Positions 1-64,000 of a stretch of DNA of 64,000 nucleotides are shown piece after piece. A model generated the notes under the pieces. It searched no databases. It saw only the letters and a list, made by a program, of their open reading frames with translations, and was not told where the DNA came from. The DNA is from Octopus sinensis (taxonomy: Eukaryota), in assembly GCF_006345805.1 (NCBI RefSeq), contig NC_042998.1:142476001-142540000 (forward strand), given 5' to 3'. Numbering within the stretch: position 1 is the stretch's first letter; the number at the start of each line of letters is the position of its first letter. A program made the translations under genes and the position numbers.

Positions 1-99
1 AAACTGTTTGCCTTGGATAATGGTACAAAAAGCTAACCTTCTACTGACCATGTGTGTGTGTGTGTGTGTGTGTGCATGAACGTTCTTCATTACAAGTGA

Positions 100-1450
100 A
101 TAATACGTTCTAAACAAAGGCAGCGTGCAATCATTGAGTGTTTGAAGAGCGAGGTGTGTAGGGTGTCTTACATCCACAGATGTCTGCAGATTATTTAGAT
201 GACACCATTGACACTAGCAGTATGCACAGCTGGATTAGGAAGTTTAAAGAAGGGGAAACAGCATTGAAGAGAAACCATACAGTGGGAGACCATCAACTGT
301 GGCCGCTGAAACAAATCGCCAGGGTGTGGAGAGCTGAATCGCGCGGAGAGATGAGTCACAATCAGCGAGCTTGTTGCGCAATACTATGATAAGAATGCAT
401 AACAGGAGATGATGGAAGACTTTGGGTATCTGAAAGTCTGTGTAAATGGCTTTTTTCGGCAGCTGACACCCGATTTCAAGAAAAAAGGAATGAAAATCTA
501 CTCTGATCTGTTGGCAGCGTTTCAACAATCCAGTAGCAACACCTCTTCTCAAAGCCTTCTTAGTTTGGATAGTGACAGCTTTCTCATTAGCCGGCAGTTT
601 GAAATTCTTCAAGATGTATTTGACAATGGCCTGATGAGATGAGCCGCTCTTCTCGCTCAAGCTCGTGATACCTTGTTTAACCATTTGACTCTAACCTGGG
701 TGATTAAAGGCATTTCATCCGTGAATATGGGTGGGGTGAGATGCTTCGAATCAGGTTTTCACGTACGCAGAAATGAAAAAAGCAATGCGCATAAAGCCTT
801 GGGCAAGGGAAGAGAGCTTATCAAAAGAAATAGCGGGTTTTTAGAAACACAGCATATTAACTGGTGATATAGCTTAAACTAAAGACACTTTTCCCTGATC
901 TGGTGACAATGAATGAATCGTTGACGTATCTATATGATCCGTAAATGAACTTTCTGACCGTGGAATGCGTCACATCTTTTTCACCTTCTCAGGAGTTCTA
1001 GAGAAAGCGATTGGCAGTGAAAGTCATAATGACAGTTTCTTAAGAAAAAATTGGCGTCGTTCTCCTTTGTTTTCTGCAATATGGTTGCACTGTTAACTGC
1101 GAGCGGTACCTAAAAGTTTAGGGAAGCCATCAAGAGAATGAGACTAAACATGAGTCTGAAAACGAACTACATTCACCGTTGCAGCGTATATCTTTGGCAA
1201 CAAATCACGCAACCAGAAAATTGGGCAGTCTTCCATCCACCGAACAGCCCGGACCTGGCGCCCTCCAACTTCCACCTCTTCGACCCAACGACGGATAGTC
1301 TTCGGGGACAGCGAATTGATGACACAAACGAGATGGAAATCATTGTGAAGAAATAGGTACAACAGTACGCCCTTGAATTCTTTCAAAGAGTATTCAGGAG
1401 CTTGGGTGCAATGATGACGCAAGAGCAACGCTTGTGATGTAGACTACGTT
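100..1450 (+). mobile_element. Degenerate mariner transposase relic, interrupted by an insert of about 350 bp
   Basis: Frameshifted motifs in the expected order: QRAIIECL, WIRKFKEGET, GYLKVC..FRQLTPD, LVTMNES.TYLYDP, KVIMTV, NCERY, HPPNSPDLAPSNFHLF. Many stops; TIRs not identified. Confidence 0.85.
520..702 (-). pseudogene. Histone H1 (H15) globular-domain fragment embedded in the mariner relic
   Basis: Reads HPG*SQMVKQGITSLSEKSGSSHQAIVKYILKNFKLPANEKAVTIQTKKALRRGVATGLLK. It aligns without gaps to the H1 globular domain at 10563..11138 (23/61 identical), with TAG at the conserved Tyr of HPxY. Confidence 0.85.
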
Positions 1451-3589
1451 AAGTAGTATCTTTATATAGACGAAGAATTATTCTGCAACATGTCCAATTT
1501 GAAAAACCTATGCCAGTTAATAAAAACATTTTGCCTATATGTGCAATAGTTTCAGCACAACCTTCGTATGCATACGTCAGTGTGTGTGTGTGTATGAATG
1601 GATGGATGGATGGGTGGGTGGTTGCTTGGGGCAGTTGGAGAGATTAGCCTGTTTTTATATACATATTCGTGCGAATTTTTTCTTATTGCATGACCTGTGT
1701 AACAATGTAAGAAAGATAACTCTTATAGGTCTCGTGTAAAAATCAAATGTATTGTAAAGAGTTGTCTAACATTAGCGATTAGACAAGATTGTTTACTTTT
1801 TTTTTTTACTTTCATTAATTTTTTTAAATCAGTAAATTTATTATTTTTCATTCACTTATTCATTAATAGGCGTCCAAAAAGATATAGAAAGTAAATGAAT
1901 ACATCTATTTATATTTAATTTCATCATTGTTTTTTATGCATCAAATCAGCGGAATTTGAACTCAAAACAAAAAAAAGATGGACGAAATGCCACTAAGCAT
2001 TTTACCCGGCGTGCTAACAATTCTGCCACTGGTATGAAATTAAGAACCCACGGGTCGATAAAAGAGAGAGGTGGGGAGTAAATTTGAATATGATAGAATT
2101 CAGACGAAAACAGCAAAATATCAGAAGCTAAATACTGTAAAATTTACGGTTTACTGGAGGTGGCGGATCGGTTAAATTTTTATGATAGAGCAGAAATTTC
2201 AAAACGAAAATATATGCTTGTCCTTTCGCATTCGATAAAATAAGTCCTAGTACAACGGACTAGAAATATTCCCGCCAGTAAGCGGTGTTATAACTAATCA
2301 CAAAGAAAACAAAAATTATTGTCTGCGTCATACATATTGAACTTGGTTAAAAACCAAACTGAGTGGTGTTTATGTATGTTATTGTTCAGTTTTATTTCAA
2401 GATTTCTGTATGTATGTATGTATGTATGTATGTGTATAAATATGTGTGTCAGACAGACAGACAGATGGATACCAACTTGTAGCGTTCGCATGTATGACCA
2501 TTATGTTTATTGTCATATTACGTCCAGTTTGATCGTCGACCCACTTAGGAGCCATTCGATGTTGAGCATCATGCAAGATCATTAGTAAAAATACAGCAAT
2601 GTCATGACATTTAACTAGCTGCTGGGGCATTGAATCTAATTTTGTATTCATCAGGTATTCTGCCCACTGTAGACGTTGCAAATTTCAATGTTTTTACAAA
2701 AAGGCTGATTTTTTTGCTCCTGCAACAAACCTTTGTAAAGTTTAACGCCCAGTGTGATTCTTTTACGATTCCTTTTCGCTCTAACCTCTTCGCTTCCAGT
2801 TGCTGGTTTCTTATGAGTCATGAAGAACATGGGCAATGCATTATACTTTATGCGTTTGGAGTTAAATTCAACAGAATCGAAGATAAACATGAAATAGCTG
2901 AATCTGATAGAAGTTGTGATGTCCTACCACCGCAAAATTGCCGTATTACTTGTTCAGGTGCAAGGATGGAAATGAGAAAATGAAACAGGAATAGTATGAA
3001 AAGATTTAAGTTGTACGATATAGGAGCAAGTACCGGGTAATTAAAAGCAGTTACAAGATCCACAACACGCAAGAATGTTGAAAACCATAATAAACAAGGT
3101 AAGTTAAATTGTTTGCACGCTCAAATTGATTAAAAGACAGGACAGATGTTCTTAGCAAAAAAAAAAATAGGTAGGGGAAGAAGAGGGCGCGAAAAAGAGT
3201 TGGCAAGAATATCGAGAACAATGAAAAATAAAAAGGTTGTATCAAACAGTTGCGATGAGGTTATCCAGTTCCAGAAAGAGTAATGTATCCATGCCCGTCG
3301 CTAAGGGGATACACTAGAAGGTACTGCCCTTCACTATTCAATGGTGCACCTTCGGATTTATTCCACATTAGTGACCCCACTTTAGCGTTATTACAAATTA
3401 GTATCTATCCAGAATATTCCGAAGCGTCTAAGTCTGGCAACGGGCCTGGATGTACCAACAACAATGAGTCTTTCTGGCACTTACTTTTTCTTTCCCTTTC
3501 ATGGAGGTAGCAAAGCATTCAGCGATTTATTGCCTACTTGTAAAATAGCCAACAGGTTTACTTCGATCAAGCAACTGCCCTACAGCAAG

Positions 3590-3871
3590 AACAAAGTACA
3601 AAGGACACAATGCCAAACCGCTAAGTGACGGGGACATAAACACACCAGCATCGGTTGTCAAGCAATGCTAGGGGGATAAGCACAGACACACAAACACATA
3701 CATATATACGACAGGCTACTTTCAGTTTCCGTTTACCAAATCCATTCTCAAGGCATTGGTCGGCCCGGGGCTATAGCAGAAGACACTTGCCCAAGATGCC
3801 ACACAGTGGGACTGAACCCGGAACCATGTGTTTGGTTAGCAAGCTACTTACCACACAGCCACTCCTGCACC
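3590..3871 (-). mobile_element. tRNA-derived SINE
   Basis: Reverse complement has a tRNA-like head (GGAGTGGCTGTGTGGTAAG...GGTTCAGTCCC) and TTGGGCAAGTGTCTT. Related copies at about 7348..7493(-), 13464..13620(+), 42735..42900(+), 44845..45010(+) and 45590..45665(+). Confidence 0.8.
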
Positions 3872-3873
3872 TA

Positions 3874-3909
<36 letters not shown>

Positions 3910-3946
3910 TGTATGTATGTATGTATGTATGTATGATGTATGTATA

Positions 3947-4297
3947 CAAACCTGGGCACCAAACCGTTACTCGTTAATTAACGAATGTAGCATTTTCGTT
4001 AACGATTTAACTTTTAAGTTAACTCTGGAAATTATTATCGGACATTAGTTACATTAGTAACTTCCGTTAACTCAAGTCACCTTGAGTCAACTGCCGTTAA
4101 CTTCAATTGAACTGAAGTTAACGGATTTTATAGTTTTAGCACTTTTAAAGGTGTTTTTAGGTGGTTAGAGCAAAAACTGATTTTTTTTTCTAAAATAAAA
4201 ATTAATGTTAGCAGTTTATCGATAACTTCCATTACATTAGGAAATAACACATTAACGGTTAACGAAGTTAACTTTTCGATTAACGGTGCTCATCTTT
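3947..4297. mobile_element. Non-autonomous TIR element (hAT-like MITE)
   Basis: Ends CAAACCTGGGCAC / GTGCTCATCTTTG. GTTAAC-rich interior is shared with about 62330..62450. Confidence 0.55.
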
Positions 4298-4301
4298 GTG
4301 C

Positions 4302-4339
<38 letters not shown>

Positions 4340-4924
4340 CCCCTCCGCAAAAAATCCCAAATTTTATTTAATCTGCTTTGCAGGAAGGACTGTTTCAACG
4401 AAGTCGCGTCTTACCCTTACCTTGAAACGCGGAGTAACCGAAACAGGGGTAACTGAAAAGGGGGAATATTCCTTGTGCTGTATGTCTTATACTGTTTTTT
4501 CGTTGTTTGGAAAAAGTCCGTTTCCATGTTTTTGTTTTTAAGTTATCGTTTCTCATTGTGTTCAACGTTTTTTTTTTGGGGGGGGGGGTCTGTACCCATA
4601 TATGCATGTATATATATACATATATAGATGTAGGTATGTACATATATGTATGTATATATGCATATGTTTTATATATTATTTTGTTATTATATATATATAT
4701 ATATATATAGGGAAAATTGAAAAAGGAGACAAACACTCAGGATATTAAAACATTTATATCTTCATATCCCTTACATATGTTTCGATAGATGCAATCAAAA
4801 TACGTCCGACAGGAAGAATTATGGTCAGCTATGTATCAATCTTATCATGAAGGATATAAACAACACTCATCAAATAGACATTTTTACAGATATAGGAAGC
4901 CCTAGAAAATGTGATGTATTTATA

Positions 4925-5182
4925 TGCATCCTTGCTTGGTTTTGTACTAGCCCCTCAGCACGATGTTCTGAGGATTCCATTTGCCGAGCAGTTGCATTCC
5001 TTGCTTGGTTTTGTGCTAGCCTCTCAGCACGATACTCTGAGGATTCCATTTGCTGAGCAGTTGCCATCCTTACTTGGTTTTGTGTCACCCTCTGATTTTG
5101 TTTTCCTCAGACTCACTAAGGCAACCTTGCGCTTTGCACCAGAGGTCTTCCGTGACAGCCCAGCAGCTTTCTTGGGTGGCAT
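4925..5182 (-). mobile_element. Frameshifted coding relic with 69-bp (23-aa) tandem repeats, resembling a Helitron RepHel N-terminus
   Basis: ATG at 5182 gives MPPKKAAGLSRKTSGAKRK. The repeats (anchors at 4931, 5000, 5069) encode AERLAQNQARNATARQMESSEHR. Confidence 0.45.
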
Positions 5183-7787
5183 TCTGTAATGAATGCACCG
5201 ACCTTACTAAACTTTAATTGTGCTATAGGTCTTCTCGCTTACATGAGTCGAGTTGTGCCACGAATATCTAAAATCTATACTAATATTCTCGGCCCTATGT
5301 ATGTTTGTGTGTGTGTGTGTGTGTCCCTCTTCTGACCAAACCAATAGACCAAATTGAACCAATATAGACCATAGGCAAGGTAATGTACTGAGGAGTGTTC
5401 TTAGCATAGTCCGGTTACTATCGGACTTCCGACTGCTGAGATATCATTTGTTGATTAATAAACTATCAAGAATATTTTCATGAATATTTCTCAACCAGTA
5501 ACAGGCGAGTCAAATGTGGATCAAAATGTGTAGATTTCGATGGAAAGATGGAGTGCTGATTCAGCCTGGTGTGTGCAATGTTAGCTCGGCTCTTTTAGGT
5601 TGCATGACATCGCCTCTACCCCTTTCTAGTGTGTAATATGTACATTACGACCTTTAGCCCTTTTATGAGGGTTGAGTAATAGGAGAGTTAAGGAGGATGC
5701 TCGGGAGAAGGGGAGCGGAGATTGGAAAGATAGGAAAGCTTTCTCAAACCCCTTCCCCTTTACCTAGTGATATAATTGAGAAGGGTATAGGGAAAAGTAT
5801 AGAAGGGAACCGCAACCACCACCACCACCCTCTGGGAGGAGAGGCGTCGCCTCCCGCCTTTACCGGCTAGCATGTAACTTTGGTTATCAGCATACAATAT
5901 TTTAACTCGATCCAAGTATAATTATTCACATCTGATTTGAAATAGAAATATCCAGTGTTAATAAGTCGAGTTGCTCCAAGAATATTAAAAATAGGTAACG
6001 TAAGTTATCAGCGTATATTTTTCAATCCATGTCCAAAAATAAATACATCGGATTTAAATGTAATATATCAAGTGTTAATAAGGCGAGTTGTTCCCAAAAT
6101 ATCCAAAATATGTGTTGGAAGTTTAAAGATATATTTTCTAATCCCTATCCAAGTAGAAATAGTCATATCGGATTTGAATATGAAATTTCAAGTGTACTCT
6201 AGCTAATTTTATTAGGTCCATTCCACGAACATTAGAATAACTTATGTCGATATCTCTAATTTAAGTCACAAGAATATTGAACTTTAAAATTAATAAATTA
6301 AAAGATCTCCTACAGTGTATATTGCTTAAAGGACCGATTGAACGAATGACTTATATCAATGTAATAAGAGTTTTCACCGGGCGTGTGTCCATATGAAGAC
6401 CTTTCGTAATTCAGAAACCTTACTGTTTCTTTTTCTTCAGAAAATTGCATAAGTTGTGTGTAACATCGAATTTTAAGTTTTACATTGTAGCAATTCCAGT
6501 TCTTCACGGAGAACCCCTGCGACTGTAGGATCATAGCGCCGGCCCTGCTGTAAACAAATTTATAGTTTAGGGTTACAGTTAGGGTTAGTATTTAGCAAGT
6601 ATGATGTTATTGTAAATATTTACCAAATTCTTATCCAGTCATAATTGTGTTTATCAGCAACCAGCCTTTGCGTGAAAGTGTTGGGTGAGTGCGTGTGCGA
6701 TAGGACTGTACACAGAAATTTTGTTTCAGAAAAGTACTTTTAACATGCCTTACAGTCAATTCATTGGATTAACCCCAACAAAATACTACAAGCTTAGTCA
6801 CTGGCTCAGCACCTATGTTTGTGTGCTTCATTCCAAAATAATAAAAACTTTAACATGCTTCCAAAGTGGGACTTCGTCCATGTGTATCCGCGTGCTTATG
6901 TGCAGATGTCTGTGTTGTGGTGGGCACAAGAAAAACATTTACGGAAATAAATTCTATTAAAATAAGTTATCTTTATATGCCATGTTTGCAATTCTCCAAA
7001 TAAATGATAGCAAAGTGTGTATCAAGAGAAATTAAAATCCTGGTTCAGTGATATATCGATCAAGTTGGTAAAGTTTTAAAGTTTTTAGGTAACATATTCT
7101 CTTCTAATTAAATATTGGAAGAGAGAAAATGCCACCCTCTTTTGCAAGAGAAATTAATTTTGGCGGTAAGAACTAAACCTCGTTTCATTATCACAATTTA
7201 AAAGCGTTTATCTTTAAAAAAAAAAAAAAGGGGTGGAGCCGTAGACGTATGATGGAGAATTATCCAATATCGTGTTCGCATCTATCAGAACCGTTTACCA
7301 TTAAAGCGAAAAAACAAAACCGACGTATACGACAGGTATGTAAAACATATTTCAGTTTCCGTCTACCAAATCCACTCACGAGGCTTTGGTCGGCCCGAGG
7401 CTATAGAAGACACTTGCCCAAGGTGCCACGCAGTGGGACTGAACCCAGAACCATGTGTTGATAAACTACTTGCCACACAGCCACTCCCACGCCTATAATT
7501 TCTTTTTCAAAGTACAAGTGTTTCGTCTTTTGCTCTTATTACTGATATCTAACGAAAATTTTATGAACGGAAATTTAGGAATTTCATATTTCGCGAGTAA
7601 ATGCTTTCATGGTTTCCTTAATTTTTACCTTTATAAATGGTCCTTCTGTGCACGTCGCATGGGACTTCGAAGGCCAGCTATTCCAAAACTACGCTACTTA
7701 ATGACAAAAACCGTATTTTATGGCAAAAAAGATGCAATTTTTAAATATTCAGGAATAAATTTGTAGTGTATTAAAGCATGCAAAATT

Positions 7788-8021
7788 GGTACTATTTAAG
7801 AGTGGTTCCGGTGCGCGCACTCGCGGTAGCTAGTCGTGACTAGTCGATCCTACGACTACCTAGCAAAGTAAAAACACAAAATAAATATTTTTACAAAGTA
7901 AATAATTCTTTTCAACATAGTAAAAGCACAAAAACAAAGTAAAAACAAAAACAAAGGATCGACAAGTTACGACTAGCTAGCGCGGATGCGCGCACCGGAC
8001 CACTCTTCTTAAAATAGTACC
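7788..8021. mobile_element. MITE with TIRs of about 65 bp (GGTACTATTT...AAAATAGTACC)
   Basis: Inverted arms visible directly. Flanked by a 38/39-bp direct duplication (7750..7787, 8022..8060). Confidence 0.8.
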
Positions 8022-8516
8022 CAGGAATAAATTTGTAGTGTATTAAAGCATGCAAAAATTTTGCATATTAGCACTAGGGGTAACTTCTTAATGCCATTAA
8101 ATCCGGTGTTATTGGAGTCCCATGCATGCTGCGGGACGTACGAGACTCCTTGCGAGTATATAACCTCTTAATTTCATGCAGCACGAACACGCCATTTTCG
8201 TATAAATCTAGAAAAACAAACTGAATACCAACAATTGTCGGGCCTCCAACACAAACCCTGGACCCCTTCCAGAACCAACAACCGCCCCATAACTGCCCCG
8301 CAACGAAACCTAAAGCTCATTAAAGCATCAGGAATATTCATTTGTACTTTTAATACTTTTCGATTTCTCGTTCGATTCACGTTCGCCGCCGCCAAAATAA
8401 AGATTAGAGTTGAAACTTACTGATGTAAGGGAGACAACCTCTACAGAACCGTGTGCTTAGCCATTGGATAGCTGGAGGCTGTTTATCACTCGGGTGGTTA
8501 TTACTATTAAACTATC

Positions 8517-8712
8517 AAGGCGGCGAGCTGGCAGAATCGTTAGCGCGCTGGCCCGTTGCTGCCTTCCGAGTTCAAATTCCGCAGAGGTCGACTTTAACTT
8601 TCATCCTTTCTGGGTCGATAAATCAAGTAGTGTAACACTAGTGTCGATATAATCGACTAGTCCTTTCTCAAAATTTGAGGTCTTGTGCCTCGAGCAGAAA
8701 AGATTACTATTA
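8517..8712 (+). mobile_element. tRNA-derived SINE (GGCGGCGAGCTGGCAGAA family)
   Basis: Head GGCGGCGAGCTGGCAGAATCGTTAG, box-B-like GAGTTCAAATTCC, core GGTCGACTTT..CTTTCATCCTTTC.GGGTCGATAAA. Relatives at about 1945..2030(-), 18460..18630(+), 22603..22840(+), 37074..37299(+) and 39590..39800(-). Confidence 0.85.
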
Positions 8713-8952
8713 ACCTAGAGGTTGAGTTCTAGGTCGAAAGGCAATAGTCAGTCAACACGGCTGTTGTTTCTAGCAAGCACGCTCCCCTCGTTTGTGGGCG
8801 TACAAATTTGCAGCAGCCCGACTATTAAGCGTAGCACCCGGTGTGCCGTCCCAACTTCCTCCGGGCAAAGCGCCAAGTCCATTCAAGCGTCGCTTGAGGT
8901 TGGTATTCCAGCTAAATCTCTGGACGAGATGTTAACAGTAACCGCTCGACAA

Positions 8953-9161
8953 TGTAAAAAGTATAATAGCCATCTCAATATGGCTAACCACAAAGGGTGG
9001 GTGTTACTGTAGCTTTTAGCCCTAGGAGATCGTCTCCAGCTGGCTTTAAGGGCATATATGTGCCTAAAGCCAGCTGGAGACTATGATCTCTTGGGGCTAA
9101 AAGCTACAGTAACACCCACCCTTTGAGGTTAGCCATATTGAGATGGCTATTATACTTTACA
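8953..9161. repeat. Near-perfect palindromic MITE of about 209 bp
   Basis: Arms of about 100 bp (TGTAAA..GTATAATAGCCATCTCAATATGGCTAACC... / ...GGTTAGCCATATTGAGATGGCTATTATACTTTACA) centred on GGCATATATGTGCC. Partial copies at about 25915..26087 and 31325..31393. Confidence 0.9.
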
Positions 9162-10123
9162 AATCTGAAATTAGTAGTTACGAAATTGAGGTCGTGGCTA
9201 CAATACTTTTTCATGAGAAGCTTTAATTCAGAAACTAGTATGTTTGTGAGCTTTTCTTTCTAAAACTAGTAAACCGCCTTTTTTTTAAATGCCATTGTTC
9301 TCCACGTTCAATTGTGAAGGAAATGCTGGAACGTAAAAAATCCAGCTTCCCGTGTTGGCTAGTCGTGGTCCAAATTTCACCGTTCGCAAATTAACATCTT
9401 AGTCGAAAAATATGGGGAATGTTCATATGATCATGCAGTCTTTTTCATTCAAGTCCTTATCTAATGCCCTACTTTTTCTCCAGCTTTGGGTTGTTCATGC
9501 CAAAGAACATCGGTTTTTTTGGTGAGCGTGGTTGTATGTTTGCTTTTCTAAAGTACTGGTTTGCCTTTTTCTAGTAAGGTCGAACGTATAAAATGAATAT
9601 CAATTGGTGTAAATGCGACTTGGATTTAAAAGCCTCGATTTGTGAATTCAGAGCCCTTGGTACGAACTACCTAAGATTTGGTTATTACGATCAAGTATTG
9701 AGTAAACTGACCAGCCAAATCGACCCGCACCCGAGCATTTAAGAGATGATCAGCATATGAGCGAGACAAAACTTTTAAAAAATGCAATTGCGGTTACCTT
9801 TTCTATTGTACGAGATCTGTCCATAGAACGAGTTATACGCTGAACATACCCTTCAAAGGCATTACAGCTGCGACTATCTCACTCTTGTCCCAGAAAACCT
9901 AACATGCAGAACCAAACAGCCAAAGGTTGAACGCAGAAGTGGAAGGTTAACACCAATACATCAAGGTTAAACACTTCTACATTCAGTAAAATTACAAGTA
10001 ACTGCTCCATTTCTGAATAGACGGTTAGTTCTAGCGAGGTTTCAAAGGACAATATATAAATAGCGTAAATGTCACTGCAACAAAAATTCTGAAAAAAAAA
10101 AGGCTGCAGGATTCTGGAAAGTA

Positions 10124-10265
10124 CAGTAATCCCTCGCCAGATCGCGGTTCATCTAAACTTGCGTCGATTCCTCTGGTGTTTTGCATTTATAAAATATATA
10201 TACAAATTTTTAAAATATAGAAAAAGTTTTGGAACGTTACACCCACGATAGTCGAGGGATTACTG
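10124..10265. mobile_element. Tc1/pogo-type MITE
   Basis: TA|CAGTAATCCCTCG ... CGAGGGATTACTG|TA. Related end at about 31630..31651. Confidence 0.8.
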
Positions 10266-10562
10266 TATCAATAAATAGCATGCGAAAAACGACAAAAACG
10301 AATTTAGCTTAAATGAAGTTTTATATATATATTTTTGAAGAGCGATTGTAAAAGTTCACAAGCCAAACCAAAACACCCTCGATTAATGAAAAATGAATAT
10401 ATACAGATGAAAAATGTATGTGGATGTTAAAAAGTTCATGATGGGGCAAATGAGGCGATTGTGGAAATGGGTGTTCGATGAATGATGAATGATGCATTAA
10501 TATATACAATTGGATATTTACAAGTCTGTAATAAAGTCTTTTTTTGTTGTTGTAAAGTTCGT

Positions 10563-11138
10563 TTACTTTTTCTTGGCTGCACCCTTCTTGGCAGGCTTCT
10601 TCTTGGCGGCAGTTTTCTTAACGGCGGGTTTCTTAGCGGGTTTCTTAACGGGTTTCTTAGCAGCTTTCTTAGCCGGTTTCTTAGCGGCTGATTTCTTAGC
10701 TGCCTTCTTTGCTGGGCTTTTCTTGGCTTTCTTAGCGCCACTTTTCTTAGCGGCTGTCTTAGGTTTCTTCACTTTTGGTTTAGCTGATGCCGGTTTCTTC
10801 TTCTTCTTGGCCTCTTCTTTTTTACCAGGGGCAAGTTTAAAAGAACCAGAAGCTCCAACTCCTTTCAGCTGTTTCAGAACATTGTTGATGACACCTCTCC
10901 TAAGCGCCAAATTAATTTGTTTCAGGAGGACATTATCTTGGGTATTTACACTGTGGTTGGCTCCAATGTGTTTAACGATCCCTTGACGAGAGAGACCCTT
11001 TCTTTCTCCGCTCTTCACAATGGCTTCCTTAATCATATCAATGTAGGGAGGATGGCTCGAAGCTTTCTTCACCTTTTTTACTTTCTTAGCTTTGGGAGCA
11101 GCGGGAGCGGGTGCGGCGGGTGCAGCGGCGTCAGACAT
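10563..11138 (-). CDS. H1: Linker histone H1, single exon, 191 aa
   Basis: Ala/Pro/Lys-rich N-terminus, globular domain HPPYIDMIKEAI...SRQGIVKHI...ALRRGV...KGVGASGSFKL, and a long Lys/Ala/Pro C-terminal tail. Intact ORF with upstream TATA and H1 box. Confidence 0.97.
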   Translation of the reverse strand: MSDAAAPAAPAPAAPKAKKVKKVKKASSHPPYIDMIKEAIVKSGERKGLSRQGIVKHIGANHSVNTQDNVLLKQINLALRRGVINNVLKQLKGVGASGSFKLAPGKKEEAKKKKKPASAKPKVKKPKTAAKKSGAKKAKKSPAKKAAKKSAAKKPAKKAAKKPVKKPAKKPAVKKTAAKKKPAKKGAAKKK

Positions 11139-11265
11139 GATTGATCAGTTAATTGATGTAAAGAAAAGAAAATACTTCGTTGAGGACCAAAATTCGGGCT
11201 ACGAAGTTAGTTGGTAAGTTCACAAGAACAAACGTCAAATTCATCCCTTCGTAAAGTTAAACGCT

Positions 11266-11358
11266 TATTTATACATTACGCACGGACGTAGTAGTAATCA
11301 CATCAACAGTGCGACCACCAACTACAAATATGGCAGCCGAAATATCACAACTGTGTTT
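11266..11358 (-). promoter_or_regulatory. H1 core promoter: TATAAATA (11266..11273) and H1/AC box AAACACA (11352..11358)
   Basis: Both motifs are on the gene strand in the order expected for H1 genes. The intervening block 11275..11345 matches the paralog at 38731..38801 at 67/71 positions. Confidence 0.8.
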
Positions 11359-12429
11359 TTTGTCTATATGTTTCTGGTGTAAACTACTGGAACTTCTCTA
11401 CAAAACCTAACCAATTCATTGATAATCTAAAGAAAAGACATGTGGCTACATTTTACCGTAGAAATTCTGTTTCAGAGACATATCTGGCATATAATATTAC
11501 CATAAATATGTTGTGTTGTCTACTCCGAAAAATTACAGTAGGCTACAATCAAGACCAAATTTTAAGCTTTTTATTGATCCGTTCAAATTTTTTTAAGTTA
11601 AAATTCTAAAGAATGGTAATATCTGATATTTGTTTTTATAAATTTATTCTCCTAGATGACAATTCAAGTCAGATACGAGGGGTCTGATTACATCAACAAA
11701 CACAATTTTTAGATACCGATCCGCCATTTTCTCTTTTAAGAGTTTTCAGTCGATAAAAATATTGTCTTAATATTTTGCTAAAAACATCATTTTTGGCCTT
11801 AAGTAGTAACACGATTGTATTTTTGGTGATTTTTCTTATGTAAATGGTTAAATAAAGTTATTAATATGTACCTATAGTCAGTTTTAATGACCAGAAATCT
11901 GGTCTATACTCCACATACACTGCAAACAACACAGTACTTAGACGTAACCAGCTAAGTTCAAATATGTCACAAAATTTTTCTCAGTTATAATTTAATAGAT
12001 TGTTTCAAAATATATTTTCATTATAGAAAGGGATTATTGAGTGTCTTCCTCTTTCCTCTAGTATTTCATTCAATTGCATATTTTTTAAGATTTACAGTGA
12101 AAGCAATGTATTCGTGTATATTGTATTTTTCCGACTGAAGAGAGACAAAACTGTTTCCATCCATGGTATCATCAATCTTCTATCATTAAAACCACTTTAT
12201 TTTTCGAATGATTTCTCTAGTTATAAGCAAATTATTATCACATATTATTTTTCACTGCTATAATAAGTTGTTGTAGAACTCAAGTCAGTATTTAAATTAT
12301 TTACAAAGACTAATTTGCCAAAGAATTTGAGATCCACAAAGATTGTTTACATCACCTTTACAAAGCTATCTTCTACTCTATATTTTGGTTATATTTCCAT
12401 ACTCTCTGGATCCAGTAGTATTTCACTGA

Positions 12430-12516
12430 AAATGATACAAATATAATAGGAAATGCTGGATACATACATGCACACACATACATAAATATATATCCATATA
12501 TATATATATATAATAT

Positions 12517-12560
<44 letters not shown>

Positions 12561-12593
12561 TATACATATACATACATATATATACCCACACAC

Positions 12594-12640
<47 letters not shown>

Positions 12641-12763
12641 ACACACACACATATGAACATCTATACATACATATACATTTATGTATACATACGTACATAT
12701 GTATACATGTATATATATATGTGTATATATATATATATAAATATATGTATGTGTGTGCATATG

Positions 12764-12790
<27 letters not shown>
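12430..12790. repeat. Compound (TA)n/(CA)n microsatellite tract
   Basis: Directly visible. Similar tracts at about 13620..13800, 19855..19952, 40140..40232, 55560..55810 and 57220..57420. Confidence 0.95.
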
Positions 12791-12794
<4 letters not shown>

Positions 12795-14899
12795 TTATGG
12801 TATGTAGGTAAGGTTATAATCAAAGTTGTGTCCTGAAGAGGTACTTCTGCATTTTCCAGTAATCCAAGGTACATGTGTACTTGTTATATTTTACATGAGA
12901 GTTGAAAATACTAGAAAATACATTTTGCAGAGTAATTACATATGAAAAGAAAAACTTGAGGAAATTCTGGTTTTATTTATTACACATTACATGTTTCATT
13001 ACTGCATGTGTGTGTGTTAGGAAGGACTACCAGCTGTAGAAACCATGCCAAAACAGACATGGAGCCTGAGCAGCTCCAGCTGGCCAATTCCTGTCAAACT
13101 GTCCAACCTATGGAAAATGGACATTATATGATGATGTTAATAGTATATGTATATATTAAGTAGGTAGGGAAAAATCCAAGTTGTGTTCTCTTGAAGCACA
13201 TCTGCTTATTACAATTCTGTATGTAGTAGCTATTACTGTTGCATTGATGTGAGGTAGATATTAGAGTTGAAAATTTTAGAAATATTGTTTGCAAAGTTAT
13301 ATAACAAAACAAGAATCTGGAATATTTTTTGGTATTATTTATTCACTATTACATATGTTTCATTTGCTAACAGGAATCACAAATTTCCTAAAAAAAAAAA
13401 AAAATCATACAGAGAATCAAATAATACAAAATATACATTTGGATATATTTTGTATGGGACATGAGCATGGCTGTATGGTTGGAAGTTTACTTCCCAACCA
13501 CATTGCTGAGGGTTCAAACCACAGCATGACATCTTGGGCAAGTGTTTTCAAAGATAGTTGTGGGCTGATCAAAGCCTTGTGTGTGGATTTGTTAACTGGA
13601 AACTGAAAGAAGCCTGCCATATATATATATATATATAAACATATATGTGTGTGTGTGTATATAAATATACATATATGTATATATATATATAGATATATAT
13701 ATACTATATATAGATATATATAAATATTTATAATTTTGTATTTTATATATATATAGCGGCATACATACACTTTGTTCTCTTATATATGTATATATATATA
13801 TAACGGGAAGGTTTACGAAAATAAACAAAAGACGAAGGCAGGTGGAGTACAAACAAACAAATGTATTAGTATGCCGCTCAGGAATAGAAATAGAACAAGT
13901 CTTTTACGTTTGAAGCCTACGCTCTTCGACAGAAAGATACACAGAAAAGAAACAAGGAGAGAAAAAAATGCATGTAGGAGCTAACGGTCTATCATGGCAT
14001 TCTGACTTCAGGCAGTATCCCACCTATGCCAGCATGGAAGGCAGATGTTAAATGATGATGATATGTAAAATTGTTTTTATTATAACTGAACATAGTCCTG
14101 TGATGCATATGGACAAGGACAGCTGTGTAAAAAAGTACTGATCTCTAACTGGCGGAAACCTGTGGAAGAGATAGACCCAAGAAGACGTGACAACGTGGTG
14201 AAGCATGATCTTTGAATGTTGAGCCTCACGGAGGTAATGACAGGTAACCGAGAACTTTGGTGATAAGCCAAGTGAAATTGTCATGGTCATTGCTGGTGTC
14301 ATGTAAATGGCACCCATGCCGGTGGCACATAAAAAGCCCCCATTATACTGTATAATACATAAACCCATGTATACTCACAGAAAAAGCACACGTGCACATA
14401 CTTATGATGAAATATAAGAAATAGAGATAAAGAAGTAAATAGATGAGAAAAAAACATATACAGATACAAATAACATAGTAATCAAACCCATATACACATA
14501 GACAGGTGTACACACACTCACATACATACACACACACATGCACACACACACAGATACAGACAAATGCATATGCAGATAAGGATTGCACATCACAGAAAAA
14601 ACAGGAGGAGACATAGATGGAAGGGCCGCTGGAAAGGTCACAAATGTGTGAAGAAAGATTTCCAGACAATGGACATAAGATAAAATAAGAACAATGATAA
14701 ATGAGAGTGAAGAACAATATATAGTGTGTGTGTTTGACAAGAAAAAATGTAAAAATTACCATCCCAAAATATAACAATATCTGTTTCCAGGAATCTTGGA
14801 AAACAAATTCGTAAGCAAAATACAATAATCCATCTAAAAAATAAAGGTATTTTAAAAAATCAAAAAAGATCAAGTAGACTATAGCTGGGAGATAACAAT

Positions 14900-15190
14900 T
14901 TTCTGAAAGTAGCTACCCATAGCTTCCACCATGCCCTGGAACCTAGAAAATGCATTCCTTAATGTGTCCCTGGGAAGACTTTCAAACACCTTCTTGATCT
15001 TGGCCTTGGTTTTGCAGGCAGCGTTCCTGGTGTCTTTCTATCCATGCCACACATATAGTAATCCATAGGACCCAAATTTTCTCAATTAGAAGTTGTAGAA
15101 ATTCTCCGTCAACCAATTCTGACACTTTCTGAAGGTATGGCACGGAGCTGAATCTCGCAGTCAGGGATATGACCTTCAAGTAGCAACCCT
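14900..15190 (-). mobile_element. Tc1-like transposase C-terminal relic
   Basis: Reverse translation gives RDSAPCHTFRKCQNWLTENF...KIKKVFESLPRDTLRNAFSRFQGMVEA. Confidence 0.65.
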
Positions 15191-17215
15191 CTTCAACAAG
15201 AGATTGACGACAGCCTACAGCAGCTTTACATAGTGATCTGAATGAAGCCTAAAGTACTGTTCAATGATGTGGGGATGAATGCTGGCAAATAGATACTATC
15301 AGAATGCCTACTATGTCCACTCCTGCTGATCATGGCTTTGTAGTCTCTGTTGCAGCTGCTCATGTCATGTCTTACAGCTTTTACAAAGTTTGCAGAGTAT
15401 TGACCAGTAGTCATGTTGTCAGCATATTGACACCTTATGTGAATCATCATGTACACTTCTCCAATATTCATATGGTTTCCAGTCCTCTATTTTAGCTAAC
15501 TTTTTCTCAACTACAACTTTAATCTTTATACTCTCCAATGCATCAAGCTGTTCCTGAAAAAAGGATACATTAAAAAAAATCACCAAATTTTACCCAAACA
15601 TATATATATGGGGCATAAAACTGACCATAATATTCTGACCAATTACATGCTGTAATCAGGGAATTGTACTGAGACCACTAATGCTTATGGTGCTGCTGTC
15701 AGACATGCCCTCAATCATACAGTAAACCAATCTCACCAGTTATAATACAACAGTATCACAAGCAGTGACAGACTCTGATGACCCACTAAAACTGTAGACA
15801 GAAAGACCAGAATGAAATATACAATGAGCTAATAAAATTCAATGCTGGAAAGTTTTTCAACATTCTTCCATTGGTCCTCAAATAGATTGAAACCAATATA
15901 TACAGGACCAGGGAGTAGTGCAATTCCAGAGTCAAAGTCTGCATGACGTGGGAATCCACATGTGTAATTCTGCAACATTCCATGTGCATATTACAAAGAT
16001 GGCAACACTGAGCAGTCAGTTTGATTCTGAGACCATGCTACTCTTATAGAAAACATTTTTTTCACTATCACATAAGCAACTGCTCCCAACTGTGGTCACT
16101 TCAATGTGTCACACAAACAATAGAACTTGAAGCAATCCGATGCTACTGCACAAAGAATATTGACTTGAAGCAACAGCTGAGCAATCAGGAGAGGCTAAAA
16201 GGATTGAGGCTCTACTACCTACATACAAGAGGTGAAAGATACAGTGAGATATGAAAATTCTTTGAAAGCCTTTCCCTCAATCTTAGGATCAAAAGCCATA
16301 CCAACCACCAAACTGGACACCATTGTACCAGACATCCTCTCCTCCCTGTGTAGTGCAGTATTTCTCAACTGGGGTTCCACAAAAGGTTTCTAGGGGTTCC
16401 ATGAGAAAGAGTGAGATAAGCTAATGCTAATTTCATGATCGTAATATTACTATACTATAATATTGTAATATAGAAATCATCCTAGCTAACCTATTATGTT
16501 ATCAAAAAATATAACAACCATATATATGTGTGTGTGTGTATGTATATGTATATACATATGTGTATATATATATGATATTTACCACATAAGCTACAATTAA
16601 AAAATATGAGAAAGATATGGAATATAATATTTTTTATGTAGGGATTCCTTGAGACATGTAATTTATTTTAAGGGTTATGCAAGGATAAAAATGTTGAGAA
16701 ACACTGGTCTAGAGGAGTGTGCTGAAAACACATGCTTTGTAAATCCTGATCTTTGTTTTGATGCCTAATCTCGTTCTTCCATACTCGTTTTGTCAGCCTT
16801 CCAAATCCTGACGTTAATCTCATCATCAAGTGAAGCAGCAGAGGAAATGGTAGACCCTAGATAGCAGACCCTGTCCACTGTATCAAGCTCTTTGTCATCA
16901 AGCTTGATATGGCCTTTCATTGTGCCCTCCTGAGTGAGGATGACTGTCTCCTTTACACTGATGACCAAACCGAAGACCTTGCATGCTGGTGATAGGTGGT
17001 CCATCATTATTTGTAGAATTAATTCACTGTGAGCAACAAGTGCCGCATCATTGATGAAGAGAAAGTCTCTTATTGTTGCTCTATTGATCTTGGTCTTGGC
17101 CCGAAGTCTAGAAAGATCAAAGAGTGACCTATCAGTTTTCCAACAAAGATAGACATCTCCCAGCAACTCTTGAAATGCATACTGCATTTACAACAAAGTA
17201 AATGGTGAAAAGGAT
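15190..17215 (-). mobile_element. Fragmented RTE-clade LINE reverse-transcriptase relic (best piece 16765..17187), interrupted by other repeats
   Basis: ...SLFDLSRLRAKTK..TIRDFLF.NDAALVAHSE...FGLVISVKETVIL...YLGSTIS...EINVRI, a typical RTE/BovB-like RT C-terminal half. Confidence 0.75.
16356..16706. mobile_element. hAT (Charlie-like) MITE
   Basis: TIRs CAGTATTTCTCAAC / GTTGAGAAACACTG. Confidence 0.7.
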
Positions 17216-19863
17216 TGGTGTTAAGACACAACCTTGTTATATATATATATATATATATAAAAGGAAGGTTATAGTCAAACAGACAATATACCAAATAGCC
17301 AGATAAGAGAGATAAGTTGTTTATCTAGGTATGTATTAAGAAGCTAAATATATACATACGCACATGCACACTGACGTGCACACACACTGATGTTAAACTG
17401 AAGGTATATTAGTGGTATACTTTCTTTTTAAAGGCCTTGTATCAGTTTATGACTTATAGTGTCATATTTCATAAGGATAAATGCAAAACTAACCTTAGAG
17501 TGAGAGGTGAAGTCACTAAGTCACTGAAAAGGTCATGAACAATGATGAAAGAACCTCGACTAACAATTGACTTTGACTCAAAATATCTCAGCTGTTGTAA
17601 AAGAAAACTATACAATAGTTGTGTACAAATGAAAGAGCTCTATGAGATGAATCCTATGGGGAAAACCTTGTCAAAAATATTAGCTACAAAAAAGTAATCA
17701 TTTTTACAAATTAAAATATTTTTGTTATTTTAAGATATTTAGCTTTATAAAAGATGACATCAGATGTCAAAGGTTGCTTAACTTAATGGTACAGAGCACT
17801 TGAGATAATTATTTTGTGAGATTATTTTCCTGTTGAGATTTATTTCTCGACACAAAGACAAAATGGGGTAGCTTTCTGCAATTTCCCAAGGAGAGTTATT
17901 TGGCAGCTAGATGGCCTTCCTAAGATGAAGAAAGAGTTACACATTTTATTGCCTTAGTAACTAGAGTAAACACTTAAGTGATACAAGCTAATGAATTTGA
18001 AGAGATACAAACTATTGTTAATCTAAAATCCATTGTGCTTCATTATGAATTTCTCATAAAACATCAGAAAATCTTTTGACAGTATTTGTCATAGGAAACT
18101 TCTCATAAACATGCTTGCTAATGGACAATTCTTGTCATTAACAACTTGGTTAGGAAAATTCATGACAAGTCATACATCTCCTAAAAACATCTTAATGAAG
18201 TCACCCTAGCTATGAATTTATGCACTCTTCAAAGATCATTCATGTTTCTTACTCTGTGATGCACAGTTTCTAATAAGTTCCAAGGAAAAAACCCAGCATT
18301 CAACACATTGACAAGACTGCATAATAAAAGCTGGGTTTCTTTTCAAAACCCAAAAATACTTGACCTCTAACATTAATGTATATTAACATTAATATACATT
18401 AACTTGTTAATATTTAATATACTCTACAAAGGAAAGAAGCAAGCAGAATTGTTAGACTGTCAGGAAAATTGCTTTGTAATATTTGTTCCACCTTTTTATA
18501 TTCTGAGTTCAAATCCCATTAAGGGCAACTTTGCCTTTCATCCCTCCAGGATCGATAGCATAAAGTACAAGTCATGGTATTGACTATTCCTCCCTTCAAA
18601 ATTGCTAGCCTTCTGCCTAATTTAGATACATTTAATATACTCTAAAATATGAAGCATTTACTATTCAGTGTGGTATATTCAGATTTAGGATTTCAGGAAT
18701 ATGGTTCCTGTTTTAAAGATTGTAGTGATTCTCTTGAAAAAGATTTGTGTTCTTCATTGAGTAGATCAAGTTGCTACATGAAAGTCTTTGTAACTCCTGG
18801 TGATGGAAAATTTTAACTCGGTTTTTAATTTTATTCTATTTAAAGATAGTAAAAATATTAATGATTTCATGCTCTACTGACAGTGCTCATTGCTTATCTG
18901 TACTTAAAACATTGGTCTTTTACAAGTAACTTTTCTGAGACTCTGGTACTTATACACGATAGCTATATGATCTGAGGAATACAGAAAGAATGGTAGAAAC
19001 CCAATCAAATGTCACCCTCTCCAACCCGCTATACAGGCTTATACAACAGATCTCAAAGTGCTACCCAGGATGGACTGCTCCTACCCCAGTAACACTGCTG
19101 ATCCACATATCTGCACTTAAAATCCATTTGGTGGGTGTGGTGTGAATCTGGTTGCCTTGTCTAATTTACAGACAATGATGGATATTCATTTTTTTAATTC
19201 CTATTTTCATGGTTACTTTAATTTATGTGTATGAGGTAGAGAGGAGCATCAAAAAATATTCTGATAGCTTTTTTCCTTGAACTACTGCTCTCTGGAACTT
19301 ACTATCATTGTTTTGTGTTTCCTCTAATCAATGATGTCGAGTCCTTTAAGCTATCTGTCAATCTAGAGATTTTGAATTTCTAGACCCTTTATTCCTCCTT
19401 TATAGTCCCTTGAATTTATAGGCTCCTTCTTTTCTTCTTTGTAAGCCTTGTTTAGGATAAAATTTTATTAAAAAAACCTTTGAATTTTTTAATCCCTTTA
19501 TATATTTATAACCCTCTTGGGTTACCTTTACCATTTATTATGATAGTGGTGGAGAGTCGATAAAATAAGTTCCAGTTAAATACTGAAGTCAATACAAAAA
19601 TTACACTGCTCCCTCTACAAAAATTTCTCACATCATATTACTGCTGTGAATAGTTGACAGAACCCATAGGGATGATTACCTGTTATATATTAATGTCTTA
19701 ACTATAGACAAGTATAGGTCACTGTGTTGTGTGGGAGCATTATTGTTTAATATTAGCCTTGTGCCAATGTACAGAATCAAAGTTTTCATTGATAATGTTT
19801 GTATATACATACATACATATACACACATATATATGGATGGATGGATAGATATGTGTGAGTATG

Positions 19864-19953
<90 letters not shown>

Positions 19954-19983
19954 AGGGATAAAAAGGAACACATGAGTTGATAC

Positions 19984-20164
19984 ATATGAAAAAACAAGTC
20001 AGGATAGAAAATGCTAAAATAATTTTATAAAGAACATTTCAGTACCGGTTTCAGTCACTGAGACCTTTTCAACAGTTGAAAAGGTCTCAATTACTGAAAC
20101 TGGTACTGAAATGTTCTTTATAAAATTATTTTAGCATTTTCTATCCTGACTTGTTTTTTCATAT
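19984..20164. repeat. 181-bp palindrome with a 1-nt spacer
   Basis: 90-bp arms with 3 mismatches, centred at 20074. Confidence 0.95.
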
Positions 20165-20199
20165 ATATTCCCTTCATTGGACACTAAACTCTGCTTGCA

Positions 20200-20723
20200 A
20201 AGACCTGTTGGGGCAAGTGAAATCGAAATCGAAATTGAACCAATCCTATGACTGGCACCCAGCAGTTGCCAGGACCGCTGGACTGACTCCTGTGCAGGTG
20301 GCAAGTGAAGAAACACCATTTCGATCCTGTGCTTGAGGAGATCCATTGAGTCAAGTACACCAACATCAAAATCAATGGAAACTGCAGTTGTGATCCCTGA
20401 GCCTGTGGCACATAAACAGCACCATCTGAAGGTGGCCGATGCCAGTGCCGCCTAGACTGGCTTCCGTGCCGGTGACATGTAAAAAGCGCTATCCGAATCG
20501 TGGCCAATGCCAGCGTTGCCTCGACTGGCACCTGTGCAGGTGGCACTTAAAAAACACCCACTATACTCACGGAGTGGTTGGCGTTAGGAAGGGCATCCAG
20601 CTGTAGAAACACTGCCAGATCAGACTGGAGCCTGGTGCAGCCTTCTGGCTTCCCAGATCCCCGGTCGAACCATCCAACCCATCTAGCATGGAGAATGGAC
20701 GTTAAACGATGATGATGATGATG
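20200..20723 (+). mobile_element. RTE-LINE-associated 3' tail repeat ending in (GAT)n
   Basis: Internal TGCCAGTG-type repeats, then GGAGTGGTTGGCGTTAGGAAGGGCATCCAGCTGTAGAAAC...GACGTTAAACGATGATGATG. Related copies at about 13015..13135, 40700..40995, 51480..51910 and 53990..54170. Confidence 0.75.
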
Positions 20724-22944
20724 TACATGAATCTATGTTAATTACATTCAGTGCCAGATTTGTAAAGGTGACTGCTTAATGTTGGGATTAGGTAATTAGG
20801 CTCACAATTAAAAGTTCATGAATTTACCTCGTAAACTGGGAAGCAAATTGTATTCTTGAAGAAAGCACTTCATTTTGCATTGTTCCAATCAACTGTAATG
20901 AGTACCAACTATTTACTACTGCTCCATCCCTTCTTCCTTCCAGCTGCCATTCCTTGATGTGTCAGGACCAAGAAAGTATCTATTTCTATGTCTATGTCTA
21001 TTTGCAACTATTTGAGCAGCTAAAACAATTACCAAAAGTATGGTAGTACATATTTCCAAGCCATCATTTGCTCACAAGTAATGGTTGGTTGTGTTATACT
21101 TTTAGTGTCAGATTTAGAGATACATATGCATACATCATTTTTGCATGTATGTGTATGAGAGAGATAGAGAGTGCGCGAGCGAGAGAGAGAGAGTGAATGA
21201 GTACCACTTCAACATGCAAAAATATACATACGATAATACACACCTTCACTCACTCACACATACATGCAAAAAGATGTATGCATATGTATTTATATATGTA
21301 CGTATACATGACAACACATCCCTTCACTCTCTCTCTCACTCACACACATATACACACGACCATTTCATATACACATAAATACATCGTTCACTTTCTGCTC
21401 TCACTTCAAAGCAAATGTCTCCTTCCACACGTCATGAAAACAAAAATAAATAAATTTTACAGAAATTAACGAACAATAATTACAAGTCTGCGAGCCAAAA
21501 CGAAGACTCGCCCAGAAAATCTTTAATGACTATTTTGCGTACTTTGCTTTTAGCTTTCAGTAAGGATATGTCTAATAGTCTTTTATCATTTCTGATCGTA
21601 GCAGTCTACCCATTCAGTCGATGTAACTGTTCAAAAGGCACGCCTTAACAAAATGTCAAACGAGGTGGTAATGCAGACAGGGCTATTAAAAGAAATGGCC
21701 CTGCTTTTTTTTTTCTGTTAAAAACATGTTTCTTAGAAATAGTCGTATCCAAAGAGGAGATTTAAAGCATAATACACAAGAAAACTAAAACTTGTGTAAA
21801 AATCACTGCGTTTGCTGTTTACCGTAAATTATTCTTAAATTTCGTCAGAACTGTTACAGTCCACAGAGCGGGAATACAATAGAGCAATTTAGCGCTCAAA
21901 AAGCAACGGAAATCTTATTTCATCATCCGCAAATCTGAAAGATAACGTATACGAGAAATGAGGAGAGTTTGGTGACGAGGAACTGCAAATCTCGCAGAAG
22001 CAATAGAGCTGAACTGATGCGATATCCCAAACTAAAAAGTAGTTTATATGTTTAAGACATTAAAGTAAAATTCCTTTTAACATGAAGAGTAAATAAATAT
22101 AGTTTGGTATAATCAATAAATAGAAAGGTTACAGAGAAAGATATTTTGGGGCTAATGCCAAGATAATACCGATAAAACTTCATATTTCGCCTTCGAAGTT
22201 TCTCGAGATGGGCGGAGGTAAAGAATGTGTACACACCCGTTTTCGGTGGTTTTTTTTTTCAATTTTTTTCGGATTTCTATGTTTTCGTTATAGAATACAA
22301 TTTTGCCCAAAAATCACGTTTTCAAAATTTTTATTTCCCCCTACCACACCCCAATTTCTTAACTTTTTTTTACTTTTTCGATTTTTTTAAAATTCACGTA
22401 GAAAAATATAGAGATTACGAATCTGGGAAATTTTTTTTAACTTCTAATTTTTCTTTAAGAAACACTCAATATCCTTTCCAGCCGCACCCCGCCTCACCCA
22501 CCCGCTTTCAAAAAACTAAAAACTCAAAATGCTTTACTTTCGTCCGTTTCCCGCATGCATAGAATTCTACTGAAATAGCAGATGTCAAAAATATCAGACC
22601 ACCATGTTAAGGCGGCGAGCTGGCAGAATCGTTAGCACGCCGGACGAAATGCGAAGCCGAATTTCGTCTGCCGTTATGTTCTGAGTTCAAATTCCGCCGA
22701 GGTCGACTTTGCCTTTCATCCTTTCGGGGTCGATAAATTAAGTACCAGTTACGCACTGGGGTCGATGTAATCGACTTAATCCATTTGTCTGTCCTTGTTT
22801 GTCCCTTCTGTTTAGCCCCTTGTGGGTAATAAAGAAACACAAATATTAGACCACTACCAGAAATCTCAACATGCTAGAAACAACAACTAAACAACATTAT
22901 TTCGAGAAAAATTTCCCCGCTTTCAAAAACGAGATTATCTAAAG

Positions 22945-23378
22945 CAGTGATTCTCAACCAGTTTTTCACCTGTAGGCCCCCTTTGATTATTATTTTATTC
23001 TGGTGGACCTCCATAGCCATTCGATGTTTAAAAGCTAGTTTTATAAGCACAAAACTCCTATTTTGTTATTCACACATTAACTTGTATAGGTGAACCCTGT
23101 GGACCCCCTTTGATTATTATTTTATTCTGGTGAACCCCCATAGTCATTCGATGCTTAAAAACTAATTTCATAGGCACAAAATTTCTATTTTGCTATTCAC
23201 ACATTAACTTGTATAAGTTGAACTCTGTAAAATATTGGAGAAAGAAATTTAGCTGCTTCCAACAATAAAAACATAAAAAGTTTTTCATGGACCTTTAAAA
23301 TACTACTGTGGATAAATAATTTACTATTTTGCTAACATGGACCCCCCAGGGTTCATATCGACTCTGGTTGAGAACCAT
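22945..23378. mobile_element. hAT (Charlie-like) MITE with an internal duplication of about 125 bp
   Basis: CAGTGATTCTCAACC...GGTTGAGAACCA. An inverted paralog spans about 47523..48952. Confidence 0.75.
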
Positions 23379-24240
23379 TCGTAGAAAATTAATTTGAGGT
23401 ATACTCAAAGTAAGCAAGACAATAATCGCTATAACAAAGCAGCCAAAATAGGTTAGATGAAACTATTTTTCATTAATGATCGAGTTGGCGGTTATTAAAT
23501 GAGGTCAGGAGTAAGTTAAGAATTCATGTGTTCTTAGTCGGAACCATGTCCCTTACGTTGCTAATGAATAATAAAGGAAAACGCACGAACATCAATGTTC
23601 TATATTCCCCTATTCTCTGAGTCTTAAACAAGAATGTATTAATGTAATCAATATACAGAGAAACATAATAATTATTAAGAGGAGATAACTCTCGGTGATT
23701 TCAGTTCAGCTTTTTTCTTTTCTATTTTTTTAATTTTTGTTTATCAATTTCCAAATCATAAACATGTTTGTATGACTCGAGGAGTACATTTATTGAATAT
23801 TGCAATGTTTTGTGAGTCATTGCAATGTGATAAAAGAATACGGGGAAACAGAGAAAACGGTTTTGCGTAGGCAAACTTTTTTATGCTGAAAATATTTTCA
23901 GATTGGAACAATATTTTTAAGAAAATTGAAAAAAAAAAAAAGATTAAAATATTGATCAGCTAGTCGTAATTAGTTCTACATTTAAATGAACAATAAGTTG
24001 ATAACTTGAGTATATTTTTCATGATATGAGGGCGAAAATAATTTCAGGCGCCAAAATCGAACGTCCTTAACATTAAATACACATTTATTGCGCGTGCGTC
24101 CGTTCGAGCGCTTACGCGCACACACGGATACACACACCCACACACTCATATACACATAGAAATGTGAGCGATGACGCGCAAAATTATGCAGTAAAAGTAT
24201 TCTATTTGTGACTGCCCCGTCATGTAAGAGCATTCGTAAA

Positions 24241-26591
24241 GGGATCTTTTCCTTTTGAACGGCAGATGTCAACACGATTTCTAGTTAACTAAACACTTTT
24301 AAACTTCGTATACTGGTAGAATGTGTTTATAAAACATCATTTTCTGTTGATTTTATTGAGAAAATTCTATAGTTTGTAAGATATTTCGTCTGAAAATCCG
24401 AGCATTTCGGCAATTTTAACCAATCGATTACCTCCATTTAGGTAAACAACATTTGCTGCGTCTAAAATGTGTATCTCTCTATATATAAAACAGAATGTAT
24501 GTCTGTCTGTGTGGTTCCCTGAAACTTGAGAACTACACAACCAATTTAATTCAAATTTTACACATGCCTTACTTAGGGTCCATGTAGTTTCATGGGAAAA
24601 AAATAAATGTTCAACTTCTTGCCTAGAGTGAGCCCATAGCAATATCATATCTTCTCCACTATTTCAGTATTATGTGTTAAAAGTGAAACAAAAACATTTC
24701 TCTATTTTATGTCAGATGCTTTCACTTTAACAATAAAAATAATAATAACAATTGAATTATATGTAGTAAGTAATAATTAAAATCAAGCTAAAGTATAATA
24801 TAATTGTAACATAACAAAAGTAAAAATAGCTGTTGGTATAAAATTGTATCAATGACTTGAACTTGAATAAGTGGTTTCACATGAATGGGAATAAATTAAA
24901 AATAAAATTAGCATGCAGAAATGGAATAGTCCAGATGGAGCTGTGCTTTTACATTAGATTATCTGCTAATTAGCTAGCATTAAGTATCTATATGAAGTTT
25001 CGCTGTATGTAATATCTGTTTTCTCGAACAGCCGCTCCTACAGAGTACTGCTGTTGGTTTATTTCTTATACATAAAGGACTAAAGCTTCAACTGCTTACT
25101 GCTTTCTGATTCATCATAAGGTTTTTTGTTATTATTATTACTGTTTAACTATTGTTATCACATTTGTTGGTTCCTTGTAAAGGAAACATTGTTGTGTTGC
25201 ATTTGTTAAATAATTGTAAACTGTAACCCTCCCCCTTTGGGAGAAGGAGCTTTGGTTATTGTTTAAAAATCGAATTGTGTCCCTATTTGGGGAAATTGAC
25301 AATATTTTCACCGTTTAAATGGAAGCATTTTTGTTAGAATGCCTTCGATAGAAGAAAGTCCAAAAATGAATTTCGCTGCAGCCGTCGGCAGGCGCGAACT
25401 CATTGAAATTAAAATGGAAGAAATACGGATTGATCACCGACAAAGACGGTGAATCTAGGATAACACCACCAAATGAAATAAAAAATTAAATTAAAGAAAA
25501 GACTATTGTCTATAAAGTATACAATGTAGAGAAAAAAAAAAGATTTGAACACCTGGAGGAAAGCACCATCGAAAAGTGTCTTGGTGCGACTATGAAAGAT
25601 ATCTAACCAGAGGCGGTAAATTCGCCACAATAGAAGCAAGGTTCGAGTCGACTCGAACCTTGCAAAGTGGAAATATTTTATTTTTACCTTTATATCTGGG
25701 ATGTAGGACGTCCCGGATAAAAAGTTTAAATGTCCCCCCAGAAGTAGAGGTAGGTTGGATTGTAGCCACACTTCTATACAAGAGGGAGGACAAATACAAT
25801 TGATCGAAATTGCAAGAGACGAGCCTACAATTCCAGTCTGTTATATATTTTGAGTATTGTTATCACTAGCGATATCAAGATATAACTTTGTATTTTGTAT
25901 TTTATGTGTAGATGTATATATATAAAGTATAATAGCCATCTCAATATGGCTAACCACAAAGGGGGGGTGTTACTGTAGCTTTTTAGCCCCAGGAGATCAT
26001 CGTCTCCAGCTGGCTTTAGGCACACTATCTGTGCCCTTATGGTATTTGCAAAGGGAGGCCATCCCTTTCTCCTATTATACTTTACATTGTCGAGCGGTTA
26101 CTGTTTACATCTCGTTCTGAGATTTAATAATGTATATATATAGATGTACATGTAATATGTACACATATATATATACACATATATACATGCACTAGCACTA
26201 TGATCCGGCAACGACGGGTCATAATGCTAGTAAAATTAAAGAATTATTTTGTATGTTAATTGTTTAAATTATTTTCCATTGCTTTAGTTTTTTTTACACA
26301 TGTAACAATTAAATTAATTTAACAATTAAGAAAAAAAAATTAGGGTTAGGGTTAGTTACAGGATGTTGTCTCAGTTTTAGACGCAGCAAATGATTTTATC
26401 TCAAAAGAGAGCATAGGATTGGTTAAAATTCGAAAAATTAAACTACGTTAAACAAACGAATTACAAATTTATCAAGAAAGCCAAGTGAAAATAATGTTTT
26501 CTTTTGACACATTCTACCAGTATACGAAGTTTTAAAGTGTTTAGTTAACTAGAAATTGTGTTGAAATCTGCCGTTCAAAAGGAAAAGATCC
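24241..26591. mobile_element. GGATCTTTTC-family TIR element with a nested Helitron
   Basis: Inverted arms of about 200 bp. TSD TTCGTAAA at 24233..24240 and 26592..26599. The empty site is present in the paralogous segment near 46550. Confidence 0.85.
24474..26230 (+). mobile_element. Non-autonomous Helitron-like element
   Basis: A|TC...CTAG|T termini, and a 3' hairpin (GATCCGGCAACGACGGGTC) just before CTAG. Confidence 0.7.
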
Positions 26592-26821
26592 TTCGTAAAA
26601 TAACCATCTCGTCTTTCCAAGCTCAAAACCCAAAATCATGTTACACATTAGATTCAATAATGAAAAAAAATGAGATGGTTATGAATAAATTAGGATCTTT
26701 GTGATTATCGTCACTGTTTACAATTTTGTCCCAATTGTTTTCAAATTTGATATGTGGATTAAGTTTTGTATACTAATTATGAAAATGAAATTCATTTTTC
26801 ATTTAAATTCGTAATTAAAAA

Positions 26822-27644
26822 GGATCTTTTCCTTTTGAACGGTAGTTTTCAACACAATTTCTAGTTAACGAAACACTTTTAAACTTTGTATACTGGTAGA
26901 ATATGTTTATAAAACATCATTTTTTCTTGGCTTTATTGAGACAATTCTATATGTTGTAACATATTTCCACTTTAAAATAGAGCTTTTCGGCAATTTTAAC
27001 CAATCAAATACGTCCATTTGGAGTCAAAACATACCGTGCTGTATGAATATGTCCCTCAGAAACAGATTGGGTTTATTTACATTTGTGAAGAAAAAAAGAT
27101 ACCCTTCCCCAACCCCTAAACCTAACCCTAACCCCACCCCTAACTCTAACTAAACCTAACCCTAAAATAGATTGAAATGCAATAGATCGATACTAGGGCC
27201 ATAATTATGGGTGACAATTTCATACGACACCGCTACGGAAAATGGGATTTTTTCTAGTGGTCTCGTATGAAATTGTCACCCATAATTATGGCCCTAGTAT
27301 TGATCTATTTTAGGGTTAGTTTTAGTTAGAGTTAGGGTTAGGGTTAGGGGTGGGGGAAGGGTATCTTTTCTTCTTCACAAACGTAAATAAACCCAGTCTG
27401 TTTCTTAAACGAGGACGTATTCATACAGCACGGTATGTTTGACTCCAAATGGACGTATTTGATTGGTTAAAATTGCGGAAAAGCTCGATTTTAAAGTGGA
27501 AATATGTTACAACATATAGAATTGTCTCAATAAAGCCAAGAAATAATGATGTTTTATAAACACATTCTACCAGTATACGAAGTTTAAAAGTGTTTAGTTA
27601 ACTGGAAATTGTGTTGACATATGCCGTTCAAAAGGAAAAGATCC
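26822..27644. mobile_element. Palindromic (fold-back) GGATCTTTTC-family element, 823 bp
   Basis: Two inverted arms of about 400 bp. Perfect 8-bp TSD ATTAAAAA (26814..26821, 27645..27652). Confidence 0.9.
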
Positions 27645-28072
27645 ATTAAAAAGTTATTAGCCTTTAAAATTTGCAAAATTTGGGTATTTAGTCAATCAGA
27701 AGTATTTTACACATCACCGTGAAGTTCTGTTAGCACTTTAGCCCATTCATAACCAAACTTTTTTCATTAATTTATTACCAAAAATCTTTTTTTATATACA
27801 ACTTTATTTGATACTAAATATTAAAAAAAAAAAATTATTACAATATTCTAAGAAAAAAATTCATTTTTAGTTTGGTCCTTTTCTTAGGACCATGGGCATA
27901 TGGGGTACTTTTTTTCAAAAAACAGGATTTATAAAATAGCATACTAGATTTCAGAAAGGAAAATGAAAATAAAAAACGCACTCTTTATTTATTAATTCAA
28001 ATGAAATGCATATTACTTGAAAAAAAGAAAAGAATCAAAAGTAATTTTTTTTCTGAACAATTTAAATAAAGA

Positions 28073-29926
28073 TTACTTTGAATGCCATTTGTTGAAACAT
28101 TCACCCATATGAAGACCAACATCACATTTTTGAAACTTCTTTTTTTTTTTGCAAAAGGCACATTTTCTTTGTTACCCTCCCTCTGTTCTATCAAGATCGT
28201 GTCCAGTAGTAGAAAATTCAATTTCTGGTATTACTTTTGAAGAAAATACCTATGGCCATCCCAAATTTTTGTAATCAGAATCTAACTCCAAATAAGCTTG
28301 TGTAACTGACCTCTTGAAATCTAATAATGTCAAAGTATTGGGTTGTCCGGAAAGTTTGTGCCGATTTATAGTAGCTTACCTTTCGACTTACCCTCCCAGG
28401 CACCTCAATTCTGGGAAGAGGGTATTTTCAAGTTAAAGGTAAGATTGAGCAACAAGATGGTTCATCTTTGGCTGATTAAAAATGTAATGGCAAGTATTTA
28501 TTGACCTTTTTCTTTCCTTCAAAAATCGGCACAAACTTTCTGGACAACCCAATATTTCCATTTGCAAAACAATGTACAATCCAAGAATTAACCATTATAG
28601 TACGTGGAAAATTTGTAGATAGACTAAAGTACCACATCTTAGATGTAACAGAGATGCGATACCTTTGGATAAGCCAGTCTAAGTGGTCCACACCTCCCAT
28701 ATATTTGTTATAATCAGAAATGAGAAATGGCTGAGGAACAAATATTGCAATTGTGAAAACACTGTTCTCATGCCATTTAAAAAAAAAAAGAGTTCTTCCT
28801 TTCCTTCAAATTTGTAGTCATAGGATTTACAATTCCCCTTTATCAGGGATTTGTCATCCTTCAGGGGACACCTGGATGTTCTGCTTGAACATACTGTACC
28901 CATGATTCAGATTCCTGAGGATTTCATTTGTACAAATATGTTATAACTAGAGAAAAAGTTATCAACATAAATTTCATGATCATTGGGGTTCTCTAGGTGA
29001 TTGGTCATTGATAAAACCATTTTTGAACCTAGAATATCATTGTTCTTGGTATTGGAAGTAGGATCTTTTTGCTTTCCTTGATATAAATCCATTCTAAAAC
29101 AAGAGCCACCATTGTGGTACAAGAAAGCATCCACTGCTTGAAATCAAAACTTATTGGCTTACTTCTTATAAATTTTTTTTAGAGCTTCTTCCATAGTATC
29201 TTACTATCTGTTCATCTACTGACAGTCTCTTAGAGAATATTCCAGATTGCTAGTTTTCTGATACAGAGCATTAGCCAGCAGTTTAATTTTGAATCCTTTA
29301 TCATTTTTGTAGTTTTCTGCATTTTCATAACCAACAAAATGAAGAAACCTTTTGATGCTTAGAAATCTGTTTCTTGGCATTGTTTTTCAAATAATCGGAG
29401 TTTCAAGGTCTTCAGACACACTCCAATAATGCCATTCACTTGGTAGTCTGTGGTATCCTGAAAAAAGTAAGATTCCAATGAAATTTCTCAGGCAGTTTTT
29501 TGACAGACTAAAATAATGTACATTTTACTGTGTGGAATAAGTAACAGATTCTCTGCAAATTTCCTCATCAAAGAAAAGTTCAAAAATCTCAACTGAGCTC
29601 TTGCCAAGTACTTTATATTTCATTGATTTCATTCTATCATCTGCTCCATCAGTAGTTTTCCAAGAGAAATCTGAGCTTTTCTTTTTATCTTTTGGTTGTG
29701 TTAGTTCTTGTTCATTATCATACCGATGAAGCTCAACACTTCTTGGCACATCCTACAAGATAAGGGTCAGATCTCTGTTCTCATCATCAAAGTCTTGTTC
29801 ATCAGTTAGTTCATTTACTGGTGGAAGAATTTCAACAATATCAATCAAGTTTTCATCACTGGGTGATGCATAATTTACTATGTCATGAACTGAATAGAAT
29901 GACTTGACTGAATGGTAGAAAGCCAT
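28073..29926 (-). mobile_element. piggyBac (PGBD3-like) transposase relic
   Basis: Fragments IGILLFSGYHRLPSE.HYWS, FRMDLYQGK, IYVDNFFSSY, YNKYMGGVDHLDWLIQRYRI, and a C-terminal Cys-rich QRKCAFC...KCDVGLH.GECFNKWH. Multiple stops and frameshifts. Inverted GGTCC...GGACC palindromes at about 27872..27895 and 30110..30133. Confidence 0.9.
28338..28552. mobile_element. mariner-type MITE inserted in the piggyBac ORF
   Basis: TA|TTGGGTTGTCCGGAAAGTTTGTGCCGATTT ... AAATCGGCACAAACTTTCTGGACAACCCAA|TA. Confidence 0.9.
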
Positions 29927-31057
29927 GGAAGAGTATCTGAAAATAAAACTAAAATAAGAATAATAAAGAAAGAAAATAACAAATAAAATTTTTTTTTTTT
30001 CACAGTTGTCTATACATAGAAAATATTTTCAGCTTAAAAATGTTTGCCCATGCAAACTGTTTTCTCTTTTATGCAACATCCATAGAAAATGGAAAAAAGC
30101 TCCAGTGACCATGGTCCTTATATTAGGACCAAACTTATAGAGCATGCTATATTTGAGCAAAATTACTTTCAAAGATTTTCTTGACTTTATAGGACAGTTA
30201 GAACAATTATTTATACTATATACAAATATGTGTTGGATATAAGTGCTACTTACCAAAAAATTTTTGATTGAATAATACATGAAACTGAGTGTATCCTTTC
30301 CCTCAAGATTTTCACACTGTTCTGAAAAGTGTTGCCAATATACATCATACAGTAGGTGTAATATTTGAAAGACACTCCAGTCTTGATGACTAACTAAAGA
30401 TATCTCAGAAAAATACAGCTGTTGCAGAAATATGATGGATTATCCTTCTGGTCCTAAAAAAAAGGATTGTGAGCGCTAATGGATTAAGCAAAGAAGCACC
30501 ACATGTTCCATAACTGATTGCAAAGAACTGTTTCCCATGTAACCAAAGATGCTGCACATGCACACAAGGAGTGTAACCACCAAATTGAGTGTAATCAATA
30601 AATTGAGAGTACCTGGGCATCTTTAAAGCATGGTTGACACTTATCTTTGTGAATTTATGTAGAGAAGGAATTATGAGAAAGATCATTTATTTTATAAAAT
30701 CCAAGTGTGTATTGCAAACTTTCATTCTTGAGTTTTTTTTAAACTAATAAATGTCTGTTTTAAGTAATGTTTTGACTGTTATTTCTAGCAACTCCTGTTG
30801 GTTTGTTCGTAGCTACTAAATATTTAATTTGCTTGTGAATCTTTTTGTTTTTCACTGTTTACTGTAGCTAGTCTAATGTTTTGACATGCCAGTGACCCCT
30901 GCCTCCTTTCTTGCTAATGTAACAGATGAAGGAAGAGGCAGCGGATGCACTGTTTACTGGTTGACTGAAAATTATAAAACTTTGAACGCCTGTAACATTT
31001 TCGCAAATTTTTTCTGGAATAAATAACAAATTCAAATTCAGTGTCAAAAATTACATA

Positions 31058-31458
31058 TCTTCTTTATATATAAAAGTGAGGTTGTGTGCTGTCTGTCTCC
31101 TATGATTTAGATTCCTAACTACTCCCACATTTTGCAGTGCAGTTTAACCAAAACCGGGTATCTTATAGTCGTGATTCATATCGAGCCCTTCTGGGTATTA
31201 GCGCGCATCTATGATGAGTCTACAATTAAAAAAAAAATTTACCATCAATTTTCCCCATTTTTAATGCATTTTTGGCATATATAAGGGAAGTAACTCTCTA
31301 AAAATGTATTATTAAATCTCAGAACGTAAAAAGCTACAGTAACACCCCCCCCCTTTGTGGTTAGCCATATTGAGATGGTTATTATACTTTACATCTCTAA
31401 AAATGTTTATATAGTTATTTCCCTTACAAACCCGAGCAACGCCGGGCGATACTGCTAG
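31058..31458 (+). mobile_element. Non-autonomous Helitron-like element
   Basis: A|TC...CTAG|T termini, with hairpin CCCGAGCAACGCCGGG before CTAG. Confidence 0.75.
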
Positions 31459-31839
31459 TATATGATACATTAAAAATTTTTTTTAAGATTTCGACATGCA
31501 GTGACAATAACCACAAACTTCCAAATAATAAAACATATACAAATTATAAATATAATTTTAAAAAATATACAGTACAATACTGGTTCTACTTCATGGATTT
31601 TCCCCAGGATGCTTCAAAATGTAACACCCATGATAGTCAAGGGATTACTGTATATACATACACTGACAGGGGAAATAACTGTCCCTTTAAGAGTCTTTAA
31701 CTATTATTTCTAGCAATATAGGTGTTTCAGTAACCTGTTACATTTAGTGACAATAAAATTTTTCCTTTATGGTATTATACTATGCCTAGCTGTTTATATT
31801 AATTTTTAATATACACATTAGCATCAACTGTTTGAATAG

Positions 31840-31889
31840 TCACTACTGATGATGCCAATGAAATTGGCAAAACTAGCCTAGTCTAGTAA
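31840..31889 (+). ncRNA. Minimal type I hammerhead ribozyme motif, core-mutated (G12>A) and probably inactive
   Basis: Stem I TCACTA/TAGTAA, core CTGATGA, stem II GCCAAT-gaa-ATTGGC, AAAA in place of GAAA, stem III ACTAG-c-CTAGT, cleavage triplet GTC. Confidence 0.7.
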
Positions 31890-32033
31890 TTCTAGAGACA
31901 GTCATGGGGTGGTCACCCTGTCAGTGTATATATATTGCACTCTTCTTGCAGCATTAAGAGTCTTTAACTCTTATTTCTAGCAATATAGGTGCTTCATCAC
32001 CCTCAGTCACATTTAGTGATGATAAAATTTTTC

Positions 32034-32064
<31 letters not shown>

Positions 32065-35000
32065 AAATATGTAATATAGGTTGCTAATAAAACATCTGGA
32101 TAATTTTTGAAGTTTTGGTGTATAACAATCAATATTGTTTTCTCTTTTGGATTCTAAGCCAATGTTTCCCCACCCCCAAAAAATAGGGGCAAAATTAGAA
32201 ATGACTAATTTTAATACTCTCTTCTTTTTAACTGCATGATGTGCATAAATATATCACAGAGAGAACGATTCCAGCAGATTGTGAAGCAGCTATAGAAAGT
32301 ATTTTATGCTGAATTTTAAAATTTAGCTGAGCTTTATAATTTCATATCATGTACCATTTTTCCATGATCCTCTTTCATTTGACCTGGATATTTTTATTAC
32401 ACTTTTTTCTTTTTGCCTTTTTGATGTCTAAGGTGGATAGTAACGTGAATGAGTTTTGTTTCAAATGGGGAATAGAAAAAGCAAATTTAGTTTATCCGGA
32501 CTTACACATTTTGCCCCACCTAAATTTGTCTTTATATGCTCAAAGAGAACGGAAAACATTTCTTAGCAATATCCGAGTCTCTATTTGCTGTCCGGCAATG
32601 TTTATTCAGATGCATTTTGTGATGTCGGGCACGAAAATACCTTAAGCTAAGCCTGAAAGCAATGAAGTCATAAAAGAATCACCCATAACTTGCAGTAAGC
32701 AACATTTATTAAAATAAAAGTATTCAGAACACAGAATAACATGTAACAAAAACAATTTGCAAACATATTTACATTCCCATATAACAGTTAAGAACATCAC
32801 CATTATTGTATTACGCATGCGCGGAAGTTTTAGTTCGACTAGGTGCTGCTGCCTTAATTATGCACGACTCAAGTTAGAGAAGGGGTGCGTATTATACACA
32901 AGGTTTAGGTTCTTCAGAAGTACAGCCCTCTAAAAATCCCCTGCGTATTATATTCGAGGATTTACGGTATTCATTTTGGTCATTCTATAATCAACCTGCA
33001 CTAATGAAATTTTAAAATTTCAGCTTCTGAGCTTTCTAACCACTCTGATTATTGTTTTATCATGATATAAAGTTGTATTTTCAAGAAAGTCCCAATTTTT
33101 TCCCTCTTATTCTGTTATTACCGAAATCTAACCATATGGACGGAACTATCGGAGTTTCATACTTCACGAGGAATTGGAAGGGTTTTCATTGTTTCCAAAA
33201 TTATTTAGTTTTCCTACCTGTCATTTCGTACGCGAAGATAGGGATTCCAAAGCCCAAACATTAAATTTTCTCATGGTTCTTTTGTACCCTTTTCCTTTCC
33301 GTGAGTGTATGGAAGCTTAAAAGCCGGCTTTTCTAAATCTACGCTGTTCGGTAATACCACATTCGATAGTATAACAGCGCATATTCAAGAATAAATTTAA
33401 TAATAGGTTGTTTTTTTTTGTTCTTTTCAGATAGGACTCAATGATTTTTTCCTTGGGGCGTCTAAATGTCATTTAAATACGATATATTAAAATCCCTTGA
33501 TACATAATGGATACTCGTTTGTACTTTCTTTTTCTAAATCCATTGGAATATTGATACCTAATGTAAGCTGACAGCCAAAATAGATAGACTTGAGTTAAAA
33601 CATAATGATCGAAGGGAGACAACCGTTTTCAGACATTTGTTTTTTAGCCGCTGGATGAGTTGTGGTTGTTTTTATTACTGGGTGGTTGCATTACTCTTGC
33701 AACTTCGATTGTTTAGTCCTAGATCGCTGAAATACAAATCTACGATGGAGCAATGGCTGTTTCTAGTAACTTCAGGACCAGGAAGTGGCAGGAGTCCCCC
33801 GACTTATTAGGTGTACCACAATGGCGAAGCTGCTATGTACTAGGCAAAGTGTCGAGCCTACAGAGTCGTTGCTCGAGGCTGGAATACCAGCTAAATCTAT
33901 AAAATAGTCCCTACTACTGTTATGGTCTTCACATTTCTAAAGACCTAGTATCAAATAACCCGTATTTTGTCTGCAAGCCAAGTTTCGATATCTATCATTG
34001 TTGGTGCGACTAGACCCCTCGTATGTAACTTGCGGCAAAAATTTAATGTAATAAATTTCTGGATTTATTTCCAAATAGCGAAACATTAAAAGTATGCATA
34101 TATTACAAGAGAACTTTCTTTTCAGATATCTCTAGTAAACCTGATATTGCCCTCCTTTTTAAAATTATTCTGCTGTTCTTCACATTTACCGCATTATCTA
34201 ACGTTACATATTCTCCATTTGTTACGCTTCTCTTTCATTCCTTAAAGATCTATGGAACTGCTGAAACAAAAATCAGCCTTCTGTGTATTGATTGGTTGTG
34301 GTCCAGATTTCACCGTTTACTTGGGTTAAATGTTAGATCCATTTTTAAAGAAAAACTAAGCAACTAAACCTTTTTAAGAAAAGAAACTTTACATGTCTTT
34401 CCGCTTTGGGTTGTTACACCAATGACCATCCCCTTTGAGAAGGACTGGTTTACCTATTTCTAGCAAAGATGTTAAATGGAGTAAATGCAACTTGGATTTA
34501 AAGGCCTTGAATTGTGAGTGACAGACGACTCCAGGACCTTCTGTTGCGAATTTTATCCACTGAGATTTGGCTATTTCGAGCAAGTCGAGCGATCAAAGTA
34601 TCGGAAAAGATTTAAATTGACCAGTTCTCCCGTAAAAATAGAAAATTACATCTGAATGCCAAATTTTCAAATGCGACTGACCTACAGCTGACCATTTTAA
34701 GGTCAAATAAAACAAAATGGGATGGTCATACGTTCAGTATTTTTGCCTATGGGTGATGGTGTCTTGGAGTAAATTGCAGAAGGAAATGCTGGAATGAGGG
34801 TGGGGACCCAGCTTCCTGTGTGTTGGCTGGCCGTGGTTCACTTGATTCCACCGTTTACTTCTCTGTTAAATGTTATCCATCTTTAAAGAAGAGAAATTAG
34901 TGTAATGAAAACATTTAAGTAAATGAGTCGAAATGTTTTGAAGTATTTCACTTTTTCTGATCTTACACGTTTTTATTTTGCTAAATTACTTGGATGTTAA

Positions 35001-36314
35001 ATTATTTGTGCTCTACATGTTTATTTTCGCTTTGGTTTGGTCATTCCAGTGATGCTTTGCCAGCTATTTCCAATAAGGCCGAGTGTGTGAAATGGATGGC
35101 AAATGAAAAAAGCGACTTGTTTTCAAGATCCCTGATTTGTGAGTAACGGACGACTCCTTCACCCTTCAGTTGAGAAATTTATCCAGAGATTAGGCTGCTA
35201 TTTCGAGCAACTCGAGCGATCAAATGACCGCCTTTTCTAAAATCGGCGAGGGAAAAATAAAATTGATGGAATTAACTGGGTCAGTTGTATAGTTTTCAGT
35301 GTCTAAAGCAACTTTTCCTCATTAGAAAACACGTTCGATCCAATGAAAAATGTCAGGATGGTCGTAGGTGGAATACTTTCGCCCATGGGTTGTGTTTGGT
35401 GGACTAGAAGCTAACACGAGATTAAACACTTGATTAAAATAATTATATGCAAGTACTTATATTGCCTAAATATTCTACGAATAGCAGCTAAATTCATTGA
35501 CAATACAGTCTCGGTGCTTAAGTCCGTATAAGGCCTGAAATAAAAGAATGGCTTGTCAATACATTTTATAAGAATATGTACACTGAAGCAACATTCCAAA
35601 GAACCCCATGTTGCCGCCCCAGTATCAACCCAATCATGACCTCATCAACTGTCAATTATGTGTGAATATTATCTGCTGCATCACTTTTACATTTTGTTGC
35701 TCATTTCTGAATCCGTCACTTCCTAAACTAGGTCACTTGTTTCTGATATAGGTGGCAGAGCAATTTTTGGTGAGAGGAGGCTAGTTGCTTATGAACCCCG
35801 AGAAGGAAGGTGGCAAACAAAATCCTAGACATTATCAGAGTTGTAGTAAACACCTGCCTGTGTATATTAATATTTATAGGCTATATATTTTACCACAAAT
35901 GTTGCAGCCTATTCGGTTTATATTTGTCAGTGGTGGAGTTCCACACACAACGGACATTTAAAAAGATCTGGTGTCAGATGAAATAGCTTGAATATGTCGC
36001 TACAACATATTAAACAGAAATAATATACCTGCACCCAGATAAATTGCTAGGTGCGGATTTCTCAAAAGTAAAAATATATAACGGACATAAAATGGTTTCG
36101 AATAGCATGCAAAAAAAAAAAAAAGTGAATTTAATTTGAAATAATGAATCTTTATCTTTTAAACGAATATTGGAAGAGCGATTTCCATAAGAATTATTCA
36201 AACGCCCTCCATTAATGACAAATGAATATTTACAGATGAAAATGTATAAAAGTTCATACTGAGGAAAAAAACCGGAGGAAATGATCGGTTGAAATATTAA
36301 TGACAAGAATTATT

Positions 36315-36726
36315 GGATCTTTTCGGTTTGAACGGCAGTTTTTTAAAATAATTTCCGCATAACTAAACACTTTTAAACTTCGTATACTGGTAGAATGTGT
36401 TTATAAAACATCTTTTTCTCTTTGCTTTATTGAGAAAATTCTGTAGTTTGTAAGATGATTGTTGTTGTTTTTTTTTAATTTCTGCAATTTCAACCAATCA
36501 ATGACGTCTATTGAGATAAAAAAAAACATTCTGTGCCGTATGAATGTCCCTCGTTTAAGAAACAGATTGGGTTTATTTACATTTCTGAAGAAAAAAAGAT
36601 ACCCTTCCCCCCACCCTAACCCTAAAACAGATTGAAATGCAATAGATCGATACTAGGGTAATAATTATGGGTGACAATTTCATATGACACCGCTAGAAAA
36701 AACTGTCGTTCAAACCGAAAAGATCC
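36315..36726 (+). mobile_element. GGATCTTTTC-family MITE, 412 bp, in the 3' UTR of the H1 pseudogene
   Basis: TIRs GGATCTTTTCGGTTTGAACGGCAGTTTT / AAAACTGTCGTTCAAACCGAAAAGATCC. 8-bp TSD GAATTATT. Confidence 0.9.
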
Positions 36727-36794
36727 GAATTATTTTATACAATTATATTTTACAAGTCACTTTGTAATGTTCGTTTTTTTTATGTAAAGTTCGT

Positions 36795-37003
36795 TTACTT
36801 TTTCTTTGCTGCGGCCTAAGGTGTTTTGGCGGCTTCCTTTGGGGCTATAAGTTTCGTGGCTGCTTTCTTGGTACCACTTTTCTTAGCTTCCTTCAGTTTT
36901 TGGTTTAACGTGTACCTTCTTAGTTGTTTTTTTTTTTTTTTCCTTTTCTACCAGCAGTGACCTTAAAAGGACCAACAGAAGCGGGTGCAGTGGCGTCAGA
37001 CAT
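36795..37003 (-). pseudogene. Histone H1 paralog with the globular domain deleted and a frameshifted tail
   Basis: Starts MSDATAPAS then jumps to a GSFK-like segment (VGPFKV). Tail remnants AKKSGTKKA...AAKKK*. The sequence around the stop (AAGTAAACGAACTTTACA) is identical to the intact H1. Frameshifts and a premature stop are present. Confidence 0.9.
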
Positions 37004-37073
37004 GATTGTTCAATCAATGTACCAGGTGCATTCAAGAGTTTTGAGACCTTTGCAGAAGAGATGGTTATTAGTT

Positions 37074-37299
37074 GAAGACGGCGAGCTGGCAGAAACGTTA
37101 GCACGCCGGGCGAAATGCTGAGCTGTATTTCGTCCGTCTTAACGTTCTGAGTTCAAATTCCGCCGAGGTCGACTTAGCCTTTCATCCCTTTCATGGTCGA
37201 TTAAATAAGTACCAGTTACGCACTGGGGTCGTTGTAATTGACTTAATCCCTTTGTCTGTCCCCTCTATGTTTAGCCCCTTGTGGGCAATAAAGAAATAA
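37074..37299 (+). mobile_element. SINE inserted between the transposase stop and the mariner TIR
   Basis: 19-bp TSD GAAGAGAT(G/A)GTTATTAGTT at 37055..37073 and 37300..37318. Confidence 0.9.
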
Positions 37300-37334
37300 G
37301 AAGAGATAGTTATTAGTTTCAAAGAGGTACAAAA

Positions 37335-38399
37335 CTATTCTCCTTCAAAGTAGGATCCTTTCACTTCAATGCACTTGTTGTAGCGCTCTAGCCACTTGGT
37401 GAAAGCTCCGTGAAAGTCCTCCAAAGTGAAAGTGTCCAGGACCTTTGTCACAGCCTCCTTTATCTTCTCAATGTCATCAAAACGTCTACCTTTGAGTTTC
37501 TCTTTCAGCCTGGAGAAAAACCAAAAGTCACAGGGAGAAAGATCTGGACTGCAAGGCGGTTGAGGGACAGTTTTAATGCCCATCTCTGTCAAGTAGTTGG
37601 TTACCAGGATGGAATTGTGGACTGGTGTATTGTCCTGGTGTAGATGCCACCGACCCGATTGGTAGAGCTCTGGCCTTTTGTAGGGAAATTTTTCCCCGAA
37701 CTCCCTCAAAACCTCCACAAAATACTCTTTGGTGACGCTCTGGCCAGAGGGAACCCAGTGGGTGTAGATTATGCCTTTGCTGTCGAAAAAGGGGATCATC
37801 ATGAGCTTCCTGGTGTACTTGCTTTGCTTGGCCTTCTTCGGTGTGGGGGAGCCAAGATTACTTTGGGCACTCTGTCCCTCGGTCTCTGGATCATAACAGT
37901 AGATCCAGCTTTCGTCACATGTCACCAGAGACTCAAGTACTCTTGGATTGGAGGTAATGAGTTCAACCATCTCCTTGCTGTCACCAACGCGTCTTTCTTT
38001 TTGTTCATCACTGAGCACACTAGGAACAAACTTAGCACAAATTTTGCGCATTTTCAAATCTTCATGAATAATTCTGTGTACAGTTGCCACACCAACTCCA
38101 AATTGTATGCTTATTGTCTTAATAGACACACGACTATCTTCATCCAGAAAATTGCGAATTTTCTCCACTAGTTCTGATGTTCTGACGTCTTTCTCCCTTC
38201 CACACCTCTCATCGTCTCTTACCTCCGCTCTACCGTCCTTAAACCTCTTGTGCCAGCGAAAAACAGATGATCGACACATACAAGTTAATCCATAAGCAGC
38301 CTGGAGCATTTCATAAGTTTCTCTAGCGTTTTTGCCCAGTTTAACACAAAACTTTATTGCATAGCGAACTTCCAAATTGTCTTCGCGTCCTGACTGCAT
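37335..38399 (-). CDS. mariner DD34D transposase, open ORF of 354 aa
   Basis: HTH N-terminus (RYAIKFCVKLGK...FRWHKRFKDGR), FVPSVL, TCDESW, HQDN and SPDLSPCDF, with exactly 34 residues between the second and third catalytic Asp, ending YFEGE*. Confidence 0.92.
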   Translation of the reverse strand: MQSGREDNLEVRYAIKFCVKLGKNARETYEMLQAAYGLTCMCRSSVFRWHKRFKDGRAEVRDDERCGREKDVRTSELVEKIRNFLDEDSRVSIKTISIQFGVGVATVHRIIHEDLKMRKICAKFVPSVLSDEQKERRVGDSKEMVELITSNPRVLESLVTCDESWIYCYDPETEGQSAQSNLGSPTPKKAKQSKYTRKLMMIPFFDSKGIIYTHWVPSGQSVTKEYFVEVLREFGEKFPYKRPELYQSGRWHLHQDNTPVHNSILVTNYLTEMGIKTVPQPPCSPDLSPCDFWFFSRLKEKLKGRRFDDIEKIKEAVTKVLDTFTLEDFHGAFTKWLERYNKCIEVKGSYFEGE

Positions 38400-38721
38400 T
38401 CTACAAACTTGTCAGCTGCAACAAGCTGTGTTTAGTGGGGTGTTTTCAAAGGGATGTTACAGCCGTTTTGCACAGTCTGGAATTATAAAAAAAACATTCG
38501 CAAGTCAACTTAAATGTATTACTAAAATTACAATAATTTATGATAGCTACAACTACCTCTCCTAAAAGTTTCAAAACTTCCGGAATGCACCTCGTAAATA
38601 TGAAAAAAAAAAAATGAAAATCCTTCAGTATGAACGAAGATTCTGGTTACGAAGCTCGACGGAATGTTCGCAAAAACGAACAAGTGACTAACTCAAGTTG
38701 CACTTCCTAACGTTACAAGCT

Positions 38722-38814
38722 TATTTATAGATTGCGCACGGACGTAGTAGAAATCACATCAACAGTGCGACAAGCAACTACAAATATGGCAGCCGAAATA
38801 TAACAACTGTGTTT
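38722..38814 (-). promoter_or_regulatory. Paralogous H1 promoter: TATAAATA (38722..38729) and H1 box AAACACA (38808..38814), now upstream of the transposase
   Basis: Direct alignment to 11266..11358. Confidence 0.8.
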
Positions 38815-40157
38815 TTTGTTTCAATATTTGTAGTGTAAACTACTGTAACTTCATTACAAAACCTAACCAGTTCACCGAAAAACCCAAAGAAAAGATGTGG
38901 CTACATTTTATCGCAGAAATTCTGTTTTAGAGATAGTTCTGGCACATAATATCACCACAAACATCTTGTGTTGTCTACACTGAAACATCAATATAGGCTA
39001 CGATCAAGACTACATTTTAAGTCTTTCATTTGCCCGTTCAAGATATTTTTTATCAAAAATTTAAAGGATAATAATATATAATATAGTGTTTTGTAAATTC
39101 ATTCTCCTAGATGACAATGCAAATCAGATGCAGGGGGTCCGATTGCACCAACAAACACAATTTTTAGATACCAATCCGCCATTTTCTCTTCTAACAATTT
39201 TCAGTTGATAATATTCTTAATATTTTGCTAAAAACATCATTTTTGGACTGTAAATGATAACATGTATGATGATGTTTCCTTTGTAAATAAGTGAATAAAG
39301 TTGTTGTTTTTTGTTTTTTTTGTATCTTTAGTGAGTTTTAATGACCGGAAATCTGATTTATACTTCGGATACACTATTAACACAGGACATAGACGTTACT
39401 ATTTAGGTTGAAATATGTCACATTTTCTTCAGTTGCAATATAATTTCATAACATATTTCCAATAGATTTACAGTCAAAGCAATATATTCATATATATTGT
39501 ATTTTTCCAACTGAAGAGCGACGAAACCACTGAATCATTATTTTTCGATTTATTTCCCTATTATCAGCAAATTATTTTCCACTGTATTAATCCTTTCTAG
39601 TATAGGCACAAGGCCTGAAGTTTTGCGTGAGTAGACTAGTTGATTACATCCACCTCTTGTACTTCACCAATAATTTATTTCATCACCCCCAAAATGATGA
39701 AGGGCAAAGTCGATGTCGGTGACATTTGAACTGAGAATGTAAAATCGAACGAAATACCGCTTGGCATTTTGTACGGCGCAGTAAAGTTTCTGTCAGCTAG
39801 CTGCCTTATTTCTCACTATAATGATAGATTGTAATAGCACTCAAGTCAGCATTTTAATTATTATTTTTCAAAACTAATTAATTAACAAAAAAAATCTGAG
39901 GTCCCAAACGTTGTTTACATCATCTTTACAAAGATATCTACGACTTCATATTTCGGTTGCATTTCTCTCTTGTCGGGATCCAGTGATATTTCCTTATAAC
40001 TGAACATAATACCTTCAATTCATATTGGAGCCAAAAAAGGGAATTTTGTTGCAATTGTAAATAAAATTTATATGAATCTTAGTTACCGATAGAGATGTAA
40101 ACACACACAGGCTTCATTTAAATGATTGTGAATATGTATGGGTTTTAGATACATGTA

Positions 40158-40232
<75 letters not shown>

Positions 40233-43119
40233 ATCAACAGGTGAGATCCAGAGATGCTCAATATAGGAAACATGTATTAGTGCTCAAATGATTTGAACTG
40301 ACACTCCAAAATCTTAATCTGGGTTTGTGGGATAAAGTGGCTATAAGAAGAATACGGGTGAGCTAATATGGAGATAGTGGTGCAAATAAACATGCTTAGG
40401 CTTGATATAACCCAGGCACAAGCTCACAATCATGAGATAATGAGTTTGATTCCCAGACTAGGCTGAGTGTTGTGTTCTTGAACAAGACACTTTATTTCAC
40501 ATTGCTCCAGTTTGCTCAGCTGTAGAAATGAGTTGCCACATCACTGGTGCCAAGCTGTATCAGCCTTTGCTTTTCCTTTGGATAACCATCGGTGGCATGG
40601 AGAGTTGAGGCTGGTATGCATAGACGACTGTTGGTCTTCCATAAACAACCTTGCCTGTACTCCGCCTTGCAGTCAAGAGGTTCTTGTCTTGTAAGGTACT
40701 TCATAATCTTGTTGGTGCCTCAGAAAAAGCACTGGTACTGGTCCACATGAAAAGCACTGGTGTTGGTGCCATGTAAAAAGTACTGATTATGGTGCCACAT
40801 AAAATGCACTAGTGCTGCTGCCACATAGAAAGCACCCAGTACACTCTGTAAAGTGGATGGTATTAGGAAAGGCATTCAGATGTAGAGACCATGCCAAAAC
40901 AGACTATGGGGCTTGGTGCAACTATTAGCCTTACAAGCTCCTGTCAAACCATCCAACCCATGACAGCATGGAAAATGAAGGTTAAATGATGATGTTCAAA
41001 TAATGCTGGTATCAAGCTCACAAATCCCTTCTACAAAAATAAAACTCATATCACATAACATTGGGTCACAACATTTTTACCTCAATGGTTCCTGCCTTAT
41101 TCAACATTATTCTGAAAGAAATCAAAGAGAAAAACTCTATAACATTCACATACAATATGGACAGATTCCTCCAGGATACATCTCAGCATTCTTCACTTCT
41201 CTGTTTTACCAAGTCTCACTTCAATATTTCTGCTCTCCCTGATTTCCATACACAAAATACTATGAGAATTGAAGTATCTCCGGAGGTCAATGCCCATAAA
41301 TTAAATAATAAATAAATGGTACGACAACCTTGACTATTGAGATGTGTAGGCTATGGTAGCAGTAGAGGAAGGGAGGAGAGTATTATGAAGCTGTAGATAG
41401 AGCAGAAAATAGGACATGAAGTGCAGAGAGGGGGGGAAGTACATTGACGGAGATGGATGTCAGAGGTGCATAGGACTGGCTGCAGTGAGTGGGAGACTAA
41501 GATGAAAAGGAAGCTGTTGATGACAGATGTGAGACTGTTGAGAGTGAAAGCAGATTAGAGAGTTAAAGAAGAGATAAGACAGTCCTAAGATGTAGTTTGG
41601 AGGAGAGGGAGAGATAAATGGAGGTACAAAAAGAGTGATTGGTGGAAAAATAGCTAGAAGAGATGATACTGAAAATGAGGAATTAATTTTTAAGTATGTT
41701 ATTCCAAGGAGAAAGAAATACTGCTTAGCCTCAAATTGAGCAAATCTATGATCAAAAGTATCTCAGCCATGACCATCCCATATGTTTCTTATGTACAAGA
41801 AACAGAAAAAATATTAATCCAATGTATCCTGCCTTTTTTTTAGAAAAGTAAGGTATGATATGAGAGTAATGTGGCAGCTAAGGCTAGGAGATCAAGCAAC
41901 CATGTTAAAGCTCCCTCATGTACATATGCATTTGCCAAAGTCATCAAATAATAAGTATTTAAATTTTGGTAGAGGGATACAGTGTTCTGATACTTTACCA
42001 AACTGACTATATTGTAATAGTCTTTCATAGTTACCTCTGTCTTTGATTCTTCATGTCTCAAATACCTGCATCATTCTGGGTTGTTTCATTCAATTGTATT
42101 TCTCCTCAACAAATATTTGGCTTTGTGCAGTTCTTAATAAATCAGCAGTTAAGTATAGGTTAATATAATTAATGTAGCAAACCCCTGCAAAATATTTAAT
42201 CAGTTGAAATATCATCCATAATGAAATGAAAAATCATAAGTGTTAATGACAATTTTTATCATAAATGCTAAAGAAAATAAGTCTGAAATGAAAATTGATT
42301 TAAAATTATATGTTGAAATACGGTGGGGCATGAATTTGATGTTTGGTAAGTATGTATGGTGATAACTCTAGATGTTAGAATGACAGAGAATATAGATTAA
42401 CCATGGGAAAACTGCAGCACATAGAGCTTTCTCAATGGCATACCGAATGAAAAATTACCGTGAATTTTTTTTTTAATAGTGCAATTTGCCTGAGAATGAG
42501 CCATAATTCATGCAACCTGCTTTTCATAAAAAGTAAAAAGGTTGGTCATGCCTGATATAGATGTTGAGAAAAATAATATATGCACTGGTAAGGAAATTTA
42601 AAATAATGATATAGGAAAGTATTTTGTACTTTGTTCTTCACAGTGGCACAGTTTCATCTTAATTCTTAACTATAATGTATGTGAAATATGTAAAATACTT
42701 TTTGTGAAATATTTCTTACATCTTTATGAACCCAGGCATTACTCTGTGGTTAAGAAGCTCACTTTGCAACCTTGTAGCTTAATGCTCAGTCCCACTGCAA
42801 GACACCCAGGGCAAGTGACTTCTATTATAGCCCTGGGTTTACCAATGCCTTGTGAGTGCATTGATTAACAGAAAGTGAAAGAAGCCAGTCATATATGTAT
42901 GAGTGTTTGTGTTTGTTTCCCCATCAAAACTTGAAACCATTTTTGGTTTGTTTACATCCCCTGTAAATTGGCAGTTTGGCAAAAGTGACTGATAGACTGA
43001 ATACTAGGCTCAAAAATTAAGTATGTGGATCAATTTGTTCAACTAAACTCTTTAAGATGTTGCCCCAGCATAGCCCCAGTTCAATGACTGAAATAAGTAG
43101 AAGAAAAGATATAACATTA

Positions 43120-44319
43120 TTAGGTCATCAAGTATGAAATTTGTAGTAAGGCATATGGTAAACTTTGATAGCTGCTCATTTTGCACCATTATTATGTTTC
43201 GGCAATCTTTATTTTTTGTTAGAAAGCTGACACATCTATAGTTTTATTCTAACTCATTTTGCACTTTATAAAGTATTTATAAATCGTTTTTTGCTATTTT
43301 TGTTTAGAGATGGATAAGTTGGAAATTCATAGTAAAGTTTTGAAATATGAGTTCTTTCTTGGAAATTTAGCATCACAGCTCGGAATATAAATGGAGTATT
43401 TCATTCTAATGTTATTACACAACAGACAGCATCAAATTGGTTTGCAAAATTTTGTTCTGGTAACTTTGACCTCATAAATGAGCAATGCAGTCAACCAGAA
43501 ACAAAGGTGGATAATGACAAACTGAAAGCCACCATCAAGTCAGATCCATCTCAAAGCACTCATGAATTATCGTTGTTGTTTGGTGTTAGCAAGCAAACAA
43601 TATTGACTCACCTAGTTCAAATAAGTAAAGTGAAAAAGTTAGATAAATAGGTTCCACATGAATTCAATGAAAATCAGAAGCAGCAATATTTGGAAGTCTG
43701 CTTACACTACTTTCTCGTCACAAAAATTAATCATTTTTTAATCGAATTGTAATATGTGATGGGAAATGGATCCAATACAGCAACTGTAAATGTTCAGCAC
43801 AATGACTGAACAATGACAAGCCAACAAAACATAGTCCAAAAAGCAAAATTCATCAAAAGAAGCTGATGGTGTGTGTTTGGTGGTCTGGTGCAGGTGTGAC
43901 CCATTATGATTTCATTAAACCTGACTCATCAATCGCAGCTAAAGTATACAGCAGCCAACTGGACCAAATGAGGCTGAAACTTACAAAAAAACAGCCTAGA
44001 TTAGTCAACAGATCCACTCCTATTTTATTGCAAGACAACGTCAGACCACATATCGCAAAAATGACATTGGCGAAACTACAGAAGATGGAGTTGGAAGTTC
44101 TCCATCATCGACTATACTCACCTGCTCTTTCCCCCACTGACTACCACTTCTTCCAGAATTTGGATAACTTTTTGATAGGAAAAACTTTAATTCCGATGAT
44201 GCTGCAAAGCAGGCATTCCAAGATTTTATTGACTCTAGATTGCCAGTTCCGGGCTGGACAAGCTACTTCTGAAATGACTAAAACGTATTGACAATATGGG
44301 TGCATACTTGATGACTTAA
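43120..44319 (+). mobile_element. Full-length but decayed mariner (Mos1/cecropia-like)
   Basis: TIRs TTAGGTCATCAAGTATG / CATACTTGATGACTTAA with TA TSDs. Motifs VCVWW, LLQDNVRPH, YSPALSPTDYHFF. Stops and frameshifts. Confidence 0.9.
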
Positions 44320-45719
44320 TAAAACAAACACCTATGGAAGAAATCTAAACCATAAGAAACATTCCAATCAGAAGAGTTTTCTTTTCAAAAAGTTCCTATT
44401 GTATTGTTTTAATAGAAGAACAGATTTTATTTTTTAAGCATTTATCATTTTATTTGTTTTGTTTTCATGTATCGTTAATGCTGCTGTTATTTTATATTTA
44501 TACCAAAATACACAACTACTTTTTTATGAATTTTGAAATTAATAAAAAATTTATAGCAATAACTTTGTCATTTTATTAAATTAGTATTTATAACATAAAT
44601 ATTAAATTTTATGGGAAAGTTTTAATTTATCTTTTTTCTTTTACTTGTTTCAGTCATTTGACTGTGACCATGCTGGGACACTGCCTTGAAGGATTTAAGT
44701 CAAACGAATCAACAATTGGATTTATTAGTTTTTGAAGCCTAATACTTATTCTATTAGGCAGTTCTGCTGAACTGCTATGTTACAGGGATGTAAACACACT
44801 GCCACCAGATGTGAAGCAGTGAGGGGAGGGAGAAACACAAAGTAGGTGCAGGTGTGCTGTGTGGTAAGAAACTTGCTTCTTAACCACCACATGATTCCAG
44901 GTTCAGTTCCACTGCATGACACTTTGGGCGAATGTCTTCTACTATAGCCTCAGGCCAACCAAAGCCTTATAAGTGGATTTTGATGGGTGGAAACTGAAAG
45001 CCAATTATATATATGTGTGTGTATATATACACACACACAAATATATATATGTATATATCTATGTGTGTGATTTACTTTATTTTAAAACAGGATGGTTGTT
45101 TTATAGAACTGGAGGTACTCTCAGTCAAGTGAGTATCAAAAGGGTTAATATCAAATTGTTCTGAACTGTTTTTCGGTTTCAAATTATACATTTTCCAAAC
45201 TATTATTTCCACATCCCCATAAAATCTTACTTAACAAAGATTCACTCTAAATTTATACTTTAGCAATCATGAAGCACTTCATGGTTTTTGAAACTTTGTA
45301 CCTATGATGTCCATATATGCATCAAGACTCTTAATACTTCAATGCCTTTTGAGATAATAGATTGATGGATTAACCCTTCAGGATTATTGTTGTTTGTTGT
45401 AAGTGATCTACAACTGATCAGATTTTCCTTTACCACAAACTAGCACATCTCTGAATCTATTCATATATGATGCCAATAACATACATATATTGTATTGTTC
45501 CAGGAGTCTTTTATTATATTCTTGTATCATTTCTATTCATTTTATATTTTTTTATCAAAAAATATAATGTAATGTTATATAGTCACAGGCATGGTTATGC
45601 GGTTAAGAAGCTTGCTTTGCAACCATGTGGTTTCGAGGTTAGTTCCACTGCATGGCACCTTGCACAGCAATACACGTGTCCCAGCATTCCTGCCACTTTT
45701 GGAATCCAGCCTGGAAGTT

Positions 45720-46260
45720 ATTTTCTATAAGCGAGTCGAGGACCTTCTGCAATTCACTCAGGATCTTGACAATGAAATGTTAAAATAGTGACCTCTGAGC
45801 TGCATTTTCATCTTGGGAAAGAGATGAAAGTCTGCAGCAGGCACTAAGTCTTGTGAATAGGGCAGGTGCAGAAGCAATGCCATGTTACTTTTGGCCAGAA
45901 ACTCATGAGTGAGAGAGCTCAGTGATAGGGTGCATTGTCATTGTGAAGAATCCAATTCTTTACACTCCAAAGATCTGATCACTATCGTCAAATGTCCTCC
46001 TTAAATGCTTGAAAATGTTGTTGATTATCCTCCAACGATCCTCATGCTCAAGCTGATGAATTTTCTCCATATTTCTAGGGGAGATGCATATGGCAGGTCT
46101 TCCAGATTGCTCATTATCTTCCAGGTACATTCTTCCACTTTCTAAGCGACCATGCCACTTGAAACATTGTGTACTACCCATTGCCTCATCACCATAAACT
46201 TGCTGAAGCATGTTCAATGTCTCTGTAGTAGACTCCCCAAGTTAATAATGATTTGGCTGT
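45720..46260 (-). mobile_element. Internally deleted mariner relic
   Basis: LQQVYGDEAMGSTQCFKWHGR...SGRP and DLVPADFHLFPKMKMQLRG. Confidence 0.75.
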
Positions 46261-47600
46261 TATTTCTTGCAGAATGAGTGACCACTAAGGGACAGTTCCG
46301 ACCTGGAGTAAACTCCTCATACATACACGCACACATGATGCATACATCCACTCAAACACACAAACACGTACTTATTAAATAAGCCTTTAGTTCGTTGTTT
46401 AGCCCCAGGTCAGTTCTGACCGAGCAGATGTATGACCAAAGACAATTTACCCATAACCATCCCGTTTTTTTCTATTTTTTCAGGCATTACAGCATTGACT
46501 GCATAATCTAATGTGTAACATTATTTGGGACTTGGGAAGACGAGATAGCTACTTTTGGAACGCTCTTATACGACGGGACGGTCACAATTGGAATGCTTTT
46601 ACTGCTTATCTTTGCGCGTCATCGTACATTTTTGCGTGTGTGTAGGCACGCGAAAAAACGCATGCGCAATAAATGTTCGATTTTGGCGCTGGAAATTATT
46701 TTCGAAATGTCCAGAGTTTCGTCTTCATATCATACGAAACACATACTTAATCAATCTACATATTGTTCATTTAAATTTAAAAATAATTACGACTTGCTGA
46801 TCAATATTTTTCTTATCTTGTTTTAACTTTTCTTTAAAATATTGTTCTAATCTGAAAAATTACTCTTCTTTTACTCCATATTCTTATATCAAATTACACT
46901 GACTCACAAAATATTGCCCTATGCAATAAATTTACTCCTCCAGTTATTTAAACATGTTTATAATATGGAAATTAAAAAAAAATTGAGAGTTATCTCCTCT
47001 TAATAATTATTATGTTTCTCTGTATTAATTACATTAACACATGCTTGTTTAAGACTCAAACAATGGGGAAATCTACGCGGGAAAATACGGAAATTAAGAT
47101 TATGGAAAAAATAAACACAATTCCTTAACTATTCATTAGCAATGTAAGGAACGTGGAGTCAACTAAGAGCACCCGAATTCTTGACTTACTACTGACCTCA
47201 TTTATTAACCACTAACTCGATCAATAATGGAAAATAGTTTCATCTAACCTATTTTTACTACTTTGCTATACCGATTATAGTTTTACCTTACAGACGCACA
47301 TATACATGTATGTGTGTGTTTGTATGTAGGTATGTATATCAGTTCATTTTGAATATACCACAAATTTATTCTCTAGAACGATGTAAATGTTTTATTTTGT
47401 CTTCACAGTGTTTACAGTTTTACAAAATTAAATTAGAAAACTGGACCAAAACAGAAAACACAATTTTAAAAAATTAAAAAGGAAGAAAAGAGAAAGAAAA
47501 AAATCAAAACAATTCACCACCTTGGGTTCTTAACCAAAGTCTATATGGCCCCTGGGGGTCCATGCTGGCAAAATAGTAAAGGGATCCACAGTAGTATTTT

Positions 47601-47802
47601 GGTCAATATAAAGATCTTCACCCAGGAACAAAAAAAAATAAATAATAATAAACCAGCCTGGTAGGTATTAACAAGTATGTAGAAAACGAATATGAGAAAA
47701 AAATGCGCGCTGACGACCCTGGGGGTGGTGCGGAGGGGACTTTCGGAAAATTCACAAGATCCGATTTTTCCGTCATAACTTCCGGTAAAATGGATATTTA
47801 TT

Positions 47803-47834
<32 letters not shown>

Positions 47835-48711
47835 TTTACGAAATCCCACGTATGGAGGATCCGATTCTGAAAAGCAAATTTTCAAAAATCGCATTTTCAG
47901 AATTTCAGTTACCACCACCTCTTTACATTTTTCACTTTTTCCGGAAATTTTTTTTTTTTTTTTCTGCGAAGATTACGATTCGGAAAAAAACTTTGGGCAT
48001 AATTTCGATATTACAAAATTTATTTTAAAATTTCAATTTCTCAACAGAAAACAAAGCCTTCATACAGGCTATCCACATGCTAGAAATAACGGCCAAATCT
48101 CACAAAACTGCGATAATATAATGTAATCAATCTACTCACCTTTCTGCGAAGATTTCTTTCAGAGTAATTTCCCGTAGTAATATGACAAAGTAATTCACAT
48201 GAAATTAAAGTAGGGTGGTGGTGAGGGTTGTTTGTTTTTTTAACTTTTTAAAAACTTTTTCGAATTTTGTTCTATCAATCTACGTGGGAAAATACGGAAA
48301 TTAAGATTATGGAAAAAATAAACACAAATTTAAATTTGATTTTTTTCAGAATCGAATCGTAATCTTCCTATTTCGCAAAAAAAAATCCACAAAAAGTGAA
48401 AAATGAAGTGGGTGGAATTGAAATTTTGAAAAAGCGATTTTTGAAAAAATTTTTTTTTTTCAGAATCGGATCCTCCATAACCAAAACATGGGATTCCGTA
48501 AAAAAAATCGATATATATCCATTTTACCAGCAGTTATGACGGGAAAATCGGATCTTATGAATTTTCCGAAAGTCCCCTCCCCACCCACCAGCGTCGTCAA
48601 CGCGCACTTTTTTTTTTCATATTCGTTTTCTACTTACTTGTTAACATCCACCAGGCTGGTTTATTAATTTTTTTTTTTTTTTGTTCCCGAGTCAAGATCT
48701 TTATATTGACC
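47601..48711. mobile_element. Fold-back-type element, 1111 bp, with TIRs of about 370-390 bp
   Basis: GGTCAATATAAAGATCTT / AAGATCTTTATATTGACC. 8-bp TSD AGTATTTT, present as a single copy at the paralogous empty site near 23295..23305. Confidence 0.9.
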
Positions 48712-50479
48712 AGTATTTTAAAAGTCCATGAAAAACTGATTCAGATGTTATTATTGCAGGAAACAGCTAAATTTCTTTCTCCAATGTTTTACATAGTTCA
48801 ACTTATACAAGCTAATGTGTGAATGACAAAATAGGAATTTTGAAAGAAGTGCTTATAAAACTAGCTTTTAAACATCAAATGGCTATGGAGGTCCACCAGA
48901 ATAAAATAATAATCAAAGGGGTCCATAAGTGAAAAAAGGTTGAGAACCACTACCCTATATCATCTCGAGAAAGTTCCAAGGCGAAATATAAGGTATTATT
49001 TTCAAGTATCTTCCCTTGACAACCCTTCTATTTACTGATTATATCAAACTACATTTACTTATTCTTCGTGTTAGAAGGAATGTCCTGAACCTATAAACTC
49101 TTCTCTGGTTTGGGATATCGCATTATTTATCTTTCAAATTTGTGGATGATGGGATAAGATTGCCACTGCTTCTTGGGCGCTAAGCTGCATTATTGTATTC
49201 TTACTTTGGAATGTAACAGCTCTGACGAATTTTAAGAATAATTTACAGTGAACGCAACGATTTGTACACAAGTTCTAGTTTTCATGTGTGTTATGCTATA
49301 AATCTCTATGGATATCACTACTTCAAGAAACATGTTTTTAACAACAGCAGGGCTATGAGTTGTCTGCATTACCACTTGTTCAGCATATTCTTTTAAAGTT
49401 TCCTTTCTGAACATTTACATTGACTGAAGGGGTAGACTTCCATGAGCAGAAATGATAAAAGACCTGTCCTAATTGAAAGCTAAAAGCAAAGTACACAAAA
49501 TAATTATTATAGAGATTTTCTGTTGGCAGCCATACAGAAGAAAAGCTCCAGAGCTTTCTGGGTAATTTTGCATGTGTTATCATGAATTCAGTTTGACAAT
49601 AAATCTGTAGAGGACAAATATTGTTTCAAAGTGCGGAGTTTCCATGTTCCATCGCTATAAACGAGTCCAAGCTCAAGGTAGTGCAAGAGTTTACTTTTTA
49701 GTTCAACTCTGACAGGCAACTATTCTCTGGATGTAGAAGTAAACATACTGATAGATCAGGCTGCAGCTTCACCTTGACTTTATTTAAGAAACTGAATCTA
49801 TGGAGACCAGTTAATGGGCAAGTTGTACAAAATGGTAATATATCTGGCATGTGATAATGTGGTAGCCACAGTGGGATAACTAGTGTGTGGCCACCCAGGC
49901 AGCCCCGGTGTTTGATCCTACCCACTACCCTATACAGGCTTATGCAGCAAACCCCAAAATGCTGCTCCCATCACCCCAACTCCTAGATATTCTTCTGAGT
50001 AGTCACTTGTGTATTTATAAGACCAGTGCCTTATTTAGGCGAAAACTAAACAAGCTAGGATCTAGGGCTTCAATATTATTAAAAGATATTTATTTTCAAA
50101 CATGGTGTAAGTGTAATTTTTTTAATAAGGTACCTTATGAATCTAAATCTGACACTAAAAATATAATACAGCATCCACCACTTGTGAGCAAGTGATGGCT
50201 TGGGAATACGTACTACCATACTTTTGGCAATTGCTTTAGCTGCTCAAATAATTGCAAATAGGCATAGACATTTTCTTGGTCCTCTGGCATTTGACCAGGT
50301 GACACATCAAGGAATGGCAACTGGAAGGAAGAAGGGATGGAGCAGTAACTAGTTGGTACTCATTACAGCTGAGTAATTACCTAACTCCAACATTAGGCAA
50401 TCACCTTTACAAATCTGGCACTGAGTATAATTAATGTAGCTTTATGTGTATGTGTGTGTGTATATATATATATACACAC

Positions 50480-51910
50480 ACACACGTAAATTCCAGATAT
50501 GGAAACAAAACCTAGAAATAAAGTGCCTTACACTTAACCTAGCAAAGACCAAACTTGTTCTTAGTAAGAAAGAAGATAAAACTCTCTTTCAGTCAGGTTA
50601 GTGGCCCTGCTCAATAAGTAGGAAAGAAGTTGGAAGAAATTCCATTTTCTGTACCCAGTGTAAACTTTGGACACACAAGAAGTGCAGTGGAATCATAAGT
50701 AGATTAACAGATAAAGTCATCTTTGTATGTGGCAGGTGTGCAGGAATAATAAGCACTAAGAGCGTACAGGACTTAGATTCTCTCAAATGTCCAGGAGGCT
50801 CTCAGGGGTAGTAGATGGTTTCTGTTACCTATGTGACCAAATTAGCAATGGTGGAAAATGTTCTGAAAATATTGTTTCTAGAATAAGAATTGGGTGGAGG
50901 AAGTTCAGAGAGCTAATAGCTATTAGCTGAGGACTCTCTCAGAGCGAAAGGTAGATTATATGATGCTTGTGTGTGAACAGCTATACTCCATGATAATAAG
51001 ACATGCGCTCTGAATACAAAAGACATGCATAGATGGAGAGAAATGAAGGTGGTATGCTCTGTTAGATGTGCAACATATACGACAAAGAGTAAATGTTTTG
51101 AAAGAAAAGTTGAACATAAGAGGAATCAAATGTAGCATGCAAGAGAGAAGACTATGTTGGTTTGGACATGTGATGCGTATGAATAAGGACAGCTGCATAA
51201 AGTAGATGGTACTGCGGAAGAAGGAGACTCATGGGATGAAGCATCAGATATGGTGTGCAAGAGAGATGACTGCGCTGGTATGGCCATGTGTTGCGTATAA
51301 ATGAGGACAGCTGTGTGAAGAAGTGTCACAACCTAAATGTGGAGGGAACCTATGGAAGAGGTAGACCCAGGAAGACCTGGGATGAGGTGATGAAGCACGA
51401 CCTTTGAACATTGGCCCTCACAGAAGCAATGACAAGCAACTGTGACCTTTGGAGATATGCTGTGCTTGAGAAGACCTGGTAAGCCAAGTGAGATCATAGC
51501 TATGGCTAATGCCAGTATCACATAACCGGCCCATTTAAAAGTATCCTTGAATCATTGGGCAATATGCTGTGCTTGAGAAGACCGGTTGAGTTAAGTGAAA
51601 CCGTTGTTGTAGCCAATGCCAGTGCTGCCTGACTGGCATATAAAAGGCAGCATCCGAGTGTGGCCAGTGCCAGTGTCACATAAGAGACACCATTTGAGCA
51701 TGGTCACTGCCAGTGCCACCTGACATTCCCCTGTGCCAGTGACATGTAAAAAGCACCCACTGCACTCTCGGAGTGGTAGGCGTTAGGAAGGGCATTCAGC
51801 TGTAGAAACCTTGCTGGAACAGATTGCATCCTCCTGGCTTGCCAGTCTTCAGTCAAACCATTCAACCCATGCTAGCATGGAAAGCGGACATTAAACAATG
51901 ATGATGATGA
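50480..51910 (+). mobile_element. 5'-truncated RTE-type LINE (3' portion plus tail)
   Basis: RIGWRKFREL...KGRLYDACV and RRLCWFGHVMRM-like segments, followed by the (GAT)n-ending tail. Confidence 0.75.
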
Positions 51911-52129
51911 TATATATATATATATATAGACAGACAAGCAAACAGACAAATTAAGAAAGAAAAGAATAAAAAGAGAGCAAGATTCATTATTAGTTCTCTT
52001 TACTTTTACCAGTTTTTAATCAATTTATTAATTGATCTTTCTGTATTTCACACGGACTTTTAATTAAAGAACACGTGCTATTGGGTCAAAACATTTTAAT
52101 TATTTCATCATGGAAAAATTACTTCAGCA

Positions 52130-52540
52130 ATTGCTATACATTTGATGATAATCATCATCTTCATTGTCATCCACCACCACCACCACTACTATCATTATCA
52201 GCCATCATCATTATTATCATCATTTCCATCATCATCATCAACATTCTCATCATTATAATGACCACCACTACCTCCAACTGCTACCACCACCATCATCATC
52301 ATTAACTCACCAACACCAGCACACTGCCACCACCACTGTCACCATCACCATGACCACTACAACAACCACCATCACTATTATCCACCACTACCACCATCAC
52401 TACAACTACCACCACTTCTGTCACCACCACCACTGCTGCTGCCACCACCACTGTTGCTGCCACCACCACAACTGCTGCCACCGCCGCCATCACCTCCACT
52501 GCCACCATAATTATTATCATCACAACCATCATTGCCACCC
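52130..52540. repeat. Degenerate (CAC/CAT/TAC)n trinucleotide tract
   Basis: Directly visible; it explains the His/Thr-rich ORFs in the track. Confidence 0.95.
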
Positions 52541-55500
52541 TCAAATGTATCAAACTCTTGTTTTCCCAGAAGTAGGGTGTGTGTCAAATGGGAGTTTCAT
52601 TATGACAAATGACCACTTATTTCTATTATGCACCATTTCAAGAGGTTCAATTTTATGAGATCTGACGACACTATTTCCTCTCTTACGTCTTTTTCTAGTG
52701 TTTATGGGAGTGGTGAGGAGGAAGATAAGCTTCTGTGCAAGTTTTTAAAATTCCTAATTTAATAATTGTTCATTTCTTTGTTTTTTTTATATGATCTTCT
52801 CACAAACAAGCCTTGAGGCCACAGTTGTGTAAGGGATTACAAAGAAGAAAAAGAAAAGACCCACATTTCATCATTACTTCTCTGCATCATAATCTGAAAT
52901 GTAAGATCTTTTCTGCCCTTATGATAGAGGCTTGATTTATCCATTGTTGATTGCTTCCATCATGGCTTGCATATTGTGATGAACTACATCTATCAATGTT
53001 ATATTGGATGTCTGAGCACCCAGAAACAGCTGTTGGACTTATAACATCTTACTTTCTCCCCTTTAATTTTCTCTGTCATTTCTATTCTGTGTAAGTCTGA
53101 ACTGTTACTATAAATATCTATATAAGAAGAATTGGTTGCTGTGTGCAAAAGAGAAAACTGTGCTGGTTTGGCCATGTGATGCAGATGGATGCTGACAGCA
53201 CCATAAAAATGTGCTGATCTCTCAAAGTGGATGGAACATGTGGAAGTGGGAGACCCAGAAAGGCATAAAATGAAATACTGAAGAATGACCTCAAGATGCT
53301 GAACCTTTCAGGTGAGATGACAAAAGGCCAAGATGCCCAGTGCCTTGTCAATCTCAAGAAGACCTGTACTCTGCAGCAGGAGTGTTAAGACCAATCCTCC
53401 TGGTGGTGTAAAGCATTCATGGCAGTGCCACGTAAAAGTGACCGTGCAGTGCCATGTAAAAGTGCCTGTGCAGTGCCATATAAAAGTGCCCAAGTGATGC
53501 TATGTAAAAGTGCCTGTATGGGGCCGGGTAAAAGCACCCAGCACACTCTGTAAAGTGGCTGGCATTTGGAAGGGCATCGTACCATAGAACCATACCAAAT
53601 CAGGTCAGAGTTTGATTCAGCTCCACATATTGCCAGCTCTGGCACCTGTGAATCGTTGTGATCAATGCCGATGCCATGTAAGTGACACCTGTGCATCATA
53701 GTCATGCTCATCGATGGTGCCATGTAAATTAGCACCTTGGAAATCATGGTCATTGACACCCAAGATACATTCCTAGTGCCCCCACCTTAACTAACCATCA
53801 CAAACATAAACCGCTTTCTGAAGTAAATTCAAAGCAATGAACCCATTATTATGTTGTTTTTACATGAATTGCTACCCCATTATCGCCCCACTTTTCCTCA
53901 ATGCCCCCTTGGAACTTTCCACCACCCCCAGGGGGAGCAATACTGTCCACTTTGGGAACCACTGCTTTACACAGTCTTGTCTTGTGAGTGACTTCACTTG
54001 TGCTTGTGCCACATAAAAAACATCCGATGCATTCTGTAGAATGGTTGGCGTTAGGAAAGGCATCCAGTTGTAGAAACCATACCAGAGTAGACACTGGTTT
54101 CTTGGTGCAGCAATCAAGCTTATTGATTCTTATTAAATTGTCCAATCCATACCATGGGGTTATATGATGATATATATATGTTTGTGTGTGTGTGTAGTGA
54201 ACACTTATAGAATAGCTAAGCTAAGATTTTGAAAGCGAATCTACATATTACCACATTGTCAAATAAGTTCTCGGCCCATTGTCTTAGCCCTTCTGAGAGA
54301 TCAAGAAGAATGAACTGTCTCTTTTTATTTTGAGGCGTTCATCGGTCAAAGCAGACATGGAAGTAGAACACTATTTTCGGTTGACCTAATTATACTAGCA
54401 AGATTATATTTATGCCAGCAAATATCAATCAATCTCTGTTGCTAATTCCGTTCCTACCAATAAGCATGGCTATTTTCCTCACCTCAAGCATGTCCTTTCA
54501 TTAGCATGAGAACGAAACTGTTACTCTATTTGCATATATTCTTTTTATTCTGTCTTTCTCTCTTTATCGTTTACAGAGATGAAATTACTATCATACAGAA
54601 TGCACTGGAAATCTACAAACTGTGTACATGCAAACAACTCGACGAAGTTGTATATTTCTTATAGATTGTAACGATTAATATTATAATCAACTTAATAAAT
54701 GGCTATATCAATAATCAAGCAAACATTGTTCTTGATTTCTCTTATGTATCTTCATTAAAACTTCGTAGTTACACACACACACTCGCGCACGCATACACAC
54801 ACACACACACACACACATTTCTGGGATATAATATTTGTACATGAGTCTATTGCTTATGTTTATTGATTTATTTATGTGTATGCGTGTATATATATATGCT
54901 TGTATGTATTTAAGGACACGAAAGGATATATAAGCATATTGTATATACCCATAATGGCAATGGTACAATAAGCTCATTATTATTATACACACACATTTGT
55001 ATGTTGTACGTATGCATGTATAAATGCATATATGTATGTATGTATGTATGTATGTGTGTTTGTCTATTTGTCCGCCTGTCTGTGCGTCAGTCTGTCTGTA
55101 TGTACGCGCGTTGCATGCGTGGGAAGAGAAGTGGGGGCCTAAGCGTGTGCACGCTTGTGTACACAAAAACAGTATTCTTCTGCAAATCGGGGCAAAACAA
55201 AGATGTAAAAAAATTCATAACAAAAAATAATAAAAGCCAACAGTATCCCCTCCCTTCAAAAACAAAAAAAAAAGAAAACCTAAAAGAAACGAATAACAAA
55301 ACAAAAATTCAATGCGATGAAAGGTAAGGGAAACAAATCCTGAAGCCGGGTGTTTTGTTGTCATTCATGAGGAGAAAGAGACAAGGATTGTTTCAACACC
55401 TGGTCCTAGTGAACAAAGGGTCGCGCCAATTGCAGCATTTTGTTTTTAGTTCATTCCGCTTTCTCTTTCCCATCTCCTTCTCTTCTCTGTCTGTATCTCT

Positions 55501-55594
55501 CTCTCTCTCACAAGTAAAATACCTCTTTTAAGTATCCACTCTTTTCTGTCTTACTGACTGTGTGAGTATATGTATATATATATATGTACGTATG

Positions 55595-55651
<57 letters not shown>

Positions 55652-55684
55652 ATGTATATGTGTGTATGTATGTATGTATGTATG

Positions 55685-55725
<41 letters not shown>

Positions 55726-55735
55726 GTATGTGTAA

Positions 55736-55767
<32 letters not shown>

Positions 55768-55979
55768 GTATGTGTAAATATATATATCTATGCATACGTA
55801 TATGTATGTGATAAACGCTATGCACCAAAATCTCGGCGTTTGGTTCACTCTTTGTAAATTTAGTTGGAAATAAAATAATTAAAAAATCTGACCCAAACTG
55901 AAGAGATCTTTTTATACATACATATATGCATGCATATAAATACACACACACTCATACATAGATATATACATACAGCTAC

Positions 55980-56550
55980 TCCTCAACAAAGCTGCCCTTA
56001 AGGAAGTCAAGCAACATCGCCGTAATCTCTTAACAATATAGCTACACTACAAGAAGGCGTTCGACTCTGTGCTTCACTTATGGATGATAGAATCATTACA
56101 CCTTGCCAAAAGGCCAGCTGCTTTTGTGAAAGCCATTGAAAGACAGACCATAACGCGGTCCACACAGTTATCACTGACAACTACTAAAGTAAACAGAATT
56201 AAGCTATCAACAGGCATATTCCAGGTCGACAGTTTATCTGTAATGTTGTTTGTACTGGCAGGGAATCCTTTGTCAGCCCTGTTAGCAAAATGCTACGGTT
56301 ACATGCTGAGATTTGCAGAAAAGAATAAAATAAATGTCGCCCACACATTTTTTATTTATGACCTGAAATTATATTCTGGTAAAATAATGAACATCAAGAG
56401 ACAGAACTAGTCACAACATTCTCACGAAATATAAGAATGGAGTTTGGGCAAGATAAATATTCATGCATGAACCGAGAAAAGAGTGTCGTACATCAACGGC
56501 TTGTCTATCTCCCCTGTCTCTAATGATGAAAGCTACAAGTACCACGGAAT
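55980..56550 (+). mobile_element. Non-LTR retrotransposon RT fragment (R4/Dong-like)
   Basis: YKKAFDSV.H.W, TGIFQVDSLS.MLFVL and HTFFIYDLKLY, a decayed GIFQGDSLSP / HLxxMDDLKL. Confidence 0.7.
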
Positions 56551-56559
56551 CGCTGAGTA

Positions 56560-57217
56560 CCGTTAATCCTCGAGTATAATCCGCATTTTCCCCAAAATTT
56601 AAAGGTCAAAATCCCTAGCGCGTACTATATACGAGGTTAAAAATAAATTATTTTCTAAGCAATGTCCGAGTCTCGGATCTTTTCAAATTTGTGGCCAGGA
56701 CCCCAGATCTTTCTAGTTAACTAAATAATTTGAAACTTTGTGTACTCATAGAGTGGAACTAGTTTATTCGCCAGTTGGAACTAGTTTATTTGAGAAAAAT
56801 CTATTTTATGACTTTAATCGTAGATTAAAACTGCGAATTTTAACCAATGAGATTGCTTGTTTTCATATCTAAAACGTTACTGCGATCTGTTAGTGTGACG
56901 TTGAAAGCAGTTTTGTGACGTAGTTGAAGACGGCTTATAAGCACGTCTGCTATTTCTAAAAAGCTTTGTGTGTGGTAAAGTAATTTTTTTACTTTACCAT
57001 ATTTTTATAAATTATATCGGAGAATCCATATTTTTATAACATATATCGGAGAATCCATGTGATTTTTCGTTGTTTTTCTCTTATACGTATGTGAATTATT
57101 TCTGAGTATGCATTGTCTGGGAGACTTTTTCTTGCAGTTGAGAAATTTTTGGCTGCTATTTCTAAAAAGCTCGGTGTGTGGTTAAGTAATTTTTTTACTT
57201 TACCATATTTTTATAAA

Positions 57218-57256
<39 letters not shown>

Positions 57257-58267
57257 TTACTCGGTGTATGTGTATATGTATGTCTGCATGTGTGTGTGTA
57301 TGTATGTGTGTGTGTGTGTGTAAGTATGTGTAAAAAATTACATTGAATTGGCCATACATACATACATACATACACATACACAGATACATACACACATACA
57401 TTCAGGCATATACACATACACCGAGTAAAAAATTTCAGTTATCTCTCTCTTTCACACATTACTCTCTCTGTCTCCTCACACACACTAACAGAAGCACTTC
57501 ACTTACACAACATACTGTCTCCCACACCCCATCAAACACACACACACACATGTACATCAATGCTTCCCCTAGACGGTAACTTCAAAGACAAACTTTTGTT
57601 ATTAGAAGGTGGCTGACTATAGCTTGTTTACATTTAAGATGTTTAACACGTCACGAAATTGGTGGTCGAGACAGAGTAAATAAAATAAAGTCGAATGACG
57701 GAATATCATTGGTTAAAATTCTAATTATTAAACAACGTTAAACTTAGAAGTTACAATTCCGTTTTCATTCTGGTTTACAATTAAGTTTACTTTTGACACA
57801 TTCTACCAGTATACGAAGTTTCAAATTGTTTGGTTCAGTAGGAAAAATTTGAAAAAACTGGCTTCAGAATAGAAAAGATCCCGAGTCTCTATTTGCTGTC
57901 CAGCAATGTTTATTCAGACGCGTTTTGTGATGTCGGGCGCGAAAATACCTTAAGCTAAACCAGAAAGCAATGAAGTCATAAAAGAATCATCCATAACATG
58001 CAGTAAGCAACATTTATTAAACGTTATTACTGTTTTTATTTTCTGCAAACAAAATGCACAAAAAAGCTACACGTTTGTATCATGTTATATATACATATAT
58101 ACAATAATAATAAAGGACGTTACCGTATACAGTTTTACAAACCAAGGACGTTATATAGACCTCCTTGACTCAAGTTAGAGAAGGGTGGGTATTATACACA
58201 AGGTTTAAGTTTTTCAGAGGTACAGTCCCCTAAAAATCCCCTGCGGTCTCTACTCGAGGATTTACGG
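56560..58267. mobile_element. pogo/Tigger-like MITE split by a nested insertion
   Basis: TA|CCGTTAATCCTCGAG ... CTCGAGGATTTACGG|TA. A related copy lies at about 32570..32969. Confidence 0.75.
56675..57881. mobile_element. GGATCTTTTC-family element, 1207 bp
   Basis: GGATCTTTTC...GAAAAGATCC with 8-bp TSD CGAGTCTC. Another partial member begins at 58521. Confidence 0.85.
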
Positions 58268-59163
58268 TATGTTGCATGCATTGGTGCAGCGGCTAGAACC
58301 AGCATAACAAAAAGTATTTCTGTAGACTCCGGAAAATATGGAACTCAGAGCTGTATGCATTTAAGAAGACCATGTCTTACAATGCTTTTGCAGTATCAGT
58401 GCTAGTATCAACGTTTGGGATATTGGACTGTATGACCGTTGCTTATTATTATTTTTAAGAAAACAGAGAATAATCCAGCAAAAATTAAACTGAGAAAACA
58501 ACAAACGCATACAAAAAAACGGATCTTTTCGCTTTGACCGACAGATTTTTAAAATAATTTCTTTGTAACTAAACACTTTTAAACTTCGTATACTGGTAGA
58601 ATGTGTTTATAAAACATCTTTTTCTCTTGGCTTTCTTGAGAAAATTCTGTAGTTTGTAAGCTATTTGTTGTTTAATTTCTTGCTTCAACCAATCAATGAC
58701 GTCTATTGAGGTGAATACGATTTCTCCGATCAAAGAGAAAGGGGCATTATAAAAATATGCATGTGTGTTAATTGCTCGTCTTCATAGAATGAATGCGGCA
58801 TTAAAGTTGACCGTAATTGGGTTGTGGGGTCACGAACGTGATATCATGAAAGCAAATAGAAGCTTGCAGGATAGAAATTATAATTAACGGAACGAAATAA
58901 AAAGTAAAGAAAAGAAATGAATAAGGAATGAGAACAGAAGGAGTGTTCTTTGCTTGTTTGTAATATGAAAGAAAAAATGAATACATGCTAAGAAAAGTAT
59001 TTTTGAGATTCTATAAGAGTTTATATACATAAGAGTCCGTGAAGAATTGTGGAAAAATACATATCTGAACTTCGGAACTTGTGGCTGTGGAAAACGTTAT
59101 CGCTTGCGGTTTTTTTTTTATATAGTTCTAGTGATGTAGCTATGCGTGTAAAGTAGGTACCGG

Positions 59164-61960
59164 CAGTGGTGTACCAAGAGGCGGTGGGAAAGACGGTCCA
59201 CCCGGGCGGCACAATTTATTTATATTAACATATCATTAATAAAAATGCAATATGAATATTATAGACTTTAATAATGTATGCTAGCTATTCAAATTTCCTT
59301 AAAAATTAAATTTACCATCTGTAAACTTGTACTGTGTATTAATATTGTGTAAGATACAGTATAATATTGTGTGTTACTGGATAAGACAGTCTGTCGATGC
59401 TATTCAGAAAGTTGATTATTTTTTAGGTTGGTCTATACTCTATTTGATTTTATTCATATAAATTTACGATATCACTGATATAATTTGTGATGAAGCGAAT
59501 TAAGGACAGCGGTGCAGCATTTCGAAAAAAAAAACGAGAGAAGAAGAAAGGCGAAATGAAGGTGCCATAATTAAATTTCTCATCAAACCCGACCGTTTAG
59601 ACGAAACTGGTATTACTGTAGAAGGTCTTGGAGATGATGTTGTTAATGAAGTGCAACTTGAAAAGATGATAGAAGATGAAGTCGATGATGCTGATCCACC
59701 ACCAACTACTGAAGAACAAAACTCTAATATTAATTTGAAAGACATTGGGATGTGGCCTGCTAAGTTTAATCCTGCTGACGGTATTCGGGAAATCCTTGTA
59801 CAACAAGGATCGAAGGCTATGCAAAATATTAACTGTGAACGTCCAGGACAAATAACAGAACTGAAAGGGGAGACTAGAAGACTGTCAAGAAACTGTTTTT
59901 TTTTTCGAACTTTACAAAACGGGGGAAAATTTTTGAGAATTTGGATAATATACTCTCCATCGAAAGAAGCCGTGTTTTGTTGTAAGCTATTTTCAAGTGA
60001 AAACTCAAAGTTTTGCTCAGTTGATAGTTTCAAATCTTGGTGGAATTTGAATCCTAAGATACAAGAACATGAATCTAGCCCTGCGCATGAGAATGCGTTC
60101 ATTCAGTGGAAAGAGTTAGAAATTCGCCTTTCCAAAGGCAAGGTAATAGACAAAAAACAACAAACCCTTGTTGAAAATGAAACAAAGAAATGAAAGCAAA
60201 TCCTGACTAGATTCTTGGGCATAATTATGTTTCTTGCTAAGTTTTACGAGGCCATAGAGAAGATATTCGAGTTGAGAAGGCAAATGATTATCCAGTGCTA
60301 CATGAACATTTGGTGAAAGTAAAAATTGTTAAGTTAACAACTTCCTATCTCTCACCAAAAATTCAGAATGAATTTGTGAACGTCCTGGGAGATAAAGTGA
60401 GAAAGAAAGTTATCGATGAAGTTAAACAGAGTAAATACTATTGCGTTATTTTTTTATAATACTCATATATTTTTCATATTGACCAAATTCTCGGGTGCTA
60501 CGTTATGTTAAAATAGATGAAAAGGAAGTAAAAGTAGAAGAATCCTTTCTTCATTTTATTGAGATGAAAGGCGAAAATGCTGAGCAAATTACATCGATGA
60601 TTCTGAAACAATTAAAAATGGACGGCATAAACATTCAAGACTGTCGTGGACAAGCATTTGATAACGCGGCAGTAATGGCAGGTCATCGATCCGGTGTTCA
60701 AGCGCACATCACGGAAGTTAATCCAAAGACTGTATTTGTGCCATGCCCCTATCACTCTCTGAATTTAACTGCTGTGCAAGCACCTTCTGTGGGTGCAGAT
60801 TCAGTTACGGTTTTTGGCACATTTGACCGTTTATTGTCATTCTTCTCTACCTCAACTCATCGATGAGATATCTTGATTGAGATAACTGGTGCAACTGTCA
60901 AACGGGCTGCAGAAACGAGATGGAGTAGTCGAACAGATGCAGTAGAAGTTGTACTTACAAAAATTCACGGAAATCATCGCTGCGCTAGAACGGTTGAAAA
61001 CGTAACTACGCGATCTGATGCAGCTTTAATTCTTCAGGTGATGCTGTCATTTTCTTTCTTGTCATTTTTTGGCCATGGGAGAGATATACTTTCTCAAATT
61101 AATGGCACTCAAAAGTACCTCCAAACGAAAGGTCTGGAGTTGCAACAATGTACCATTAAACTATCAGCCTTGGAAACTTCTCTACTTGTAAGCAGAAGCA
61201 AAACAGTAGATAACGCGTTGGTCTATTCAATCGAAATTTGCTCTATGGGAATCTGCACAGATCGTCGAATTCGCAAAAAGAAAAGAATGAACTACGAAGA
61301 AAGTATCGATGCCGCCGCTCTCAGCTACGACGCTGAGGTAAGAAGAGAAATGTTGTCACTGATAGACTGGTTGAAGAATTAACCTCTAGATTCGAAAGAC
61401 TTCACGATATTGCAAAGAAATACACCTTTCTCACACCGTTTCTTAGATAAAGAGTGTAATTGTGATGTAGATGCTTTTGATGAGAATATTAAGAGAGAAT
61501 ACTTTTTGGTTGAAAGGACAAGGCTGCAAAATTATTTGGTGGTTGCTGACGCTGAAGACATGGAAAGGCCATTGCAAATTCTTCAGTTTATTCAGAAATA
61601 TGCTCTTATTGATTCATTGTCAAATATTGTAAGAGCGCGACCTTGCGAATAAAATTAATTTTGATGAAGTCATTCAAGATTTCGCGAAGAAGAAGACACG
61701 TAAAATCAATTTGTAAATCATTTATTTTTGTAATTCATTCATCTTTTTTTAAACATATTTGTCCTATTATTTTTTGTGTATAAACATTATAAAAGTAAAT
61801 TTGAGAGAAATAAATGGCTGCTACAGTTTGTCTCCTTATTTTGCATACACACATACCTGTATTATTCCATTTTGGGCCTTTTGAAATGTTGATTAGAACT
61901 TTCAAGTGGCAACCAAATAAACATCCGCCCCGGCCGGCACTTGTGATTGATACGCTACTG
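59164..61960 (+). mobile_element. Full-length decayed hAT transposon (ZMYM1/TTF-zinc-finger-like transposase, about 59570..61715)
   Basis: TIRs CAGTGGTGTA / TACGCTACTG with perfect 8-bp TSD GGTACCGG. Motifs W.IYSPSKEAVFC..C, DCRGQAFDNAAVMAG...GVQA, PCPYHSLNL, ETRWSSR. The ORF is broken into several pieces. Confidence 0.92.
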
Positions 61961-62508
61961 GGTACCGGGGAGATGTAGGCTTGCAGAGAAGCAATTTGGT
62001 TGTTCTGCGAGGTACGTCGCAGTCGGCTAAATTTTTTAGTAGATAGAACTGTATTATTACCAGTTGAAAGTTGGAATGCAGAGTTTCAATATATATATAG
62101 AGAGAGAGTTGTCCAAAAGTCACCCGACAGTAAATCAAAATTTATTCATTCCAATTATGAATGTCTAATAATTGAATGCTGTGAGTTAAAAATCGCCGTT
62201 TTTTTCAACGTTTGTCTATTAGCGAAGTCTTATATAAAATGATTTTACGTTTTAATTTTGAAATTAAATGGTTTTGCTTTACTGTCAGGTGACTTTTGGC
62301 CAACCCAGTATATATATATATATATATACAGAGCTTGGCGTAAGTCCATTTATCCGTTAATCATTAATTAACGAATTTAAAATTTTAAGTTAACTTTGAA
62401 AATCATTATCGGACTAATTAACTTCCGTTAACTCAAGCCTGTTAACCCCAAAATTTCATAAAACCGGTAAACGTTTAAAAGATTCCATTGTTTTCAGATT
62501 GTCTTAGC

Positions 62509-62659
62509 ATATTTCGTACCACAGTGTGGGATAATTTTTACCACAGTTTTTTTTTTCGGATGCATTCAATGCATCTGATCTCCAAACCCGCTGGAAGCCA
62601 CTTTTCTTTGTGGAAAAGAAACTGTGGTAAAAATTATTCCACACTGTGATACGAAATAT
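62509..62659. mobile_element. MITE of about 150 bp with 40-bp inverted arms
   Basis: ATATTTCGTACCACAGTGTGGGATAATTTTTACCACAGTTT / AAACTGTGGTAAAAATTATTCCACACTGTGATACGAAATAT. Confidence 0.7.
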
Positions 62660-64000
62660 TTTCCGAAAGAATAAAATCTTGTACCGATTATGCCTTATTT
62701 TAATTAATTCAAATTAATGTACCTCATATTAAAAAGTGACAAACTTTTTATCGGTTGCCATCTGGGTGGGATAATTTTAGTAATAAATCAAACAGGTAAG
62801 ATGCATTAAGAATTTCAATTTTAGTTTTATCCTAATATTATTGCTTTTACACCTGTTAATTAAATTTACCTGCCTATAAAAGTCAAATTTATTCAGCAAG
62901 ATCAGCTAAAATTACATAACTATAAACCAGTTGTATATAAAGCACCCACTAACAAAATTTCAAGTCTGTATGTAAAAAATTCACAAAGTTACAAACAAAT
63001 ATTGTGGATACCCCTCTTGAACCTGAATAATTCAAAATACCGTGAACAAATACGCATTACATTTGACAGATTAATATGAACACTAAAGATGCTTTTAGGT
63101 GTTTTTTTCTTACACACATGGTTGGGACTACCCGTGTGCTACTTTGACATCATCATTCGATAAAATTTGTTGTCGGGAGAAAAATATTGAAAAATATCCA
63201 TAGATGTGTGAGTGAGAAAGAAACGAGGCGATTTGGGGATGTGCTAAAAATAATGGCTAGATCTCCCTAAAATCACACATTCTCCTCTGAAATTATTAAC
63301 AGTTTTTAAAACCGAAAATGTTTCTCTCACGGGTTTTAAGTGCGCAGTAAAAAAAAAATGACCAAAATCGTTTTGGACTGGGGTGTTGAGGGGGTGGCGG
63401 GAGTGATTCCAACTTATGTGGGCCGTCTGATCCGAAACTCCGTTTTCCAGAAATTCCTCCCCACCTTCCTTCCAAAAATGTTGCCCACAAATTTTTTTGT
63501 AATCGTAATCTACATCATTTGAAAGGTATTTGTATAAAATTACATTAAAAATATCTATTTTCCAGAAAGTCCACCCCCATCCTCACTGAGGTTGGGGTGG
63601 ATTTACGAGTGTTTCACCCTACCCCATTTTTCGCGAAAAGTGTAGTATTATAGATGCATTGAGATGTGGGGAGTCTGAAAGTGAATATAATTTTCCCCTT
63701 ACGATGTACAGTTTTGAAGTAGTTAGGAAACGTACATATAACTTTGGAAATCACCTTCCAATGATTTCATCCAGTAAGGGCTATTCAAGCCGTCGACTTT
63801 CAGAAAAAAGTCGACGAAATTCTTTTTAAAGTTTGGAAGAGAATTCGACATTCACGAAATCTTGAAGCCAGTGGCGACTCGTTGATAAAACTAGTGGGAG
63901 TGTTGCTTCAGAAAATTTTTAGTTGTTGTTTTAATATTGTGCAAAAGGAAACAAACATATAAAAGAAAATTTCTCGAAAATAGACTACAAAGCAAATAAC

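What the first reader, a model, noticed from the sequence alone, without database searches (positions are those of the whole stretch)
37022..38830. An intact mariner transposase placed under a conserved histone H1 promoter (promoter capture, candidate domestication)
Seen: a mariner inserted at a TA 17 bp upstream of the ATG of the dead H1 paralog, in the same orientation. Its open 354-aa DD34D ORF starts about 320 bp downstream of the H1 TATA box. The promoter block between TATA and H1 box matches the functional H1 promoter at 67/71 positions with CpGs retained, while the paralog's coding tail and flanks are visibly more diverged. The TIRs differ from each other at several positions, a SINE landed just outside the ORF, and every other mariner in the window is decayed. 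Inference: the H1 promoter may now drive transposase expression, possibly a co-opted gene. Caveats: FVPSVL and CSPDL motif changes and loss of a conserved Trp after the first catalytic Asp suggest decay, and one short uORF (MFFL*) lies in the leader.
Basis: partly seen in the sequence, partly recalled or inferred. Interest (0 to 1): 0.75.

Follow-up and report, generated by a model that had tools for sequence, protein, structure and literature searches.

The report
Mariner transposon inside dead octopus H1
One intact-looking mariner "jumping gene" sits just behind the well-kept core promoter of a dead histone H1 gene copy in Octopus sinensis; it is most likely an ordinary insertion, but I could not run the tests that would show whether the octopus has co-opted it.

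Summary
The window is Octopus sinensis chromosome CM016860.1. A 1,328-bp DD34D mariner, carrying a later 225-bp SINE, lies at 37022-38594 (- strand). It is flanked by TA duplications, 16 nt upstream of the ATG of a degenerate H1 duplicate and in the same orientation. Its 354-aa ORF is open and keeps D162/D256/D291.

With Argonauta hians H1 as outgroup, the duplicate's upstream region is relaxed overall: 24 changes against 4 in the working copy. An ~85-bp stretch from H1 box to TATA is the exception. None of its 73 deeply conserved sites changed (permutation P = 5e-4), and variable sites inside it did diverge, so gene conversion does not explain it.

The ORF carries changes at positions that relatives keep (Trp179 deleted, Tyr283Cys, Ala258Thr, Arg127Ser). 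It shows no excess of replacement changes over a related element. Weak non-coding clocks suggest the copy is not brand new.

The decisive tests could not be run, because no other Octopus sequence was reachable: copy number, the orthologous locus in other octopuses, and transcripts. Ordinary insertion is my best reading (0.58). Co-option stays a live minority reading (about 0.12).

The parts
38826..39540 (-). Distal and far-upstream part of the duplicated H1 upstream region (relaxed in this copy)
   Evidence: It aligns to 11370-12150 of the working H1 locus. At sites conserved between the working copy and Argonauta, this copy changed at about 16% (20/122 distal; 29/185 further upstream).
38718..38825 (-). 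H1 core promoter block, with H1 box AAACACA at 38814-38808 and TATAAATA at 38729-38722
   Evidence: 98/108 identical to the working H1 promoter. Only 4 of 89 deeply conserved sites changed, with an unbroken run of 73 unchanged sites at 38819-38735 (permutation P = 5e-4). The two longest motifs occur only at the two H1 loci in the window.
38597..38717 (-). Remnant H1 5' UTR between TATA and the insertion site
   Evidence: 26.6% mismatch plus 4 gaps against the working copy. It is not conserved in Argonauta.
38595..38596 (.). TA target-site duplication, 5' side
   Evidence: Read from the sequence. The empty site is reconstructed by comparison with the working copy's ...CTTTACATCAATT....
38564..38594 (-). 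Mariner 5' terminal inverted repeat
   Evidence: CGAGGTGCATTCCGGAAGTTTTGAAAC... It matches the TIRs of relatives L002 and L003 and carries derived changes at positions 14 and 25.
38400..38563 (-). Mariner 5' UTR, with the only upstream ORF (MFFL*, 38497-38483)
   Evidence: Leader scan.
37335..38399 (-). Open 354-aa DD34D mariner transposase ORF (D162, D256, D291)
37299..37318. SINE target-site duplication, copy 1 (AACTAATAACTATCTCTTCT)
37074..37298 (+). 225-bp SINE inserted in the mariner 3' UTR, antisense to the ORF
   Evidence: It is 85.7% identical to the copy at 22609-22837. ARAGORN calls no tRNA gene in it.
37054..37073 (.). SINE target-site duplication, copy 2 (AACTAATAACCATCTCTTCT, 1 mismatch)
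37022..37052 (-). Mariner 3' terminal inverted repeat
   Evidence: Its reverse complement reads CCAGGTGCATTCAAGAGTTTTGAGACC. Derived changes are at position 2, a 1-nt deletion, and position 28.
37020..37021 (.). TA target-site duplication, 3' side
36795..37019 (-). Dead H1 coding remnant (ATG 37003-37001; globular domain deleted; premature stops)
   Evidence: 126 alignable coding bases show 13.5% mismatch and several large deletions.
36315..36726 (.). MITE-like insert in the dead H1's 3' flank (30-nt inverted ends, 97% complementary)
   Evidence: It coincides with the gap in the paralog alignment.
10563..11369 (-). Working H1 gene (191 aa, ORF 10563-11138) with its core promoter (H1 box 11358-11352, TATA 11273-11266), used as the reference copy

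Best explanation
This is one copy of a 1,328-bp DD34D mariner DNA transposon. It inserted by cut-and-paste into a TA in the 5' UTR of a duplicated histone H1 gene of Octopus sinensis, 16 nt before the H1 start codon and in the same orientation (shown).

The H1 duplicate is now a pseudogene (shown). Its globular-domain coding region is deleted. It has premature stops. Its distal promoter elements have drifted at the neutral rate. A MITE sits in its 3' flank, and a SINE later landed in the mariner's 3' UTR.

The transposase ORF is complete and keeps the catalytic triad. It most likely remains open because this copy has not sat here long enough to be hit, or is one of the lucky few, and not because the host uses it (inferred).

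The ~85-105-bp H1 core promoter upstream is truly better preserved than neutral sequence. The simplest cause is that the duplicate served as a working H1 gene for most of the time since duplication. The mariner landing between promoter and start codon may be what ended that (inferred).

If the promoter still fires, transcripts starting near 38690 would run about 95 nt into the mariner. They would reach the transposase ATG after about 290 nt and one 4-codon uORF. Any transposase made this way would be incidental read-through rather than a host function (inferred).
For: - Standard mariner anatomy: TA duplications, TIRs, a single HTH+DD34D ORF, and 1,328 bp once the SINE is removed.
- The locus looks like decaying DNA. 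Tajima's relative-rate test over the proximal 270 upstream sites gives 24 changes on this copy against 4 on the working copy (p = 1.8e-4). The next region upstream gives 29 against 11. The H1 coding region has large deletions. Three transposable-element insertions lie in or next to the unit.
- The ORF departs from residues that 12 relatives, and Mos1 or Hsmar1, keep. Trp179 is deleted, YSPDLAP reads CSPDLSP, DNAP reads DNTP, and FVPRVL reads FVPSVL. K174E, R186T and S195Y cluster after the first Asp.
- The alignable H1 coding remnants are less diverged (13.5%) than neutral flanks (21-27%). This fits a duplicate that was under selection as H1 for part of its life. The remnants are chosen best-matching segments, so this is weak.
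- If the copy is 1-2% diverged in place, an unselected ORF of this length stays open in 7-27% of simulations.
- In the sister species O. vulgaris, 73 Tc1-Mariner families have 1,553 insertions at 2% divergence or less (PMC13282606). Young intact mariners are therefore expected.
- No gene with this product is on record for the O. sinensis assembly, whereas the neighbouring H1 is.
Against: - The core promoter is conserved far beyond the rest of the duplicate: 0 of 73 deep sites changed against about 16% elsewhere (P = 5e-4). Variable sites inside the block diverged at 6/17. If the duplicate worked as a normal H1 gene, its distal elements should have been constrained too, because they are conserved between Octopus and Argonauta. 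They were not.
- Weak non-coding clocks hint that the insertion is not brand new. There are at least 5 derived changes in 56 bp of TIR, while a relative has perfect TIRs. There is 1 mismatch in the SINE's 20-bp target duplication, and about 9 private changes in the SINE body.
- At 3-5% neutral divergence, an unselected ORF would be open in only 2% down to under 0.1% of simulations.
- The ORF's own branch shows no excess of replacement changes over a related element: 34 against 33 amino-acid changes, and codon positions 16/20/42 against 25/16/52.
Confidence: 0.58

Rival explanations
1. Co-opted (domesticated) transposase. The mariner inserted early in the life of the dead H1 duplicate. Since then its ORF has been expressed from the captured H1 core promoter and kept open by selection for a host function, probably DNA binding rather than transposition.
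For: - The core promoter has been under constraint while the H1 coding region and distal promoter decayed.
- The ORF is open, in the same orientation, with a short leader and one tiny uORF.
- TIR asymmetry and the SINE clocks are compatible with an age at which an unselected ORF would rarely survive.
- Replacement changes on the ORF branch are not in excess.
- Changes cluster in the catalytic half (9 of 64 invariant columns) rather than the DNA-binding half (1 of 14), but the difference is not significant (p = 0.68).
Against: - There is no evidence of expression, orthology or single-copy status.
- Both TIRs and both TA duplications are still recognisable, so the copy is not obviously immobilised.
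- The catalytic triad is intact, which domestication does not require.
- No canonical AATAAA or ATTAAA lies on the sense strand for more than 600 nt after the stop codon.
- The locus has accumulated a SINE and a MITE, as neutral DNA does.
- No gene model with this product is on record.
- The prior for any one mariner copy being domesticated is very low in a genome with many young copies (PMC13282606).
Confidence: 0.12
2. The core promoter is kept for a reason unrelated to the transposase ORF. It may still recruit H1-specific transcription machinery and make a non-coding or chimeric transcript. Or it may act as a regulatory or factor-binding element for the neighbourhood. The ORF is a passenger.
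For: - The constraint is confined to the ~85-bp stretch from H1 box to TATA. These motifs are conserved perfectly between Octopus and Argonauta: a 23-nt run ATATTTCGGCTGCCATATTTGT and a 19-nt run GTCGCACTGTTGATGTGAT.
- H1-specific promoter motifs are known binding targets of a dedicated factor, CRAMP1, in human cells (PMC12240685).
- The ORF shows departures at conserved catalytic-motif residues.
Against: No transcript or binding data are available. No other gene or conserved ORF was seen near the element. This reading has no independent support beyond the constraint itself.
Confidence: 0.15
3. Gene conversion from the working H1 copy recently homogenised the core promoter, so its similarity says nothing about selection.
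For: Two paralogues lie 27 kb apart on one chromosome, and the similar block is sharply bounded.
Against: Within the block, sites that vary between Octopus and Argonauta differ between the two copies at 6 of 17 (35%). That is as much as neutral sequence elsewhere. Deeply conserved sites differ at 4 of 89, and at 0 of 73 in the central run. Conversion would erase differences at both classes of site.
Confidence: 0.03

Closest known systems
Mos1 mariner of Drosophila mauritiana (transposase structures 3HOS/3HOT)
   Same: Both are about 1.3-kb elements with TA target duplication, ~30-bp imperfect TIRs, and a single ~350-aa ORF with an N-terminal paired HTH and a DD34D catalytic domain. The ORF aligns full-length to Mos1 at E = 5.5e-37.
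   Different: The relationship to Mos1 is distant. The linker motif is FVPSVL rather than WVPHEL, and YSPDLAPSD is CSPDLSPCD. The nearest relatives (73-74% aa) come from unidentified marine animals in ENA/TARA assemblies.
SETMAR (Metnase), the Hsmar1 mariner transposase domesticated in anthropoid primates
   Same: In both, a single mariner transposase ORF lies downstream of host gene sequence in the same orientation, and a SINE has inserted next to the ORF. The catalytic domains match at E = 3.3e-27.
   Different: From established knowledge, SETMAR is spliced to SET-domain exons, is conserved at one locus across anthropoids, is under purifying selection, and has lost one catalytic Asp (DDN). 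Here there is no fusion, no orthology or selection evidence, and an intact DDD triad.
Metazoan histone H1 promoters (H1 box/AC box AAACACA, CH1UE, CCAAT, TATA; CRAMP1-dependent in humans)
   Same: An H1 box lies about 85 nt upstream of a TATA box in both octopus copies and in Argonauta. H1-specific motifs are described in PMC12240685.
   Different: No canonical CCAAT box was seen in the block. The working octopus H1 has no recognisable histone 3' stem-loop. The cephalopod-specific conserved runs between H1 box and TATA have no described factor.
Transposon insertion into the 5' UTR of a gene or duplicate, with chimeric read-through transcripts
   Same: A transposon separates a promoter from its coding sequence, and the downstream gene is dead.
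   Different: Here the inserted element still carries a complete ORF in sense orientation, and the upstream core promoter shows measurable constraint.

Membership tests
mariner (Tc1/mariner superfamily, DD34D) transposon | TA target-site duplication flanking the element | tested here: met
   TA at 38596-38595 and at 37021-37020. The working H1 copy has a single TA at the equivalent site.
mariner (Tc1/mariner superfamily, DD34D) transposon | Terminal inverted repeats of about 28-32 bp | tested here: met
   The ends match each other at 24-25 of 31 columns and match the TIRs of relatives L002 and L003.
mariner (Tc1/mariner superfamily, DD34D) transposon | Single ~340-360-aa transposase with N-terminal HTH DNA-binding domain and a D,D(34)D catalytic triad | tested here: met
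   Pfam HTH_48, Transposase_1 and DDE_3. D162, D256 and D291 align to Mos1 D156, D249 and D284.
mariner (Tc1/mariner superfamily, DD34D) transposon | Conserved linker (WVPHEL-type) and YSPDLAPxD motifs intact | tested here: inconclusive
   The motifs are present but altered at positions kept by 11-12 of 12 relatives: FVPSVL (Arg to Ser, also in P0004) and CSPDLSPCD (Tyr to Cys, Ala to Ser). Whether these changes belong to the family or arose in place is unknown.
mariner (Tc1/mariner superfamily, DD34D) transposon | Multiple related copies in the host genome | not testable with these tools
   There is no second copy in the 64-kb window. No Octopus sequences are in the searchable collections.
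Domesticated transposase gene (SETMAR-like co-option) | Present at the orthologous locus, with open ORF, across species that diverged long ago | not testable with these tools
   Only Argonauta hians H1 could be reached among cephalopods.
Domesticated transposase gene (SETMAR-like co-option) | Purifying selection on the ORF after insertion (dN/dS < 1 against family consensus or orthologues) | tested here: inconclusive
   Only relatives at 70-74% aa identity are available. The relative-rate test shows no excess replacement change on this branch (34 against 33). That fits either a young neutral copy or an old selected one.
Domesticated transposase gene (SETMAR-like co-option) | Transcribed from a host promoter | not testable with these tools
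   The geometry allows it, and the core promoter shows constraint. No expression data are available.
Domesticated transposase gene (SETMAR-like co-option) | Loss of mobility (TIRs lost or disabled) | tested here: inconclusive
   Both TIRs are present. They carry at least 5 derived changes, including position 2 of the 3' TIR and a 1-nt deletion. The effect on binding is unknown.
Histone H1 promoter | H1 box (AAACACA) upstream of a TATA box, conserved among H1 genes | tested here: met
   H1 box at 38814-38808 and TATA at 38729-38722. The same elements are in the working copy (11358-11352, 11273-11266) and in Argonauta.
Replication-dependent histone gene | 3' stem-loop instead of a poly(A) signal | tested here: not met
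   There is no Rfam histone 3' UTR stem-loop match in the whole window at gathering score. There is none even at E up to 10 in the region spanning the working H1's stop codon and 3' flank.

The most novel reading that the evidence does not exclude
An octopus lineage has turned a mariner transposase into a host gene by capturing the core promoter of a dying histone H1 duplicate. The H1 box-to-TATA module, and probably its proliferation-linked activity, has been kept by selection for tens of millions of years solely to express the transposase-derived protein. The H1 coding region and distal enhancers decayed meanwhile.
Probability: 0.12. Interest if true: 0.7.

Novelty: new member of a known kind. 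Interest (0 to 1): 0.4.

Why it matters
If this is ordinary, it is one more transposon hit in a redundant gene copy. It still serves as a worked example of using a distant outgroup to separate real promoter constraint from mere similarity.

If the minority reading is right, it would be a rare documented mariner domestication outside primates. It would also be an unusually clean case of promoter capture, because the birth of the gene could be dated against the decay of the H1 gene it replaced.

Either way, the outgroup comparison exposes a strikingly conserved cephalopod H1 promoter core. Runs of 23 and 19 nt are identical between Octopus and Argonauta, which points to specific, still unnamed binding factors.

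Tried and rejected
1. Looking for other copies or orthologues. Two protein searches, one with the full ORF and one with a 158-aa fragment, gave nothing above 74% identity and no Octopus hits. Exact look-ups showed that neither the ORF nor even the working H1 protein is in the 15-billion-protein collection. The ORF is also not a called gene in the assembly. Copy number and orthology could therefore not be tested. The absence of close hits is not evidence of single-copy status.

2. An H1 protein search for close outgroups returned only Argonauta hians among cephalopods. It was still useful for polarising promoter changes.

3. Classical dN/dS against relatives was dropped, because the nearest relatives differ at 26-30% of residues. 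A three-taxon relative-rate test by codon position replaced it.

4. Gene conversion as the cause of promoter similarity was rejected on the divergence of variable sites.

5. The SINE as a clock gave about 9 private changes in about 170 polarisable sites. O. vulgaris has about 900 SINE families (PMC13282606), so these may be subfamily differences. I treat this as weak.

6. Rfam found nothing at gathering score in the window, and no histone stem-loop at E up to 10 in the region spanning the working H1's stop codon and 3' flank. ARAGORN found no tRNA gene in the SINE.

7. The other mariner-like remnants in the window were rejected as age comparators, because they belong to different families.
Full report
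**Where this is.** An exact look-up of the 191-aa H1 protein encoded at 10563-11138 (- strand) places the window on Octopus sinensis chromosome CM016860.1 (GCA_006345805.1), near 142.48 Mb. That ORF is a bona fide linker histone (Pfam Linker_histone, E = 2.3e-24).

**Checking the observation.** On the - strand, the sequence reads as follows:
- H1-type upstream region;
- TATAAATA (38729-38722);
- a diverged H1 5' UTR;
- TA (38596-38595);
- a mariner (38594-37022);
- TA (37021-37020);
- 16 nt;
- the ATG of an H1 remnant (37003-37001).

The working H1 copy has a single TA at the matching place, so this is a standard mariner insertion with TA duplication.

The ORF 38399-37335 encodes 354 aa with HTH_48, Transposase_1 and DDE_3 domains. 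It aligns over its whole length to Mos1 transposase (3HOS, E = 5.5e-37). D162, D256 and D291 sit opposite the Mos1 catalytic residues, with 34 residues between the last two.

A 225-bp SINE (37074-37298, + strand) lies 36 nt after the stop codon. It is flanked by a 20-bp target duplication with one mismatch. Without it the mariner is 1,328 bp.

The only upstream ATG between TATA and the ORF is the MFFL* uORF at 38497.

The other mariner-like pieces in the window share only 25-40% protein identity and no DNA similarity with this element. They belong to other families and are not informative about this one.

**The H1 duplicate is dead.** The duplicated segment runs from about 39540 to about 36040 and matches about 12150-10250. 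The duplicate's coding region has lost the whole globular domain and part of the tail. It has premature stops, and only 126 coding bases can still be aligned, at 13.5% mismatch. A 412-bp MITE-like insert with 30-nt inverted ends lies in its 3' flank.

**Is the promoter really conserved?** Similarity between a working and a dead copy can arise from constraint on the working copy alone, so I polarised the changes with an outgroup. The H1 gene of Argonauta hians (P0121, locus L004) aligns with the octopus upstream region for about 600 nt. It shares perfect runs such as ATATTTCGGCTGCCATATTTGT and GTCGCACTGTTGATGTGAT between the H1 box and TATA, and a far-upstream block containing GAGAAAATGGCGGAT and TAAAAATTGTGTTTGTT.

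Tajima's relative-rate test over the proximal 270 sites gives 4 changes on the working copy's lineage and 24 on the duplicate's (p = 1.8e-4). Further upstream the counts are 11 and 29 (p = 0.006). As a whole, the duplicate's regulatory region is relaxed.

The relaxation is not uniform. The table gives the fraction of sites changed in the duplicate, among sites identical between the working copy and Argonauta.

| Region | Changed / total | Fraction |
|---|---|---|
| Distal promoter | 20 / 122 | 16% |
| Far-upstream region | 29 / 185 | 16% |
| Core block 38825-38718 | 4 / 89 | 4.5% |

- Fisher's test of core against distal gives p = 0.008.
- Inside the core is an unbroken run of 73 unchanged sites (38819-38735). 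Permutation gives P = 5e-4 for a run that long, and P = 0.065 for the fixed 89-site window.
- Sites within the core that vary between Octopus and Argonauta differ between the two octopus copies at 6 of 17, as much as neutral DNA. Gene conversion or a local mutation cold spot therefore does not explain the pattern.

The duplicate's core promoter has been under purifying constraint for most of the time since duplication.

**What the constraint does and does not show.** It shows that the core promoter was used. It does not show by what.
- *Reading (a):* the duplicate was a working, if regulatorily simplified, H1 gene for most of its life. In favour, the coding remnants are less diverged (13.5%) than neutral flanks (21-27%). 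These are chosen best-matching segments, so this is weak.
- *Against (a):* the distal elements decayed at the full neutral rate, although they are conserved from Octopus to Argonauta. The coding region carries more deletions than a short dead period predicts, although its Lys/Ala-rich repeats are deletion-prone.
- *Reading (b):* the promoter now serves the mariner ORF or some other transcript.

**The ORF.** Against 12 relatives, the octopus ORF has 10 private states at columns invariant in all the others:
- an in-frame loss of Trp179;
- K174E, K180S, R186T and S195Y, clustered just after the first Asp;
- A288S in the third-Asp motif.

Further departures from the family norm are R127S, Y283C and A258T.

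Two other distinct lineages, P0001 and P0003, show 11 and 17 private states at the same kind of column, though mostly conservative ones. So these changes cannot be assigned to decay in place.

A three-taxon test used L002 (P0001) as sister and L003 (P0002) as outgroup. It gives 34 octopus-specific against 33 L002-specific amino-acid changes. Codon-position counts are 16/20/42 against 25/16/52. There is no excess of replacement change, so the ORF has not undergone long neutral decay. That fits a young neutral copy or an older selected one equally.

**How old is the insertion?** Only weak clocks exist inside the window.
- *TIRs.* A relative (L003) has perfect 31-nt TIRs. The octopus TIRs differ at 6-7 columns, with at least 5 derived changes across 56 bp on both ends. 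That is about 9%, with Poisson limits of about 3-21%. It assumes the parent element had symmetrical TIRs, which is not true of all mariners (from knowledge, Mos1 has 4 mismatches).
- *SINE target duplication.* It has 1 mismatch in 20 bp.
- *SINE body.* It has about 9 private changes in about 170 polarisable sites. O. vulgaris has about 900 SINE families (PMC13282606), so these may be subfamily states.

I simulated neutral change on the real ORF, with the indel:substitution ratio measured in this locus (17 gaps per 157 mismatches). The table shows how often the ORF stays open.

| Neutral divergence | ORF still open |
|---|---|
| 1% | 27% |
| 2% | 7% |
| 3% | 1.7% |
| 4% | 0.5% |
| 5% | under 0.1% |

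If the clocks are taken at face value (3% or more), survival by chance is uncommon. However, the finding was selected because the ORF is open. The sister species also has 1,553 Tc1-Mariner insertions at 2% divergence or less in 73 families (PMC13282606). Chance survivors and truly young copies must therefore be plentiful.

**What could not be done.** No Octopus sequence other than this window is reachable.
- The best protein hits are 73-74% identical and come from ENA/TARA assemblies of unidentified animals.
- Even the working H1 protein is absent from the protein collection.
- The ORF is not a called gene in the assembly.

Copy number, family consensus, orthologous loci and transcripts are the tests that decide the matter, and all remain open.

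**Verdict.** The interpretation cannot be decided.
- *Best reading (0.58):* an ordinary mariner insertion in the 5' UTR of an H1 duplicate. The core promoter's preservation is a legacy of the duplicate's own past use, and any read-through expression is incidental.
- *Co-option of the transposase (about 0.12), and retention of the promoter for some role unrelated to the ORF (about 0.15):* these are the live alternatives.
- *Gene conversion:* disfavoured (0.03).

The case deserves the cheap follow-up of a genome BLAST, a synteny check in O. vulgaris and O. bimaculoides, and junction reads in RNA-seq.

Noticed in passing
window 11262-11369 and 11690-11760; L004 about 2700-3000 and about 2440-2520: The H1 upstream region is strikingly conserved between Octopus sinensis and Argonauta hians. 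Perfect 23-nt and 19-nt runs lie between the H1 box and TATA. A far-upstream block contains GAGAAAATGGCGGAT and TAAAAATTGTGTTTGTT. From memory, GCCAT and ATGGCGG resemble YY1-type sites; this was not tested.
   Followed up: partly
window 10200-10700: The working H1 gene has no recognisable histone 3' stem-loop. Rfam gives no match at gathering score in the window and none at E up to 10 in the region spanning its stop codon and 3' flank. It may be a polyadenylated, 'orphon'-type H1. No core histone genes were seen among ORFs of 90 aa or more in the window.
   Followed up: partly
window 244-684 (-) and 1183-1395 (+): A third linker-histone fragment is present (Pfam Linker_histone, E = 8.9e-14, globular domain only). 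It runs into unrelated sequence. A mariner-like remnant of another family lies about 500 bp away. So at least three H1-related sequences lie in 64 kb, and two of them are broken.
   Followed up: partly
window 36315-36726: A MITE-like element of 412 bp, with 30-nt terminal inverted repeats 97% complementary, is inserted in the 3' flank of the dead H1 copy.
   Followed up: partly
window 43746-44291 (+), 45654-46274 (-): Remnants of two other mariner-like elements, 25-40% aa identity to the focal ORF. One keeps a 141-aa ORF with a Transposase_1 match (E = 1.9e-13).
   Followed up: partly
window 22609-22837 (+), 39675-39807 (-), 1946-2028, 8517-8658, 18501-18572: Further copies or fragments of the same SINE superfamily, 75-86% identical to the one inside the mariner. 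The copy at 39675-39807 lies just outside the upstream edge of the H1 duplication.
   Followed up: partly
window 59500-61382: Several consecutive ORFs of 120-200 aa lie on both strands. The three tested (59651-60193, 60495-60866, 60873-61382) have no Pfam match. They may be a broken transposase-like or other gene.
   Followed up: no
L003 (ENA ERZ25067582 contig ctg12092) and L002 (TARA scaffold): The nearest relatives of this mariner form large clusters (153 and 626 member sequences for P0002 and P0005). In L003 the element has perfect TIRs and TA duplications. The family therefore appears recently active in some unidentified marine animal.
   Followed up: partly
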